Source: Arenicellales bacterium | GTDB taxonomy: Bacteria > Pseudomonadota > Gammaproteobacteria > Arenicellales > JAHEKD01 | Assembly (NCBI GenBank): GCA_965215945.1 | Contig: CBDCFC010000051.1 | Span: 13,084-77,083 of the forward strand | Length of the DNA stretch: 64,000 nucleotides | Direction: 5' to 3' | Part shown: in pieces, positions 1 through 64,000 of the stretch | Position numbering within the stretch: the stretch's first letter is position 1 | Layout of the letters: each line of letters begins with the position of its first letter | The notes under the pieces: generated by a model | What the model saw: only the letters and a program-made list of their open reading frames with translations | The model's database searches: none | What the model was told of the DNA's origin: nothing | Translations under genes and position numbers: made by a program

Positions 1-190
1 TGTTTATGTGCTTTTTAGGCCACTTTTAGTCAAGCTGGTGGGCTAAGAAAGCTGGTTTAAATTTCACTAATTTCTTCTTTTAATCGTTTAGTGAAAGCCT
101 CGGCAAGCTGTGAAGGTGGTCGATGTAATGCTTGATTAATACCAATATCCAAATTATGTTTGCAATTATGCAATTTGTTAGAATGGTTGT

Positions 191-214
191 GATTATCAAA
201 ATGATAATGATTTT
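191..214 (+). promoter_or_regulatory. Fur-box-like array of four GATAAT-type hexamers directly upstream of the MbfA-like gene
   Basis: The sequence reads gattat caaaat gataat gatttt (191-214). By hand, 12-13 of 19 positions match the GATAATGATAATCATTATC consensus in two registers. The array abuts the ATG at 217. Confidence 0.4.
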
Positions 215-216
215 GT

Positions 217-1200
217 ATGTTTAGCCGTTTTTTTAAAGCTGGAAAACGTGATTTTTCTTCACTTTCAGAAAAAGAAATTTTAGCACTCGCCATCTCCTCA
301 GAAGAAGACGATGGTCGTATTTACCTGGCCTATGCTGATGCTTTAGCCGATCAATATCCGGATTCCGCCAAAATCTTCGAAGACATGGCTGAAGAAGAAA
401 ACGAACACCGCAATCGTTTAATTGAGATATATAAAACCCGCTTTGGGGATCGAATTCCCTTAATTCGCCGTGAACATGTGCGTGGTTATTATGATCGTAA
501 GCCCGACTGGCTTATGCATAACCAATCGGTGGATAAAATGCGTGCCGCCGCCGAGGCGATGGAAAAGCAGGCCGCGCGTTTTTATCTGGCTGCGGCACAG
601 CAAACTCAGGATGCGAATACGCGTAAATTATTGGGTGATCTCGCTGCCGAAGAAGCCGAGCATGGTGATCTTGCTAGACGGCTTGAAGATAAATATGTGT
701 CCGATTCTGTTAAGGAGGTCGAAGAAAAAGCCGAGCGTAAGCAATTTATTCTGACTTATGTTCAGCCGGGGCTAGCCGGTTTAATGGATGGTTCGGTGTC
801 GACGCTGGCTCCAATTTTTGCTGCTGCTTTTGCAACCGGGGATACCTGGCAAACTTTTTTGGTCGGATTAGCTGCCTCATTAGGGGCCGGTATTTCCATG
901 GGGTTTACTGAAGTTGCTTCTGATGATGGTGTTATTTCCGGCCGAGGTTCACCTATTAAAAGAGGTTTGGCGACGGGCATAATGACAACACTGGGAGGAT
1001 TAGGGCATGCATTACCTTATTTAATTCCAGATTTTTGGACTGCCACCACGATTGCTATCATTATAGTGTTTTTTGAACTGTGGCTGATTACCTGGATACA
1101 GAACAAATATATGGAAACACCCTGGCCACGCGCAATCTTTCAAGTCGCATTCGGCGGTGCCTTAGTATTCGGGGTCGGAATGTTGATTGGCAACGCATAG
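217..1200 (+). CDS. mbfA: Ferritin-like (erythrin) domain fused to a VIT1/CCC1 membrane domain; MbfA-like iron exporter
   Basis: The N-terminal half has two ExxH di-iron motifs (EEENEHRNRL and AEEAEHGDL). The C-terminal half has glycine-rich TM helices typical of VIT1 (GLAGLMDGSVSTLAPIFAAAFATG, LGAGISMGF). No clear RBS precedes 217. Confidence 0.7.
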   Translation: MFSRFFKAGKRDFSSLSEKEILALAISSEEDDGRIYLAYADALADQYPDSAKIFEDMAEEENEHRNRLIEIYKTRFGDRIPLIRREHVRGYYDRKPDWLMHNQSVDKMRAAAEAMEKQAARFYLAAAQQTQDANTRKLLGDLAAEEAEHGDLARRLEDKYVSDSVKEVEEKAERKQFILTYVQPGLAGLMDGSVSTLAPIFAAAFATGDTWQTFLVGLAASLGAGISMGFTEVASDDGVISGRGSPIKRGLATGIMTTLGGLGHALPYLIPDFWTATTIAIIIVFFELWLITWIQNKYMETPWPRAIFQVAFGGALVFGVGMLIGNA

Positions 1201-1327
1201 TTTATCGGTTGAATATTTCTACATTGGAATCAAAACTATATTGTTAGTTTTCTAAGGTTGATTTCAATAACTCTTGAACCTGTAAATTGATTACAATCCG
1301 GCTTGTAAATAATAAACTGGTTTAAAT

Positions 1328-1996
1328 ATGTTAAGAATTTTGCTGTTTGTTCTACTGGTTGTTGCGGCAGTGCTCGGTTTTAGCTGGATGAAAGCGACCG
1401 CTTTACCCGACTGGTATAACCCTGCAACTATTGACAGGTCCAACGATCCTGTTGAAGAATTTTCCAAAATTATACAAAAACAAGGTATAGGAGCATTTTT
1501 TAGCAATAAATTATCTGATTTGTTAGCAGGTAAGCTGGTCTTAGATCAGGATGAATTTAATGCGCTCATATTGACCAGCATCGCAGCCGACCAGGGTGGT
1601 CAGGAATTGTTAGCTGTCAGTGATGTTGTGCGAGCACAGATTTATCAGGATAAATTGGAGATTGGCTCAGTTATTGATATAGAGAAATTAAAACAGCAGA
1701 ATACAAAAATAAGTGAGCAAGTTGAGAACTTAGTCGATGTCTTGCCGGCTTTAAGTAATGAAAAAATCTATTTAGCTATCAGTGGCCAGCCCGTAGCACA
1801 AGCGGGAGAACTAGCCTTCGCTGATGATATTGCATTTAAACTTGGAAATTTAACTATTTCAGATTCACTGCTTAACGTATTGGGTCTGTCCATTGACGAA
1901 ATCAAAAAACAAACATTAAAAATCAGTTATTTGACTATTAATGATGTCAGTTTGGAGGGAAATAATATCGGTTTGGCAGTTCGCCCCAGTTTCTGA
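1328..1996 (+). CDS. Hypothetical protein with an N-terminal membrane anchor
   Basis: 222-aa ORF with a hydrophobic N-terminus (LRILLFVLLVVAAVLGF). I recognise no family. Confidence 0.55.
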   Translation: MLRILLFVLLVVAAVLGFSWMKATALPDWYNPATIDRSNDPVEEFSKIIQKQGIGAFFSNKLSDLLAGKLVLDQDEFNALILTSIAADQGGQELLAVSDVVRAQIYQDKLEIGSVIDIEKLKQQNTKISEQVENLVDVLPALSNEKIYLAISGQPVAQAGELAFADDIAFKLGNLTISDSLLNVLGLSIDEIKKQTLKISYLTINDVSLEGNNIGLAVRPSF

Positions 1997-2174
1997 TTTT
2001 CATCAAAGGGATACATCACAAATGTTACGAATTGTAAAATCTTTGGTTATGTAACACTTTAACCATAATTAGCAGAATATTGGACTCGAAATTCCAAAAT
2101 TAGCTAATATAATTGTTCTACCTGATAGCGAGAGAGCTGTCAGATTACTTAACTTGAAGTATACCCCTACGTTT

Positions 2175-2208
2175 AAGATCGCTCCCACCGGGAGCGATCT
2201 TGCTTTTT
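2175..2208 (+). terminator. Rho-independent terminator-like hairpin
   Basis: aagatcgctccc-acc-gggagcgatctt gives a 12-bp perfect stem, followed by gcttttt. It lies 180 nt after the stop at 1996. Confidence 0.6.
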
Positions 2209-2333
2209 GTGCCAAAAAATTATCGTATCAATCTAATATAAACTACGAACAGCTGTAGTAATTCATATAAATAACCTTACAAAAACCTGTAAGTTTGTTG
2301 ATTTAAGAAAATACGTAGCCTTTATCCGCAATC

Positions 2334-2380
2334 CGTCATTGATAAGGATTGTCTGGATACCGGCTTTCGCCGGTATGACG
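2334..2380. repeat. REP-like palindromic element (CGTCAT...ATGACG type)
   Basis: The element reads cgtcattgataaggattgtctggataccggctttcgccggtatgacg. It has terminal inverted hexamers and an internal hairpin ataccggc/gccggtat. It belongs to the same family as the copies at 16.4, 19.8 and 56.4 kb. Confidence 0.6.
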
Positions 2381-2524
2381 ATGTAGGTGTCTTAAAAGTT
2401 AGGGGAATAACTATAGTAAAAAATTCCTTTACGCTACGGTAATTATAGTTTTGATGATTTTTAAACTATTTTTCCGTTATTATGTGTATGAAAGTTTTTT
2501 CAATTCATCATCAGGAGATTATTA

Positions 2525-2731
2525 ATGGATAAAGACGCACTTAATATGCAGATTCGTAAGTTTCTAAAAAAAGTGGGAGTGACGTCACAGCGCACGATTG
2601 AAGAGGCGGTTAACAAGGCCCTGGAGAATAATACCACCTCACCAGGTGATAGCTTTCAGGTCAGCATGACTTTAACAATTCCGGAATTAGATGTGTCCAT
2701 GCAAATTGAGGATACAATCGATATCGAATAG
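2525..2731 (+). CDS. Small conserved protein (68 aa), first gene of the FDH-linked module; resembles the DUF6494 family from memory
   Basis: A good RBS (caggag) lies 8 nt upstream. The gene is tightly packed with the next gene, whose start is at 2736. Confidence 0.6.
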   Translation: MDKDALNMQIRKFLKKVGVTSQRTIEEAVNKALENNTTSPGDSFQVSMTLTIPELDVSMQIEDTIDIE

Positions 2732-2735
2732 TCTT

Positions 2736-3284
2736 ATGACGGAGAATAACAACACATCAATGCCGAGTTCTGGTGTGATTGAAACAGATTCTCGTATCAC
2801 AATTCCACTTGCCGTTATTCTGCAAAGAAAAATTGATCCGGCTAAAAAATGGACTTTACCACAATGGAGTGTATTCGCTGTTGTTACTGGCGAGAATATT
2901 CAACATCATAGCCAAAAAGTAACAGTTCATGACCAGGGCAGTATTAATCGATATTTTTGGGGCGGGTTGAAACTTGAATTGTTTAAAGACGGTTCAGAGG
3001 GGTATTGGTACAACCTGTTATCGGAACAGCCGTATTTATTCGTTGTCTGCAATGGTGAGCTGGCTGATATGGAGATCGAGCCCAGATATGTAACTGCAAA
3101 TCAGGATGAAGCAACGGGTCACTTAGAATCAGATGATGTGGTGTTGTCCATCCCAATGCCGCAAACAATACGAGACTTATTGGAGCGTTATGTAATTTCA
3201 CATTACAAACCTAAGAGTAAGAAAAAACGCAAACGTAAAGACTGGTTGGAGGATTCGCTTTATGCGCAAAAAGCTGGACGATAA
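2736..3284 (+). CDS. DUF3305-like protein
   Basis: In-frame ATG at 2736, 5 nt after the previous stop; the ORF-track start at 2691 overlaps the upstream gene. The size and the context next to a DUF3306-like gene and a ferredoxin fit my recollection of DUF3305. This is unverified. Confidence 0.6.
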   Translation: MTENNNTSMPSSGVIETDSRITIPLAVILQRKIDPAKKWTLPQWSVFAVVTGENIQHHSQKVTVHDQGSINRYFWGGLKLELFKDGSEGYWYNLLSEQPYLFVVCNGELADMEIEPRYVTANQDEATGHLESDDVVLSIPMPQTIRDLLERYVISHYKPKSKKKRKRKDWLEDSLYAQKAGR

Positions 3285-3825
3285 AGTCGAAGACGGATTT
3301 ATTAGTCGCTGGTCGAAAAAGAAAAGTCAGTTAGAAAATCCACCTGCTTCAATAGAAATCCCCGAGGATAATCGAGCCGAGGGGAAAATTGATGAGGCTG
3401 AAGTTGACGATGAAGTTCTCACCGATGAGGATATGCCTGCGGTTGAAACTCTTGAGGTAGACAGCGATTACTCAGGGTTCTTGTCACCTGGGGTCAGTGA
3501 TGAATTGAGGAAGCTCGCATTGCGTAAACTGTTTCGCAGTCAAAAATTTAATGTACGCGATGGCCTGGACGATTACGATGAGGATTTTCGCAGCTTTGCA
3601 GCCCTGGGCGAGATCATTACCAGTGACATGAAACATCAAATGGAACTGGCTGAGGAAAAAGAAAAACATCAATTAGCTGAGCGGGAAGAAGCCGAGCAAT
3701 TGGCCGAATCCCCGGCTGAAGAGCAAACAGACGATCAGCAACAGCAAGCCGAGGCGGATGCTGAAGCACAGGAATCTGCTGATCTATTGGCCAATAAATC
3801 AGCAGACCAGGAATCAAACACCTGA
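3262..3825 (+). CDS. DUF3306-like acidic protein
   Basis: It overlaps the upstream gene by 23 nt. The N-terminus is FISRWSKKK and the Glu/Asp/Gln-rich tail is long. The assignment is from memory of the family and its pairing with DUF3305. Confidence 0.6.
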   Translation: MRKKLDDKVEDGFISRWSKKKSQLENPPASIEIPEDNRAEGKIDEAEVDDEVLTDEDMPAVETLEVDSDYSGFLSPGVSDELRKLALRKLFRSQKFNVRDGLDDYDEDFRSFAALGEIITSDMKHQMELAEEKEKHQLAEREEAEQLAESPAEEQTDDQQQQAEADAEAQESADLLANKSADQESNT

Positions 3826-3832
3826 CATAAAT

Positions 3833-5497
3833 ATGAGCAATTACCTACAAGTCCTGGATCTGGAATTGCCTGTCAAAACCGCCGCAGGAAAAATTCGCCG
3901 TCAGGTTTTGGCAGAACAACATTGGCAACCGACACCCACAATGATGGTGTCTTATGTTTCGTCCAATCGGGTTTTGATCATTGCCAATGAACAGCTGGCG
4001 CTACAAATCGAGAAGCAGTTACCGGAGAAAATACAACCCTATATCGCCTTGCCGGCGGATAAGTCATCACCTTCGACGATTGCTAACGGATGGAACGTCG
4101 GCCAGCTTCAGTTAAGCGGTTGTCTGGGCCGTTTTAAGGCGTTTATTGACGATCATTCTGCAGGCGAATCTAAGAGCGATCAAGATAATCTGGGCTTGTT
4201 ATTTAATATCGCCAACGGTCTGTTCGATCAGGTTATTGATTGCAGTGCTCAGGCGTTGATAAAAGCGGCGATCAAACCACCCGGTTATTATCATGTTGCC
4301 GATAATGAATCACAACTACAAAGTGCGATTGAACAAGTGTCTGAATTAATCGGTGAGTTCGAAAAGCCCAAGTTTTTTAACTATGATCCCGATATTTGTG
4401 CTCATGGTAACAGCGGCATAACAGGATGCACAAAGTGTATTGATGCTTGCCCGACGGAAGCTATTATTTCAATCGGTGACAAAGTTGAGGTTAATCCTTA
4501 TCTTTGTCAGGGCGGCGGTACTTGCACCAGTGCTTGTCCATCCGGCGCAATGACATATAGTTACCCCAAGGCCGAAGAACAAATTGAATTCTTGCGTTGC
4601 TTGCTACGAGATTTGAGAAACAAAAATACTAATAAGAACATAACATTACTGCTTTACGATCAAGAGCATGGTCAAGGGGATGTGGCTGAAGTTGTTGATG
4701 CGATACCGGAACATGTTGTTCCATTCATGGTTGAAGAAATTGGTTCTGTAGGATTGGATTTACTAAGTTGCGCTCTGGCGTACGGTGCAAATCGAATCGA
4801 CATTTACATGCCAGCCAGTGTTTCAAATCAGGTTAGCGAAACCATAGAGCAAAACAGCCAAATACTAAATCATCTGTTAACTAAAATGGAGCTAAGCGAT
4901 TATCAAGTATCGATAATTGGTAATATGAAAGAGCTGTTAAATTTTCAAGATTCGAATGTTGTATTAGACCAAGCAGCAACGTTTGCACCTTTAGGCAATA
5001 AGCGCAGTGTAATTCGTTCGGCGCTGGCTCATCTAAATAATAGCTCCGACCAACAAGCTGATGTTATCCCACTTCCGGAGCAGGCTTTGTTTGGGCAGAT
5101 CAATGTTGATCAAAATGCCTGCACCTTATGCATGGCCTGTGTGTCGGTCTGCCCCGGAAAGGCCCTGCAAGACGGCGGTGATATGCCGGCTTTAAAATTC
5201 ATCGAGGCCAATTGTTTGCAATGCGGCATTTGCGCCAATGCTTGTCCTGAACAGGCTATTGAGTTAGAAGCCAGAATCCATTTTGATCATGAATTTATTC
5301 AATCAGCTCGCCCATTAAAAGAAGAACAACCGTTTCGCTGTTTGAATTGTGGGAAACCATTCGCGACCCAGTCAATGATAGAAAAGATGATGACAAAGCT
5401 TGAAGGACATTGGATGTTTGATAATCCTGATGCGTTGAAACGCTTACAAATGTGTGAAGATTGCAGGGTGATCGATGTGTTTAGTAATGAAAAATAA
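3833..5497 (+). CDS. Multi-cluster 4Fe-4S ferredoxin-domain protein (about 555 aa)
   Basis: There are four cluster motifs: CTKCIDACP, CQGGGTCTSACP, CTLCMACVSVCP and CLQCGICANACP. A C-terminal CLNCG...CEDC pair is also present. The likely start is the ATG at 3833 (MSNYLQ), not 3758. Confidence 0.85.
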   Translation: MSNYLQVLDLELPVKTAAGKIRRQVLAEQHWQPTPTMMVSYVSSNRVLIIANEQLALQIEKQLPEKIQPYIALPADKSSPSTIANGWNVGQLQLSGCLGRFKAFIDDHSAGESKSDQDNLGLLFNIANGLFDQVIDCSAQALIKAAIKPPGYYHVADNESQLQSAIEQVSELIGEFEKPKFFNYDPDICAHGNSGITGCTKCIDACPTEAIISIGDKVEVNPYLCQGGGTCTSACPSGAMTYSYPKAEEQIEFLRCLLRDLRNKNTNKNITLLLYDQEHGQGDVAEVVDAIPEHVVPFMVEEIGSVGLDLLSCALAYGANRIDIYMPASVSNQVSETIEQNSQILNHLLTKMELSDYQVSIIGNMKELLNFQDSNVVLDQAATFAPLGNKRSVIRSALAHLNNSSDQQADVIPLPEQALFGQINVDQNACTLCMACVSVCPGKALQDGGDMPALKFIEANCLQCGICANACPEQAIELEARIHFDHEFIQSARPLKEEQPFRCLNCGKPFATQSMIEKMMTKLEGHWMFDNPDALKRLQMCEDCRVIDVFSNEK

Positions 5498-5512
5498 ACT
5501 TGTCAGATATAG

Positions 5513-6365
5513 CTAGGGTCTGTTGCCAATTGGTTGTAAGTGATTGAAGGTTAAGCGCAAACTCGTAGAATTGTTGTTTCGACACTGACAATAAAACGAG
5601 TTTGCGATGCCCCGATTAATGCTCACTGATGAGCTGTGGTCGAAGCTAAAGATAACTATGCGCCAACATCGAATTTATGACAAGCCTAATCTGCGATTAA
5701 TGGTGGAAGGCATGTTATACCGGATGCGGGTGGGTTGTCCCTGGCGTGATGTGCCGGCTGATTTTGGTGCCTGGAATGCGATTTATAAAAAATTCAATAA
5801 TTGGTCCAGTCAAGGCAAATGGTTAAGGCTCTTTAAAACTTTAGTCAATGAACCGGACTTCGAGTGGGTGTTTATTGATGGCAGTATTGTCAAAGCCCAT
5901 CAGCATAGTGCCGGATTAGCGGATCAAGCGATTGGTAAAAGCCGGGGCGGTTACACCAGTAAAATCCATATGGGTGTTGATGCACAGGGCTTACCGGTTG
6001 AATTTATCATTACTGGGGGTGAGGTGAATGATATTAAACAAGCCCCTGAACTAATCGCCGGACTGACTGGGGCCGACTATATCATTGCCGACAAAGGTTA
6101 TGATAGTGAATCATTCAGACAACAAATACGCGATCAAAATACCCTTCCCGTGATTCCTCGAAAAACGAATTCTACTGTAGGCAATGATGACATGGATTGG
6201 TGTTTGTATAAGTATCGGCATTTGGTTGAACATGTGTTTGCTCGGCTTAAACACTTTCGCGCGGTAGCAACTCGTTATGATAAATTAATGCGTAATTATC
6301 AAGCCACTGTCGCTCTGGCTTGCCTTTTCTTATGGCTACCTATGTGAATTGGCAACAGACCCTAG
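5513..6365 (+). mobile_element. Intact IS5-family insertion sequence (about 845-853 bp)
   Basis: Perfect 19-bp terminal inverted repeats: ctagggtctgttgccaatt (5513-5531) and aattggcaacagaccctag (6347-6365). The outer CTAG may be a 4-bp target duplication instead of part of the repeat. A single DDE transposase ORF lies inside. Confidence 0.9.
5607..6347 (+). CDS. IS5-family DDE transposase
   Basis: The N-terminal motif LYRMRVGCPWRDVPADFGAWNAIYKKFNNW and the DDE region (FIDGSIVKAHQH, IADKGYDS, VEHVFARLK) are typical of short IS5-group transposases. Confidence 0.9.
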   Translation: MPRLMLTDELWSKLKITMRQHRIYDKPNLRLMVEGMLYRMRVGCPWRDVPADFGAWNAIYKKFNNWSSQGKWLRLFKTLVNEPDFEWVFIDGSIVKAHQHSAGLADQAIGKSRGGYTSKIHMGVDAQGLPVEFIITGGEVNDIKQAPELIAGLTGADYIIADKGYDSESFRQQIRDQNTLPVIPRKTNSTVGNDDMDWCLYKYRHLVEHVFARLKHFRAVATRYDKLMRNYQATVALACLFLWLPM

Positions 6366-6423
6366 GTATTGGCTGAAAAATCAAGGAATAGCTACCAATT
6401 TATTATTGTTTTTCATCGCAAAT

Positions 6424-6442
6424 GATAATTGTTATCATTATC
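6424..6442. promoter_or_regulatory. Near-consensus Fur box upstream of the torD-like/fdh genes
   Basis: GATAATTGTTATCATTATC matches 16 of 19 positions of GATAATGATAATCATTATC by hand count and is almost palindromic. It lies 58 nt after the IS end and 122 nt before the start at 6565. Confidence 0.6.
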
Positions 6443-6564
6443 ATTTGTAATTAGAATAAAATCAATGACCTTATCTGCCCATTTCCTTGAAAAAATACAG
6501 TGTAAGCGCTATCATTTAGTTAGTAAAAAATCTTTCACCAGAGAAAATCGAGTAGCAAAAAGGA

Positions 6565-7230
6565 GTGGACTCAAGACAACCTATTGTCGAGTGCCAGGCA
6601 GATAATAGTAAACACGAAGCCACATCGCCCACTTGTGATGTAAATCAGGGCGATGAAGAGCAAGCTCGTGCTGATACTTATTCAATTCTCTCAACTTTAC
6701 TCAGTCATTGCCCCAACCAGGACTTAATCGATTACCTGAATCATATTGAGCAATCCGATCAAGACGAACCTGGCAATATAGGGCTAGCATGGCTTGACGT
6801 GAAAAAGGCAGCCACTTCTCATAGCCTGGAGCAACTTGACGATGAATACCATGATTTATTCATTGGTCTTGGTCGCGGTCAAGTCATTCCTTACGGGTCA
6901 TGGCACATGACCGGTTTCTTAATGGACAAACCGCTAAGCGACCTCAGAGATGATTTGAAAAAACTCGGTATTGAAGCCGACCCGAACCAAAAAGACCCGG
7001 AAGACCATATCGCCGCTTTATGTGAAACCATGTCGATTTTAATTACTGCCGATGATGTCGAGAGCTATCAGCAAAGGCGTTTTTACATTAGGCATATTCA
7101 CCCCTGGGCGATGAAATTTTTTAAAGAACTGCAGATGGCAACGTCTGCCAGTTTTTACAAAACTGTTGGCTTACTCGGCCAGCGTTTTGTTGAATTGGAA
7201 AATCAATATTTGAATATTCAGGAACATTAG
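6565..7230 (+). CDS. TorD/DmsD-family redox-enzyme maturation chaperone
   Basis: TorD-like core: DDEYHDLFIGLGRGQVIPYGSWHMTG...DHIAALCETMSIL. The position directly upstream of a TAT molybdoenzyme fits. The GTG start at 6565 is uncertain. Confidence 0.8.
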   Translation: MDSRQPIVECQADNSKHEATSPTCDVNQGDEEQARADTYSILSTLLSHCPNQDLIDYLNHIEQSDQDEPGNIGLAWLDVKKAATSHSLEQLDDEYHDLFIGLGRGQVIPYGSWHMTGFLMDKPLSDLRDDLKKLGIEADPNQKDPEDHIAALCETMSILITADDVESYQQRRFYIRHIHPWAMKFFKELQMATSASFYKTVGLLGQRFVELENQYLNIQEH

Positions 7231-7249
7231 CGCATGAAAATGCAGAGGA

Positions 7250-7453
7250 ATGACCATGAAAACAACTGATGCACCAACCGTAAAAAGACGTGCTTTCTTA
7301 AAAGGAGCCGCTGTTACCACTGCTGCAGTAAGTGCCGGCGCTATAACCGGCCAAGCTGTCGCCGAAGACCTTGAGGTTAATAAATCAAAATCCAAGCAAG
7401 GTTATCAGGAAACCAAGCACGTTAAAGAATATTATCGATTAGCACGATTCTAG
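7250..7453 (+). CDS. Small TAT-signal protein of formate dehydrogenase regions (67 aa)
   Basis: A twin-arginine motif (KRRAFLKG) is followed by an Ala-rich h-region and a short tail (KQGYQETKHVKEYYRLARF). This matches my recollection of the 'formate dehydrogenase region TAT target' family. Confidence 0.75.
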   Translation: MTMKTTDAPTVKRRAFLKGAAVTTAAVSAGAITGQAVAEDLEVNKSKSKQGYQETKHVKEYYRLARF

Positions 7454-7525
7454 CGCGTTTGTTTATAGGGCTTATGTTGATAAAACACAGAAACTGTAAA
7501 CACACAGCGAATACAGGAGATAAAG

Positions 7526-10393
7526 ATGAAATTGATTCGAAAAAAACCGTCCAACAGTGAAAGTAAATTAGCTGGTATCGGTCAGGCAATTGACAGGCGT
7601 ACATTTTTAAGACGTTCTGGGATCGCCATGGGTGCCGGTGCTGCTGCCGGCATGCTCACACCCGGAAGGGTTAAAAAAGTCCATGCTGCGACGGCTGCCG
7701 CCGAAGGTGAAATCACGGTTAAAACCAGTGTTTGTACACATTGTTCGGTGGGTTGCGGTGTTAAAGCTGAGGTTCAAAATGGTGTTTGGGTAGGCCAGGA
7801 GCCAGACTTTGATTCGCCTTTGAATTTGGGTGCGCATTGCGCCAAAGGGGCCTCGGTACGTGAACACGGTCACGGTGAGAAACGCGTCAAGTATCCAATG
7901 AAACTCACCGGCGGCAAATGGAAACAGATGACTTGGGACGATGCGATTAACGAAATCGGTGATGGCATGCTCAAGATTCGCGAAGAATCTGGTCCGGACT
8001 CAGTTTTTTGGCTCGGCTCTGCCAAGCATAACAACGAGCAATCTTATTTCTTTAGAAAATTTGCGGCCCTATGGGGCACGAACAACGTCGATCACCAGGC
8101 TAGAATTTGCCATTCAACGACTGTCGCAGGTGTAGCTAATACCTGGGGCTATGGGGCGATGACAAATTCCTATAATGACATGCATAACAGCAAATGCATG
8201 TTGTTCATCGGTTCCAATCCGGCTGAAGCGCATCCGGTTTCCCTGCAGCATATTTTCAGGGCCAAGGAAAACGGCTCAAAGATGATCGTCATCGATCCTC
8301 GCTACACACGTACGGCGGCACATGCCGACCATTTTGTCCGCATTCGCCCGGGTTCCGATGTGGGCATTATGTGGGGCATGTTGTGGCATATTTTTGAAAA
8401 CGGCTGGGAAGATAAAGAATATATTCGTCAGCGCGTTTATGGCATGGATGAGATTCGTGAGGAAGTAGCCAAATGGACACCGGAGGAAACTGAACGTGTC
8501 ACCGGGGCGCCTGAAGATGTGGTCAAAACAGCCGCCGAAATGATGGCTAAAAACAGCCCGGCAACCTTTGTCTGGTGTATGGGCGGTACGCAGCACACCA
8601 TTGGCAATAACAACACCAGGGCCTATTGTGCTTTTCAATTAGCCCTGGGCAATATTGGTAAAGAGGGCGGCGGTGCAAATATATTCCGCGGACATGATAA
8701 TGTCCAAGGTGCGACCGATATGTGTGTTTTATCTCATTCGTTACCCGGCTATTACGGCCTTTCAGAAGGTGCCTGGAAACATTGGTCTAAAGTCTGGGGC
8801 CTGGATTATGAATGGGTTAAATCCAGATTCGCCCAGGAAGAAGTTGAGGGTGATGGCGGCAAACCGATCAGCCCGATGAACTACAAGGGGATACCTGTAT
8901 CGCGTTGGATTGACGGCATTTTAGAAGAGAATATCGGGCAAAAAGATAATATACGCTGTATGGTTTATGACGGCCACTCGGTCAATAGCCAGACCCGCGG
9001 TCCGGAAATGAAAAAGGCCATGGAAAAGCTGGATATGATGGTCATTATCGATCCTTATCCGACCCATGCGGCGGTGATGAATGATCGAACTGAAGGCACT
9101 TATCTCTTACCGGCCTGTACCCAGTTTGAGACCTACGGCTCAGTAACAGCGTCCAATAGATCTTTGCAATGGCGCGAAAAAGTTATTGAGCCGCTGTTCG
9201 AATCATTGCCTGATCACACAATCTTATATAAGTTCGCCAAGAAACTCGGTTTTGCCGAAGAACTTTGTAAGAATATTGAAGTGAATGGTGACGAGCCACT
9301 AATCGAAGACATTACTCGTGAATTCAATCGTGGCATGTGGACAATTGGCTATACCGGCCAAAGTCCGGAACGCCTCAAGCTCCACATGGAAAACAAACAC
9401 ACGTTTAACACCACGACCTTGAAAGCGGAAGGCGGCCCTGTTGATGGTGAATATTACGGTATGCCCTGGCCGTGCTGGGGAACACCTGAAATGAAACATC
9501 CGGGTACGCCGGTTCTCTATGACACCAGTAAAACAGTTGCAGAAGGCGGTTTGAATTTCAGGGCGCGTTTTGGTGTCGAGCATGAGGGCAATAATATTCT
9601 GGCGGAAGATTCCTGGCCGGTCGGTAATGAGATCCGAGACGGGCACCCTGAATTTACCGCTGATTTATTAAAGCAGCTAGGCTGGTGGGACGATTTAACC
9701 GCCGATGAGAAAAAGCTGGCTGAAGGTAAAAACTGGAAGACCGATCTGTCAGGGGGGATTCAGCGGGTGGCTATTAGCCACGGTTGTGCGCCATTCGGCA
9801 ATGCTAAAGCAAGAGCGATTGTATGGACATTCCCTGATAGAGTTCCAATTCATCGTGAGCCGTTATACGCGGCCGACAGAGAGCTGGTGGCCAAATATCC
9901 AACTTATGAAGATCGAAAACGGTTCTACCGATTACCAACACGCTACGGTTCGATACAAGCGCAGGATTTTTCCAAGGATTTCCCAATCATTTTCACCAGC
10001 GGGCGGCTGGTCGAATATGAAGGTGGCGGTGAGGAAAGCCGATCTAACCCTTGGCTGGCCGAACTGCAGCAGGACATGTTTGTGGAAATCAATCCCAAGG
10101 ATGCCAACGATAATGGCATAAAAGATGAGCAGATGGTGTGGATAGAAACACCTGAGGGTGCCAAGATTAAAGTCAAGGCAATGGTGACCCGGCGGGTCGC
10201 TCCCGGTGTGGTTTTCACGCCATTCCACTTTGGCGGTCATTATCAAGGCAAGGATTTGGTCGATAAGTATCCTGAGGGAACCGAGCCATATGTCCGGGGT
10301 GAAGCATGCAACACCGCATTTACCTACGGATATGATTCAGTAACACAGATGCAGGAGAGTAAAGTCACCCTGTGTCGTTTATCAGTCGCATAA
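7526..10393 (+). CDS. fdhA: Formate dehydrogenase catalytic subunit, molybdopterin/tungstopterin type, periplasmic (TAT), Cys variant
   Basis: TAT motif DRRTFLRRSG. N-terminal 4Fe-4S motif CTHCSVGCG. The active-site stretch HQARICHSTTVAG has Cys (TGC 8108-8110) where E. coli FdnG has Sec. The protein is 955 aa. Confidence 0.92.
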   Translation: MKLIRKKPSNSESKLAGIGQAIDRRTFLRRSGIAMGAGAAAGMLTPGRVKKVHAATAAAEGEITVKTSVCTHCSVGCGVKAEVQNGVWVGQEPDFDSPLNLGAHCAKGASVREHGHGEKRVKYPMKLTGGKWKQMTWDDAINEIGDGMLKIREESGPDSVFWLGSAKHNNEQSYFFRKFAALWGTNNVDHQARICHSTTVAGVANTWGYGAMTNSYNDMHNSKCMLFIGSNPAEAHPVSLQHIFRAKENGSKMIVIDPRYTRTAAHADHFVRIRPGSDVGIMWGMLWHIFENGWEDKEYIRQRVYGMDEIREEVAKWTPEETERVTGAPEDVVKTAAEMMAKNSPATFVWCMGGTQHTIGNNNTRAYCAFQLALGNIGKEGGGANIFRGHDNVQGATDMCVLSHSLPGYYGLSEGAWKHWSKVWGLDYEWVKSRFAQEEVEGDGGKPISPMNYKGIPVSRWIDGILEENIGQKDNIRCMVYDGHSVNSQTRGPEMKKAMEKLDMMVIIDPYPTHAAVMNDRTEGTYLLPACTQFETYGSVTASNRSLQWREKVIEPLFESLPDHTILYKFAKKLGFAEELCKNIEVNGDEPLIEDITREFNRGMWTIGYTGQSPERLKLHMENKHTFNTTTLKAEGGPVDGEYYGMPWPCWGTPEMKHPGTPVLYDTSKTVAEGGLNFRARFGVEHEGNNILAEDSWPVGNEIRDGHPEFTADLLKQLGWWDDLTADEKKLAEGKNWKTDLSGGIQRVAISHGCAPFGNAKARAIVWTFPDRVPIHREPLYAADRELVAKYPTYEDRKRFYRLPTRYGSIQAQDFSKDFPIIFTSGRLVEYEGGGEESRSNPWLAELQQDMFVEINPKDANDNGIKDEQMVWIETPEGAKIKVKAMVTRRVAPGVVFTPFHFGGHYQGKDLVDKYPEGTEPYVRGEACNTAFTYGYDSVTQMQESKVTLCRLSVA

Positions 10394-10411
10394 GACGCGG
10401 AGGAACGAACT

Positions 10412-11002
10412 ATGGCAAAAATGAAATTTTTATGTGATGCAGAGCGATGTATCGAATGTAATGGCTGTGTGACAGCCTGCAAAAACGAACATGAAGTTCC
10501 CTGGGGCGTTAATCGGCGCCGCGTCATTACCTTAGGCGATGGTGAACAAGGCGAGAAATCTATCTCAGTCGCCTGTATGCATTGTACCGACGCACCCTGT
10601 GCAGCTGTTTGTCCGGTTGATTGCTTTTATACCACTGATGATGGTGTGGTATTACACGATAAGGACTTATGCATAGGTTGTGGCTATTGTTTTTACGCCT
10701 GCCCGTTTGGGGCGCCACAATATCCGCAGGAAAATGCCTTTGGTGTGCGCGGCAAAATGGATAAATGCACCTTTTGTGCAGGCGGGCCGGAAGAGGACAA
10801 CTCTGTGGCTGAAACTGAAAAGTACGGCCGCAACCGGCTGGCCGAAGGCAAACTGCCACTTTGCGCAGAAATGTGCTCGACCAAAGCATTGCTTGCCGGT
10901 GATGGTGACATGGTTGCAGATATTTATCGTGAGCGTATTTTGAATCGTGGTGGCCGACCCAATACCTGGGGTTGGGAAACAGCTTACGGTGAGAATGCCT
11001 AG
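10412..11002 (+). CDS. fdhB: Formate dehydrogenase iron-sulfur (beta) subunit
   Basis: Several ferredoxin cluster motifs are present: CIECNGCVTAC, CMHCTDAPCAAVCP, CIGCGYCFYACP and CTFC...CAEMC. Confidence 0.9.
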   Translation: MAKMKFLCDAERCIECNGCVTACKNEHEVPWGVNRRRVITLGDGEQGEKSISVACMHCTDAPCAAVCPVDCFYTTDDGVVLHDKDLCIGCGYCFYACPFGAPQYPQENAFGVRGKMDKCTFCAGGPEEDNSVAETEKYGRNRLAEGKLPLCAEMCSTKALLAGDGDMVADIYRERILNRGGRPNTWGWETAYGENA

Positions 11003-11004
11003 AA

Positions 11005-11029
11005 AAAACGGGAGTTAACTCCCGTTTTT
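11005..11029 (+). terminator. Intra-operon hairpin with A- and T-tracts (terminator or attenuator)
   Basis: aaaacgggag-ttaa-ctcccgtttt followed by t. It sits right after the fdhB stop and before the lipoprotein and cytochrome b genes. Confidence 0.55.
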
Positions 11030-11052
11030 AATTTACAGATGAAAGAAACGAT

Positions 11053-11241
11053 ATGTTTAGCACTATGAAACAGTTAAGACTAATACTACTGGTTTTTACT
11101 AGTGTTTTATTGATTTCGGCCTGTGAACAGGCTGAGGATGTAACCTTGCATGAACCTGGTGTTTACCAGGGCGCTAAAGATGATTTGTCAACTGATACGG
11201 CTGCATTACAGCAAAGATTGAAAAATCAAATGGATCGCTAG
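11053..11241 (+). CDS. Small lipoprotein (62 aa)
   Basis: Signal peptide with lipobox LLISAC. Confidence 0.6.
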   Translation: MFSTMKQLRLILLVFTSVLLISACEQAEDVTLHEPGVYQGAKDDLSTDTAALQQRLKNQMDR

Positions 11242-11266
11242 TCAACCATTGAAAGGATGAACTAAC

Positions 11267-12358
11267 ATGAAAATAAAGACCATAAAGCCGAATATAAATT
11301 CTAAGGCACGACTCAAGAGTCGATTCAAAATGATGACCTGGTCATTACTGTTTATTATTTTTAGTGCGATGATTTTGCCGATGACATCTTATTTGTTTAC
11401 CGCCACAGATAGTTATGCGCAAGTCACTGATGATCAAAATCACAGGGCAAATTTCTGGCGGGCCGTAAGAGAAGGGGAAGCGGGTTATTCAGCAGTGACC
11501 GGCCCGGAAGCAGGGGTCTTTATAAACAACGGTGGCCAGAATTGGCGGCAAGTACGAAACTCCTTGATCTCAAATTATGGTGGCTGGGCGATATTGGGTA
11601 GTCTTGGACTAATTCTGTTATTTTACATTATCAAGGGAAAAATCAGGGTCGATGCTGAAAAATCAGGCATGACCGTACCACGATGGACACTATTTGAACG
11701 AACCATGCATTGGTATACCGCGATATTATTCATCGTACTTTCCATTACCGGATTAAGCCTGTTATTCGGCCGGGAGGTGTTAATTCCACTTTTGGGTGGT
11801 GAAGGCTTTGCGGCTTGGGCATCGTTATCAATCAGCATCCATAATTTCGTAGGTCCGTTTTTTACTATTGGCGTTTTTGCCATGCTGTTATTCTGGATCA
11901 AAAACAATATCCCCAATGCAACGGACATTAAATGGCTGGCGACAGGCGGCGGTATAATTGGTAATGCCCATCCAAGTGCAGGTAAGGCTAATGGTGGTGA
12001 GAAAATCTGGTATTGGCTGGTTATTCTAGTTGGGTTGCTGGCCGTTTGTGGTTCCGGTTTAGCCTTGATTGGCTGGGCCGCTCAATTGGGACTGGTCGAA
12101 AATACCCGCGCCACCATGCAGTTCATGCATCAAGTTCATTCCATTGCAGCCATAATCTGGATTATTGGTTTCTTCGGTCATGCTTATATCGGTACGATTG
12201 GCACAGAAGGCGCACTGGAGGCGATGACCAAAGGCCGTGTTGGTGTTGAGTGGGCCAAGCAGCATCATGACCTTTGGTACGATGAAGTCAAAGATGAAGC
12301 GGTTCATGTTGATGAGATAGAAGTCTCTAAAAATCAACCCGACGTCTCGGCAACATAA
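11267..12358 (+). CDS. fdhC: Formate dehydrogenase gamma subunit (membrane cytochrome b) with an N-terminal extension
   Basis: Four or more TM helices carry conserved His residues (TMHWYTA, SIHNFVGP, HQVHSIAA, GHAYIG), as in FdnI/FdoI-type cytochrome b. The position after fdhAB fits. Confidence 0.85.
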   Translation: MKIKTIKPNINSKARLKSRFKMMTWSLLFIIFSAMILPMTSYLFTATDSYAQVTDDQNHRANFWRAVREGEAGYSAVTGPEAGVFINNGGQNWRQVRNSLISNYGGWAILGSLGLILLFYIIKGKIRVDAEKSGMTVPRWTLFERTMHWYTAILFIVLSITGLSLLFGREVLIPLLGGEGFAAWASLSISIHNFVGPFFTIGVFAMLLFWIKNNIPNATDIKWLATGGGIIGNAHPSAGKANGGEKIWYWLVILVGLLAVCGSGLALIGWAAQLGLVENTRATMQFMHQVHSIAAIIWIIGFFGHAYIGTIGTEGALEAMTKGRVGVEWAKQHHDLWYDEVKDEAVHVDEIEVSKNQPDVSAT

Positions 12359-12413
12359 CTAAATCCATACAACACGTGCTGCGCTTTAATCAGCGACACT
12401 AATCCCTGCATGT

Positions 12414-12960
12414 ATGAAAAAGTTTCCCGATTCCATTATCCGCAGCATGCAGCAAAGCGGCGCCATGACGACCTGTGTGCCGGTACAGTTTACCGGTGAC
12501 GTGTGGGAGTCTGCCGTATTTTTTGAATTGGGAGGCGAACAATGTCAACACGACAGGCAAATTCTGGTTGATGCTCAAAATCCGTTGCCGATTTCCCTTG
12601 AAGCAGAACTAATCGAGCATGCCAGCGCCAGCGTCGTTATGTTAAGGTTTGAAATCATGACCAATCCCACTCGATCCATTAGCAGGTGAAGTATTAATCG
12701 TTCCGGGTTTGGGTGATATTCAATTTGAGACGCTAAAAAACTTGAGTGAGCAGCAAAACCTACGGTTTTATTTTTCTGACCAGTTTTATAATGTCATCCA
12801 TTCGCAACAAGTTGTTTTAGGTGACCAGGAAAGACAAGGCTACAGGGAAATTCTTGAAGAAGTGATCAGCAAGGATGCATTGATCAGACTGACGGGGAAA
12901 TATAATGCCATGTCAGCCTTATCGGAAATAGTAAATCACTATGATCTTAGAACGGCATAA
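12414..12960 (+). pseudogene. Hypothetical gene split by a +1 frameshift near 12661-12672
   Basis: The first ORF ends at 12689. The second frame is open from 12661 (PIPLDPLAGEVLIVPGLGDIQ...), exactly where the first decays. The junction is at a CCC run (12666-12668). Confidence 0.55.
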
Positions 12961-12966
12961 TTAACA

Positions 12967-13710
12967 ATGCGTCAAAGCATAAAAATACTGACCGTTTTTT
13001 GGGTGGTTGCATGTTGCAGTTCATTCGTGCCTGCGAATGATAACCTGTTCCTGCATGCGATTAAGAATGACGATATTAATTTGATTTCCCAGCTCATCAG
13101 AACCGAAGTTAATATTAATCAGGCTGATCAAACGGGTAAAACGGCGCTGATGGTTGCCGCCAAGGCGGGTAATCCGCAACTGGTTAAAAAACTTCTCGAT
13201 AATGGTGCGCTTGCAGATATTAAAAATAATAATGGCGGCAGTGCCATCATGTTTGCCTGCATTAAAGGTGATATGGAAACCATCCGTTTGCTAATTGAAA
13301 AAGAAGTTGACGTTAATGCCCGAGGATCGAATGGCTGGGGGGCCTTGATGATTGCCTCTGCCAAAGGTCACACAGAAGTGGTGAAGTTGCTTTTGCAGCA
13401 TAACGTCGATGTAAATACGGTTGATGTTTACGAATGGACGCCCCTGCACCGCGCCAGTTATGAGAATCGTGAGCAGATCGTCGAGTTATTGCTAAATGTT
13501 CCAGCGATAAAAGTTAATGCACAGGATGATCAGGGGGCAACGGCTTTGCATCATGCTGCAGTAAAAGGCAACATCAACATCAGTAAACGCTTAATCGAAA
13601 AAGGTGCCGATATTCACCAAACTGATCTAATCGGCCGAACAGCGCAACATTATGCTGAAAAAAATGGCTACATGGCCCTGGCGGCCATGCTGGAAGAAGC
13701 GTCCAGCTGA
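12967..13710 (+). CDS. Exported ankyrin-repeat protein
   Basis: Signal or lipoprotein-like N-terminus (ILTVFWVVACCSS). About 6 ANK repeats follow (GKTALMVAAKAGNPQLVKKLLDNGA, GWGALMIASAKGHTEVVKLLLQHNVD, GATALHHAAVKGNINISKRLIEKGAD). Confidence 0.85.
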   Translation: MRQSIKILTVFWVVACCSSFVPANDNLFLHAIKNDDINLISQLIRTEVNINQADQTGKTALMVAAKAGNPQLVKKLLDNGALADIKNNNGGSAIMFACIKGDMETIRLLIEKEVDVNARGSNGWGALMIASAKGHTEVVKLLLQHNVDVNTVDVYEWTPLHRASYENREQIVELLLNVPAIKVNAQDDQGATALHHAAVKGNINISKRLIEKGADIHQTDLIGRTAQHYAEKNGYMALAAMLEEASS

Positions 13711-13714
13711 GTCG

Positions 13715-14487
13715 GTGTCGCTTGATTTCGAACAAAGCAAACCGGAATTACCCGCTGCATACGATTTAGTATTTTTTGAGCAAGTTGAATCGATCCGCAC
13801 TGCAGCTGTTGAACTGGCGGATCAAGGTTATGATGAGGGCACATTAATTTGGGTGCTGAAGCAAACCCGTGCAAAAGTCAGACTCAACAAAAAATGGATT
13901 TGCAATCATGGCGATTTGCATTGTGCGGTAATATTAAGGCCTGATTTTGAACAACAAAAATACTATCAAATGTTAATAGTCGCGATTGTCAGCTTGGGCA
14001 ATGCAATAGCTGCACATGTTTCTGCGATGACGGTACTTGGCTATAACTGCCCAACGATATTTGCATTGCCGGGCATAAAATTGCTTCCATCTGGCTGGAC
14101 CAAGGTAAATCAGATGACAGAGATTGGTTAATCATCAGCTCAAGTGCCAACATCGAAACAGCCCCACATGATCAAGATATTAATGCAATGAGTATTTGGC
14201 AAACAGAAGGTTCTAGCGACATCACTAATAAAGTTTTACTAGAAACCTTTGCTCGCGAATTCATCAAACAATTGAATCTGTGGGCCGAGCGTGGTTTTGA
14301 TTACATTTACAATCAATGGAAAATCAGGCTGCAGAATCTGAATGCTCAGATTGAGTTGCAAACCTCGAAGCAAGAATATGCTGGAATTGCAAAAGGCGTT
14401 ACCACTGCTGGCGACCTTATACTTGAGCGCGAAGATAACGATTTAATAACTATAACGATTGATGAATATATGGGAACTGGAAAATGA
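13715..14487 (+). pseudogene. BirA-like biotin/lipoate protein ligase family gene (degenerate), frameshifted at 14044-14052
   Basis: Frame 1 ends ...TVLGYNCPTIF. The frame of the 14188 ORF is open from 14047 and reads LPNDICIAGHKIASIWLD, which is the WPND...K-I-x-G-I motif of the BPL fold. The junction is at a CCC run. The 5' start is uncertain, with a GTG at 13715. Confidence 0.65.
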
Positions 14488-15224
14488 CTAATCCGTTAAA
14501 TCGCAGGACGTTTTTTAAAGGTTGCTTATCCGCAACCGCAATGGTGTTGAGTAATCCATCTTTGTTGTCCCAAGCCAGCACAGATTTTAAAGCCTATTCA
14601 AAAGTACAGTTAGTTGACAACACCGATCAGCCGATTACCAGCCGCTCGCTTGAAAAAAAACAATGTTATGTATTCAATTACCCCTATGTTACAACGCCAT
14701 GTTTTTTGATTAACCTGGGTGAAACGGTTAAACAACCTCAGCAACTGCAAACGGAGAACGGGAAGTTATATGATTGGCAGGAGGCGTCGGCCCTGAAAAC
14801 TCAATTGTTGCATTTGCCGCGATTTGTGCGCACAAGCTGAGCTACCCAACCAAAACGATCAGCTTTATCAATTATCACCCGCAACAAATTGTTACAACAG
14901 AAGAAAATCAATCCACCGGTAATAGCCAGCAAGTCATATTTTGTTGCTCGGAGCGCAGTATGTACGATCCTTTAAAAGGGAGCTGAAGTGATCGGTGGGC
15001 CGGCACCACAGCCATTAACGACAATTGTGCTTGAGCATGATGTGGATAATGATAATTATTATGCTATTGGAACCTTAGGCCCTGAATTATATGAAGACTT
15101 TTTTGAACGTTTTGGATTCAACCTGACACTAGAGAATGAAATCAATGATGTGGCGTTGCCAGTTGAGGGGACAACAATCATTCATCACCAAAGCGAATAT
15201 AGCAAGCATCTGCAATCGTGTTGA
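14484..15224 (+). pseudogene. TAT-signal Rieske-like protein carrying two compensating frameshifts
   Basis: TAT motif NRRTFFKG. The frame changes near 14771-14780 and changes back near 14973-14987, within an aaaaggg run. The reconstructed core is ICAHKLSY...FCCSERSMYDPLKGAEVIGGPAPQPL. Confidence 0.6.
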
Positions 15225-15269
15225 TCTAAAATCAGGCGGACCGAGCGAATTACAAGGATTCTGACATAA

Positions 15270-16343
15270 ATGACTAGCAGCAGTCGTGAGCAAATTGAGC
15301 AAGCCCTGAAGACGATTATTGATCCGCATAACGAGCTGGATTTAATTGCCGGAAATGCAATCAAAGACATAAAGATAGACAATGAAAAAATCAACATAGA
15401 ATTGTCATTGGGCTATCCGGCTAAATCCTGGCATGCGGAGTTGATTAACACTGTCAAAGGTGTTGTCGAAAATGCCGACGTTTCGATAAATTCCAACATG
15501 GTTGCCCACAAGGTTCAGGAAGGTATCAAGCCGCTCAAAGGTGTTAAAAACATGATTGCTATCGCCTCAGGCAAGGGTGGTGTGGGCAAATCAACCTTGA
15601 CTGCAAATTTCGCGCTGGCCTTGTCGGCCGAGGGTGCGAAAGTGGGTGTGCTGGATGCTGATATTTATGGTCCCAGCCAACCCAGAATGCTGGGCATAAG
15701 TGGCCGACCTTCGTCAAATGACGGAAAAATGCTGCAACCGCTGGAAAGTTATAACCTGCAAGTGATGTCAATTGGTTTTCTGGTTGACGAAGAATCCCCG
15801 ATGATCTGGCGCGGCCCGATGGTGACCCAGGCGCTGGAGCAAATGCTTAACAACACCGACTGGAATGATCTGGACTATTTAATTATCGACCTGCCACCGG
15901 GCACCGGCGATACGCAATTAACATTAGCACAAAAAGTACCGGTATCAGGCTCATTGATCGTCACCACGCCACAGGACATCGCCTTGCTCGATGCCCGCAA
16001 GGCTTACAAAATGTTCGAGAAAGTCGACATTCCAGTTCTAGGCGTGGTTGAAAACATGAGCACCCATATTTGCTCAAAGTGCGGCCATGAAGAACATATC
16101 TTCGGCAGCCAGGGTGGGCAAAAAATGGCAGACCAGTACCAGTTAAATTTTCTTGGAGACATTCCTTTAGATATTTCCATCCGCGAAAACGCAGACGGCG
16201 GCCAACCCACAGTCATCGCTGACCCGGACGGTCCAATCGCCCAGAAATACAAAACCATCGCTCGCAAGGCCGCCGCCAAACTGGCATTACGCAAAAAAGA
16301 CTACAGCGATAAATTTCCGAATATCACTATACATCCGGGATAG
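15270..16343 (+). CDS. apbC: Mrp/NBP35-family Fe-S cluster carrier ATPase
   Basis: Deviant Walker A motif IASGKGGVGKST, the CSKCGHEEHIFG motif and an N-terminal DUF59-like region. Confidence 0.9.
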   Translation: MTSSSREQIEQALKTIIDPHNELDLIAGNAIKDIKIDNEKINIELSLGYPAKSWHAELINTVKGVVENADVSINSNMVAHKVQEGIKPLKGVKNMIAIASGKGGVGKSTLTANFALALSAEGAKVGVLDADIYGPSQPRMLGISGRPSSNDGKMLQPLESYNLQVMSIGFLVDEESPMIWRGPMVTQALEQMLNNTDWNDLDYLIIDLPPGTGDTQLTLAQKVPVSGSLIVTTPQDIALLDARKAYKMFEKVDIPVLGVVENMSTHICSKCGHEEHIFGSQGGQKMADQYQLNFLGDIPLDISIRENADGGQPTVIADPDGPIAQKYKTIARKAAAKLALRKKDYSDKFPNITIHPG

Positions 16344-16362
16344 TATTTCAGCTAAGCCCCAG

Positions 16363-16720
16363 TCGTCATTCCGGATACTGAATCAAGTTCAGCACAGGCT
16401 TGATCCGGAATCCAGTTTTCTATCTTGTAGAAGAGGTTGGTTGAAACCGTTATTTATTATTTTTTGTCGCCGACCCTTTTCCTTCTTGTCATTGCGCACC
16501 CATTCGGGCATAAAAGCGGAGCGCGGCAATCCAACAAAATATAGATTGCCACAGTCGTTTCACTCCTTCGCAATGACTGTTTTTATTTATTAGAGGGGTT
16601 AATTTTTAGATTCCCCCCATCGTCATTCCGGAATCACTTAGTGATGTCCGGAATCCAGTGTGTCATTGAGAGCTGACTCCATCATTCTGAGGCGCTTTAG
16701 CGCCGTGAGGATCTCTTAAT
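16363..16720. repeat. Cluster of REP/MITE-like palindromic elements (GTCATTSCGG...CCGGAATCC and GTCATTGCG...CGCAATGAC types)
   Basis: Copies lie at 16363-16417 and 16488-16577 (9-bp termini gtcattgcg/cgcaatgac). A further copy at 16621-16660 is followed by a tail at 16661-16720 that contains ggcgctttagcgcc and ggatctcttaa. Confidence 0.7.
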
Positions 16721-16837
16721 CGCTGTTTGGGCTTAAACCGAAGGCATTCTTTGAATCGAATCAATTTTTAACAAAAAATGAAAATAAAGTTAGGTAAGAT
16801 TAATAAGTGTTGAATTTATATTTGGGCCAATTTAATA

Positions 16838-17829
16838 GTGACCATTAATAGTGAACCTTATTTGAACACTAAAGATATTTTTATGCCAACACCTAGAGCG
16901 TATAAATTTATACCCACAGCGAGCCCGCATTTTATAGACTCGTTGGATAAAATGATTAATGAAAATACAATTTGGCTTTCAAAGGTCGTAGATTTTAACG
17001 ACCCACTAGAAATGGCATCTTTCACCAAAGATAGCGATATTGATGTTGCTGTACATCATATACTTTCTGGTTTTTTTGAATTAATAATGCAGGATGGATA
17101 TCTTGACAAGATATTAAACCAGCAAGAAAAAATGCCCGATCTGTTGAAAAATAAAAACCTCAATAGAAGGGACTTAGAGCAATTTTTAATTTCACTTAAA
17201 GATACAACCCTTGAAAAGGAAAATCCAATAGAACATTTCCTACAGTTGGCACAAGATTCAGAAATAAATCTCTATCAGATAATTTATGATTCTTGTAACA
17301 ATGCACGTAATCATCCCATTGACAATGCATATGTCTACTGTCTTTCAGGAAATATATCGAACTCAGCAATGTGGGCATACTATGGAGACCAACATAGAGG
17401 AATTGCGGTTGAATTTTATAAAATGTCGACCCTGGCTGCACATGCGCAAACTGTTAGTTATACAGATAGAACGCCGATTATATCTGTTAAGAGCGATAAC
17501 CTTGATACCTAACTACAAAAAATATTTATTGGCAGCATGAATCGGAGCGAAGATATATTGTAATTACTCTTGGTAAATCACAGGATAGAGACGGAGAATT
17601 TTTGCCTGGCACAAACAATTTCAAATTTAATAATCATGCTTTAGAGAAATCAGAAGGGAGACTTGTCAAAGCCATTTACTTTGGTTTGAATACATCACGG
17701 GAGGATAAAAATAAAATTGCAGAATGTATAAATCGTGCAGAATACCCAATCCATTTACTAAAAGCTTGCCCTGTTCCAGAGCATTACTCAATTGATTTTT
17801 GTCAGGTTACAAGTAAAGAGTTTCTTTAA
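16838..17829 (+). pseudogene. DUF2971-like gene, frameshifted near 17503-17512
   Basis: N-terminal motif WLSKVVDFNDPLE. The frame of the 17602 ORF is open from 17506 and reads ...NIYWQHESERRYIVITLGK. The two parts together give one protein of about 320 aa. The region is AT-rich. Confidence 0.55.
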
Positions 17830-17908
17830 ATGATTTTTTTTGAATGAATTAGGGTCAGACTCGAATTTAAGAATTTTTCCAGTCGACTGAACTCAAGTGT
17901 TAGATTTA

Positions 17909-18298
17909 CTATCTACTCAATAAATCACTCATCAATTTCTCACGATCATTTTTTGCCCTATCTATCACTCGCTTAGGGGCGTTGGTGTCTGGATCGTATT
18001 TACTGCTCCAAATGAGCATCTCTAGCATGATCGGCAGCATATCTTTGCCTGCCTGAGTAGGTGCATAAACTTTTTTTCTTTTATCGTTGCTATCGGTTTG
18101 TTTGCTGATCAAGCCATCTTTCTCAAGTCTTTCTAAGCGGCTGGATAAAATATTAGTTGCCATATTTTCATCTGAATTTTTTAGCTCCGAATACGAGCTT
18201 TTACCAAAAAATATGAGATCTCGAAGTATTAACAAACTCCATTTATCGCCTACAAAATCCAATACATTGGAGATTGGGCAATCTGAACGTCTTGGCAT
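17909..18298 (-). CDS. HxlR-family winged-helix transcriptional regulator
   Basis: Signature CPISNVLDFVGDKWSLLILRDL and a size of 129 aa. Confidence 0.85.
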   Translation of the reverse strand: MPRRSDCPISNVLDFVGDKWSLLILRDLIFFGKSSYSELKNSDENMATNILSSRLERLEKDGLISKQTDSNDKRKKVYAPTQAGKDMLPIMLEMLIWSSKYDPDTNAPKRVIDRAKNDREKLMSDLLSR

Positions 18299-18443
18299 AT
18301 TGCATCTCGTTTTACTTTGAAACAGCTATTTATCTTAAATCACTTGCAATTTGCAATCAAATAATTTAACTTGCATAATGAAAGTTAAATTCATAGCTGC
18401 CAAGTTAAGCGGTCAAAGTAGATTAAGTAATCAGGAGTAAAAT

Positions 18444-18923
18444 ATGCCAAATCCCCAAATTAATTTAGATTCGTTAACAAAGGAGAATTGGAGTGCCGAG
18501 GACAAAAATAATGCCCAAGCCGTCGTGGAGTTTGTTCAACTTATCATGAACGATCATAATTTCGACGAGATTTTACGGCGCTACGCAGGCAGTCCCTACA
18601 AACAACACAATCGTAACATTGCCGATGGTATTGAAGGAGTCGTCAAAACTCTAAGTGATTTAGTAAAAAATGCACCTGAGTTTAGCTATGACGTTAAACA
18701 TATTTATGTAGATGGCGAATACGTTACATTACATTCTCATGCCACGCTGAAGGCTAAGCATCGAGGTGATGATTCACAGGGTCTAAATATCGTCGATATT
18801 TGGAAGGTGGTTGATGGCCGTTTGGTTGAACACTGGGATGCTATTCAAGGTATTAGCCTTTCTATGCGATTGTACGGGTTATTTTCTGGCGGAAAAGTTC
18901 GAAACGGTAATGGTGTTTTCTAG
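18444..18923 (+). CDS. NTF2/SnoaL-like fold protein
   Basis: 159 aa, divergent from hxlR. The pattern ...YVDGEYVTLHSH...VDIWKVVDGRLVEHWD is typical of SnoaL-like proteins. Confidence 0.65.
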   Translation: MPNPQINLDSLTKENWSAEDKNNAQAVVEFVQLIMNDHNFDEILRRYAGSPYKQHNRNIADGIEGVVKTLSDLVKNAPEFSYDVKHIYVDGEYVTLHSHATLKAKHRGDDSQGLNIVDIWKVVDGRLVEHWDAIQGISLSMRLYGLFSGGKVRNGNGVF

Positions 18924-18950
18924 TAAAGTAAATGGGGTCAGACTCGATTT

Positions 18951-19704
18951 ATGATAAAGAATAATCGCTCATACATTATTTGTGCGACACCCAGGAGTGG
19001 AAGTACGCTTTTGTGCGATCTTCTGACCGGTACTGAAGTGGCTGGACGTCCAGATTCATTTTTCAATTTGATTCGTTTGACTGGCCCAGTTACTTCAATG
19101 TATCGACAGTCAAGTGGGGAGATAAGTATGAATTTGATCAGGCTTATTTATCTGCCGTAATGGAGTATGGCGCGAATAGTACTTCTGTCTTTGGCATGCG
19201 CTTGATGTGGGAGAGCCTTGGTTATCTTTCGAAACGACTAGAATCGTTTCATCCAGGCTTGCCGAGTGATAGTGCCAGGTTTCAAGCAGCTTTTGGAGAA
19301 CCTGTTTATCTGCATCTCTCACGACAGGATAAAGTTGCTCAGACGGTGTCTGAACTTAGAGCTGAACAGTCAGGTTTGTGGCATGTTTGGGCTGATGGGA
19401 GCGAGCGCGAGCGACTTAAACCGGCAAGTACACCAGTCTATAATTATCAAGCTCTTTCAGAGCTTGTAAAAATAGGTGAGGAACATGATATAGCGTGGTT
19501 CAATTGGTTCACTCAGCAAGGCATTGAGCCAGTAAAGCTAACGTATGAGGAACTTGCTGCCGATCCCCAGGCTGTTTTGGCAACTGTATTGTCGCTCTTG
19601 ATTTGGATCCCACTATTGCTAAAAGTGTTAAACCGAAAACGGCAAAGTTAGCTGATAGCCAAAGTCGCGAGTGGATTGCTCGTTTCCGAGCAGAGAAAAA
19701 CTAA
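18951..19704 (+). pseudogene. Stf0-type sulfotransferase gene with two frameshifts
   Basis: N-terminus SYIICATPRSGSTLLCDLL. The first frame change is at the T5 run 19059-19063. The second is near 19586-19597. The third frame reads ALDLDPTIAKSVKPKTAKLADSQSREWIARFRAEKN and stops at 19704. Confidence 0.65.
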
Positions 19705-19771
19705 TTAGTCTCTGATGAGTTCTTCTTAGGAACTGCAATCAATTTGAAACATGAAATCCAATTTCATTATT

Positions 19772-19975
19772 CGTCATTGCGGGCTTGTGCTGGGACACTT
19801 TAATTTTATTTTTCCGGCCTTGACCTGCAATCCAGTGGCTTTTCTTATTACTCAGCGAAATCAGTTAACATTAACTTCTTTAAGAAGCATGTTGAAATTG
19901 AAAAGAAACACTGTCTGTTGAAGTTATTGAATAATTAGAAATGCCGATGGATGCCGGATCGAGCCCGGCATGACG
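19772..19975. repeat. REP-like elements of the GTCATTGCG / GCCGG...CCGGCATGACG family
   Basis: One copy is cgtcattgcgggc...cctgcaatccagtgg (19772-19838). Another is atgccggatcgagcccggcatgacg (19951-19975). Confidence 0.55.
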
Positions 19976-20014
19976 AAATCAAGTCAAATGGACAGCAGTG
20001 AATTTTCATAGTAA

Positions 20015-20254
20015 TTAATTTCGTCGGCTTTCTTTCACGTCCTCGGAAAGCCAAACTTTGATTAACGATTGATAAGGTATATCTCTTTTATTGGCTTCAA
20101 TTTTGATACTGTTCAACAATGTTTCAGGAAGCCTGAGAGAAATCGTCTTTGTTGAAGGTTTTAAGTTACTCAAATTGACAGATTTGGCCTGGGTCCAGTC
20201 TACATAATCACTGGAATCATGCTTTTCCCATGAAGGCTCGTTCTTCCGCTTCAT
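20015..20254 (-). CDS. brnA: BrnA-type antitoxin (CopG/RHH-like)
   Basis: C-terminal motif ISLRLPETLLNSIKIEANKRDIPYQSLIKVWLSE. The gene lies 8 nt downstream of the brnT remnant. Confidence 0.8.
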   Translation of the reverse strand: MKRKNEPSWEKHDSSDYVDWTQAKSVNLSNLKPSTKTISLRLPETLLNSIKIEANKRDIPYQSLIKVWLSEDVKESRRN

Positions 20255-20262
20255 TTTTAAAT

Positions 20263-20460
20263 TCAGGTATGTTTTTGGCTTTGCTCATAAAAAATTTTCT
20301 CTTTTCGATGCATGTTGCGTGCAGAAATGACCCGTATTAGCGTTTGTTTTGCACGCAGAGTGAAAGTAATATGCAACAAGCGAGTTTTATCAGTCTTACC
20401 AAGTGCATGGTAGCGTAATTCAGTAACGGAAAGAAGGGGACAAATAAGAATCAATTGCAA
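20263..20460 (-). pseudogene. brnT: BrnT (DUF497) toxin remnant lacking the N-terminal third
   Basis: The C-terminal core is retained: ELRYHALGKTDKTRLLHITFTLRAKQTLIRVISARNMHRKEKIFY. A TAA stop lies directly upstream in frame, and no N-terminal FxWD...KHG segment is found in any frame. Confidence 0.6.
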
Positions 20461-20488
20461 TTATCTTTGACCCTTGATCTATAATATC

Positions 20489-20733
20489 AGCCCGCATTTC
20501 TCACCAGGCGGACAAGACAAATGAGAAAAAGTAATTTGAATCAAAGCTTTGCCAGTGGAAACACCAACACCAAAGCGTGGCACTATGTCCTGTTTGGTTT
20601 TTGGCCCAATCTCTTTTCACATCCTGGACGATCCTCCTTGAACCATAGCTACGGCTATGCTTCGGCGGACGATCGCCCAGCCTGTTTCGATAGATTGATC
20701 CAAAACTCCAAACCCCGGAGAGAAATGCGGGCT
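20489..20733 (+). repeat. 245-bp element bounded by a perfect 14-bp inverted repeat (copy A of a MITE-like or structured-RNA family)
   Basis: The ends are AGCCCGCATTTCTC (20489-20502) and GAGAAATGCGGGCT (20720-20733). Extensive internal long-range complementarity is present. The element is homologous to 50175-50474. Confidence 0.7.
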
Positions 20734-20758
20734 AGAGTTTAGCCGCGGTTCTTTGTTC

Positions 20759-21385
20759 ATGACTGAAAAACCTTTAGACCGCCAACAAATACTCGATCAG
20801 GCTATCGAGCTTGCCCTGCAAAGCTCCTGGGAATCCTTGAGTTTTTCGCAGCTTGCCGATTCGCTAAATTGTTCCTTGGCTGATGTCGCACAACATTTTC
20901 GTTCCAAAGATGATATGGCCGAAGCATTTTTTGACCGAGCCGACCGGGCGATGTGGGCACTGAATTCCGATAAAACCTATCGTAATCTCTCCGACGAAGA
21001 TAAATTATTTGAGTGCATTATGTGCTGGTTGGAAAGCCTTGCACCTTATAAACCGCTGGTTAAAGAAATGCTTGGTTATAAACTGGAGCCTGGGCATTTT
21101 CATCTTCAGGCCCACGGTGTGACACGCATCAGCCGGACGGTTCAATGGTTTCGTGACGTTGCCGAGCGCGAACACAACGGTTTGAAGCTTGTTGCTGATG
21201 AATTTGCAGTGACCAGCGCCTATTTGGCCGGCTTTTCCTGTTTTTTGTACGATAAAAGTGAGGGACATAGTAAAACTCGTTCCCTATTAAAACGATTGTT
21301 ACATCAAATCGATCAAGGCCATAAATTATTTACATTCGGTAGTAGTCGTAATACTGATTCCAGTGAAAACAAGGATGCAACATAA
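20759..21385 (+). CDS. TetR/AcrR-family transcriptional regulator
   Basis: N-terminal HTH SLSFSQLADSLNCSLADVAQHFRSKDDM. The likely start is the ATG at 20759. Confidence 0.75.
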   Translation: MTEKPLDRQQILDQAIELALQSSWESLSFSQLADSLNCSLADVAQHFRSKDDMAEAFFDRADRAMWALNSDKTYRNLSDEDKLFECIMCWLESLAPYKPLVKEMLGYKLEPGHFHLQAHGVTRISRTVQWFRDVAEREHNGLKLVADEFAVTSAYLAGFSCFLYDKSEGHSKTRSLLKRLLHQIDQGHKLFTFGSSRNTDSSENKDAT

Positions 21386-21401
21386 CGGAGCTGATTAGTC
21401 T

Positions 21402-22463
21402 GTGGATGCATTGACGCATGTTGTGATCGGCGCATCGGTTGCTCAACTTCCCTTGGGCAAGTCGAAATCTGGCATGAGCTTCAAGCAAAAGGCGCTGATA
21501 GGCTGTGTCGCGGCGCTTTTCCCCGATATTGATTACCTGTTTTTCCCGCTAAACCCACTGGAGTTTCTTGCTTATTGGCACAGAAGTTGGACTCATTCCG
21601 TTGTGTTGGCACCATTGTGGGCGTTGTTGCTAACTTTAGGCTGGCAATTATTCAAAGACATGAAAAAGCACATGTTTGCGTTGTATTGGATTAGTTTAGC
21701 CGTACTGTTGTCACATATTATTTTGGATAGCTTAACCATGTACGGAACACAGTGGCTGATGCCATTGAGTCACCACAAAATCAGCATGAACCTGTTATTC
21801 GTGATTGATGGTTATTTTACATTGTGCGCTTTGATTGTGTTGGCGGTATTATTTTTTAAACAAGCATCAAAATTTCGGTGGTTGGCTGTGTTTGTTCCAA
21901 TCGCTTATTTGGGCCTGGTTTATCAGATAAAGCATCAGGCTTATCAGCAAGTGGTTACAAGTGGTCAGCAAATCAACTCGAATTCGGCTGTTACGTCATT
22001 GCCACAACCGTTTTCCCCATTCTATTGGCAGGCGATACAGCAAGATCATGATGATATTGATCAGGCTTACTTGAGGCTTATAAATGATCCTGTTGCCTCA
22101 ACGATCAGTGCGTTGTTAGGCAAACCATCACAACAAGATCATTATCAGTTACCGGATCGATTGCAGTGGCGTCAATTTTCCTTATTTCCTGAGCAATCAC
22201 CTTGGCGAGAACAAGCTAAAGAAGTCTGGGCTCACCAATCATTCAAAGCCTTTCAAGACTTTGCCGTTTATCCTGTGTTTTATCAGCTTGAAGATGGAAA
22301 CAATGGAACTTGTATTTGGTTTAGTGATTTACGTTACCACTGGCCTAACTCCATTCCATCATTTCGTTACGGCATGTGTAAAGAAGATATTCAAGATTGG
22401 AAGTTATATCGGAAAAAGTATTTCAGTCATGAAGCGGCTGAAATAAGGCCAGGCTCGAATTAG
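21402..22463 (+). CDS. Membrane-bound metal-dependent hydrolase (YdjM/DUF457-like) with a C-terminal extension
   Basis: The N-terminus (M)DALTHVVIGASV, the HRSWTHS motif and the multiple TM helices match this family. The start codon is GTG. Confidence 0.7.
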   Translation: MDALTHVVIGASVAQLPLGKSKSGMSFKQKALIGCVAALFPDIDYLFFPLNPLEFLAYWHRSWTHSVVLAPLWALLLTLGWQLFKDMKKHMFALYWISLAVLLSHIILDSLTMYGTQWLMPLSHHKISMNLLFVIDGYFTLCALIVLAVLFFKQASKFRWLAVFVPIAYLGLVYQIKHQAYQQVVTSGQQINSNSAVTSLPQPFSPFYWQAIQQDHDDIDQAYLRLINDPVASTISALLGKPSQQDHYQLPDRLQWRQFSLFPEQSPWREQAKEVWAHQSFKAFQDFAVYPVFYQLEDGNNGTCIWFSDLRYHWPNSIPSFRYGMCKEDIQDWKLYRKKYFSHEAAEIRPGSN

Positions 22464-22625
22464 TTTACATAGATCATAATGTACCGGCTAATTTTTTGTC
22501 AGCTTGACTATTGAACCTCGGGATTGGATTAAAATTGCCGAATTCAATATCAAATGTACAAGCTACTTAATATCTGGTAGCCTAGCCGCTTCTTTCAGAT
22601 GATAAAAATACGAGGGAATTTTTTA

Positions 22626-23219
22626 ATGGAAGATCGTAGAGAGATAGTCAAGAAAATTGGGATTGGAACAGTCTGGACATCACCAATTGTTCAGTCAATT
22701 GTTATACCTGTGCATGCGCAGACATCTGCCACGACTACAGGTTCACCAACAACGACAGGTTCACCAACAACGACAGGTTCACCAACAACGACAGGTTCAC
22801 CAACAACTACCAGTTCGCCAACAACGACACCTGTTCCATGTAATCCGATATCATGTTCTTCTTCGACAGGTGTTACTCCGTTTAACATAATTCATGCGAT
22901 TATTTTCGATGGTAATAACTGCAGTTTTCAACCGAACATCTTTACAACACCACCTAACACATTTTTAATCATTGACAATGATTCAAATGGAGCTGTCATT
23001 GATACTGTAGTGAATAATGAATGGAATGTAAGAGGAGTTAGTGCTGGAACTGTTTTAGCAGATAGAAGTAATCTTTCCGGCAGTACAATGTTCTCAATCG
23101 AGAACAATATGTCTGGAAAGACTTTTAATGTCATGTTAAATGCAAGAGTTACATTGGACCCTACTGATAGTTCATTTGACACTTATGTTTGGGATGTGCA
23201 AATCACAGAAATTTGTTGA
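22626..23219 (+). CDS. Secreted protein with a Thr/Pro/Ser-rich tandem-repeat linker
   Basis: RBS gaggga lies 9 nt before the ATG at 22626. The N-terminus is signal-like and ends in VHAQ. It is followed by (TTGSPT)x4-5. Confidence 0.6.
   Translation: MEDRREIVKKIGIGTVWTSPIVQSIVIPVHAQTSATTTGSPTTTGSPTTTGSPTTTGSPTTTSSPTTTPVPCNPISCSSSTGVTPFNIIHAIIFDGNNCSFQPNIFTTPPNTFLIIDNDSNGAVIDTVVNNEWNVRGVSAGTVLADRSNLSGSTMFSIENNMSGKTFNVMLNARVTLDPTDSSFDTYVWDVQITEIC
22731..22830 (+). repeat. In-frame 18-bp tandem repeat, about 5.5 copies
   Basis: The unit acaggttcaccaacaacg occurs perfectly at 22737, 22755 and 22773. Degenerate copies lie at 22791 and 22809. Confidence 0.9.
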
Positions 23220-23483
23220 TACTCGCAAAAAACCTATACAAAAGAGAAAAATATATAAATCATCAGAGGATATTGGATAGTTAGCTATCTAAATAAAGAG
23301 GGCTATTCGGATCATAACAATTCCCTGATTCAGGGTCTGTAGAAAATTTTGTTTATTTGTGGTTTTGAATGGCCAGGTATGTTTGGTCAGTCGATCTTCA
23401 AACTTAATCAGAAAGTTATTCAATGAGGACTTTCAATTACGAACTAGCATCGTTCATTTTTTTCAACGCTTCTTCCAACTATA

Positions 23484-25097
23484 TTAACCGTATTCCCGTA
23501 GTTGTCGACGAATTATCTTCCCGGTTGTGGTCATGGGTAGCTCTTTTATGAATTCAATTTCTCGTGGATATTCATGAGCGGCGAGTTGGACCTTGACCCA
23601 CTGCCGTATATCATCGGCCAGTCTGTCACAGGCTTGCTCTGATTGTTTAAGTACTACAAATGCTTTAACAATTTCAGTGCGAACGGGGTCAGGTTTGCCG
23701 ACAACCGCAGCGATAGCAATCGCTGGGTGTTTGATTAAGCAGTCTTCGATTTCACCGGGTCCGATTCGATAGCCGGATGAAGTAATCACATCATCATCAC
23801 GGCCGATAAACTTTAACCAGCCATCTTTAGTTTTGTAGCCCACATCGCCGGTTAGCAGCCACTCTCCTTGATATTTATCCTGCGTTGCCTGAGGATTATT
23901 CCAGTAGCCTAGAAACATGACCGGATCGGGAGCACGAACCGCAATTTGGCCTGATTCACAGGGAGATTTTATTGCACCATTGTCATCAATGATTTCGACT
24001 TGATGCCCCGGTGCCGGACAACCGATGATGCCGGGTTGGGCAGGCATTAATTCTGCACAGGCTGAAACAATCATATTGCATTCGGTTTGCCCATAAAATT
24101 CATTAATTGATAAGCCAAACGTTTTCTTTCCCCATTCAAGCAATTCTGCACCCAGACTTTCACCGGCGCTGGCTATCGTTCTGACATTCATGTTCCAGCG
24201 TTTTTCCGGTGAATCGATTGTGCGCATCATCTTCAAGGCAGTTGGTGGCAGAAACATGTTGCGGATTTGATAGTTCTCAATTAAATCAAAAGCAGCCTCG
24301 GCGGTGAATTTTTTAAAGCGGCAAGCAATGACCGGTACGCCATGATAAAGCGCCGGCATCAATACATCCATTAGTCCACCGATCCAGGCCCAGTCAGCAG
24401 GTGTCCAAATGATGTCGCCGGGTTCAGGGAAGTAATAATGGCTCATTTCCACACCGGGCAAATGACCTAACAAAGATCGATGTGCGTGTAGCGCGCCTTT
24501 GGGTTGCCCGGTTGTTCCGGAAGTATAGGTGATTAACGCCGGATCATCTGCCAGTGTATCTTTGACACTAAATTGATCTGATTCTTTTTTCAGGCTTGAG
24601 TGAAAGTTAATAGTATTTTTTACTTCCCCATCTCTCACCAGAATTTGTTCAAGACAGGGTAATTGGTTGCGAATGGAATTTAATTTTTCTGCACCATTGA
24701 GATCTGTGACGATAACTTTGATGCCTGCATTTTCGATTCGAAAACGAAGCGCATCAATACCAAACAAAGTAAACAGCGGAATAGAAATGCCGCCAAGTTT
24801 AAACGTGGCTATATGTGTTAGGGCAGTTTCAACGGTTTGGGGCAAAAGTACGGCTGTGCGATCACCAGGGTTTACACCGAGTCGTGTCAATAAATTAGCA
24901 AGCTGATTAGATAACGATTTTAACTGGCTATAAGAATATTTTTTTGGGTGTTTCGTGCTGACATCAATGATTGCGACTCTATCTGGATCACGATCGGCCC
25001 AGCGATCACAGACTTCATATCCGATGTTGAAATAGTCTGGAATATTCCAACTGAATTTATTAATCAGTTCTTCATAGTCATTCGCTTTGGGCAACAT
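23484..25097 (-). CDS. AMP-forming acyl-CoA synthetase (medium-chain/ACSM-like)
   Basis: AMP-binding motifs YTSGTTGQPKG, YGQTE, GDVGYKTKDGWLKFIGRDDDVI and the C-terminal TGKIIRRQLR. Confidence 0.88.
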   Translation of the reverse strand: MLPKANDYEELINKFSWNIPDYFNIGYEVCDRWADRDPDRVAIIDVSTKHPKKYSYSQLKSLSNQLANLLTRLGVNPGDRTAVLLPQTVETALTHIATFKLGGISIPLFTLFGIDALRFRIENAGIKVIVTDLNGAEKLNSIRNQLPCLEQILVRDGEVKNTINFHSSLKKESDQFSVKDTLADDPALITYTSGTTGQPKGALHAHRSLLGHLPGVEMSHYYFPEPGDIIWTPADWAWIGGLMDVLMPALYHGVPVIACRFKKFTAEAAFDLIENYQIRNMFLPPTALKMMRTIDSPEKRWNMNVRTIASAGESLGAELLEWGKKTFGLSINEFYGQTECNMIVSACAELMPAQPGIIGCPAPGHQVEIIDDNGAIKSPCESGQIAVRAPDPVMFLGYWNNPQATQDKYQGEWLLTGDVGYKTKDGWLKFIGRDDDVITSSGYRIGPGEIEDCLIKHPAIAIAAVVGKPDPVRTEIVKAFVVLKQSEQACDRLADDIRQWVKVQLAAHEYPREIEFIKELPMTTTGKIIRRQLREYG

Positions 25098-25206
25098 AAT
25101 AAGACGATATCCACAACAGCTTAATAAATAGGATAAACTATCTTTTCAACTAAATCACAGGTTTGTTCATATTCTTAATTAATAACGCGTCAGGCGTTTT
25201 CTAATC

Positions 25207-26787
25207 ATGCAAACATCAGCAGCTCAACAATCCGCAATTAACTGGGTTGACCAGTGCATGGATCAACTCTCCGACTGGAATTATCAGATCTGGTCTTATG
25301 CCGAACCTGCCTGGCGCGAGTATAAAAGCGCGGCTTGGTATGTTGAAAAACTAAAAGCTGAGGGATTTAGAGTTGAAGAGGGGTCGGCTGGTATGCCGAC
25401 TGCTTTTTTTGCGAGTTGGTCAAATGGAAACGGACCACAGGTTGCTACCTATGCGGAATATGACGCAGTACCAGGAAATTGCCAGGCAGCAACAACAACT
25501 CGGCAACCTCGCGATGGATTGTCCGAACATGCGGCGGGCCATACTGATCCACATTCTGCGTTGGGTATGAGTGCTCTCGGAGGTTTGTTAGCAGCCAAAG
25601 CCGCGATGGAGAAGCACGATATAAAAGGGACGTTGCGTTTTACCGGTGAACCGGCGGAAAAGGTAAGGGGTTCAAAACCGATTCATGCTGCCAAAGGATA
25701 CTACGATGATCTTGATGGTATGATCAGCTTTCATCCCTGTTACATGTTGCCGCTATGCAACACGGCTCGTTGGGATACTCACTGTGGTGCCGCTTATTCG
25801 TTGATCTATCGATTTGTTTGTGATGAACCACAAACTTGGCTAAAGCGTAAAGACTCATTGCCTATTCCACAGGCCCATAGTGATGTGCGTGCACCCGGAG
25901 CGAATGATGCTTTGTTCGCCATGTACAATCATTCGAAATCCTTGCGCGATTCCATGTTACCGCATAGCGGTTATTGGTCGATTAGTGAAGCCATATTAAC
26001 GGCAGGTCAGGCAACGGCCGATAACTTGCCAGCCAGACTGGCTGAAATTCAATACATTATCCGTGCACCAACAATCGCAATGCTTGATCAAGTTGTTGCT
26101 GTTTTGGATAACAATGCCAAATCCAGTGCGGATTTAACCCATTGTCGCCATGAAAAATATTGGGTCTCTAAATCTAGACCTGGGTTAGCCAATCACACAA
26201 TGGCAGAACTTGTGTTCGATGCATTGCAACAGGTTGGGCCACCTATTTGGGATGAAAAAGCGATCAATGTAGCCAGGAAAATACAAGCCAACGTCGATTT
26301 GCAGGTCATGGACGATCCTTTTATTCCCGAGTGTGGTAAATTAATTGCGCCGCAACAGGCTGAAGAAATATTACGCAAGGATTTAGCACCATCGCAAATT
26401 AATCATACATCTGACGACTACACGGAAATGTGCTGGCATACGCCTACAGCTAGATTCTATGTCGCCAGACCTATGTTGAAAGCGCCTGCTGGATTCAGTT
26501 ATCCGGATTGGGTCATGAACGCATTGGGAGGGATGCCGGAAACCATCGATCCAATGTTGAACACGGCAGCAAAAACAATAGCCTTATCCTTGTTGCGTCT
26601 ATTGGAAGATAAAGAAAGCCGGGATTATGCAAGGCAGGAATTTAATCAACGCACCAGCGGCGGTGTTGGTGGTAATGATTGGATACCACCATTATGTGAT
26701 TACCAGCCTCCAATCAATTTTCGTTGGCCGGAATACGTTGCCACCGTGCGTGGACAGGATTGGTGGATACCACAACAGGGTTATTGA
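25207..26787 (+). CDS. M20-family amidohydrolase, AbgB-like
   Basis: The N-terminal region (QIWSYAEPAWREYKSAAWYVEKLKAEGFRVEEG...PTAFFASW...ATYAEYDAVPG) parallels E. coli AbgB as I recall it. Confidence 0.65.
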   Translation: MQTSAAQQSAINWVDQCMDQLSDWNYQIWSYAEPAWREYKSAAWYVEKLKAEGFRVEEGSAGMPTAFFASWSNGNGPQVATYAEYDAVPGNCQAATTTRQPRDGLSEHAAGHTDPHSALGMSALGGLLAAKAAMEKHDIKGTLRFTGEPAEKVRGSKPIHAAKGYYDDLDGMISFHPCYMLPLCNTARWDTHCGAAYSLIYRFVCDEPQTWLKRKDSLPIPQAHSDVRAPGANDALFAMYNHSKSLRDSMLPHSGYWSISEAILTAGQATADNLPARLAEIQYIIRAPTIAMLDQVVAVLDNNAKSSADLTHCRHEKYWVSKSRPGLANHTMAELVFDALQQVGPPIWDEKAINVARKIQANVDLQVMDDPFIPECGKLIAPQQAEEILRKDLAPSQINHTSDDYTEMCWHTPTARFYVARPMLKAPAGFSYPDWVMNALGGMPETIDPMLNTAAKTIALSLLRLLEDKESRDYARQEFNQRTSGGVGGNDWIPPLCDYQPPINFRWPEYVATVRGQDWWIPQQGY

Positions 26788-26924
26788 TTGGTGCCGCGTC
26801 AAGCATTTCGAAAAAGCATACGATTTGTGAATTAGTTCATAGAATGGTTTGCTCAATGTTGCTAGAGTAGTTTAGTCAAGAAACAAGCCGATAAGGTAGA
26901 TAAAAATAATAAGAGAGGGCAGAT

Positions 26925-27446
26925 ATGTCACACGATGATTATTGGGATATAGTCGATGACTGTAAGCGCTATGATAACCAAAGGCATGATCAGGAGCTGT
27001 TCGAGCAAGATCTAAGCAGGCGTTCAAGGGACGTTTACGATGCGCTTGAAGAGGGTGACCGTGACAAGCTTAATTGGATTTTCCAAATACCAGCGCATGG
27101 CGATGATCAGATCCAAGAACATTCCAACTATACCGAGATAGAACAGGTTTCCCTCGAAACCGAGTTGTCGAGTTTAATGAGCTTGATTGAAAAATCCGAG
27201 CTAATTCCTGAACGCTTGAATTTCCCCTGGGTCAATTTTCTGGATTCGATTAGCTATCTCGAACCACCGCAAGCCAGGCAACATATCGAACATTTCAATC
27301 AGGTGTTTCGACAATGGAAGCAGGTTAACCGACCGGTGGAAGATATCTGGGATATTGGAGATACTAGAATATGGTTATTCGACTGTGAAGTAGAGCAAAT
27401 CCAAGACAAAGTTGATAAAATTATTAATTTGCTGGATTCGAATTAA
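26925..27446 (+). CDS. Hypothetical acidic protein
   Basis: 173-aa ORF with RBS-like agagaggg upstream. No family is recognised. Confidence 0.5.
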   Translation: MSHDDYWDIVDDCKRYDNQRHDQELFEQDLSRRSRDVYDALEEGDRDKLNWIFQIPAHGDDQIQEHSNYTEIEQVSLETELSSLMSLIEKSELIPERLNFPWVNFLDSISYLEPPQARQHIEHFNQVFRQWKQVNRPVEDIWDIGDTRIWLFDCEVEQIQDKVDKIINLLDSN

Positions 27447-28774
27447 GCGATTAATTTCTCATCAAACGGGCAACGAGTCAGGTTCTCAAAGCCAGTTTCA
27501 GTGACTAAAAGCTGATCTTCGAGTTTGATTCCATCTGGACCACCGACTTCGCCAATATAAGCTTCCACACATAGCATCATGCCGGCTTCCAGCACTCCTG
27601 AATAGCCGCGTTCTTCCCAGTCAATGGGGTACTTGATCGCTGGCCACTCGTCACATAACCCAACACCGTGGAATTTTGAGCCATAGCGCTGGGGAATGTA
27701 TTTATCAGGTAAATGATGGCCGCCTTCGGTCAATTCCCGAAAAGTCACCCCGGGTTTAACCAGTTCGGCATTGGCCATAATGTGTTCATAAGCAATGGCA
27801 TGCATTTCTTTCTGCCTGGCCGTGGGTTGATCATCGCCAATAAACCAGCTGCGCGAAATATCGGTACACATGCCATAGCAGCCAATCAAATCAGTATCAA
27901 ATGAAAGTATTTCATTATTTTGAATGATTCGCGGGCCGCATTCCTGGAACCAGGGATTGGTGCGCTGGCCTGATGAAAGAATACGAGTTTCTATCCATTC
28001 CCCGCCACGCTTAATGTTAGATTTATGCAGCTCAGCCCAAATATCGTTTTCCGTCACGCCAGGCACAGCCACTTCGCGCATTTCTTCAATTGATTTTTCA
28101 CAGGCCCACATGGCACAGTGCATGGCCTTGATTTCATCTGGACCCTTGATCGCGCGTGTACGCTCCATGAGTTCTTCACCGTCTTTAACTTCGATGCCGA
28201 TTTTATCCAAGGCTCGCAAGCCTTCGATCTGGATTTTATCGACAGCCAGGCGGCGGTTGTCTCCCACATGTTCACGCAGTAGCTGATCGACTGCTCCGGC
28301 AAATAATTGTGCTTTTTCCTCAGTTCGTTGGCCGGTAGCGAAATAAAAAAATGACGCGCCAAAGCGAACTTCTTTTACCAAAGGGTTATATTCGGACAAA
28401 TAAGCATAACCACCGTATTCCCACAGCACCATGTGCCCATCAGCGGTGACCAGACAAGCCCGAAATGGGTTATGGGCATTCCATAGCTGCATGTGAGTCG
28501 TATCGGTCGCATAACGAATTGATAAAGGATCAAAGATTAAGACGCCGGCGTAATCTCGATCATTAATCGCTTTGATGAGTCGATCCAGGCGGTATTGACG
28601 CATAGCCGCCAGGTCAGGGCACTCAAGCCCATCCTCGGCCCACTCCTGAAAAGCTAAATCAGTTGGGCCAATCTCAATACGATTATTATCATCCGGTGTG
28701 TTATCCGGTTTCATGCCGGGTCGTCTTGTTGGGTCGATTTTTGGCTGCGATATTGAATGTGGATTACTCGACAT
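27443..28774 (-). CDS. dddP: M24-family metalloenzyme, probable DMSP lyase DddP
   Basis: Long blocks match DddP as I recall it. These are IEIGPTDLAF, FDPLSIRYATDTTHMQLWNAHNPFRACLV, RRLAVDK, KGPDEIKAM, RGGEWIETRILSSGQRTNPWFQECGPR, SFDTDLIGCYGMCTDISRSW, HGVGLCDEWP, LCVEA and KLEDQLLVTETGFENLT. The ATG at 28774 has GGGAG 6 nt upstream. Confidence 0.7.
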   Translation of the reverse strand: MSSNPHSISQPKIDPTRRPGMKPDNTPDDNNRIEIGPTDLAFQEWAEDGLECPDLAAMRQYRLDRLIKAINDRDYAGVLIFDPLSIRYATDTTHMQLWNAHNPFRACLVTADGHMVLWEYGGYAYLSEYNPLVKEVRFGASFFYFATGQRTEEKAQLFAGAVDQLLREHVGDNRRLAVDKIQIEGLRALDKIGIEVKDGEELMERTRAIKGPDEIKAMHCAMWACEKSIEEMREVAVPGVTENDIWAELHKSNIKRGGEWIETRILSSGQRTNPWFQECGPRIIQNNEILSFDTDLIGCYGMCTDISRSWFIGDDQPTARQKEMHAIAYEHIMANAELVKPGVTFRELTEGGHHLPDKYIPQRYGSKFHGVGLCDEWPAIKYPIDWEERGYSGVLEAGMMLCVEAYIGEVGGPDGIKLEDQLLVTETGFENLTRCPFDEKLIA

Positions 28775-28943
28775 GTCATCTCCCACTTTATGTCACCTAT
28801 CTTCAGGCTCGAGTTTAGAATATTCAAGAATTGTAACTGAATATCAAGACTCTCGTATAGTCAGCTGTGATGATTGTTTTGAGAGTACTACTAAAAACGG
28901 GTGTATAATTGTTATTAATATTCATTCAAAGGAGATCAAAGTG

Positions 28944-29921
28944 ATGAAACATTGTTCGAATATTTTTTCCGTTCTCATCAGCGCGGTGTTGCTTTTTTCT
29001 ACACCTATTTATTCAACATCAGCATCGGCAGAGGATATTACTATAGGAACTGGCGGCCGAGCGGGTGTTTATTTTCAGGTAGGACGTGCATTATGTCGGT
29101 TGCTGGATCAGCAAGCCCAAAGCCACGACATTACTTGTGAATCTCTGTCCACGGCTGGGTCAATATCCAATTTAAATGATATTCGAGAAGGTAAATTACA
29201 GATTGGCGTGGCTCAATCTGATTGGCAATATCATGCGGTTAACGGCAGTAGTAAATTTGCTGACAGCGGTAAGGACGATAATTTGCGTGCCTTATTTTCT
29301 GTGCATGGTGAACCGTTTACCTTGGTTGTCCGTCAGGATTCAGGTATTGGCTCGATTTCTGATCTTGAGGGTAAACGTGTCAATATCGGTAATCCAGGTT
29401 CAGGACAACGGGCGACTATGGAAGTGGTGATGGAAACAATGGGCTGGACCAAGGACAGCTTTGCCCTGGCCAATGAACTTCCTGCCTCGCAACAATCGCT
29501 GTCACTGTGCCATGATGAAGTGCAGGCTATGGTTTATACCGTGGGTCATCCCAATGATTCTGTAGCCCAGGCAGTTGAACTGTGTGAGGCCAAGATTGCA
29601 CAAGTTCAAGGTGGTCCTATTGACGCTTTAGTTAATGACAATCCGTTCTATGCGTATACTGAAGTGCCTGGCGGAGTTTACCCTGGCAACGATGATTCAG
29701 TTACAACTTTCGGTGTCAAAGCTACGGTGGTGAGTTCTGCAGATATTGATGAGGACACAATCTATACAGTTGTTAGTACCATTTTTGATAATCTGGATGA
29801 ATTCAAAAAAATGCATCCGGCGTTTGCGCATTTACAAGCCGATAATATGGTCAAAGATGGTTTGTCAGCACCTTTGCATGCTGGAGCAGAGCGTTATTTC
29901 AAGGAAAAAGGTTTGCTTTAA
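28944..29921 (+). CDS. TAXI-family TRAP transporter solute-binding protein
   Basis: A signal peptide is followed by ITIGTGGRAGVYFQVGRALC and the C-terminal PLHAGAERYFKEKG. The start is the ATG at 28944 after aaggag. The ORF-track start at 28698 runs through the divergent promoter. Confidence 0.85.
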   Translation: MKHCSNIFSVLISAVLLFSTPIYSTSASAEDITIGTGGRAGVYFQVGRALCRLLDQQAQSHDITCESLSTAGSISNLNDIREGKLQIGVAQSDWQYHAVNGSSKFADSGKDDNLRALFSVHGEPFTLVVRQDSGIGSISDLEGKRVNIGNPGSGQRATMEVVMETMGWTKDSFALANELPASQQSLSLCHDEVQAMVYTVGHPNDSVAQAVELCEAKIAQVQGGPIDALVNDNPFYAYTEVPGGVYPGNDDSVTTFGVKATVVSSADIDEDTIYTVVSTIFDNLDEFKKMHPAFAHLQADNMVKDGLSAPLHAGAERYFKEKGLL

Positions 29922-30020
29922 AGCCATTTTTGGCAGAGTTACAATCGCCATGCCGGACCTAGGTCCGAGATTTTGCAATTATGAGCTTGTATCAACAAGC
30001 ATGGGTATTTTTGGCTCTAA

Positions 30021-32441
30021 TTAGCTTCTAAGTCGTTCACCTTTGGGATCAAAGGCTGAGCCTGCCAGAATATAGGCTTTGTGAGATCGACCCAAGACCG
30101 CAACGTCCAGTTCAGTCTCAGGATTGGAATTGGCGGTTTTCACAAAGCCTAGAGCCAGTGATTTATCGACGGTATAACCATAAGAGCCTGAGCTGATTCG
30201 ACCAACTGGTGTGCCATCGGGTATGAAAATCGGTTCACCACCTGTGGCATCAGCTTTATTCGCTTCGATTTCAATCATCACCAGTTTTTCACGTGGCTCG
30301 TTATCTTTAATTTTTAGATAAGCCTCTTTGCCAATGAATTCAGGTTTATCAAGTTTGATTAACCGATCCAGGCCGACTTCCTGTGGCCAGTATTCAGGTG
30401 AGTATTCACGCCCCCAGGAGCCGTAGCCCTTTTCGATACGAAGCGATAACAAAGAACGGCCGCCGACTGGACGAATATTAAATGGCTGACCAGCTTGCAA
30501 CAGTTTATTGTAAAGCTCGAGTTGTTTTTCTTCAGGTATATAGAGTTCCCAACCTAAGTCACCAGTAAATGAAACGCGAATAGCAATTGCATTAATGCCT
30601 GCAATGGTGATTTGTTTAGAACGAGTAAATTTGAAGTTGTCGTTAGACAGGTCTGTATCCGTTAAATCCTGTAGCAAAGCGCGTGAATTCGGTCCAGCCA
30701 CATTAAATCCACACAGTTCGCTAGTTATTGATCTAAAACTAACTGTTTCAGGTCGTTCAACCATGTTGAAAAAGCGCTGATGATAGCGCTCGGCCATACC
30801 TGAACCGATCATCAAAAACTCATCCTCATCCAGCTTAGTAATCGTAAAGTCGCCAGCAATACCACCTCGCAATCCAATCAAAGGTGTTAAGCAAGATCGC
30901 CCAATCTCAGTTGGTACATAATTTGCGACCACACGATTAAGCCAGTCTGCCGCGCCTTGACCTTTAATTTCATATTTGCCGAAGTTGGAAATATCAATGA
31001 TACCCACACTTTCCCGAAGTGCTTTACATTCCTCTCCAACCGGCTCGAACCAGTTTTGACGTTCAAAGCCATAGTCTTCTTTGGCTTCATTACCTTCACT
31101 GGCATACCAAAGCGGGTGTTCCCAGCCATAGTTAAGTCCAAAAATGGCGCCGAGTTGTTTTTGCCGTTCATACACAGGACGTGTGCGAGTAGGGCGGCCC
31201 GCTTCGCGTTCTTCATAGGGAAAATGAATTTTAAATCGATGTGAATAACAATCCATGACTCGTGATTTGGTGAAACCTTTGGTTGCCCAATCACCATAAC
31301 GCGCCATGTCCCAAGGAAACATATCTAATTCAGGCTCGCCTTCGACAACCCACTGGGCAAGCATTAAACCCAAACCACCGGATTGGGAAAATCCAGGAAT
31401 AATCCCGTTACAACAAAAATAATTTCTTAGTTCTGGAACCGGACCGAACAAAGCAGCACTATCAGGTGACCAGATCATTGGGCCGTTTATATTGCGCTTA
31501 ATCCCAGCTTCCGCGAGGACTGGGATACGATCACAAGCACGCATAATATTTTCTTCTATGCGTTCAAAGTCATCAGGTAATAGTTCATGTCCAAAGTCTG
31601 ATGGCGTGCCTTGTTCAGCCCAAAACTTTCCGCCTTTTTCATAGGCACCAACGAGTAAACCCTGACCTTCCTGACGTAAATAGTATTCGCCGTCTCTGTC
31701 AGCGACTGAGGGCAAGCGCCTGTCCATGGCTTCAATTTCAGGAATTGTCTCAGTGACAAAATATTGATGCTCAGTGGGCATCAACGGCAATTCAATACTG
31801 GCCATTGCGGCCACTTCGCGGCCCCACAAGCCGGCTGCATTGATGACTATTTCCGTATGAATGGTTCCGTTCGGCGTGACTACATCCCAGCTGCCATCAG
31901 TTCTGGGGTTAGTTTCAGTGACAGGGGTAAAGCGATGGATGGTTGCACCAAGCGCTTTGGCACCTTGAACATAGGCATAGGTAACCCCTGAAGGATCAAC
32001 ATTACCACCATCCGGTTCATACATCACGCAGCGAATGCCATCAAAGTTTACTAAGGGATGTAAATCTTGTGCTTCTTTTATAGACAGTTCATAAAAGTCG
32101 ACATCAAAATATCGGGCTTTGGCCGCCTGGATGCGTAACTGGTGCTCGCGATCCTTGGTTTGGGCCAGATAAAGTGAACCGGGCTGAAAAATGCCGCAGC
32201 CCTGACCGGTTTCTTTTTCCAATTCTGCATACAGACGCATGGTGTAATACTGTAGTTTGGAAATATTATTGTGATCATGCAGACCGTGCAAGCCTGCAGC
32301 AGCGTGCCAGGTGGAGCCGGACGTCAGTTCGTCACGTTCCAGTAAAACAACATCTTTCCAGCCAAGCTTTGCCAGGTGGTAAAGAATACTGCAGCCAATA
32401 AGACCGCCGCCGATAACAACAGCTTGCGCGTGTGTTTGCAT
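30021..32441 (-). CDS. FAD-dependent oxidoreductase fused to a GcvT-type folate-binding aminomethyltransferase domain (dimethylglycine/sarcosine dehydrogenase family)
   Basis: N-terminal dinucleotide fold VVIGGGLIGCSILYHLAK. The 806-aa length fits. The C-terminal half has GcvT-like blocks (IDISNFGKYEIKG, GDLGWELY, EKGY). Confidence 0.85.
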   Translation of the reverse strand: MQTHAQAVVIGGGLIGCSILYHLAKLGWKDVVLLERDELTSGSTWHAAAGLHGLHDHNNISKLQYYTMRLYAELEKETGQGCGIFQPGSLYLAQTKDREHQLRIQAAKARYFDVDFYELSIKEAQDLHPLVNFDGIRCVMYEPDGGNVDPSGVTYAYVQGAKALGATIHRFTPVTETNPRTDGSWDVVTPNGTIHTEIVINAAGLWGREVAAMASIELPLMPTEHQYFVTETIPEIEAMDRRLPSVADRDGEYYLRQEGQGLLVGAYEKGGKFWAEQGTPSDFGHELLPDDFERIEENIMRACDRIPVLAEAGIKRNINGPMIWSPDSAALFGPVPELRNYFCCNGIIPGFSQSGGLGLMLAQWVVEGEPELDMFPWDMARYGDWATKGFTKSRVMDCYSHRFKIHFPYEEREAGRPTRTRPVYERQKQLGAIFGLNYGWEHPLWYASEGNEAKEDYGFERQNWFEPVGEECKALRESVGIIDISNFGKYEIKGQGAADWLNRVVANYVPTEIGRSCLTPLIGLRGGIAGDFTITKLDEDEFLMIGSGMAERYHQRFFNMVERPETVSFRSITSELCGFNVAGPNSRALLQDLTDTDLSNDNFKFTRSKQITIAGINAIAIRVSFTGDLGWELYIPEEKQLELYNKLLQAGQPFNIRPVGGRSLLSLRIEKGYGSWGREYSPEYWPQEVGLDRLIKLDKPEFIGKEAYLKIKDNEPREKLVMIEIEANKADATGGEPIFIPDGTPVGRISSGSYGYTVDKSLALGFVKTANSNPETELDVAVLGRSHKAYILAGSAFDPKGERLRS

Positions 32442-32618
32442 TTCGAATCTCTGCGTGTTTTAGCATGTTCTTATCACTTAGATCATGCAGCTTCAAGCAC
32501 TATTCGGTAAATATGATGCTATGTTTAGGTTTAGCTAAACATTAATGTGATTATTAGTCACTTTTTAGCTAATATTATTGATTCAATATTGTTCAACACA
32601 AACTCGAGGAGTTGAAAC

Positions 32619-32939
32619 ATGGCTAAATATTTATTTGTCTATCATGGTGGCGGTATGCCGGAGTCTGAGGAAGAAGCTGCAAAGGTCATGCAGGCCTGGA
32701 TGGATTGGCTGGGTGGCATGGGTGAGGATGCCATTGATCCTGGTAATCCTGTTGGCATGTCTTCAACTGTTCATCCGGATCAGTCTGTGACAGAAGACGG
32801 CGGCTCGAATCCAACCAGCGGCTACAGCATTATTAACGCTAGTGATTTGAACGACGCTCATGCAAAAGCCAAAGGCTGTCCGATTTTAGATACCGGCGGT
32901 ACAGTGGAAGTGGCCGAAATTCACGAGGTTTCAATGTAG
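32619..32939 (+). CDS. YCII-related small protein
   Basis: Recalled family pattern: MAKYLFVYHGGGMPESEEE...GGSNPTSGYSII...AKGCPIL..GGTVEVAEI. Confidence 0.6.
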   Translation: MAKYLFVYHGGGMPESEEEAAKVMQAWMDWLGGMGEDAIDPGNPVGMSSTVHPDQSVTEDGGSNPTSGYSIINASDLNDAHAKAKGCPILDTGGTVEVAEIHEVSM

Positions 32940-32983
32940 TATAGTGTGCTGTATTTTATGCGTTCTTAGAGTATCACCCGGAT

Positions 32984-33439
32984 ATGTCTTGCTATTTTGC
33001 AACAGTAAAATGGAAAACGGACGGCAATGATTTTGTCAAACGTAAATATTCCCGTCTGCATGAATGGTCGTTTGATGGTGGCGCTTTAATTCAGGCCTCG
33101 GCCTCTCCGCAAGTAGTGCCTTTGCCATACTCCGACGAATCAGCTGTTGATCCTGAAGAGGCTTTTGTGGCTGCAATATCCAGTTGTCACATGTTGTTTT
33201 TTCTGGATTATGCCAGTAGAGAAAAAATTACCGTAACCAGTTATGAAGATCAGGCGAGCGGTGTGATGGAAAAGAATCAGCAAGGTTTAATAGTGATGAC
33301 TAAAGTGATATTAAACCCCCAAGTAGAATTTGCAGATGAAACGCCGACAAAAGAAACACTTGAAAAGTTGCATCATCGGGCACATGAAAGCTGTTTTCTG
33401 GCCAATTCAGTCAAGACTGAGATTGAGGTGACATTATGA
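32984..33439 (+). CDS. OsmC/Ohr-family protein
   Basis: Two conserved Cys contexts (AAISSCHMLFF and AHESCFLANS) and a size of 151 aa. Confidence 0.8.
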   Translation: MSCYFATVKWKTDGNDFVKRKYSRLHEWSFDGGALIQASASPQVVPLPYSDESAVDPEEAFVAAISSCHMLFFLDYASREKITVTSYEDQASGVMEKNQQGLIVMTKVILNPQVEFADETPTKETLEKLHHRAHESCFLANSVKTEIEVTL

Positions 33440-33559
33440 ATGCAGGCATCCATAATGGCATTCCGAGTGAGTTCACAAACGAATCGAGGAATCTCCATGG
33501 GTAGGCTACAGAATCAAGCGAAGTAGACTGTTCAAGGAGATTCCTCCACTGCGGTCAGG

Positions 33560-33919
33560 ATGACAATGAATAGGGAAAAACACATGAATCCAGAAAACTT
33601 AACAATCAGTAACGCACTTAACCAATTGCCGACCAAGAATGGTAAACAATTTGTTAACCTGTTTAACCACGGCAGCTTGGAAATTGAGATGTATGCCCCT
33701 AAAGGTCATGATCCACAACAGCCGCATGAAAAAGACGAAGTTTATGTGATCGCTTCCGGTAGTGGCTGGTTTGTCAATGGCGAAACGCGTCACCGGTTTG
33801 AGCCAGGGCAAGTGTTATTTGTGCCGGCAGGTGTTGTTCACCATTTTGAAGATTTTACTGATGATTTTGCAACCTGGGTGATTTTTTATGGACCTAAAGG
33901 CGGTGAAGCCAATGAGTGA
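33560..33919 (+). CDS. Cupin-domain protein
   Basis: Cupin motifs (HEKDEVYVIASGSG and VLFVPAGVVHHF). The start may be the downstream ATG at 33584. Confidence 0.75.
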   Translation: MTMNREKHMNPENLTISNALNQLPTKNGKQFVNLFNHGSLEIEMYAPKGHDPQQPHEKDEVYVIASGSGWFVNGETRHRFEPGQVLFVPAGVVHHFEDFTDDFATWVIFYGPKGGEANE

Positions 33920-34559
33920 AAATCTGCAGACAGAACGAGTCAGTGTTAACCGATTGAAAGATCGGGCTGCTTATGACGTCGACACCGTTTATCAGATCCT
34001 TGATGAAGGAAAAGTCTGTCATGTAGGTTTTGTGGACAATGGTCAATCTTATGTCATTCCTATGGCGTATGCCAGAATCGAAAACAAGTTAATACTTCAT
34101 GGCTCAGTATTAAGTCGCCTATTGAATAAGCTGGCAACAGGAGTTGACATCTGTGTCACGGTCACTCACATCGATGGTATGGTATTAGCTCGCTCAGCCT
34201 TTCATCATTCAATGAATTATCGAAGTGTAGTGGTTTTAGGTACAGCCAAACCGATTATTAAGGAAACAGACAAAGCCATTGCTCTGGATGCCTTGGTGGA
34301 TCATTTGATTCCAGGGCGTTCTAAAACTTCCAGACCGGGAACCAAGCAGGAACTCAAGGCGATCCATGTTTTAGAAATTGAAATTACGGAAGTATCGGTT
34401 AAACAGCGAACAGGTCCACCCAAGGATGACAAAGAAGATATGCAATCGGATTATTGGGCTGGCGTTATTCCCATGCAGACAGTTTATGGGCAAGCCCAAC
34501 CTGCAAAGGACTTAAAAGATGGTATCTCAATACCGGATTTTAGTTCGCTAATCCGATAG
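33912..34559 (+). CDS. Pyridoxamine 5'-phosphate oxidase-family flavoprotein
   Basis: ATGA overlap with the cupin stop. The pattern VCHVGFVDNGQSYVIPMAYAR...LHGS...RSAFHHSMNYRSVVV is typical of the family. Confidence 0.75.
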   Translation: MSENLQTERVSVNRLKDRAAYDVDTVYQILDEGKVCHVGFVDNGQSYVIPMAYARIENKLILHGSVLSRLLNKLATGVDICVTVTHIDGMVLARSAFHHSMNYRSVVVLGTAKPIIKETDKAIALDALVDHLIPGRSKTSRPGTKQELKAIHVLEIEITEVSVKQRTGPPKDDKEDMQSDYWAGVIPMQTVYGQAQPAKDLKDGISIPDFSSLIR

Positions 34560-34581
34560 CTTTAATCCAAGGAGTATATCA

Positions 34582-35202
34582 ATGCATAACATTCGATTGT
34601 ATGGCCATTATGATTCCGGTCATGTTTATAAAGTCATGTTGTTTTTGGAGTTAGCTAAAATTCCTTATGATTATGAGTATGTCGATATTTGGATTGAAAA
34701 ACAAAAACGGCAAAAAAATTTTCTCAAATTTTCCAGAAATGGTGAAGTACCTTGTTTAGTGGTAGATGACAACGCTTTTATTCAATCCAACGTCATTCTG
34801 CAGAAATTGGCTTCCACCTATAGGATGTATGGCGGTGAATCCGAAGATAGACTTATCAGTGCGCTTGACTGGCAATTCTGGGAAGCAAACCGATTGGGCA
34901 TGTGTTTGCCACAGCTTAGATATGCTAAACGTTTTGCACCTGATGAATTCACGCCTGGAAATCTGGAGTTTTTATATTCAAGATTCGATCAAGATATCGA
35001 TTTGTTAGCCCAGCACTTAAATGATGGTCGGAAATTTATCCTTGACGATGATGTGAGCATTGCAGATTTTTCCGTCTGTGGTTATTTATATTGGCCTGAA
35101 GAAGCCGGTGTCGAGTTGCCACAACCAGTCACTGACTGGCTGGGACGATTGAGTCAGTTAGACGGCTGGCAACCACCTTATGAAATGATGAGAAAGGAGT
35201 AG
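34582..35202 (+). CDS. Glutathione S-transferase family protein
   Basis: Thioredoxin-like N-terminal domain (NGEVPCLVVDDNAFIQSNVILQKL) and an alpha-helical C-terminal domain. Confidence 0.75.
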   Translation: MHNIRLYGHYDSGHVYKVMLFLELAKIPYDYEYVDIWIEKQKRQKNFLKFSRNGEVPCLVVDDNAFIQSNVILQKLASTYRMYGGESEDRLISALDWQFWEANRLGMCLPQLRYAKRFAPDEFTPGNLEFLYSRFDQDIDLLAQHLNDGRKFILDDDVSIADFSVCGYLYWPEEAGVELPQPVTDWLGRLSQLDGWQPPYEMMRKE

Positions 35203-35204
35203 TG

Positions 35205-35660
35205 ATGAACGACGATATCGTTAATGTAGTTGTTCCCGGTGCAGATGACGAACAACAATGGCGCGATCTGTATCGCGGCTATGCGGATTTTTATCAGGTT
35301 GAGATGAATGATCAGATTATGGACAACGTCTGGGATTGGATTCACGATGATAATAACCCTTTTTATTGTATTGTTGCCAAAGATAAAAACGAAACCTTAT
35401 TAGGATTTATGCATTTTCGTGCCATGCCTTCGCCACTGCGCGGAGCAACGGTTGGTTTTCTTGATGACTTATTTGTTTTACCCGAGGCTAGAGGTAAAGG
35501 TGTGGTTACGGCTTTATACGATGATCTGAAAAAACAGGGAAAAGAAAAAGGCTGGCCGTTGATTCGCTGGATTACGGCAGATAACAATTATCGTGCCAGA
35601 TCGGTCTATGACAAACTGTCCGATAAGACACACTGGGTGACTTATCAGCTTGACTTGTAG
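35205..35660 (+). CDS. GNAT-family N-acetyltransferase
   Basis: Acetyl-CoA motif LFVLPEARGKGVVTALYDDL. RBS aaggag lies 5 nt before the ATG at 35205. Confidence 0.8.
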   Translation: MNDDIVNVVVPGADDEQQWRDLYRGYADFYQVEMNDQIMDNVWDWIHDDNNPFYCIVAKDKNETLLGFMHFRAMPSPLRGATVGFLDDLFVLPEARGKGVVTALYDDLKKQGKEKGWPLIRWITADNNYRARSVYDKLSDKTHWVTYQLDL

Positions 35661-35697
35661 AATGTTTTCAGACTTTTGTCATTTGTAGGAGCCCGAG

Positions 35698-36408
35698 ATG
35701 ACATTACCGATTGGTTATCCGGTTGAATCGCCAACACAGCTACAAAGGCCTAAGACAGAAATCTACGATGGAAAACTCGTGTCTTTGGCGCCTGTGAATC
35801 CGGAGAATGATATTGATGAGTTATTTGAATGCTCTCATGGCAATGCAGAATTTGAACAGCTTTGGACTTATATGCCTTACGGTCCATTTGCGGGCCCCGA
35901 CGAAATGCGGGTACAGTATTTGGATAGCTGCGCGACATCAACCGATCCTCAGTTTTTAACGGTCACGGATAAAACCTCGGGTCTGAAAAGAGGAGTGGTT
36001 AGTTTCTTAAACATTGTTCCCAATCATCTTACTATTGAGCTTGGTCATATTTGGTATTCGCCATTGGTGCAGCGTAGCAAGGTTAATACCGAAGTCATTC
36101 ATTTGATGCTTTGTGAGTCGTTTGACCGAATCAACTATCGTCGGGTAGAGTGGAAGTGTAATGCTTTAAATATCAGGTCCAGGGCAGCAGCTCAGCGTCT
36201 GGGTTTCAGTTTCGAAGGTATTTTTTACAAGCATTTCATTAACAAGGGTCGCAACCGCGATACTGCCTGGTTTGCGATGCTCGATGATGATTGGTCGAAT
36301 ATCAAAAGTAATATGGAAAAATTCCTCTACGGTGAGGATGAAAGTTTTTCCTTAACCAAAGCGAATCGACCCCATTTGAGGGCTTTGGACACAGGCGAAG
36401 CAAGCTAA
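35698..36408 (+). CDS. GNAT-family N-acetyltransferase (RimJ/RimL-like)
   Basis: The motifs IELGHIWYSP, YRRVEWKCNALNIRSRAAAQRLGFSFEG and RDTAWF match this subgroup. Confidence 0.75.
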   Translation: MTLPIGYPVESPTQLQRPKTEIYDGKLVSLAPVNPENDIDELFECSHGNAEFEQLWTYMPYGPFAGPDEMRVQYLDSCATSTDPQFLTVTDKTSGLKRGVVSFLNIVPNHLTIELGHIWYSPLVQRSKVNTEVIHLMLCESFDRINYRRVEWKCNALNIRSRAAAQRLGFSFEGIFYKHFINKGRNRDTAWFAMLDDDWSNIKSNMEKFLYGEDESFSLTKANRPHLRALDTGEAS

Positions 36409-36441
36409 ACTCAAAATTGTTGATTGGGGCAAGTTCACAAT

Positions 36442-38031
36442 CTAGTTGCACATAGCATTTTGAACAACTTTAGAATTTGTTGGTGGTTTCCTTAACAAAT
36501 ACATATTCAGAATTTCCTGTATCACAATGTCCGGATTTAATGTTTGTATGAGTTGATCAGGAAAATGAAAAATGGCCCGGGAAAAATAATTTTTTTGTCC
36601 GTGAGCGCTTATTAATGGAAACACTTTTTGAATGAACGAATCGCCGAGCACAAGTATTTTTTCTAGGTTGCCGGAAGGATTTTCTATAACTTCAACGGAG
36701 TAGTCTTTACCTGACTCGCTAGTTATTATCCTCCGCGGAATTTTAATATCAAATACCCCTTCCGTACCGTAAGGAGTCATGCCTTGCATGGGGTTGCCGG
36801 ATTTTGGCATCAACTTTATATAGTGTTCATTGTTATACCAGTTTGGTAGCAAACCCAACAGACTAAGAAATGCCTTATGTGCCCATTGTTGGTTGATGTC
36901 CAAATCAAACTGATCCAGTTCAATTGCATGAATGTTCTCATTTGGATACATAGGTGAAACTTGCTCAATAATTGCTTGGTAAGCATAGTAAGCGCCCAGG
37001 TAATTCCAGTGAAAATCTGTCCGGTAAAACAACTTAGGATATTGCTGAAGTAACTTTGCATGCTTTAGTGCATGCGTTAAATTCAAAACCGGTAAATTGT
37101 TATTTTTTTTAAGCTGTTTTTCAAGCAGTTCAATACGTGGTGGTGTGGCTGACTTTGATTTGATGGCAACCAGTTTTTTGGGTAAGTATTCGGGGTATAC
37201 CAGGGCCTTTGTTGGTGCAATTGTGAATAGATACTTTACGCCTTGATTGCTAAGCCAGCATTTACGTTGTTGGATGACTTGTTCCCATTTTTCCAGTTCA
37301 CCATCGTCAAAAGGCAGGCGACCGAGATAGTCGGAAACATTGTCGAAGAAGGCCACTTTGTCTCCTTCTATTCGCCTTTCACCGGTGCCTTCGAACATCA
37401 TTCCATTTTTTCCAATAATAACTTTTGAGGTTGGAGAACGTTCGAATAAATCAACTTTCAAGAGTGAGTTAACATGTCCAATTTCTTTTTTATAAACAAA
37501 ATCTTCTGAAAAACGTTTGCCAAATTTATCGAAAAATCCTAACGCAGTAGAGTTTTCCTGATTGTAAATTTCAGTGCTGATATTCTTAAATAATTTTACC
37601 TGCATGGAAAAACCAAGAAAAATAATTAGGAATAGTGATGCTGTGAGGAAATGTTTGTGAGTTTTAAAAATATGTGGTTTTGTTTTTACTAAATATAGAC
37701 TAAAACAGTAAATCAAAAAAATTATGAATAGTGTTGTTAAAACAAAGTGAAAAGGAAAAGTACTTAAAATAATTAATAAAATGATTAATAATCTGAATTT
37801 ATGTTTTTCTAAAAGCGTATATCTCTGGATCAGAGCAACACTGACTTTTCCAGCTAATAAAATTACAATGGTAATTAATGCAATAATTATTAAAGGGATA
37901 AGAAAGTTGGCCAGACCGGGATTTCCTAACTCAATATTGATATGGGCATTTTCCCCAAAACCGGAAAACAATGATGTGAATGCTGTATTTTGATATTTGT
38001 TAATGTTATGTGTTGATTCCTCAGTTGCCAT
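36442..38031 (-). CDS. DHHW-motif (AlgJ/AlgX-like) O-acetyltransferase with an N-terminal multi-TM region
   Basis: Motif FYRTDFHWNYLGAYYAY. It sits next to an MBOAT gene. The likely start is the ATG at 38031 (MATEEST). The DNA is very AT-rich. Confidence 0.65.
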   Translation of the reverse strand: MATEESTHNINKYQNTAFTSLFSGFGENAHINIELGNPGLANFLIPLIIIALITIVILLAGKVSVALIQRYTLLEKHKFRLLIILLIILSTFPFHFVLTTLFIIFLIYCFSLYLVKTKPHIFKTHKHFLTASLFLIIFLGFSMQVKLFKNISTEIYNQENSTALGFFDKFGKRFSEDFVYKKEIGHVNSLLKVDLFERSPTSKVIIGKNGMMFEGTGERRIEGDKVAFFDNVSDYLGRLPFDDGELEKWEQVIQQRKCWLSNQGVKYLFTIAPTKALVYPEYLPKKLVAIKSKSATPPRIELLEKQLKKNNNLPVLNLTHALKHAKLLQQYPKLFYRTDFHWNYLGAYYAYQAIIEQVSPMYPNENIHAIELDQFDLDINQQWAHKAFLSLLGLLPNWYNNEHYIKLMPKSGNPMQGMTPYGTEGVFDIKIPRRIITSESGKDYSVEVIENPSGNLEKILVLGDSFIQKVFPLISAHGQKNYFSRAIFHFPDQLIQTLNPDIVIQEILNMYLLRKPPTNSKVVQNAMCN

Positions 38032-38395
38032 GGCCAAAGGGCTTATCCAATGTGATAAGAGGTTTCTTTCTATGACTAGTAATTCCTTTGCTGGAAAAAG
38101 TTTTATGGCGACGATCAAGATAAAAAAGAAGCTTTTTATCGCTTAGATCGCTATTAAATTTCTTGCTATAGATGTAATGTCTTGTGTTGACCAGGAAATG
38201 ATGTTTTTCATTAATAGTGTTGTGTTGGTCACGAATTTCTAGTTTGATGTCACCATAATTTTCTGGCTGCGCAAACAAAAATACAGATGTGCTTGACACT
38301 GATCTAATAAGAAAAAACAGACTGATAAATAGAGCAAGAAAACAAAAAGAATCAAACAGATTAAATTTTATTTTGTTCATTAAGTTTATGCTCAA
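38021..38395 (-). CDS. Small membrane-anchored hypothetical protein between the MBOAT and DHHW genes
   Basis: 124 aa with one N-terminal TM helix (FCFLALFISLFFLI). It overlaps both neighbours by a few nt, which suggests translational coupling. Confidence 0.5.
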   Translation of the reverse strand: MSINLMNKIKFNLFDSFCFLALFISLFFLIRSVSSTSVFLFAQPENYGDIKLEIRDQHNTINEKHHFLVNTRHYIYSKKFNSDLSDKKLLFYLDRRHKTFSSKGITSHRKKPLITLDKPFGHGN

Positions 38396-39843
38396 AACCT
38401 GAAATAAAGAAACGGATTGTAATTGCCACTAATGGTGGCGATGATTGACAATAACGTTAAACCAGTGAGCATAATAAAAAAAACAATTCGGGCTAAAACA
38501 ACAACGCTTGATTGGTCTGTGGGATTTTTGAATTCTAAATTGTTAAGTCGTTTCTTAGCATTTGGATAAATCGGAGTGGAAAATAAAATGCCGAAAAGCA
38601 ATGCAATGTAAAGTTCATTATTCATCTTATTAATCAGAAATACATTCATGAATATTTCGCGATTAAAACTAAACATGGCTTGGTAATATTCCATGGCATA
38701 CTCAAGCGTGGGAGCCCTAAACAAAACCCAGCCAAATAAAACCATCAACAGTGTATAGCTATGGGCAAGAATTTTTGGTGACTGCATCAATAATCTATCG
38801 AAAAAACGAATCCGCTCAATTGAAAGCAAAAAACCGTGGAACAAACCCCAAGCGATAAAATTCCAACTCGCTCCATGCCACAAGCCACAGAGAAAAAATA
38901 CAATGAACAAGTTGAACATTGTGCGTGATGTTCCAAATCGATTTCCTCCCAAAGGAATGTAAAGATAATCACGGAACCAGGATGACAATGATATATGCCA
39001 ACGTCGCCAAAAATCCTTGATACTTCTCGCTGAATAAGGGTAATTAAAATTTTCCTTGATGTTAAACCCAAACATCCGGCATAGACCAATTGCCATATCG
39101 GAATAACCGGAAAAATCGAAATAAATCTGCAATGAATATCCAATAATTGCTAACCATGCCAGTTCAGCGTTAATATCTGAAGGGTCGAGGCTAAAAACAG
39201 AATCTACAAATTCACCAATTGTGTTCGCTATTAGGACTTTTTTAGCCAAACCAATAATGAACCTCTCAGAACCATACGCCAGATTGTCCAGTGTTATCGA
39301 ACGATTGGTAATCTGTTTATCAATGTCGTGATAACGAACTATAGGCCCGGCAATTAGTTGCGGAAACAACGAAATGTATAAGCCTAAATTTAAAACCGAT
39401 TTTTGTGCTTTTGCCTCACCCCTGAAGATGTCAATTAAATAAGAAATGGCCTGGAAGGTGAAGAAAGAAATGCCTATCGGTAGGGGGACAGATTCGAAGT
39501 TGAGTTTTTTAAAATCTATTGTCTGAAGCAGGTCGTTAATATTTTCGATAAAAAATCCGGAATATTTGAAATAGATGAGCGGAATTAAATTTAAAGCTAT
39601 GCCGATACTTAGTATGTATTTTTTTGTATTCTTAGTAGTCGCTCTTACAAGCAATAATCCAATGATGTAACTGACTGAAATAGAGTACAGCATAATCATC
39701 ACATAAGCCTTTTCTCCCCAGGTGTAAAAAATTAGACTCGCTATCAGAAGCACGATATTCCAGGCTTTCCGACCAAAAAAGTAATGAACGATTAATACAA
39801 TCGGCAAGAATAAAAAAAGAAAGGTTTCCGAACTGAATACCAC
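38392..39843 (-). CDS. MBOAT-family membrane O-acyltransferase (AlgI/DltB-like)
   Basis: The N-terminus MVFSSETFLFLFLP, the motif FWRRWHISLSSWFRDYLYIPLGGNR and the conserved His in GLWHGASWNF match the family. Confidence 0.88.
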   Translation of the reverse strand: MVFSSETFLFLFLPIVLIVHYFFGRKAWNIVLLIASLIFYTWGEKAYVMIMLYSISVSYIIGLLLVRATTKNTKKYILSIGIALNLIPLIYFKYSGFFIENINDLLQTIDFKKLNFESVPLPIGISFFTFQAISYLIDIFRGEAKAQKSVLNLGLYISLFPQLIAGPIVRYHDIDKQITNRSITLDNLAYGSERFIIGLAKKVLIANTIGEFVDSVFSLDPSDINAELAWLAIIGYSLQIYFDFSGYSDMAIGLCRMFGFNIKENFNYPYSARSIKDFWRRWHISLSSWFRDYLYIPLGGNRFGTSRTMFNLFIVFFLCGLWHGASWNFIAWGLFHGFLLSIERIRFFDRLLMQSPKILAHSYTLLMVLFGWVLFRAPTLEYAMEYYQAMFSFNREIFMNVFLINKMNNELYIALLFGILFSTPIYPNAKKRLNNLEFKNPTDQSSVVVLARIVFFIMLTGLTLLSIIATISGNYNPFLYFRF

Positions 39844-39994
39844 TAACTTAGGTTCGTAATAAAAATATTTAAAATAACTCTTACAACTATAGCAATAATT
39901 AATGAAATTAAAATCTTTCGATTCAATTACCCGCGAATTCGGTATACATTTTTTAAATAAATCAGAAATCGCTAAGCTTTTTTATAAATACAAG

Positions 39995-40765
39995 CTAGAT
40001 TATATTTTTATCAAATGCATATTTAATCAACATCAGAAAACATATTATTATAATTACCGGCCGGATAAATTTCGCTCCGCCTTTAATCACACTTAACGCA
40101 CCTAAATAACCGCCAATAATTTGGCCGAATATCATGACGAGTCCGGCCAGCCATATGATTTTGCCACCAAAGATAAATACAATGAGCGAGGCAAAATTGC
40201 TGGTGAAATTCAAAAGTTTGGCATTGGCAGTTGCGGACACTAGGTCTCTGCCACGAAGCGCAACACCGCCTAATGTGTAAAACATGCCTGCACCAGGTCC
40301 GACATAGCCATCATAAAATCCTATAGCAGGCACACATGCATAACGCCAGGATTTAATAGAGGCTCGTGGTTTGGTTTCAATTTCACCAGCCTTGGGTGCA
40401 AATAAAAAATAAAGACCAATCACGGCAATTACTATTGGAATCAAAAATTCCAGTACGTTATCCGGGGAAAGCTGAATGGCAATAGCACCCAGAATTGCCC
40501 CGACAAGGCTAGCAATAATGCTGGGCCAAATTTGAGCTATGTTTACTTGTTTATTTTTAAGCATAGCGATTGAAGCAGAAAACGTACCAAAACTGCCTTG
40601 CAGTTTATTAGTAGCAATTGCCTGAATAGGAGACATTTGTGTTAACAACAGAGCAGGGATAGTCAATAAACCACCACCACCTGCCACCGCGTCAACAAAA
40701 CCACCCACAATGGCGACAAAAAACAAAAAGATCAGCAATGGATCAAATAAAAGCTCGGCCAGCAT
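39995..40765 (-). CDS. TSUP (TauE/SafE) family anion exporter
   Basis: 256 aa with about 8 TM helices. Gly-rich helices GGFVDAVAGGGGLLTIPAL and the internal repeat match the family. Confidence 0.8.
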   Translation of the reverse strand: MLAELLFDPLLIFLFFVAIVGGFVDAVAGGGGLLTIPALLLTQMSPIQAIATNKLQGSFGTFSASIAMLKNKQVNIAQIWPSIIASLVGAILGAIAIQLSPDNVLEFLIPIVIAVIGLYFLFAPKAGEIETKPRASIKSWRYACVPAIGFYDGYVGPGAGMFYTLGGVALRGRDLVSATANAKLLNFTSNFASLIVFIFGGKIIWLAGLVMIFGQIIGGYLGALSVIKGGAKFIRPVIIIICFLMLIKYAFDKNII

Positions 40766-40775
40766 CTAATGATTA

Positions 40776-42014
40776 TCAGGCCGCCAACAGATTTTTTAAG
40801 TCGATTTGTGAATTACCCAGATCAAGTGGATCAACTTGTTTATTACGTTCAATCAGCATTTGTGTCATTCTGACTTCTTTGGCAACTGTTGCACCCTTGC
40901 CAATGCCAACAACTCCATACAGGCTTCCATTCTTTAACGCAAAATAAACCACACATTCATCGGCGACTGAACCACGTGAAACGATTTGGTCTGCATCATG
41001 AGTGAACCCAGCTGTTTGAATCACCCAGTTATATTGCTGTGACCAGAGCCACGGTACGGGATCATAAGCTTGAGGATCGCCGAGTATAGTTTTGGCAACG
41101 GTTACTGCCTGTAAATCAGCATTTTGTGATGATTCTAACCGGATGTGTTGATCGTAACGTGGCAGATAAGTGCAAGCACAATCGCCAATCGCATAAATAT
41201 TGTCTATCGAAGTCCTGGTGAATTGATCGGTGATAATGCCATTGTTGATTTGTAGTCCAGTCTGCTGTGCGAGTTCTGTATCTGGAATGATACCAATACC
41301 TATAACAACATTGTTTGCTTTAAGGCTAGTGTTATCGGCGAGCTCAACAGTTTCAACACGACCATTACCACTGAATCCCCTTATTGATACACCAGTTAGG
41401 ATTTTTACTCCAAATTGATGATGCACAGCAGCAACATCGGCAGCGGCATGTTCCGGCATTGAACGTGACATCAGTCTGTCCTGTGCTTCCAGTACAGTTA
41501 CGTTGCAGTCCAATTCTCTGGCGCTGGCGGCTATTTCCAGACCGATAAAGCCGCCACCAATAATCACCAGGTCGCTGCCGGGTTTTAAGTTTTGGGATAG
41601 GTCAATTGAATCCTGATCAGTCCGAAAGGTAGTAATGCCGTTCAAGTCGCACCCAGGTAACGATAGTTCACGTGGATAAGAACCCGTCGCAAAAATCAAA
41701 TGGCTGTAATTGAAGGTTTTGCCGTCAGCACAGGTTGCGATTTGATTCTCTGTATCAATTGAAGTGGCACTGCAATCCAAGTGCAAATTAATATTTTTTT
41801 CTTGATAATTTTCTAGCGTAGAAAGATGTGTTTTTTCAATCGGTTTTTTACCTAACAACACCGCTTTTGAGAGTGGAGGTCTGTTGTAGGGTGGAGAAGG
41901 TTCCTTGCCTATAAGATGTATTTCACCCTTGAAACTATTATCTCTAAGTGTCAGCGCAGCGCGGCCACCTGCCTGTCCCGCACCGACAATGACGACAGAA
42001 TCGTTGTTACCCAT
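40776..42014 (-). CDS. FAD/NAD(P)H-dependent ferredoxin reductase (pyridine nucleotide-disulfide oxidoreductase family)
   Basis: Dinucleotide folds VVIVGAGQAGG and LVIIGGGFIGLEIA, plus IYAIGDCA. Confidence 0.88.
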   Translation of the reverse strand: MGNNDSVVIVGAGQAGGRAALTLRDNSFKGEIHLIGKEPSPPYNRPPLSKAVLLGKKPIEKTHLSTLENYQEKNINLHLDCSATSIDTENQIATCADGKTFNYSHLIFATGSYPRELSLPGCDLNGITTFRTDQDSIDLSQNLKPGSDLVIIGGGFIGLEIAASARELDCNVTVLEAQDRLMSRSMPEHAAADVAAVHHQFGVKILTGVSIRGFSGNGRVETVELADNTSLKANNVVIGIGIIPDTELAQQTGLQINNGIITDQFTRTSIDNIYAIGDCACTYLPRYDQHIRLESSQNADLQAVTVAKTILGDPQAYDPVPWLWSQQYNWVIQTAGFTHDADQIVSRGSVADECVVYFALKNGSLYGVVGIGKGATVAKEVRMTQMLIERNKQVDPLDLGNSQIDLKNLLAA

Positions 42015-42016
42015 AG

Positions 42017-42325
42017 CTAAAGCTCAATAAATATGTCGTTGTTCTCGACTTTAACAGGGTAAGTTTTTAAATCAACACAAACCGGGGCGCTCAATGCTTT
42101 GCCATTAGTAATCTCAAATCGACCTTGATGCAATGGGCATTCGATGACTGTGCCAATGACTAAACCATCTGCCAGCTCTTGATGTTCATGGGTACAAATT
42201 CCATCAGTGGCAAAGAAATCTTTTTCGGTGTTATAGACTGCGTAGACTTTGTCATCGTGATCAAACTGGATGACGTCTTCTTGATCAATATCGTCGCTGC
42301 AACAAACCCGGTGCCACTCACTCAT
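42017..42325 (-). CDS. Rieske [2Fe-2S] ferredoxin
   Basis: The canonical motifs CTHEH and CPLHQGRF are present. The protein is 102 aa. Confidence 0.88.
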   Translation of the reverse strand: MSEWHRVCCSDDIDQEDVIQFDHDDKVYAVYNTEKDFFATDGICTHEHQELADGLVIGTVIECPLHQGRFEITNGKALSAPVCVDLKTYPVKVENNDIFIEL

Positions 42326-42352
42326 ATTTCTGTTTTTCTCTAACTATTGAGG

Positions 42353-43345
42353 TTATCCATTTATCATGCTTGGGTCTTGTCGTATTGAAGCAGCTTTAGT
42401 CGACTTACCCAGTGAACGGCGAATGACTACTGACAATACTTCCAGGTTGGTGCGAAAAAAACCTGGATCGGGCTCATAGAGTTGTTCTTTAATTGTTTGG
42501 TTCAAATTCATTAATTGATGAAACGGCACCATAGGATAAAGATGATGTTCGACATGATTGTTCATGTTCATGTACAGAAAACTGGCCAGCCAATTGGTTT
42601 TGAACGATCGGGTCGAATTGAGAATATTAATCTGATTTTCTTGCATTTCGACATGCTGGATCAACGTAAACAGCAACATCACTGGGCCACCGAGAATACG
42701 TGGAATAATAAAGTAAAGCAGCGGCCATTGATAACCGGCTATCGCTAAACCGATAAGTGCAGCATAACCGGCCAAGAAAATAATCGCGCCGCGTTGTAAC
42801 TTCGGCAGCTCCGATTCAGGGGTATGCTCACGAGTGATATCGCTAAATCGACCCGTCGCGTTTTCAAAAAAGATTTTTAGTTCATAAATAAATAAGCCTA
42901 AGCCACTAATCTCAAGCAGCCAGCCTTTCAAGTCCATGGGAGTTTCAAACGGCATTTGTGAATCTTTGCCATTGATCCAAGTATAGGTATGGTGGCGTGT
43001 GTGTGAATAACGACGATGGTACGGCTCTTCAAAATAGATGAATGAAGATATCCAGAACAGTACCTCGTTAATATTTCTGTTTTTAAAAGCCGTGCCGTGT
43101 GCGCACTCATGAGACAGTGAGTATCCGGGTACGGTCAGAAATATGCCATACACAAACATGGCTGGAATCACCCAGATAGTGCCTAGCGACAGGTGGATTA
43201 AATAACCCGTTATCAGGAGAAAACCTATCCATTGCACTAACCAGATCACCCCTGGTTTATCGCTGCGCCTGGAGAGTTGTTTAATTAGTTTTTTATCAAC
43301 AACTACGCCAGAAGAAGCTGCATTAGTTGCCTGATAGTCTGTCAT
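42353..43345 (-). CDS. Membrane fatty-acid-desaturase/hydroxylase-family di-iron protein
   Basis: Three His boxes (HECAHG, HTRHH within SHTRHHTYT, and HVEHHLYP) are flanked by TM helices. Confidence 0.85.
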   Translation of the reverse strand: MTDYQATNAASSGVVVDKKLIKQLSRRSDKPGVIWLVQWIGFLLITGYLIHLSLGTIWVIPAMFVYGIFLTVPGYSLSHECAHGTAFKNRNINEVLFWISSFIYFEEPYHRRYSHTRHHTYTWINGKDSQMPFETPMDLKGWLLEISGLGLFIYELKIFFENATGRFSDITREHTPESELPKLQRGAIIFLAGYAALIGLAIAGYQWPLLYFIIPRILGGPVMLLFTLIQHVEMQENQINILNSTRSFKTNWLASFLYMNMNNHVEHHLYPMVPFHQLMNLNQTIKEQLYEPDPGFFRTNLEVLSVVIRRSLGKSTKAASIRQDPSMING

Positions 43346-43353
43346 CTCAAACT

Positions 43354-44115
43354 TTAATCCTTATAATCAGGTTCAGTCTCATCCAGAATTGCCATCAACT
43401 CACGGAAATGATTGCTGGCAGCATTCGGATAGTTTTCCCACTGTTGGGCAGTCTTTTCAGCTATCTCATCACTTAACACACGCATCGGCTTTTGGGTCAT
43501 CAAGGCCAGTACGTAGTTTTTGGCCGCGCGTTCGAAATAGTACATTTCATCGTAGGCCTGGGCGACGCTGGGAGCGATGACCATAAGTCCGTGATTACCC
43601 ATCACCATAATACGTTTGTCTCGCATCAAACCACAAACACGTTCACCTTCTTCTTGAAATGCCATGCCACCAAAGCCCTCATCAACCACGACGCGGTTAA
43701 AAAAACGGGCTGTATTCTGATCGATGGGTTGCATTAAGCTGTCTTGCAAACTGGCCAACACGGTTGAATAAGTGCTATGGACATGCAAAATACAATGCGC
43801 ATGAGGTAAATTGCGGTGTAATGAACCATGTAAACCCCAGGCACTTGGGTCGGGTGCATCTGGGCGCTTCATGGTGTCAGGATCATTGGCATCACAGAGC
43901 AAAATATTGCTGGCCTTGATCCGGGAAAAATGGGTGCCGTTAGGGTTAATCAAAAACTTCGATCCGTCTTCTGAAACGGCCAGAGAAAAGTGATTAGCAG
44001 CAGCTTCATGGAAATCGTGCCTGACAGCCCAACGAAAAGCGCAGGCCAGTTCACAGCGCTGTTGATAATGTTCAAGTTGTGAGTCAGTAGTTTGTGCGAA
44101 TGCTTTTACAGTCAT
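43354..44115 (-). CDS. Class II aldolase/adducin-family protein
   Basis: The metal-binding His pattern (ILHVHSTY, MGNHGLMV) is typical of the family. The likely start is the ATG at 44115, with AGGA 8 nt upstream. Confidence 0.78.
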   Translation of the reverse strand: MTVKAFAQTTDSQLEHYQQRCELACAFRWAVRHDFHEAAANHFSLAVSEDGSKFLINPNGTHFSRIKASNILLCDANDPDTMKRPDAPDPSAWGLHGSLHRNLPHAHCILHVHSTYSTVLASLQDSLMQPIDQNTARFFNRVVVDEGFGGMAFQEEGERVCGLMRDKRIMVMGNHGLMVIAPSVAQAYDEMYYFERAAKNYVLALMTQKPMRVLSDEIAEKTAQQWENYPNAASNHFRELMAILDETEPDYKD

Positions 44116-44232
44116 GGCGATAATCCTGTGTGTCGTGTGTACTAAAGTATGCAATCTGGAACTTTCACATACAAACGAAAAAAATTGAGTCTATACATTA
44201 GTAATACTTATGATTAACTTATAATAATTATT

Positions 44233-45126
44233 ATGGAACGAAAATTACCCCCCTTGAACTGGTTGCGAGCATTTGAATCAGCCGCGCGTCACCTAAGTTT
44301 CACTGATGCTGCGCGTGAGTTGCATATGACACAATCGGCAGTCAGCCAACAGATTAAGGCCCTGGAAAATTACCTTGGTAAAACCTTCTTTATTCGCAAA
44401 CCCCGTTCACTTGAATTAACGGTTGATGCACAAAATTATTTGCCTACTGTTGAAGCCGCGTTTAAGTTGCTTTATGAAGGTACCCAGGGGGTGCTCGGCG
44501 TTAATCACGATCGGTTATTGGAAGTCCGCGCCAATTTGGCGTTTACTGTTTTTTGGTTGACACCGAGGTTGGACGACCTGTTTGAAAAACACCCGTGGAT
44601 AAATCTAAACGTCGCTACAACAATATGGACAGCCAGCCCGGCTACTCCCTATGCCAGTGTCGAAATCCGTTTTGACAGTGTCTTATCAGAAGGTTTATCG
44701 ATTGACCCACTGATTCAAGATGAGTTCTACCCGGTGTGTTCACCTGAATTAGCTACTCAGATTTCAAAACCACAAGATTTATTAAACCATCGGCTTATTG
44801 ACGTCAGCGGCATTATCGAGGGATGGGATAAATGGTTTACCTCAGCCAGAGTTAACTTACCCACTGATAAACCAATCGATAAAGCCAGCACTTATGTCGT
44901 CACATTAAACATGGCTCAGTTAGGTCAGGGAATTGCTCTCGCCCATGATATGATCGCTCAAGATTTAATTGCACAGGGAAAGTTAGTGAAGTTGTTTGAT
45001 TATGCTGTGCCCATGAAAGAACATTATTATTTGATTCCACCCGCTAAGCGCAATGCGAATGCAGCTTCAATTGCCTTTAATGAATGGCTGGAAGATCAGA
45101 TGACTGAGTTTGATGCCATCTCATAA
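44233..45126 (+). CDS. LysR-family transcriptional regulator (GcvA-like), divergent from the oxygenase operon
   Basis: N-terminal HTH LNWLRAFESAARHLSFTDAARELHMTQSAVSQQIKALE. Confidence 0.9.
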   Translation: MERKLPPLNWLRAFESAARHLSFTDAARELHMTQSAVSQQIKALENYLGKTFFIRKPRSLELTVDAQNYLPTVEAAFKLLYEGTQGVLGVNHDRLLEVRANLAFTVFWLTPRLDDLFEKHPWINLNVATTIWTASPATPYASVEIRFDSVLSEGLSIDPLIQDEFYPVCSPELATQISKPQDLLNHRLIDVSGIIEGWDKWFTSARVNLPTDKPIDKASTYVVTLNMAQLGQGIALAHDMIAQDLIAQGKLVKLFDYAVPMKEHYYLIPPAKRNANAASIAFNEWLEDQMTEFDAIS

Positions 45127-45222
45127 ACTTGGTTATCCATGCTCGAATTATGGACTGTCATCAAAACGAAATGATTTTTGAAATTAACTTCTATCAGCTT
45201 ATCTCCTAGAGAAATGTGGATT

Positions 45223-46152
45223 TCAAGATGTCAGCCATAATATCAGTGGAATACTAAACATAGAGATGATAACTTGCATTGATGCAGTTGAGGCGTATAG
45301 CTCCGCGTTACCGCCCATTTCCCGGGCTAACACGTAACCGTTCATGGCGGTTGATACTGCTGCGCAAAGCATCACCATTTTTAAAGACAATCCTTGAATA
45401 TCGAATAGCATTGAAAAAATAAAAACTAAAATTGGAAACACCAATAATTTCGCTGTAATACCTATGAGCACATCTGCACGAGGATATTTTATCGAACTTA
45501 TTCTTACACCTGCACCGACTGTTAATAGGCCAATGCCAAGACCCGCACGACCAATAATATCAAGACTGACCATTATGGGCTCGTAAACCGGGATTTCACC
45601 TAGATTAATCGCCAGCCCAAAAAACGCACCCCAGATTAAAGGCACTTTAATTGTGTTTATAAATGTGCTTTTAAAGGTTGGTTTGGAGTCACTGGTCAGA
45701 ATGGTTAATACTATGATGTTAATGAAATTGAGTATCGCCACAGTGATAGCCATCACCAGCGCAACAATCGCCAGACCTTGATCACCAGCTAACTTACTGG
45801 CGATAGCCAGTGCTATAAAAGCATTCCAGCGAGTCGAGGTTTGAAATACAGAACTATAACTGCGATCATCAATCCCGAATATTCGGTTTAACGGTTTTCT
45901 TAATAGCCAGATCAAAGCTACATGCACAAGAACGGCAAGTAAATAGGCATAAGTGATGGAGCCTAAATCAATATTTCTAAGATCCATATTGATTAACGAT
46001 TCCATCACCAGTACCGGGAAAAGCAACCAGTAACCTAAAGCCTCAATACCTCGCCATTGCGGTTCCGGCACGATCGAACATTTCCGCAATAACAAACCAA
46101 TTGCGATGACTAAAAAAACGGGTAGCAGACTTTCAAAAACGATTGCGGTCAA
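45223..46152 (-). CDS. AEC (auxin efflux carrier) family transporter
   Basis: 309 aa with about 10 TM helices. The N-terminus LLPVFLVIAIGLLLRK is typical of the family. Confidence 0.75.
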   Translation of the reverse strand: MTAIVFESLLPVFLVIAIGLLLRKCSIVPEPQWRGIEALGYWLLFPVLVMESLINMDLRNIDLGSITYAYLLAVLVHVALIWLLRKPLNRIFGIDDRSYSSVFQTSTRWNAFIALAIASKLAGDQGLAIVALVMAITVAILNFINIIVLTILTSDSKPTFKSTFINTIKVPLIWGAFFGLAINLGEIPVYEPIMVSLDIIGRAGLGIGLLTVGAGVRISSIKYPRADVLIGITAKLLVFPILVFIFSMLFDIQGLSLKMVMLCAAVSTAMNGYVLAREMGGNAELYASTASMQVIISMFSIPLILWLTS

Positions 46153-46279
46153 AAAGATCCCTCAAATATCAGGCAATCATTATAAAATGGAATCAGCCAA
46201 GGTTGACAATTCAAAACCTCGATTCCCATGATATAGTTGCGCACAGCGTGAGTAGGTAATACCAAATTAAGTAACATAA

Positions 46280-47155
46280 ATGGATAACATTAAGAATAAG
46301 CAGCTTCAAGTTCGCGAAAAGACGATTTTTGACGGTTTTTTCTTCAAAAATGTTCTTAAATTCATTTTCAATATTGTTTTTAAATTAACGGGTTGGACTT
46401 CCGGGCCCGCACCAAAAACCACGGGCGTTGTTATCGGTGCACCACACACTTCCAACTGGGATTTTCTTTTTGGTTTCGGCGCGGCAATTCTTGAAGACGT
46501 TAAAGTTTATTTTTCCATCAAGGAGAGTTGGTGCCGTATTGCGATTATAGGTCCTGTCATTATGCGTTTTGGTGCCATACCGATTGATCGTTCCTCACCA
46601 GGGCAAGGTCAGTCAGAACAGATTACAAAGTTTGTTGAAAAAATGAAAGGTCAATGGATTTATTTTGCATTCACACCGGAGGGCACACGGGGCAAAGTCG
46701 AGAAATGGAAAACCGGTTTTTATCATGTGGCGCAAGATTGTCAGCTTCCCTTACATTTGGCAAAACTTGATTATGAGAATAAAAATGCGGGAATTTTTCA
46801 CAGCTTTCATATAACAGGAAACAAAAGGGATGACATCAGAGTATTGCAGGAGGCCTATAGTTTGATTCACGGTAAAAATACCGACAAACAATTTCCGGAT
46901 TATGCTGGCAAAGTGCCGGACTTATCAAAAACAGAAGCTGATATCATGCGCGCACTTTATTTGCTTGATGAAAGTGCTACTGAAATGCAAATCGCCGCCA
47001 AGGCTAATTTCAGCATCCAGGCCTCGACAATGTTGGAACCGTTAATAAAAATGGGATTAGTGGAAAAAACTGTTAATGAGTTTAACGAGCCGGCATACCA
47101 ACTGACGTTTAAAGGCAAAGGTTGTTTGTTGCATTTGTTCCCAATAGTGGAATAA
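46280..47155 (+). CDS. PlsC-type acyltransferase domain fused to a C-terminal winged-helix-like domain
   Basis: The Hx4D motif GAPHTSNWDF and FTPEGTRG are present. The C-terminal 80 aa (EADIMRALYLLDESATEMQIAAKANFSIQASTMLEPLIKMGLVEK) look MarR/wHTH-like. Confidence 0.7.
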   Translation: MDNIKNKQLQVREKTIFDGFFFKNVLKFIFNIVFKLTGWTSGPAPKTTGVVIGAPHTSNWDFLFGFGAAILEDVKVYFSIKESWCRIAIIGPVIMRFGAIPIDRSSPGQGQSEQITKFVEKMKGQWIYFAFTPEGTRGKVEKWKTGFYHVAQDCQLPLHLAKLDYENKNAGIFHSFHITGNKRDDIRVLQEAYSLIHGKNTDKQFPDYAGKVPDLSKTEADIMRALYLLDESATEMQIAAKANFSIQASTMLEPLIKMGLVEKTVNEFNEPAYQLTFKGKGCLLHLFPIVE

Positions 47156-47157
47156 CT

Positions 47158-48171
47158 TCAAGCTGCACAGATATAATCAGTGCCCTCAGTAAATTTGCGT
47201 TGATTTAAGAACTCTTTTATATCTTCTCTGGCACCACGGGCGCTGACAGCGATTAAAATTAAATCACCTGTTTTTTTAATTTCAAAGGCATCAACAATCG
47301 GTTTGTTGCGTTTTTCGTTACCTGTTTTCTTCGGCGCGATATCAATGAAGTCGATTACGTTACCATTGTTTTTTTCCAGTTCATCGTGTAATAGAGCACC
47401 CGTCGGACCGCTACCCCAGATACGGAACTTTTTGTCAGGATAAAGTTTAGCCAAATAAAACGCTTTGGCTTTAAAGAATGATTTTTTGCTATAACGGTCA
47501 GACATGCGCGATAAACGTGAATCATGATCGCGCCAACGAAGTAACATGCCAGTTGGCTTGCCAAAGCGAAAACCCTCCATGTGTGCCCTGAGCCATAAAT
47601 CATAGTCCTCCGGCCAGCCCGAGTCCTGGTAACCGCCAAGTTCCAGCCAATGGTGTTTATGCATCATTGCAGTAGGGTGCGGAATTGGGCTTTCAATAAA
47701 AATATTTTTGACTATATCATCCGGGTCAGTTAGCGTATTGATCCAACTCTGGTAATGTTGATAACCACCCTGAATTTTTTTATCGTCACGGAACAATTCG
47801 ACTTGTGCACCACAAACCTGGATATCTGGATGTGTCAGTAGATAATTGAGTTGTACCTCGAGCCGATTAGGTAATGCAATATCGTCAGCATCCATGCGTG
47901 CGACATAGTGTTTATTGGCGTTTTGGAGGCCTAAGTTCAGTGCCGATACGATTCCTTTATCATTGTTTGCAATCACTTTCAGGCGAGGATCACTTTTATC
48001 AAGATTGTTTATCGCATTATCAGTCGAATAATCGTCAATAATAATGAGTTCAAGATTTTCGAGACTTTGCTTGAGAATACTAGTCACAGCGGTCTCAAGA
48101 TAATCGCCGGCATTGTGCACAGGCATGATTACACTTATACCATTATTTTTTTCAGAATTACTTCCCATCAA
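47158..48171 (-). CDS. Family 2 glycosyltransferase with a C-terminal Rossmann-like extension
   Basis: The motifs VIMPVHNAGDYLETAVTSILKQSLENLELIIIDDYSTD and DADD match GT2. Confidence 0.8.
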   Translation of the reverse strand: MMGSNSEKNNGISVIMPVHNAGDYLETAVTSILKQSLENLELIIIDDYSTDNAINNLDKSDPRLKVIANNDKGIVSALNLGLQNANKHYVARMDADDIALPNRLEVQLNYLLTHPDIQVCGAQVELFRDDKKIQGGYQHYQSWINTLTDPDDIVKNIFIESPIPHPTAMMHKHHWLELGGYQDSGWPEDYDLWLRAHMEGFRFGKPTGMLLRWRDHDSRLSRMSDRYSKKSFFKAKAFYLAKLYPDKKFRIWGSGPTGALLHDELEKNNGNVIDFIDIAPKKTGNEKRNKPIVDAFEIKKTGDLILIAVSARGAREDIKEFLNQRKFTEGTDYICAA

Positions 48172-48233
48172 CTTTCATCTGATCGACATTACACATCGAA
48201 TGATTATAATGAGTTGAACTTTAGTCGTTTACC

Positions 48234-49007
48234 GTGACAGAAAAAATGTTTGCCCGCACAATTGTTCGAATACCTTGTGAAAATATGAGTAGGGGAATTA
48301 CTTGTGCTGATCTTGGCCTGCCAGATTACGGGCAGGCATTGTCCCAGCACCAATCATATATCAATGCGTTAGAACAATGCGGTTTAGCAGTAACCATTCT
48401 TGAGCCTGAACCGGATTATCCGGACAGTGTGTTTATTGAGGATACGGCATTGCTCACTAGTGATTGTGCAATTGTGACCAGACCAGGTGCTGATTCGCGC
48501 AAAGGTGAGGTTGGATCCGTGAAACGGGCACTAGATCAGTTTTATGATGAAATTCACGAAATTCCAGCACCTGGAAGCTTGGATGCCGGTGATATCATGA
48601 TGGTGGGTTCGCATTTTTATATTGGGCTTTCAGATAGAACTAATCAACCAGGCGCCCAGCGGATGATTGAAATTCTGAATCGTCATGGTATGACAGCTTC
48701 AACCATTACGATGGCCGAAATGCTGCATTTGAAAACAGGTCTGTCTTATCTTGAAAATAATAATCTGCTTATCACCGGGGAGTTTGTTGGTAAAGAGGAA
48801 TTCGCCGGTTTCAATCAGATTATCGTTGACGATGATGAAGCTTATGCGGCCAATTCTGTTTGGATTAACGACAAGGTTTTAGTTCCTGCAGGATATCCGC
48901 GAACCAGCTGTAAGATAAGCGCTTTGGGTTATCAGGTCATTGAGCTGGAAATGTCCGAATTTCAAAAGCTTGATGGTGGGCTTAGTTGCTTGTCGCTGCG
49001 ATTTTAG
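48234..49007 (+). CDS. Amidinotransferase-fold enzyme, dimethylarginine dimethylaminohydrolase (DDAH)-like
   Basis: The C-terminal catalytic Cys context LDGGLSCLSLRF, VFIEDTA and a size of 257 aa fit. Confidence 0.7.
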   Translation: MTEKMFARTIVRIPCENMSRGITCADLGLPDYGQALSQHQSYINALEQCGLAVTILEPEPDYPDSVFIEDTALLTSDCAIVTRPGADSRKGEVGSVKRALDQFYDEIHEIPAPGSLDAGDIMMVGSHFYIGLSDRTNQPGAQRMIEILNRHGMTASTITMAEMLHLKTGLSYLENNNLLITGEFVGKEEFAGFNQIIVDDDEAYAANSVWINDKVLVPAGYPRTSCKISALGYQVIELEMSEFQKLDGGLSCLSLRF

Positions 49008-49112
49008 CTTGCCTGATACCCAGTTCGTTTCCCTTTAAATACTTATAAAGACAATAAACCAAGAAATTCAGTTAATAGTTATAATACAGGGACTATTATT
49101 CTACTTCTCTGG

Positions 49113-50171
49113 TTGTCTCACCGGAAAAATCTTAAAGAAAACGAGGAAAATGTGGATACTGTTAGCTTAAAACAAGAGGGTTCGTCAACACTGGGGTCGA
49201 ACGCAGTGCGTAATCAGATATATGCACTGGAAGATTTTATGAATAGCCGTATCCTGGGTCAGCAAAACCTGGTTTCCAGGATGTTAGTCACTCTGCTGGC
49301 TGACGGGCATTTGTTAGTTGAAGGCGCGCCAGGATTGGCGAAAACCAAAGCGGTAAAAACATTGGCAGAAGGATTGGAAGGTGAATTCCAACGTATTCAA
49401 TTCACACCGGATTTGTTGCCCGCAGATTTAACCGGCACGGATGTCTATCGGCCACAGGACGGCAGTTTCGAATTTCAACCTGGTCCCTTGTTTCACCATA
49501 TTATTCTTGCCGATGAAATAAACCGCGCGCCGGCGAAAGTTCAATCAGCATTGCTTGAGTCCATGGCGGAACGGCAAATCACGGTGGGCGGAAAGACTTA
49601 CAGTTTGCCGGATTTGTTTTTCGTGATGGCGACACAAAATCCGATTGAGCAGGAAGGGACCTATCCACTACCCGAGGCACAACTGGATCGGTTTTTATTA
49701 CAAGTCAATATTGACTATCCGCAAGTCTCCTCTGAACGTCAGATTATGCTGCAAGCCAGACAGGAGGCACGAGGTGATCGTGAGGTGACGATGTTGCCGG
49801 ATAGATTGCCTGTTAGTCAGCAAGATGTTTTTCAAGCTCGCCAGGATGTGTTGCAAGTTCACATGGCCGAAACGGTTGAAGAATATATTGTGCAACTGGT
49901 TCAGGCTACTCGAGACAGCCAACACTACTCAGCAAAATTACCTGAGTGGATTCAATACGGTGCCAGTCCGCGCGCAACCTTGGCATTTGATCGTTGTGCC
50001 CGAGCTTTGGCCTGGTTGGATAATCGTGATTATGTTTCACCCGAAGATGTCCAGCAACTGGCACATGAAATTCTCAGGCACCGTATTTTATTGTCCTATC
50101 AAGCGGAGGCCGATGGCGTGACAATTACCGATGTAGTGGATGAGCTGATTGCCAAAATCCCCGTGGCCTAG
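49113..50171 (+). CDS. MoxR-family AAA+ ATPase
   Basis: Walker A motif GAPGLAKT, Walker B motif ILADEINRA, and MATQNPIEQEGTYPLPEAQLDRF. The start is uncertain: TTG at 49113, or GTG at 49152 after gagga. Confidence 0.9.
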   Translation: MSHRKNLKENEENVDTVSLKQEGSSTLGSNAVRNQIYALEDFMNSRILGQQNLVSRMLVTLLADGHLLVEGAPGLAKTKAVKTLAEGLEGEFQRIQFTPDLLPADLTGTDVYRPQDGSFEFQPGPLFHHIILADEINRAPAKVQSALLESMAERQITVGGKTYSLPDLFFVMATQNPIEQEGTYPLPEAQLDRFLLQVNIDYPQVSSERQIMLQARQEARGDREVTMLPDRLPVSQQDVFQARQDVLQVHMAETVEEYIVQLVQATRDSQHYSAKLPEWIQYGASPRATLAFDRCARALAWLDNRDYVSPEDVQQLAHEILRHRILLSYQAEADGVTITDVVDELIAKIPVA

Positions 50172-50174
50172 AGA

Positions 50175-50474
50175 AGCCCGAATATTTCATAAATCGGACT
50201 GGAAAGATGAAATTGAATCAAGCAGATAGTAAATATTTCCGATCTGCCCAGCATGAAAAGATTGCCCTGTTTGAGTTCAGGCCCAATCTGCCGTCACATT
50301 TCGATCGATCCTTCCCGCGCCCTATTTCAAAAAGATTGCTTAAACGATCGCCCGAACTGTTTTGTTCGGCACATCCGTGTGCCTCACTCCTGCGGGGCTT
50401 GCGCGAAAAATCACTCCCGGTAATTTTTTGTCAGCTTGCCCCTGATTCTCAAAGATTCATAAAACTTTCGGGCT
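50175..50474 (+). repeat. 300-bp copy B of the AGCCCG...CGGGCT element family, filling the moxR-DUF58 spacer
   Basis: The ends are agcccgaa (50175) and ttcgggct (50467-50474). Blocks homologous to 20489-20733 are present; for example, 50266-50315 versus 20589-20637 matches at about 36 of 50 positions by hand alignment. Confidence 0.65.
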
Positions 50475-50485
50475 GCATGTAATCC

Positions 50486-51406
50486 ATGGCGATAGTAGCT
50501 GAAAAAATACCAGGCGTTACAGTGGAAGTTTCGGATTTAATTAATGTCCGTTCAAAATTGGCCGGTCTTTCACTAAAAAAAATAAGACACCGAACATCTC
50601 GAAGTTCAGGGCTGCGTGAGACCAGGGTTCGTGGTCGAGGAATGGAGTATGAGGAATCAAGGGCATATATCGCAGGGGATGATGTCCGTACTATGGATTG
50701 GCGGGTTATGGCCAGAACCGGCGAGCCCCATACTAAAGTGTTTACCGAAGAAAAAGAGCGCAGCGTTATGTTGGTGGTGGATTTGTCCTCATCAATGTTT
50801 TTTGGCACTCGTTATGGCTTTAAATCCTACAGTGCTGCCCAAACTGCTGCTCATGTGGGATGGTTAGTGGTGCAAGCAGGAGATCGTTTGGGCGGACTGA
50901 TCGCCTCTTCATCAGCTCATTATGAAATCAGACCTAAAAAGAGTAGTTCTAATTTAATGCAGATTTTTCACCATCTGGAGCAGGAATGTAATATCGATTT
51001 GCCTGTTGTCAATGAACCCAGTCGACTTAACTTTATGTTGGCAGAATTACGCCGGGTGATTAAACCTGGCACAATCATTGTGTTGGTATCAGATTTATTG
51101 GGAATAGATAATCAAACACCTGCATTGATATCGTCGCTAGCCAGAAACAATGATCTGATGGCATTTTGGGTACATGATCGTACCGAAACACACCTTTGGC
51201 CGGAAGGCCGGTATGAAATTTTAGCCAATGAAAATCAGATTTCTCTCGATCTAAGGGCAGACTCAGCGGCAAAATGGCTTACTAATGAACAACAATCACA
51301 GAAATCAACCATCGAAAATTTAGCCAGTCAATTCAAAATGTGGATGTGTCCCGTTTCTTGTAATGAAACTGTGACACCGCAATTACAGAAATATTTAAAA
51401 GGCTAA
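50486..51406 (+). CDS. DUF58-domain protein (vWA-like partner of MoxR)
   Basis: The motif GMEYEESRAYIAGDDVRTMDWRVMARTG and the block VVDLSSSM match the family. Confidence 0.88.
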   Translation: MAIVAEKIPGVTVEVSDLINVRSKLAGLSLKKIRHRTSRSSGLRETRVRGRGMEYEESRAYIAGDDVRTMDWRVMARTGEPHTKVFTEEKERSVMLVVDLSSSMFFGTRYGFKSYSAAQTAAHVGWLVVQAGDRLGGLIASSSAHYEIRPKKSSSNLMQIFHHLEQECNIDLPVVNEPSRLNFMLAELRRVIKPGTIIVLVSDLLGIDNQTPALISSLARNNDLMAFWVHDRTETHLWPEGRYEILANENQISLDLRADSAAKWLTNEQQSQKSTIENLASQFKMWMCPVSCNETVTPQLQKYLKG

Positions 51407-51410
51407 AACT

Positions 51411-51908
51411 ATGTCGGTCGAGGAACTATTAGCCCAACTAAAAGATATTCAAACACCGATTGAGCCAGGTTGGTGGCCATTAGCCTTGGGTTGGTGGTAT
51501 TTGTTTGGATTGGTTGCATTGCTGTGGATCACTGCATGGTTTTTGAAAAAGCGAAAACAATCGAACCGATCAGTTGTGATGGCTTCTAGCGAATTGGAAA
51601 AAATCAAAAATGAATACTTACAGACTAATAACGATAACCAACTGGCTTTGAATCTATCAATATGGCTTAAGAAAGTCAGCTTGTATGCATTTCCTGATCA
51701 GGCAGTGGCTGGGTTAACGGGTCAGCGTTGGCTAGAGTTTTTGGATAACAGTGCTAACGAGGATCAGTTCACTACCGGTGCAGGTCAGGTATTTGCGGAT
51801 TCTATTTATAGTAATGATGTAAAAATTAATGCAGCGGCGGTTATTGATCTGTGCGAAAAATGGTTGTCTTCTGTTAAACCTGAGCTGATCAAGCAGGGGC
51901 AGGTTTGA
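51411..51908 (+). CDS. DUF4381-like single-pass membrane protein
   Basis: The motif PIEPGWWPLALGWWYLFGLVALLW is followed by KKRK. It occupies the typical position between the DUF58 and BatA genes. Confidence 0.7.
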   Translation: MSVEELLAQLKDIQTPIEPGWWPLALGWWYLFGLVALLWITAWFLKKRKQSNRSVVMASSELEKIKNEYLQTNNDNQLALNLSIWLKKVSLYAFPDQAVAGLTGQRWLEFLDNSANEDQFTTGAGQVFADSIYSNDVKINAAAVIDLCEKWLSSVKPELIKQGQV

Positions 51909-52912
51909 TGTTGACGCTTGAGTGGTGGTGGGCATTGTTACTCTTGCCAATTCCTTTTTTGGCGAGATTGCTTTTACCTGTCGCAAACCGATCGGAGGCT
52001 GCATTATCGGTACCACTATTCGAACAAGCGGATGTGCCCATTAGTTCCAGAACACAGTCGAAAAGATGGTTGCCAAGAATATCCTTATGGCTATTCTGGA
52101 TATTTTTGGTATTAGCTGCCAGTCGACCGCTTTGGGTTGGTGAACCTGTTACCCAAACAATAAGTGGTCGTGATCTAATGTTGGCGGTAGATATTTCCGG
52201 CAGTATGCAGGAAAAAGATATGCTGGTTAATTCAAGAGCTGTCAGTCGCATTGAAGTGTTAAAAAAGGTTGTCAGCGAATTTATCAATCGTCGAGAAGGA
52301 GATCGTCTCGGCTTGATTTTGTTCGGTACCAATGCCTATACCTACGTACCATTAACCTTTGATCGACAGACCTTAAATGAATTATTGCTCGATGCCACGA
52401 TAGGGTTGGCAGGCCGTGGAACTGCCATTGGTGACGCAATAGGCTTGGCGGTCAAGCGCATGCGTGAGCGCGAAGCAGAGCAAAAAATTCTTATCCTGAT
52501 TACTGATGGCTCGAATACTTCCGGGATTACCGATCCACTCGAAGCCGCGCAAGCCGCTGCCCAGGAGGGCTTGAAAATTTATAGTATTGGAGTCGGCACC
52601 GATGCCGATACTATGCGCCGCGTGTTCGGGATTCAGCGAATCCGCCCGGGAACTGCGCTTGATGAGGCGACACTCAGGCAGATCGCCAACTACACGGGTG
52701 GCGAATACTTTCGCGCCAAGGATGTTGCGTCTTTAGAAAACATCTATTCTACTTTGGATGAACTAGAGCCGATTGAACGGGAGGATCGAACCTATAGGCC
52801 ACGAAAAGAGCTATTCTATTTGCCATTATTGGCTGGCTTGTCTGTGATTTTGCTGTTTATAAGCTGGCTAATATTTAGCAACAAAATACCATCGAGCAGA
52901 CAACATGTTTGA
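51905..52912 (+). CDS. BatA-like vWA-domain membrane protein
   Basis: N-terminal TM helices, the MIDAS motif AVDISGSM and a C-terminal TM helix. Confidence 0.85.
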   Translation: MMLTLEWWWALLLLPIPFLARLLLPVANRSEAALSVPLFEQADVPISSRTQSKRWLPRISLWLFWIFLVLAASRPLWVGEPVTQTISGRDLMLAVDISGSMQEKDMLVNSRAVSRIEVLKKVVSEFINRREGDRLGLILFGTNAYTYVPLTFDRQTLNELLLDATIGLAGRGTAIGDAIGLAVKRMREREAEQKILILITDGSNTSGITDPLEAAQAAAQEGLKIYSIGVGTDADTMRRVFGIQRIRPGTALDEATLRQIANYTGGEYFRAKDVASLENIYSTLDELEPIEREDRTYRPRKELFYLPLLAGLSVILLFISWLIFSNKIPSSRQHV

Positions 52913-54656
52913 GGGGTTAAAAATTCAATTTCTCAATCCAATATGGCTGGCGCTATTACCGCTGGTGTGGGCGCTATGCTGGTTGTTCCTAAAGCGTTTC
53001 AAAACACATTCCATGTGGAGTGAGCTTTGTGATAAACATTTATTACGAATTCTTCTGCCCAAGGCATCACAAACCAAGACATCTAGCTGGTTGGTCTGGA
53101 TAATGATTATAGTGTTTTCGTTGATCATTTTAGCCGCAGCCGGACCTAGCTGGCGGACTCAGCCAATTCCGTTATTTGAGTCTGCTGCATCCAGGGCTAT
53201 AGTGCTGGATTTGTCGCGCTCCATGATGGCCGAGGATATTGAACCCACTCGATTTAAACGTGCGGTTTTTAAAGCAAAAGATTTGATCAGTTCCAATAAA
53301 GACGGACAGACAGCGTTAATCGCTTTTGCTGGTGCCGCATTCGTGGTTTCACCTTTAACAGATGATAATAGAACTTTATTGAATTTTCTGGATTCCTTAA
53401 AACCCGATATCATGCCGGTGCAGGGTAGTCGGATTGACCAAGCGATATTAATGGCTGAAAAAGTCTTACAGGGTTCGCTCTCAACAACTAGCCATATTTA
53501 TATTCTTTCTGACGGTGTCAGCGAACTCGAAGCAGCCGTGACTGCAGCAAAAAACGCTGCAAATAACGGTTTGTCTGTATCCGTGCTTGCATTGGGAACT
53601 GAACAGGGCGGTCCGATTAAAGATAGCTCAGGCCGCTTAATTAGAGATCAACAGGGGCAATTGATTATTGCCAAAGTTGGTTTCGGTGATCTGCAAAAGA
53701 TTGCTCAGGCAGGTAACGGCCGCTTCGTTAGAATGACGGCATCCGATTCAGATATTGAATATCTGCTTTCAGCAATTGATGAGAATGAATTCGATCAGTC
53801 TCAGGATTCAGAGGACAAAACATTATCACTACCGGTCAATGATGGCATCTGGTTAGTCTGGTTAATTTTGCCGCTGGCATTATTACTGTTCAGAAAAAAT
53901 GCGCTGTGGTTATTGGCGTTGATATTGATCTTGCCGCCACAGCAGCAAGCTTATGCTTTTGATTGGAACAAGCTCTGGAAAAATAAAGAGCAACAGGCGT
54001 ATGAGGCTTTTCAGAAAGGCCAATATGACGAGGTTAAATCACTTTCATCAGATCCGCAGTTAAAAGGTTCTGCTTTTTATAAAGAACAGGACTATCAAAA
54101 TGCTGAGACCTGGTTCTCCCAACAGGGAACGGCACAATCGTTTTACAATCGCGGTAATGCATTGGCGCAAATGCAACAATTCGAAATGGCACTAGCTGCC
54201 TATGATTATGCGTTAGATAAAGATCCGGAGCACGAATCGGCAAAATATAACAAAAATTTGATTGAAGAATTTTTAAGGCAGCAAATAAACCAGCAAAATT
54301 CCCAGCAAAATGACGAAAATCAGGGTGATGAGTCTAGCGATGAGTCAGCAGATCAAAGCGAATCTGACCAGTCGCAATCGGAACAGTCAAGAGCGCCACG
54401 CAGCTCAAGCGATGATGATTTGCAATCTGATTCGACTGAGGAACAACAAGAGGAACAAAAACAGATCGATCCGGAAGATGAAGAGGGAAATCCTGCTGAT
54501 AAGGATTTGGCCTTGCAGAATGAGACTAATAGAGAAAGAAAAAATCCTGAGTCTATTGACCGCTGGATTAATCGTTTGCCGGACGATCCATCAGAATTAT
54601 TGCGGCGTAAGTTTCTAAGAGATTATCAACGGCAGTCAGGTCTGGGTAGACAGTGA
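52905..54656 (+). CDS. BatB-like vWA plus TPR protein with an acidic tail
   Basis: The vWA motif VLDLSRSM, TPR repeats (YNRGNALAQMQQFEMALAAYDYALDKDPEH) and an Asp/Glu/Gln/Ser-rich C-terminus. Confidence 0.85.
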   Translation: MFEGLKIQFLNPIWLALLPLVWALCWLFLKRFKTHSMWSELCDKHLLRILLPKASQTKTSSWLVWIMIIVFSLIILAAAGPSWRTQPIPLFESAASRAIVLDLSRSMMAEDIEPTRFKRAVFKAKDLISSNKDGQTALIAFAGAAFVVSPLTDDNRTLLNFLDSLKPDIMPVQGSRIDQAILMAEKVLQGSLSTTSHIYILSDGVSELEAAVTAAKNAANNGLSVSVLALGTEQGGPIKDSSGRLIRDQQGQLIIAKVGFGDLQKIAQAGNGRFVRMTASDSDIEYLLSAIDENEFDQSQDSEDKTLSLPVNDGIWLVWLILPLALLLFRKNALWLLALILILPPQQQAYAFDWNKLWKNKEQQAYEAFQKGQYDEVKSLSSDPQLKGSAFYKEQDYQNAETWFSQQGTAQSFYNRGNALAQMQQFEMALAAYDYALDKDPEHESAKYNKNLIEEFLRQQINQQNSQQNDENQGDESSDESADQSESDQSQSEQSRAPRSSSDDDLQSDSTEEQQEEQKQIDPEDEEGNPADKDLALQNETNRERKNPESIDRWINRLPDDPSELLRRKFLRDYQRQSGLGRQ

Positions 54657-56353
54657 TAAGCGCTAATTTATTAAGAAGTTTTCTCATTGGAGCTTATTTA
54701 TTTTTGTGGTCAACCCTCAGTATGGCACAAACAGCACATCTGCAACCGGCTGAGATAAATGAAGGTGATACAACCAAGCTAATAATTGAAATCGAAGGGG
54801 GAACTCCTTCATTGCATGGTTTGGATACTTCAGCTTTAGAAAAAGACTTTGAAATATTAGGCACATCTTCCGGTGTGCAAAGTATGCGAAATCAAAGTGC
54901 CAAGTTTTATCAGGCGCGCTGGGAAATAGAGCTGTTTCCGCTACGAGCAGGCGAGTTGGAAATCCCGCCACTTGAAGTTAATGGAAGGATGACTGAACGA
55001 TTGGTTTTGAATGTCAAAAAGTCAGACAGTTCAGATCCCGCTTCTGCGCAGAATATTTTCATTCAAATCAGTGCCGAACCTGAAAACCCTTATGTTGGCC
55101 AGCAGATCAATATTACAGTTCGTCTATTTCATAATATACGAATCGTTAATGGCACATTATCTGAACCTGAAGCTGCAAATGCCGATATTTATCGAGTTGG
55201 TAATGATATTAGTTATACCGAATCAATTAGCAATAGGCAATATAACGTACTCGAGCGCAGCTTTGCCATGTTTGCCAATACCACCGGCGAACTATCTATT
55301 TTCCCCGTATCTTTCCGCGGTCAGATCGAAGATAAATCCGATAATTCCTCATCCGACTTTAGTTCATTTTTACGCCAGGTTCGACAAATCAAGCGTGCAA
55401 GTAATGAACTGAGTTTGACCGTAAGAGATATTCCATCCAGTTATAGCGGCAAATACTGGTTACCGGCCAATGACCTCAGGATTAGTGAACAATGGAGCGA
55501 TCAAGCCGGTGAGTTGCAAGTGGGTGATTCGGTTAGTCGTGAAATCAAAATCATCGCCGATGGCCTGCCGGCTGAGTCTTTGCCGGAAAAGATTATGGGT
55601 TCGAATAATAACGATCTCAACATCTATCCTGATAAAGTTTCACGTAATAACCAGGATATCGGCAAAAAATTAGTCGGGCGTGCAGAGCAAAAGTATGCCT
55701 TAATCATGTCCAAGGCCGGATATCTGGATGTGCCAGAGTTAACATTAAAATGGTGGGATGTGGATGAGGATATTGAAAAAGAAGCGATATTGCCTGCTAA
55801 AACATTAATCGTTAGTGGCGATTCAACCCAGCCTGTAATCGCGCAGAATCAATCAGATCAGCCGACACCATCGACTGTTAGGCCTGATTCTGTGACATCA
55901 ACAAAAGTACAAACTAATTATTGGCAGTGGATGGCCTTGTTGTTTTTGGCTTTGTGGTTAATTACCATGGGATGGGTATATTGGTTCCGCTTAAATATGA
56001 ACAAGGTTGAAATCGCTGAGGATTCGATCGAAAGCACCTGGAATCAAAAAGCGCTGGAGCAGGCATGCCGCTCCAATAATTCAGTCCAGGTTCGTAACCA
56101 ACTGATTGCCTGGGCAAAAGATACCTGGCCGGAAGATAAAATCACCGGTCTATATCAGTTAAAAGCAAAGATACACGATCGGCTGTTGTCTGATGAGCTA
56201 AGTAAATTAGACGCAGTATTATTTTCAGAGAAAAAAACCGATTGGTCGGGCAAGGCTTTATTTACAGCGTTTACTAATGCCCAATCCAATATTTTTAACA
56301 AGGAAACTTCAGAGGAAGAAGTAATCCCACCGCTGTATGTACGACAAAGCTGA
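54653..56353 (+). CDS. BatD-like (oxygen-tolerance family) protein
   Basis: A signal peptide is followed by a large beta-rich ectodomain and a TM helix (WQWMALLFLALWLITMGWVYWF). It is the last gene of the Bat-type operon, with 4-nt overlaps. Confidence 0.75.
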   Translation: MISANLLRSFLIGAYLFLWSTLSMAQTAHLQPAEINEGDTTKLIIEIEGGTPSLHGLDTSALEKDFEILGTSSGVQSMRNQSAKFYQARWEIELFPLRAGELEIPPLEVNGRMTERLVLNVKKSDSSDPASAQNIFIQISAEPENPYVGQQINITVRLFHNIRIVNGTLSEPEAANADIYRVGNDISYTESISNRQYNVLERSFAMFANTTGELSIFPVSFRGQIEDKSDNSSSDFSSFLRQVRQIKRASNELSLTVRDIPSSYSGKYWLPANDLRISEQWSDQAGELQVGDSVSREIKIIADGLPAESLPEKIMGSNNNDLNIYPDKVSRNNQDIGKKLVGRAEQKYALIMSKAGYLDVPELTLKWWDVDEDIEKEAILPAKTLIVSGDSTQPVIAQNQSDQPTPSTVRPDSVTSTKVQTNYWQWMALLFLALWLITMGWVYWFRLNMNKVEIAEDSIESTWNQKALEQACRSNNSVQVRNQLIAWAKDTWPEDKITGLYQLKAKIHDRLLSDELSKLDAVLFSEKKTDWSGKALFTAFTNAQSNIFNKETSEEEVIPPLYVRQS

Positions 56354-56360
56354 CGCCTAA

Positions 56361-56427
56361 GTCATTCTGGAAAAGCCATAGGCTTTGTCCAGAACCTCCA
56401 TGAGATGACAGGTGATTTAAGAGATCC
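56361..56427. repeat. REP-like element of the GTCATT...ATGAC family
   Basis: The core is gtcattctggaaaagccataggctttgtccagaacctccatgagatgac. It is followed by ttaagagatcc, the reverse complement of ggatctcttaa seen near 16.7 kb. Confidence 0.6.
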
Positions 56428-56520
56428 ACGTGCTACGAGTTTATCTTCACTTGCGGAGGTAAGCAGGATAATAGTTGGTCCGGGAGGGACTGCAATAAGA
56501 AGCGCCTCTGAACGACGCAC

Positions 56521-56760
56521 TCAAGAAGCCAGTTTCAGCTCTTCAATACTGTTATAAAGTTTGCGATTGCTGACTGTGATAATCGAATCTTCATTTCGAG
56601 CAGTCAAATCCGGTAACGGTTTGCCGTAGTCAATCAGTACTGATCTAACCCGAAGCTTGGAACGGTTAAAGCTTTCAGAGCCAATGACCTCGCATTCAAG
56701 AAAAGTATCCTGAAACACTGTTAATTCCGGTTTTGGTACATAAACAATATTGCCAGACAT
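56521..56760 (-). CDS. Hypothetical 79-aa protein
   Basis: An ORF only; no family is recognised. Confidence 0.4.
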   Translation of the reverse strand: MSGNIVYVPKPELTVFQDTFLECEVIGSESFNRSKLRVRSVLIDYGKPLPDLTARNEDSIITVSNRKLYNSIEELKLAS

Positions 56761-57386
56761 CAGTTTAATCCCGTGCTTTTCAGCATTAAATATTAATTAC
56801 AAATAAACCGCCTCTGAGAGCGCGTTTATATCAGAAACAAACTGAAATTTCAGTGAAATTTTGTTTCTTGGACACATTATCGAATTATTTAGTCGCAAAT
56901 CACTTTTTATATAAACGCTGGCAAAACTTGAAACTGTGTGCTTGAATTCAGGCATATAATAGAATCGGATTATCTCCCTTAAGTTGAAGGGTTAACTGTC
57001 CCAAATCATCTGACGACATACAGTCCTGGGTTTCTCAAGCTGAAAATGATGAGGCCAGCAGAAATCCAAAATCCCTCTTATCAACTAATAGGCCAGGTTA
57101 GATGAACCTCTTTGCTGTGCCTGCTTTGTGAATGAATATTTAAAGTGATCTACATGTTCGAAAAATTGCAATGGAGAACAAATTGCCAACTCACCCTAAA
57201 TACTCATCTGAGTCATTTATTGAGTATCTGAAATTCTAGATTCTGAGAGAAAAGCAGCCATTAATTGTGATTTATAATACTGCTTATTGAATGTTTAATG
57301 ATAAATTATAAATGATCTTCAAAGTTAACCTGAATTATAGAACGAATAAATTACTAAATAACAAACTATTTAACTTACAACATTTA

Positions 57387-58463
57387 TTACCGAATTCTTC
57401 CTGGCCAAGACCTATATTTATTAAGAATTTGTGTAGTACTTCCAGAAACACAATCCATTGATGATGCAGATTCTGATATTAAATTGGGTACACAATTTTC
57501 ATAGTACTCAGCAATAGACTGGGAGCAACGTCTATCTGAATCAGGGTCAGGAATTCTTCCACTACAAAGTATACCTGGGCCGACGCTTTCTATCATACAA
57601 ATATCTTGAGCCCAGCGAAAAGCTCCATCCATTGTTTTGCTGGTACATTTTTCAATACCGCTTGTAGGTACTGAAAAATTGATTACTTTTAAGTGATATT
57701 TTTCAGATTGGATTTTTATCGAATCTTCACGAAAAAACTCATAATTTGGCTCGCTCAACTCATTACCCACACTTGAATTTGACCCGGCAGTTACTTTTAT
57801 ATTCCATTCCCCAGGCAATAGTTGAAAATTGGCACGACCACGTGAATCAGTAATGCGATCTTCGGTTACACCACTGCCAATTTGAATACTGACTTTGGCT
57901 CGCTCAACGGCTTTGGAAATCCACAAAACAGTAACTTGAAGAGAACCATGGCCAGGAATGGATACAATTGGATCTGATGGTCTTGAAATTGTTTCAGAAT
58001 AACAAATTCCTGCGCTAATATTTATATTGCAGGAGTTCCAAGAATCGTTCAGTGCGAGTATTACACTTTCCATGTCGTTTTTAATTTCTTTGCGAAACAC
58101 AATCAATGGTTCTTCAGTGGAAGATTGCCCATAACATTCAGACAGTTTGCCCTGAGGTATCATACTCCACCAACCTCCATCATTTATAGCCCTTAATGCA
58201 GGCACTTGTTGATCAGGCAAATAAATTCCATCTAATTGCCCACGCTTCACAGCGCATAACATGGATCCGGCATGTTTTGCATCAATTCCTCCACGATTTA
58301 ACATGCTAATAATAGCTTTTTGAGCATGGACATCAATTCGAGAGTCAATTATGTCTTGTGTTGTCCAACACTGTTCTACATCCGGACATCCTTGAGTATC
58401 TGCAGTAACTCTAATAGACAGAGCTAGATATATAACTAGTACTACAATTGTTTTAATATGCAT
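57387..58463 (-). CDS. Orphan secreted Cys-rich protein with a carboxypeptidase-regulatory-like beta-sandwich segment
   Basis: RBS AAGGAG lies 8 nt before the ATG. The signal peptide is IVVLVIYLALSIRVTA. The protein has 16 Cys. The segment ITDSRGRANFQLLPGEWNIKVTA resembles CarboxypepD_reg folds. Confidence 0.6.
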   Translation of the reverse strand: MHIKTIVVLVIYLALSIRVTADTQGCPDVEQCWTTQDIIDSRIDVHAQKAIISMLNRGGIDAKHAGSMLCAVKRGQLDGIYLPDQQVPALRAINDGGWWSMIPQGKLSECYGQSSTEEPLIVFRKEIKNDMESVILALNDSWNSCNINISAGICYSETISRPSDPIVSIPGHGSLQVTVLWISKAVERAKVSIQIGSGVTEDRITDSRGRANFQLLPGEWNIKVTAGSNSSVGNELSEPNYEFFREDSIKIQSEKYHLKVINFSVPTSGIEKCTSKTMDGAFRWAQDICMIESVGPGILCSGRIPDPDSDRRCSQSIAEYYENCVPNLISESASSMDCVSGSTTQILNKYRSWPGRIR

Positions 58464-58508
58464 GTTCTCATCTCCTTCAATAATATATTTCGATCTTGTT
58501 TATCATTC

Positions 58509-60884
58509 TTAAGGTTCAATAAATGGGTTGTTATATGAATTGCCTTTTAGAACCCATGGTTTATTTTCTTTTTTATAACCTGCTAATTCAGCATCTTGCA
58601 TTGTCTGTGTGTACCACTGGCGCAGCTCTGGGAACGTGTCGTCATACTCATTTAAGAAGGCGTTTATCGCGGCTTCGTCAACATCTTTACCGTTGAGCAG
58701 CCCCAGACCAAGTTTATAGACTGCTTTAGCTCTTTGTTTAACTTCTGGACTGTCTCCAGCATACTCTTCAGCAAGAGCTTCGATTAATGCTTCATCTATA
58801 GAGTCTCCACTTATCGCTGAATTTGCAAGTCCAACTCCCATTCGGTAGGCAAAACGGTATTCCTCGGGAATATTTCCCTCCATGGTTTTTAAAAAATGTG
58901 TGGCATCGATAGTGCGTCCCGCCATAAGATCAAGGGCGACGACTGATGCATAATAAAAAGGTGCTGCAGCTGGAAAAGCAATTGCAACATAAGGCATGAC
59001 AGTTCGATAAATACGCTCTAGTCCCTGCGCGAAGGTTGAACCTCCACCATAATTACCGGGATACGCGTCACCGTATTGGTTATAGAGTACCGGTGTAAAT
59101 TCCCACCCACCATTCGTTATATTTATACCAACATTCCCCCCGTGAGCGCGATTATATCCAAAATAATCCTGGAAATATTCATGCACAATTTCCGGGGCAT
59201 TATATCCAGGCATCGCCGAGGATGGAGACCATCCCATCAATTCCCCTCTCCAGCGTGGCGAAGGCATCCAGTATGCTTTCGTCGAGTATTTCCAGAAATT
59301 CTTATAGTAATCACTTGGCCTTGGCTTTTCTTTCATGCTCTTTTGGAGTTTTAAGAACGCTGTGACCAATAGGGGAGGTGCACGACGAACATATTCATGA
59401 TCAGTAGAAAACGCAGCAGATCCTTTTCTATTGCCGTAAATATCCACTCCAAGCCTTTCAATAATTTTTCCGGGTTGAGTGTTACCAATTTCAAAAGACC
59501 CGTTATCCTGGAATCCCCAGAGTACAGGGCCGAATAAAGTTTTAATGCGAGAGGGGATGCTCAATGGTTTGTTTGTTTTAAACTGGGCACTAGTTATAAG
59601 TGCATTAAGAGTATGTTCATTAAGCACGTACTCATAAACAAAAAACCCCCACTTTGGTAGACCATTGTTTTTTTCAGTTTTTTTGATAAAACTCCAGATA
59701 TCCGGATCTAATTTTGGACGCTGGAGTTTCCCTGATCCACCGAAATATAACCTTATACTATTACTGGGCAAACCAATGGGTTGCATAGACTCATCAAGCG
59801 CCTGTACTCGCACATAAAGATTGGGGCGTCGCTTAGCTGGATTAGATTCTATATTAATTGTCAGTCCCTGCATTGCAGGTACAGTAGTTGGATAATATTT
59901 TTTAATGTCGATAATAAACCCTCCTCCTTCCTCGTCACTAGAATGCCCAGCTCTACCTTCCTCAAGAATTATTCCAGTAAATCTCTCATGGGTATTATTA
60001 GGTAATGGTTCAGTACTTATTTGGTACTCTACCGTTTTGATGTCGTGAGACTTCAATTGCCAACGAAACTGCACAAATGTTTCATTTGAATTATCTGTCA
60101 CAGATATCACATCTGACCATGAATAGTTTGGTGCTAAATTTGTAAAATCATTTAATTTTTCATTAAATACCTCGAGCTGCGGTTTAACAATGGTAAATGA
60201 AAGTGCATTTAATAAGTAATCAGTATGTTCAATTTCTGCAACAAAACCAGTAGAACCTAAAACTCCTCTAGTTACTTGCTGTAGTTTAATAGCATCTAAG
60301 CCTACTAAATAACCGTCAGATTCTGACGATTTTGATTGAATTTCAAATTTTATCTTGTTTGGACCGGTAACTAACCTGTTAATACCTAACGACACCGAAC
60401 GTTTTTCAACTTTGGTTGAAAAACCTACAATATCTATATTTTTCTCATTTAAAATAATCTTGTAATTTCCATAATCAGGTGCAACTGAATATTCAAACCA
60501 AATATCAAAATAACCAGTTTGCGGCACTTCAAAAGTTAGTTCCAAACGGGAAGATGGTTGTGATGGATCATTGGTAGATAAATTTGGTTGCCAAAGAAGC
60601 TGCTTGTCGTTACTCCAGTCTGCACCAAATATTTGCATTGCCTGTATTGTGACTTCACTTTCATTAGCTGAATTTATTAAATGTTCTGCTTCAACGACAA
60701 TTTCATTTGCTGTTCGTGATTCGTCATTGGTTTGGGCATAACAGGTTAGTTGGATTACATAGATAAATACCAGAATACAAAATCGGAATACTAAACCAGC
60801 AATAAACGAATAGTTATAAAGATTAGTTTTTGCAAATAAGAAACGTATGAAATCATTGTTTAGATTCTCTCCATATTGGCACAT
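58509..60884 (-). CDS. Orphan large exported or membrane-anchored protein (about 790-815 aa)
   Basis: A long uninterrupted ORF lies in very AT-rich DNA. The ATG at 60884 has AAGGT 9 nt upstream, while the ORF-track GTG at 60956 has no RBS. There is an N-terminal hydrophobic anchor and a carbohydrate-binding-like N-terminal domain. No family is recognised. Confidence 0.6.
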   Translation of the reverse strand: MCQYGENLNNDFIRFLFAKTNLYNYSFIAGLVFRFCILVFIYVIQLTCYAQTNDESRTANEIVVEAEHLINSANESEVTIQAMQIFGADWSNDKQLLWQPNLSTNDPSQPSSRLELTFEVPQTGYFDIWFEYSVAPDYGNYKIILNEKNIDIVGFSTKVEKRSVSLGINRLVTGPNKIKFEIQSKSSESDGYLVGLDAIKLQQVTRGVLGSTGFVAEIEHTDYLLNALSFTIVKPQLEVFNEKLNDFTNLAPNYSWSDVISVTDNSNETFVQFRWQLKSHDIKTVEYQISTEPLPNNTHERFTGIILEEGRAGHSSDEEGGGFIIDIKKYYPTTVPAMQGLTINIESNPAKRRPNLYVRVQALDESMQPIGLPSNSIRLYFGGSGKLQRPKLDPDIWSFIKKTEKNNGLPKWGFFVYEYVLNEHTLNALITSAQFKTNKPLSIPSRIKTLFGPVLWGFQDNGSFEIGNTQPGKIIERLGVDIYGNRKGSAAFSTDHEYVRRAPPLLVTAFLKLQKSMKEKPRPSDYYKNFWKYSTKAYWMPSPRWRGELMGWSPSSAMPGYNAPEIVHEYFQDYFGYNRAHGGNVGINITNGGWEFTPVLYNQYGDAYPGNYGGGSTFAQGLERIYRTVMPYVAIAFPAAAPFYYASVVALDLMAGRTIDATHFLKTMEGNIPEEYRFAYRMGVGLANSAISGDSIDEALIEALAEEYAGDSPEVKQRAKAVYKLGLGLLNGKDVDEAAINAFLNEYDDTFPELRQWYTQTMQDAELAGYKKENKPWVLKGNSYNNPFIEP

Positions 60885-61228
60885 ACTAAATACCTTATAA
60901 TAATTGTGGTATTTAGTATACTGTAAGCTTTTGACAAAAGATATGATGTGTTTCACACTTTAAGTAATCTTTAGTATCAAACTCTTATTTAGCACTAAGT
61001 AATTTGTTTTAAAAAAACTAAATTAGTAATTTTCAATGACAGCTTAAAAGAAGATTGTGTTGAGTTCAAATTTCTGATACATGGCAGCAATGGGCAAACT
61101 AAGAGACATCGGTGCGGCAGCCTCAAAAAAACTGTCAATTAAGCCTGAATATTTACAAATTATTCAAAGCTGGATAGAGTTGCAAAGGCGCAACTCTATC
61201 CATGATTCAATTAACCAATATTATGAAA

Positions 61229-61702
61229 TTAAGCAGCTTTCTCTTCAGTTGACTCGCCTTCAATCAGATTCAAATCATTATCACTATTGATTGAAATTTT
61301 CTTGGGCTTCATGACCTCAGGTATTTCTTTAACCAGGTTGATAGAGAGCAAGCCATTTTCGAGTTTTGCCGATGTGATTTCCACATAATCGGCTAGGTTG
61401 AATTTGCGCTCGAACGCTCTGGTCGCTATACCTTTGTGTAGATAGTTGCGCTGCTTTTTATCTTCAGTTTTTTTGCCTTTAATAGTTAAGACTTTGTTTT
61501 CGACCTGAAGATCAAGATCAGCCTCTGCAAATCCTGATACGGCCAGGGTGATTTCATACTTGTTCTCATCGATTGCTTCGATATTGTAAGGTGGGTAACC
61601 ACTACCGGATGCGTCTGAACGCAATGTTGAGTCAAGCATCGAGGCTAGTTGGTCGAAACCTACTGAGCTGCGAAAAAGGGGAGTTAAATCAAGTGTATTC
61701 AT
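61229..61702 (-). CDS. ibpA: Small heat-shock protein, Hsp20/IbpA family
   Basis: The N-terminus LTPLFRSSVGFDQLASMLD and the alpha-crystallin core YPPYNIEAIDENKYEITLAVSGFAEADLDLQVENKVLTIKG match the family. Confidence 0.9.
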   Translation of the reverse strand: MNTLDLTPLFRSSVGFDQLASMLDSTLRSDASGSGYPPYNIEAIDENKYEITLAVSGFAEADLDLQVENKVLTIKGKKTEDKKQRNYLHKGIATRAFERKFNLADYVEITSAKLENGLLSINLVKEIPEVMKPKKISINSDNDLNLIEGESTEEKAA

Positions 61703-61780
61703 AATTACAAAACCTCCAAATAAGCATAAAGTAATAACAAAATTTTGTTTGATACTCTCATAGAGACGTATCAGTAATTT

Positions 61781-61808
61781 AATTAGGGATTGGATTTAAA
61801 ATTTCAAG
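61781..61808 (-). promoter_or_regulatory. Sigma32-type heat-shock promoter for the hsp20 gene
   Basis: The minus strand reads CTTGAAA-N13-CCCTAATT, against the consensus CTTGAAA-N13-14-CCCCATNT. It lies about 80 nt upstream of the start codon. Confidence 0.6.
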
Positions 61809-61907
61809 ACTTTTTTTAGAAAAAATTTATGCGGATTTACTGGCTAAAAAATATATTAATATATTTCCTGTCGGTTATGATCTTGGTTCAATTATTAAGG
61901 CCAAGCC

Positions 61908-62642
61908 ATGACAGAAATAACGATTATTCAAGCGGTCTTTGTCGGCTTACTTTTTGTCTGGTCAGGTTTTGTACGAAGCGGTATCGGTTTTGGCGGGGCT
62001 GCATTGTCTTTGCCGTTGTTGTTATTAATCATTGATCAGCCCTTGTTCTGGTTACCTATCGTGGCCACCCATTTGTTGATTTTTTCCTGCGTTACACTTT
62101 ACAAACGCCTCGATAATGTTGACTGGAGTTATTTGAAAAAAGCCCTGTGGGTCATTTTTATTCCAAAAATTATCGGTGTGATGGGATTGTTGAATTTGCC
62201 CAGCGATATTCTGGTCATCATGATTTACGGGATAACCTTTGTCTATGGTTTAACCTATGTATTCAACTATACATTCAAAAGTGAAAATCGTTACGTCGAT
62301 CGAATATTATTGATTTTAGGCGGCTATGCCAGCGGCACATCGCTGATTGGTGCACCGTTAATTTCGGCCGTTTTTGCCCGTCATGTTGAGTTATCGAGAC
62401 TTAGAGACACTCTCTTTGTGTTGTGGATTATTTTGGTGCTAATCAAAATGTCCACTTTTGTTATTTTTCAAATCGATATGCAAATCAAATATACGATTTA
62501 TTTGTTGCCTTTTGTCACTGTTGGACATTTGCTCGGTTTGAAAGCGCATGATTATTTGATTTATGGTGAGGGAAATAGATTCAAGCTGATTCTGGGTTTG
62601 GTCTTGGTGGTGATCTGTAGTTATGGTTTATTTACAGCCTAG
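61908..62642 (+). CDS. TSUP (TauE/SafE) family membrane protein, second paralog in the window
   Basis: 244 aa and polytopic. The N-terminal helix GFVRSGIGFGGAALSLPLLLL is typical of the family. Confidence 0.75.
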   Translation: MTEITIIQAVFVGLLFVWSGFVRSGIGFGGAALSLPLLLLIIDQPLFWLPIVATHLLIFSCVTLYKRLDNVDWSYLKKALWVIFIPKIIGVMGLLNLPSDILVIMIYGITFVYGLTYVFNYTFKSENRYVDRILLILGGYASGTSLIGAPLISAVFARHVELSRLRDTLFVLWIILVLIKMSTFVIFQIDMQIKYTIYLLPFVTVGHLLGLKAHDYLIYGEGNRFKLILGLVLVVICSYGLFTA

Positions 62643-62718
62643 TCAACTAAGACTGTAATCCTGACTATATGGATCTAGCTAGCCCGTTATAATTAAGTAG
62701 ACCAATAGAGGATTTATT

Positions 62719-64000
62719 GTGACTAATCTTTCATCTTTACGGGCAAAATTTCGTCGTCGCCGTCTTCAATCTGAGCAAGAAGTTGTCGATGAACTTTTGC
62801 AAATTATTCAGCTAGACGAAAAGCAACTGGCGAATATCCAGCAAAAAGCAGCCAAGCTTGTTCACCAACTTCGAACTGAGGCGACACCAGGTTTGATGGA
62901 AAGTTTTCTGGCTGAATACGGATTGAGCACAGATGAAGGTGTGGCGCTGATGTGCCTGGCAGAAGCGTATTTACGCACACCGGATGAGCTTACTATGGAT
63001 GCACTAATCCGTGACAAAATCGGCACAGGCGAATGGTCCCGTCATCGTGGAGGCGCCGATTCACCATTCGTGAATGTAAGTACCTGGGCGTTAATGCTAA
63101 GTGGTCGGGTGTTTCGGAATAAAAAGGGCGAAGACAAAGATTTGGGCGACACCATGTTCAAAGTTGTTCAGCGTTTGGGTGAACCGGTTGCACGTGTTGC
63201 TGTGGGTGAGGCGATGAAGTTGATGGGTCGTCAGTTTGTGCTCGGCCGCGATATTGAAGAAGCTATTGAGAATGGCTCAAACTTAAGAAAGCAAGGCTAT
63301 CGTTATTCCTACGATATGCTAGGTGAAGCGGCTCGTACAGGTGCCGATGCACAACGCTATTTCTTGGCTTATTCCAAAGCGATTAGTGCCATCGCTCAAC
63401 ATGCAGATAATGATTTTGTTCATGATAATCCTGGCATATCCGTCAAGTTATCCGCTTTGCATCCGCGTTATGAATACGTCCAGGATGAGAGGGTTATGCG
63501 GGAGTTGGTGCCACGAATGGCAGCACTTACGGAACAAGCAAGAGCAGCTAACATCGGTTTGAATATTGATGCAGAGGAGATGGATAGACTCGATATTTCG
63601 CTGAGTGTCATTGAGGCGGTTTTACGTTCACCCTCACTACAAGGCTGGGATGGTTTTGGTGTGGTCGTTCAGGCCTATTCAAAGCAGGCGTTGTCCGTGT
63701 TGGATTGGTTGAATCAGCTAGCCACTGACCTGGATCGAAAAATTTCGGTGCGCCTGGTTAAAGGTGCCTACTGGGATACAGAAATAAAAAATGCACAGGT
63801 GTTGGGACTAAGTCGCTATCCGGTATTTACCCGCAAACAGACGACAGATGTTTCTTATTTGGCTTGTGCAAAAAAACTGCTGGAATATTCAGATCACATT
63901 TATCCTCAGTTTGCGACGCATAACGCACATACGGCCAGTGCCATTCTTGAGTTGGCTAATGAGAATGATAAGTTTGAATTTCAACGTCTGCATGGAATGG
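62719..64000 (+). CDS. putA: Bifunctional proline dehydrogenase / 1-pyrroline-5-carboxylate dehydrogenase PutA, 5' part (continues beyond the window)
   Basis: GTG at 62719 after agagga. My own translation gives FLAEYGLSTDEGVALMCLAEAYLRTPD, RDKIG..W and the later PRODH barrel blocks (YSYDMLGEAA, ISVKLSAL, RLVKGAYWD). The frame stays open to 64000. This ORF is not in the ORF track because no stop falls inside the window. Confidence 0.85.
   Translation, partial: MTNLSSLRAKFRRRRLQSEQEVVDELLQIIQLDEKQLANIQQKAAKLVHQLRTEATPGLMESFLAEYGLSTDEGVALMCLAEAYLRTPDELTMDALIRDKIGTGEWSRHRGGADSPFVNVSTWALMLSGRVFRNKKGEDKDLGDTMFKVVQRLGEPVARVAVGEAMKLMGRQFVLGRDIEEAIENGSNLRKQGYRYSYDMLGEAARTGADAQRYFLAYSKAISAIAQHADNDFVHDNPGISVKLSALHPRYEYVQDERVMRELVPRMAALTEQARAANIGLNIDAEEMDRLDISLSVIEAVLRSPSLQGWDGFGVVVQAYSKQALSVLDWLNQLATDLDRKISVRLVKGAYWDTEIKNAQVLGLSRYPVFTRKQTTDVSYLACAKKLLEYSDHIYPQFATHNAHTASAILELANENDKFEFQRLHGM

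Follow-up and report, generated by a model that had tools for sequence, protein, structure and literature searches.

Among the described systems, the one closest to the locus considered here is MocDEF of Sinorhizobium and Rhizobium, with annotated trios in rhizobia and in Pseudomonas syringae, where a FADS-like membrane His-box oxygenase (MocD, whose substrate is an inosamine) is encoded together with a Rieske ferredoxin of ~100 aa (MocE) and an FAD reductase of ~410 aa (MocF). The mocDEF genes are needed for rhizopine catabolism and are induced by rhizopine, and they have been called a ferredoxin oxygenase complex (PMC10107442; PMC5132102). The membrane FA_desaturase family also includes GntB, the L-arginine gamma-hydroxylase of guanitoxin biosynthesis, whose substrate is small, charged and water-soluble. 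Furthermore, AlkB/rubredoxin and XylM-type systems combine an integral-membrane His-box di-iron monooxygenase with a soluble iron-sulfur carrier, either rubredoxin or a plant-type ferredoxin, and a flavoprotein reductase.

Betaines, in turn, are demethylated by Rieske-type enzymes such as GbcAB and Stc2. The analogous HpbB1C1/HpbR system for proline and hydroxyproline betaine performs an O2- and NAD(P)H-dependent oxidative N-demethylation and has a divergent LysR gene (PMC3950512); its catalytic subunit is a soluble Rieske non-haem-iron oxygenase.

Organization and Conservation of the Locus

The window, i.e., the whole stretch of 64,000 nucleotides of Arenicellales DNA that was analysed, contains five tightly packed minus-strand genes (39995-44115) and, divergent from them, a plus-strand LysR gene (44233-45126). 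A sequence-only reading of this DNA had described precisely this layout, and our ORF check recovered all six ORFs at the same coordinates, with intergenic gaps of 10, 2, 27 and 8 nt in the direction from the TSUP gene to the aldolase-fold gene; Pfam and NCBIfam upheld the domain assignment of every ORF.

The operon is syntenic in two Arenicellales MAGs, at 77-79% nucleotide identity. Of 80 related loci from many genera, 70 have the Rieske gene beside the FADS gene, 58 have a divergent LysR homologue and 51 have an aldolase-like gene adjoining the FADS gene. The synteny and the FADS-Rieske adjacency together indicate that the arrangement is not due to chance. The question of whether the five genes co-occur, raised by the earlier reading, thus receives a divided answer: the FADS, Rieske and aldolase-like genes, and the LysR gene with them, are widely associated, whereas a reductase of the window's type is present in just 7/80 loci and a TSUP gene in 1/80. 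In many of the related loci the genes form a compact unit that has unrelated surroundings and lacks a dedicated transporter. The culturable species Leisingera aquimarina, Roseovarius albus and Aliamphritea spongicola are among the carriers of the operon.

Across three Arenicellales sequences, the intergenic region (44116-44232), which would hold the promoters and a presumed LysR binding site, exceeds the coding DNA in conservation, with a mean column identity of 86% and long invariant AT-rich blocks; positions 44185-44214 contain a weak sigma-70-like site for the LysR gene. The regulator (297 aa; Pfam HTH_1 and LysR_substrate) scores 252.6 bits against the GcvA subfamily of NCBIfam (cutoff 288) and 175.5 bits against a choline-sulfate regulator, and it is GcvA-like and presumably acts as a substrate-responsive activator of the operon.

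The MocD-Like Oxygenase and Its Putative Electron Carriers

The MocD-like integral-membrane di-iron oxygenase (42353-43345, minus strand, 330 aa; Pfam FA_desaturase 2.2e-34) displays the three His boxes already recognised from the sequence, HECAH (residues 79-83), HRRYSHTRHH (110-119) and HVEHH (264-268), whose His residues do not vary across 21 homologues, as well as hydrophobic stretches at 31-77 and 183-230. Its AF2 model reaches a pLDDT of 83.6, and Foldseek returned no close solved structure for it. The sole NCBIfam match above 30 bits is GntB (NF041365), a weak one (44 bits vs. a cutoff of 380), and AlkB gave no NCBIfam or PDB sequence match. The protein would be the catalytic hydroxylase of the operon.

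It is followed by a MocE-like Rieske [2Fe-2S] ferredoxin (42017-42325, minus strand, 102 aa; Pfam Rieske 3.6e-17), which bears the canonical motifs CTHEH and CPLHQGRF, as the sequence-only reading had noted, and by a MocF-like FAD-dependent NAD(P)H:ferredoxin reductase (40776-42014, minus strand, 412 aa; Pfam Pyr_redox_2, Pyr_redox and Reductase_C). The best NCBIfam match of the former is TIGR02377 "MocE family" (124.5 bits, just below the cutoff of 136.15), while the latter matches HcaD-like (334 bits) and AndAa-like (313 bits) models, both under cutoff. Compared with Rhizobium etli, the oxygenase is 35% identical over 296 aa to a "hydrocarbon oxygenase MocD-like" protein, the ferredoxin 59% to a MocE-like protein and the reductase 39% to the one encoded downstream of it, gene order and co-direction being the same. 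Fusions also exist among the oxygenase relatives: five join FA_desaturase to Rieske, and one protein of 760 aa joins FA_desaturase, Rieske and NAD_binding_1.

By homology, the three components have the MocD/MocE/MocF architecture of rhizopine catabolism, a little-studied type whose pairing of parts was already known, and the Rieske protein would pass electrons to the membrane oxygenase. The earlier view that oxygenases of the FADS type are not normally fed by Rieske ferredoxins is not supported, given this shared architecture, the MocE match and the natural fusions. On the other hand, the window differs from MocDEF in several respects: it has no mocCABR or inositol genes, its regulator is a GcvA-like LysR instead of a MocR or LacI type, its operon includes an aldolase-fold partner, and the context is a marine one with amine, betaine and DMSP genes around it. 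It also departs from AlkB and XylM in its Rieske carrier and in a conserved gene context where nothing suggests a hydrocarbon substrate, and from GntB, which is biosynthetic and whose model implies no Rieske/reductase partners. With respect to HpbB1C1, a membrane di-iron FADS-like protein replaces the soluble catalytic subunit and the window's Rieske protein is only a ferredoxin; the functional analogy is a putative one.

A NovR/TqaM-Like Aldolase-Fold Protein

The gene next to the intergenic region encodes a class II aldolase/adducin-fold metalloprotein (43354-44115, minus strand; Pfam Aldolase_II 2e-39). Its ORF extends to a TTG at 44154 and would yield 266 aa; translation most likely begins, however, at the ATG at 44115, since the resulting length of 253 aa is that of the orthologues and an AGGA is conserved upstream of this ATG. 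The protein belongs to the NCBIfam family PRK07490 (387.8 bits, over the cutoff of 260). Three metal-binding His residues (H111, H113 and H175) are invariant, and so is Ala92 at the position of Glu73, the catalytic Glu of FucA. The AF2 model (pLDDT 89) aligns with 3ocr, its best match in both sequence and structure and a protein without assigned function (TM 0.82), with TqaM (0.82) and with NovR (0.84-0.85), and less well with FucA (0.64-0.69). Pyruvic-oxime dioxygenase is also among the close fold matches, and this whole group (TM 0.78-0.85) shares the three-His metal site and the lack of the FucA Glu, although sequence identity is only 16-22% (16-20% for TqaM and NovR). NovR, CloR and TqaM are non-haem-iron oxidative decarboxylases (PMC12006828; PMC12186529).

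The label "class II aldolase" proposed at first is not supported, as the catalytic Glu of FucA is missing and the structure is nearer to these iron oxygenases. The protein groups with the NovR/TqaM/3ocr branch; rather than a sugar-phosphate aldolase, it is probably a non-haem metal-dependent enzyme acting on the hydroxylated product. Homologues 62-67% identical also stand alone in unrelated contexts, and it may therefore have a more general role.

Substrate Class and Alternative Readings

We found no paper describing this marine clade or gene set, in agreement with the earlier statement that no characterised pathway with these genes is known, and no biochemical reconstitution of its members or of MocDEF itself; for this reason, the substrate and the reaction type are only inferred. 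That reading's broader proposal is supported: the operon is associated with a LysR gene and would encode a three-component membrane monooxygenase whose substrate is a polar small molecule. By analogy with GntB, the weak match of the oxygenase, and with MocD acting on an inosamine, a small polar substrate would have precedent.

Gene neighbourhoods in relatives point to a betaine-like onium osmolyte. The operon includes a PanB-like gene in 36 loci, and such a gene comes after the MocDEF-like trio of R. etli too; a DddP paralogue lies inside related operons in 17-20 loci; GcvT, MttB, BCCT, DgcA-like and GbdR-like genes are located near relatives of the operon. An HpbD orthologue (580 bits to 4E8G) adjoins relatives as well, and in Pelagibius a hydroxyproline-catabolism module adjoins the LysR gene, though such HpbD/Hyp-type genes are confined to about four lineages. 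Betaine-related neighbours as a whole occur in a minority of the related loci, and the window operon itself has neither the PanB-like nor the DddP-like gene that backs a demethylase. As for the methyl-group metabolism of the window, it includes a true DddP 11 kb away, a DMGDH-like enzyme and a formate dehydrogenase.

These DddP genes, both the paralogues within related operons and the true one in the window, would also fit a rather unlikely scheme resembling alpha-oxidation, in which the oxygenase hydroxylates a polar carboxylate (DMSP, beta-alanine betaine or gamma-butyrobetaine) to an alpha-hydroxy acid and the NovR/TqaM-like protein removes a C1 unit as CO2, the DddP paralogue of the relatives instead eliminating the onium group to leave pyruvate. 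Structurally, the aldolase-fold protein does have oxidative decarboxylases of alpha-hydroxy or alpha-keto acids as its neighbours, but the chemistry is purely inferred, the identity to them is low, the PanB-like gene, shared with the rhizobial trio, is left unexplained, and the GcvT and MttB neighbours suit demethylation better. That same PanB-like partner, the common gene order and the MocE match could speak for a true MocDEF orthologue, an O-demethylase whose substrate would be a methylated inositol or sugar of the rhizopine, pinitol or ononitol kind and whose product would enter inositol catabolism. We regard this as decidedly improbable given the modest identity to MocD-like, the GcvA-like LysR, the lack of inositol or sugar genes and of a LacI or GntR-MocR regulator near the window operon, marine relatives that adjoin amine/betaine genes and not sugar genes, and an R. 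etli cluster without an aldolase-fold partner.

The earlier suggestion of a sulfonated aliphatic substrate, from which the released sulfite or sulfo-anion would be exported, derives from the TSUP (TauE/SafE-family) membrane transporter (39995-40765, minus strand, 256 aa; Pfam TauE 9e-46), whose gene closes the operon at its 3′ end, 10 nt after the reductase gene, and is kept in two further Arenicellales assemblies. Its association with the operon is limited to the window, L002/L091 and L092, and it is missing from L001, the next closest relative (oxygenase 89% identical), and from the other 78 loci; it matches the generic YfcA-like model at 256 bits, under the cutoff of 383. Moreover, among the larger ORFs scanned in the 64-kb window, no desulfonating or sulfite-oxidising enzyme was matched (Xsc, SuyAB, TauD/SsuD-type, sulfite dehydrogenase), nor any sulfonate-transporter family, and the relatives keep company with betaine-/methylamine-type genes and not with sulfonate genes. 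The TSUP restriction and the missing desulfonation match leave the idea unsupported and very unlikely; the TSUP protein is a lineage-specific addition and a putative transporter of substrate or product. Equally slight is the likelihood that the oxygenase modifies membrane lipids with the Rieske/reductase pair as a mere electron source. The Pfam name and GO annotation of its family are lipid-related, and an acyltransferase gene (46280-47155) and an MBOAT/AlgX module (36442-39843) are nearby; yet conservation of the operon does not extend to these neighbours (in L002 it has no MBOAT module next to it, and in L001 the module is displaced by ~6 kb), the partners that are conserved comprise soluble enzymes of small-molecule metabolism and a LysR that senses metabolites, and soluble substrates are used by MocD and GntB, the closest relatives with a functional name.

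A Possible Route of Osmolyte Breakdown

We therefore favour, by somewhat more than an even chance, a catabolic operon that is induced by its substrate and has a three-component monooxygenase of the MocDEF type at its core, with a betaine-like onium osmolyte as the likeliest substrate, i.e., an N-methylated, possibly S-methylated, zwitterion. With such a substrate, the oxygenase would be an oxidative demethylase. The GcvA-like LysR would activate the operon in response to the substrate, and electrons from NAD(P)H would pass through the FAD reductase and the soluble Rieske ferredoxin to the di-iron centre of the membrane oxygenase, which would activate O2 and hydroxylate a small water-soluble metabolite, rather than a lipid, at a C-H bond. 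The aldolase-fold protein, as a mononuclear-metal enzyme, could then release a C1 unit or cleave a C-C bond of the hydroxylated product, while the TSUP protein, a local add-on, may move substrate or product. The operon would probably start the breakdown of a small marine osmolyte.

The MocDEF-like oxygenase trio

Five minus-strand genes, separated by gaps of 10, 2, 27 and 8 nt, encode a TSUP/TauE-family protein (39995-40765), an FAD reductase (40776-42014), a Rieske ferredoxin (42017-42325), an FA_desaturase-family (FADS) protein (42353-43345) and a class II aldolase-fold protein (43354-44154), and lie divergent from a plus-strand LysR gene (44233-45126). The six open reading frames described in the sequence-only reading were recovered at the same coordinates, and every domain it assigned was borne out by Pfam and NCBIfam. 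Only the start of the aldolase-fold gene is to be corrected: since its orthologues are 253 aa long and a conserved AGGA stands ahead of the ATG at 44115, translation most likely begins there and yields 253 aa, in place of a frame extending to 44154. The window derives from a relative of the Arenicellales (Gammaproteobacteria), and the same block is found in two Arenicellales metagenome-assembled genomes (MAGs), with 77-79% nucleotide and 83-89% protein identity to the window.

The FADS protein, a putative membrane di-iron oxygenase, matches Pfam FA_desaturase (2.2e-34) and contains three His boxes, whose histidines are invariant across homologues, together with hydrophobic segments spanning residues 31-77 and 183-230. 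Rieske motifs are present in the 42017-42325 product, and the reductase combines Pyr_redox_2 and Reductase_C domains. A tblastn search of annotated plasmids with the oxygenase returned 288 records, most of them from rhizobia (identity about 31-35% across 89% of its length), and one carries the label "hydrocarbon oxygenase MocD-like". In Rhizobium etli pRetIE4803a the gene order is LacI, MocD-like, MocE-like Rieske, FAD oxidoreductase and "ketopantoate hydroxymethyltransferase", and the window trio matches the R. etli trio in the same D-E-F order: 35% identity over 296 aa for the oxygenase (the reference being an annotation and not the original S. meliloti L5-30 MocD), 59% for the Rieske protein and 39% over 408 aa for the reductase encoded after the MocE-like gene. 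Of the NCBIfam models, the Rieske protein matches TIGR02377, "MocE family 2Fe-2S ferredoxin", best; its score of 124.5 bits is slightly short of the 136.15 set for the family. In Paracoccus seriniphilus, PGAP labels the orthologous neighbour "MocE family".

Two papers that cite Bahar et al. (1998) describe mocDEF as a rhizopine-inducible transcription unit, one of those required for rhizopine catabolism, termed a "ferredoxin oxygenase complex" (PMC10107442; PMC5132102). The sequence-only reading was thus mistaken in its premise that Rieske ferredoxins do not feed oxygenases of the FADS type: mocDEF is such a complex, and the window trio aligns with a MocDEF-like one. A profile search for oxygenase relatives among 1.84 billion representative proteins, which gave 4269 clusters at E <= 1e-3, 213 of them reaching E <= 1e-30, adds an independent argument: some of the longer relatives (P0272, P0280, P0288, P0301 and P0324) are natural FA_desaturase+Rieske fusions, and P0296 (760 aa) is an FA_desaturase+Rieske+NAD_binding_1 fusion. 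By the Rosetta-stone principle, these fusions show that the membrane di-iron domain has the Rieske domain as its immediate redox partner. P0296 is also a potentially self-sufficient membrane monooxygenase, attractive for biochemistry.

With its FADS His-box oxygenase, Rieske ferredoxin and FAD reductase in the same gene order, the window system is, on architectural grounds, predicted to work like MocDEF. It is not a rhizopine system, however, since mocCABR and inositol-catabolism genes are absent from the 64-kb window and from the two syntenic Arenicellales loci; it further differs from rhizopine MocDEF in having another regulator, an extra aldolase-fold partner and a Rieske protein whose score stays slightly short of the MocE threshold. 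An AlkB/rubredoxin system was likewise rejected as its identity. A sequence search of the oxygenase against the PDB gave no match at E <= 1, and Foldseek with its AlphaFold2 (AF2) model, of good quality, recovered neither AlkB nor SCD1; its only matches were two subunits, themselves FADS-like, from the Ycf2/Orf2971-FtsHi complexes of chloroplasts (TM about 0.6), so that the modelled structure adds nothing to the Pfam assignment.

A conserved unit in variable surroundings

At least 262 genome loci carry an oxygenase homologue, and the neighbourhood was counted in 80 of them, in which the homologue is 54-89% identical to that of the window. A Rieske ferredoxin gene adjoins the oxygenase gene in 70/80 loci (this is the reliable count, as a second gene-order map undercounts where the DctP reference ORF overlaps the Rieske gene) and an aldolase-fold gene in 51/80; an FAD reductase gene of the window type does so in 7 and a TSUP gene in 1. 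Of the five operon genes, the oxygenase, Rieske and aldolase-fold genes thus co-occur widely, and the reductase and TSUP genes do not. Other genes, none of them in the window operon, accompany the oxygenase elsewhere: a PanB-like (Pantoate_transf) gene lies between the oxygenase and Rieske genes in 36 loci, an M24 protein, paralogous to the DMSP lyase DddP (283 bits, cutoff 600), occurs in 17-20 loci, and FA_hydroxylase, TRAP, BCCT, MttB, GcvT, DgcA-like, GbdR-like, IlvD/Edd and MocR genes are scattered among related loci. A compact unit, with LysR divergent from aldolase-FADS-(PanB-like)-(M24)-Rieske, is found in many genomes amid unrelated surroundings.

Variants of this arrangement were also observed. 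In L033, a gammaproteobacterial MAG, two divergent FADS-like copies flank the aldolase-fold gene (about 5998-9000), with the Rieske gene on the opposite strand and a GbdR-like and two BCCT genes downstream. A distinct Paracoccaceae architecture devoid of the aldolase-fold gene (loci L031, L039, L040, L044, L047, L052, L054, L063 and L077) places a MocR-type regulator divergent from IlvD/Edd dehydratase, FADS, PanB-like, Rieske and DctPQM TRAP transporter genes; the substrate of this variant may be another one, for example a hydroxy-acid.

These counts bear on the idea, advanced in the sequence-only reading, of a sulfonated substrate whose sulfite would be exported by the TSUP protein. The latter matches Pfam TauE (9e-46) and, in NCBIfam, only a generic YfcA-type model (256 bits against a cutoff of 383). 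Its gene follows the reductase gene in the window, in the related locus L002/L091 and in L092, a short Logan contig, and is missing from the close relative L001 and from every other related locus. Given this rare linkage, the generic match and the lack of Xsc, SuyAB, TauD/SsuD-type and sulfite-dehydrogenase genes among the window's larger ORFs scanned with Pfam and NCBIfam, a TauE/SafE-linked desulfonation pathway was rejected: the TauE-family protein is present, but the enzyme and the conserved linkage are not. The TSUP gene is, as its distribution indicates, a lineage-specific add-on. A second, divergent TauE-family gene (61908-62642, plus strand; Pfam 52 bits) lies far from the operon, so this locus is not the only one in the genome to carry a TSUP gene.

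The aldolase-fold partner

The aldolase-fold protein belongs to NCBIfam PRK07490 (388 bits against a cutoff of 260), a family named only "hypothetical protein". According to HMMER alignments with solved structures, it keeps the three metal-binding histidines of FucA, in H-x-H (H111, H113) and N-H-G (H175) motifs. The S-S-E-W motif of FucA, whose glutamate (Glu73 in E. coli) we take to be the catalytic residue, is replaced by P-S-A-W, likewise in NovR, TqaM and 3ocr; H111, H113, H175 and Ala92 are invariant across 23 homologues. Sequence identity to NovR and TqaM is just 16-20%, with phmmer E-values of 7e-15 and 2e-12, respectively. In Foldseek comparisons, the AF2 model (pLDDT 89) is closest to NovR (9ryg, TM 0.84-0.85), TqaM (0.82-0.83 overall, with 0.82 for 9m09), 9n43 (0.83) and 3ocr, of unknown function (0.82), followed by pyruvic-oxime dioxygenase (0.78-0.80) and, more distantly, FucA-type aldolases (0.64-0.69).

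Because alanine takes the place of the catalytic glutamate and the fold is nearer to NovR/TqaM than to FucA, the protein is better described as a predicted mononuclear-metal enzyme of a non-aldolase branch; a FucA-type aldolase pathway was rejected on the same residue, Ala92, in spite of the retained His ligands. The non-haem-iron oxygenases NovR, CloR and TqaM catalyse the oxidative decarboxylation of alpha-hydroxy or alpha-keto acids (PMC12006828; PMC12186529). The window protein has the fold and three-His metal site in common with NovR and TqaM, whereas an Fe(II)- and O2-dependent oxidative-cleavage activity would be extended to it by analogy. Homologues at 62-67% identity also stand alone in unrelated contexts, so membership of the family is not tied to this system.

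Regulation and genomic surroundings

The LysR protein carries HTH_1 and LysR_substrate domains, and its gene is divergent in the window as in 58 of the 80 loci. Its best NCBIfam match is the GcvA subfamily (253 bits, below cutoff), the second being a choline-sulfate regulator. Across the three Arenicellales sequences, conservation is higher in the 117-bp intergenic region than in coding DNA; no LysR dyad or inverted repeat was detected in this region, and promoter and terminator scans remained at or below shuffle expectation. LysR regulators in general mediate activation in response to an effector or substrate. From this behaviour, and from HpbR as a precedent for substrate-linked LysR control (PMC3950512), we infer that the substrate would activate the operon through LysR.

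Directly downstream of the TSUP gene lies a low-GC (35-37%) minus-strand O-acylation module (36442-39843), comprising an AlgI-like MBOAT gene (38392-39843), overlapped by a 124-aa ORF, and an AlgX-like SGNH protein gene (36442-38118). It was probably acquired separately, as it is not beside the operon in L002 and is displaced by about 6 kb in L001. On the other side, only 96 nt (45127-45222) separate the LysR and auxin-efflux-carrier-family genes, whereas MOSC, Acyl_transf_3 and DinB genes intervene in both MAGs (L001 3839-6139; L091 4677-6961), which reveals an indel of about 2.4 kb. The plus strand of the window also encodes a fusion of rubrerythrin with a membrane domain of the VIT1 family, which is vacuolar iron transporter-like (217-1200), an IS4/IS5-family DDE transposase (DUF4096 and DDE_Tnp_1; 5607-6347) and a Bat/MoxR-vWA type cluster (49113-56353) with a MoxR AAA ATPase, DUF58, two vWA proteins and a BatD-like protein. 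An ankyrin-repeat protein of 247 aa is encoded at 12967-13710 (plus strand); such proteins are typical of host-associated bacteria, e.g. sponge symbionts, and the gene would fit the host-associated origin of many operon relatives.

The substrate class

The nearest named relatives of the oxygenase act on small polar substrates: MocD on an inosamine (PMC10107442) and GntB on L-arginine. Since the PanB-like gene travels with the oxygenase gene in both marine and rhizobial clusters, its product could serve the oxygenase chemistry itself, for instance through transfer of a formaldehyde or hydroxymethyl group onto tetrahydrofolate; with such a C1 transfer, the oxygenase would be an oxidative demethylase. 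The contexts of some relatives are consistent with methylated substrates. In the related locus L083 the order is Aldedh-MttB-ADH-HpbD-SDR-SDR-DAO-LysR-aldolase-FADS-PanB-like-Rieske-GcvT-HpcH-PrpD, followed by GbdR-like and DgcA-like genes, and its MR_MLE protein matches HpbD of P. denitrificans (4E8G), a proline/hydroxyproline-betaine epimerase (PMC3950512), with 580 bits. In Pelagibius the LysR gene adjoins Pro_racemase-DAO-DHDPS-Aldedh, a hydroxyproline-to-2-oxoglutarate module, and in Aliamphritea BCCT-MR_MLE-MR_MLE-LysR genes are divergent from FADS-Rieske-reductase-M24-PanB-like. In a targeted count, proline-betaine/hydroxyproline-type links appeared in about four lineages only, and such linkage was rejected as a general rule and kept as a hint; ABC ATPase ("PROV") matches were discarded as betaine markers, the reference being a generic ATPase.

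The window itself holds genes of methyl-group metabolism. The minus strand at 27443-28786, 11 kb from the operon, encodes a genuine DddP, the DMSP lyase (NF043017, 683 bits, cutoff 600); operon relatives have a DddP paralogue inside the operon, and the window genome has a true DddP nearby instead. An 806-aa fusion of FAD oxidase and GcvT domains (30021-32441, minus strand), like dimethylglycine/sarcosine dehydrogenase, suggests methylamine catabolism, and a TAXI-family TRAP solute-binding protein is encoded at 28698-29921 (plus strand). A three-subunit membrane-bound formate dehydrogenase (7526-12358, plus strand; alpha subunit 955 aa, FDH3 beta 345 bits against 240, gamma cytochrome b 156 bits against 116) would give the organism a means of oxidising C1 units; a 579-aa poly-ferredoxin (3758-5497) is encoded upstream of it. 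A dimethylargininase (DDAH)-like gene (48234-49007, plus strand; 371 bits against a cutoff of 450), which is kept in the corresponding surroundings in L091, hints at the metabolism of methylated guanidino compounds.

Because the enzymatic precedents, the PanB-like partner, the L083, Pelagibius and Aliamphritea contexts and the DddP, FAD-GcvT and formate dehydrogenase genes of the window point the same way when taken together, we favour a betaine-like N- or S-methylated osmolyte as the candidate substrate. The oxygenase could alternatively perform an alpha-hydroxylation, followed by oxidative decarboxylation or elimination, a reading in keeping with the DddP paralogue and the NovR/TqaM-like partner, though it accounts less well for the PanB-like and GcvT genes. 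Starting from a betaine-like osmolyte, it is conceivable, though on balance doubtful, that the operon and its widespread marine clade represent a previously unrecognised O2-dependent route of quaternary-ammonium or sulfonium osmolyte degradation (betaine, DMSP-like). In such a route, the membrane FADS-type di-iron enzyme would hydroxylate an onium methyl group or the alpha-carbon, the NovR/TqaM-fold metalloenzyme would next remove a C1 or C-C unit, and the PanB-like tetrahydrofolate enzyme and DddP paralogue of the relatives would also participate.

Implications

The FADS-Rieske pairing that struck the sequence-only reading is already known, while the marine clade is widespread and uncharacterised: literature searches retrieved only mocDEF, HpbD and TqaM/NovR background and no paper describing the marine cluster or clade. 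The genetics of MocDEF-type systems dates back to 1998, and we know of no reconstitution in the literature. The MocDEF architecture reaches well beyond rhizobia (the 213 clusters at E <= 1e-30), and a coherent clade of this type is common in marine Alphaproteobacteria and Arenicellales; it is experimentally tractable, and several culturable carriers, among them Leisingera aquimarina DSM 24565, Roseovarius albus CECT 7450, Aliamphritea spongicola JCM 16668 and Paracoccus seriniphilus DSM 14827, are usable for genetics. Its NovR/TqaM-like, PanB-like and DddP-paralogue companions, along with betaine, methylamine and DMSP genes, make it a testable candidate step in marine osmolyte turnover. If the O2-dependent osmolyte route were true, it would add a new class of betaine/DMSP-turnover enzymes, distinct from Rieske oxygenases, DmdA/GcvT, MttB and the known DMSP lyases.
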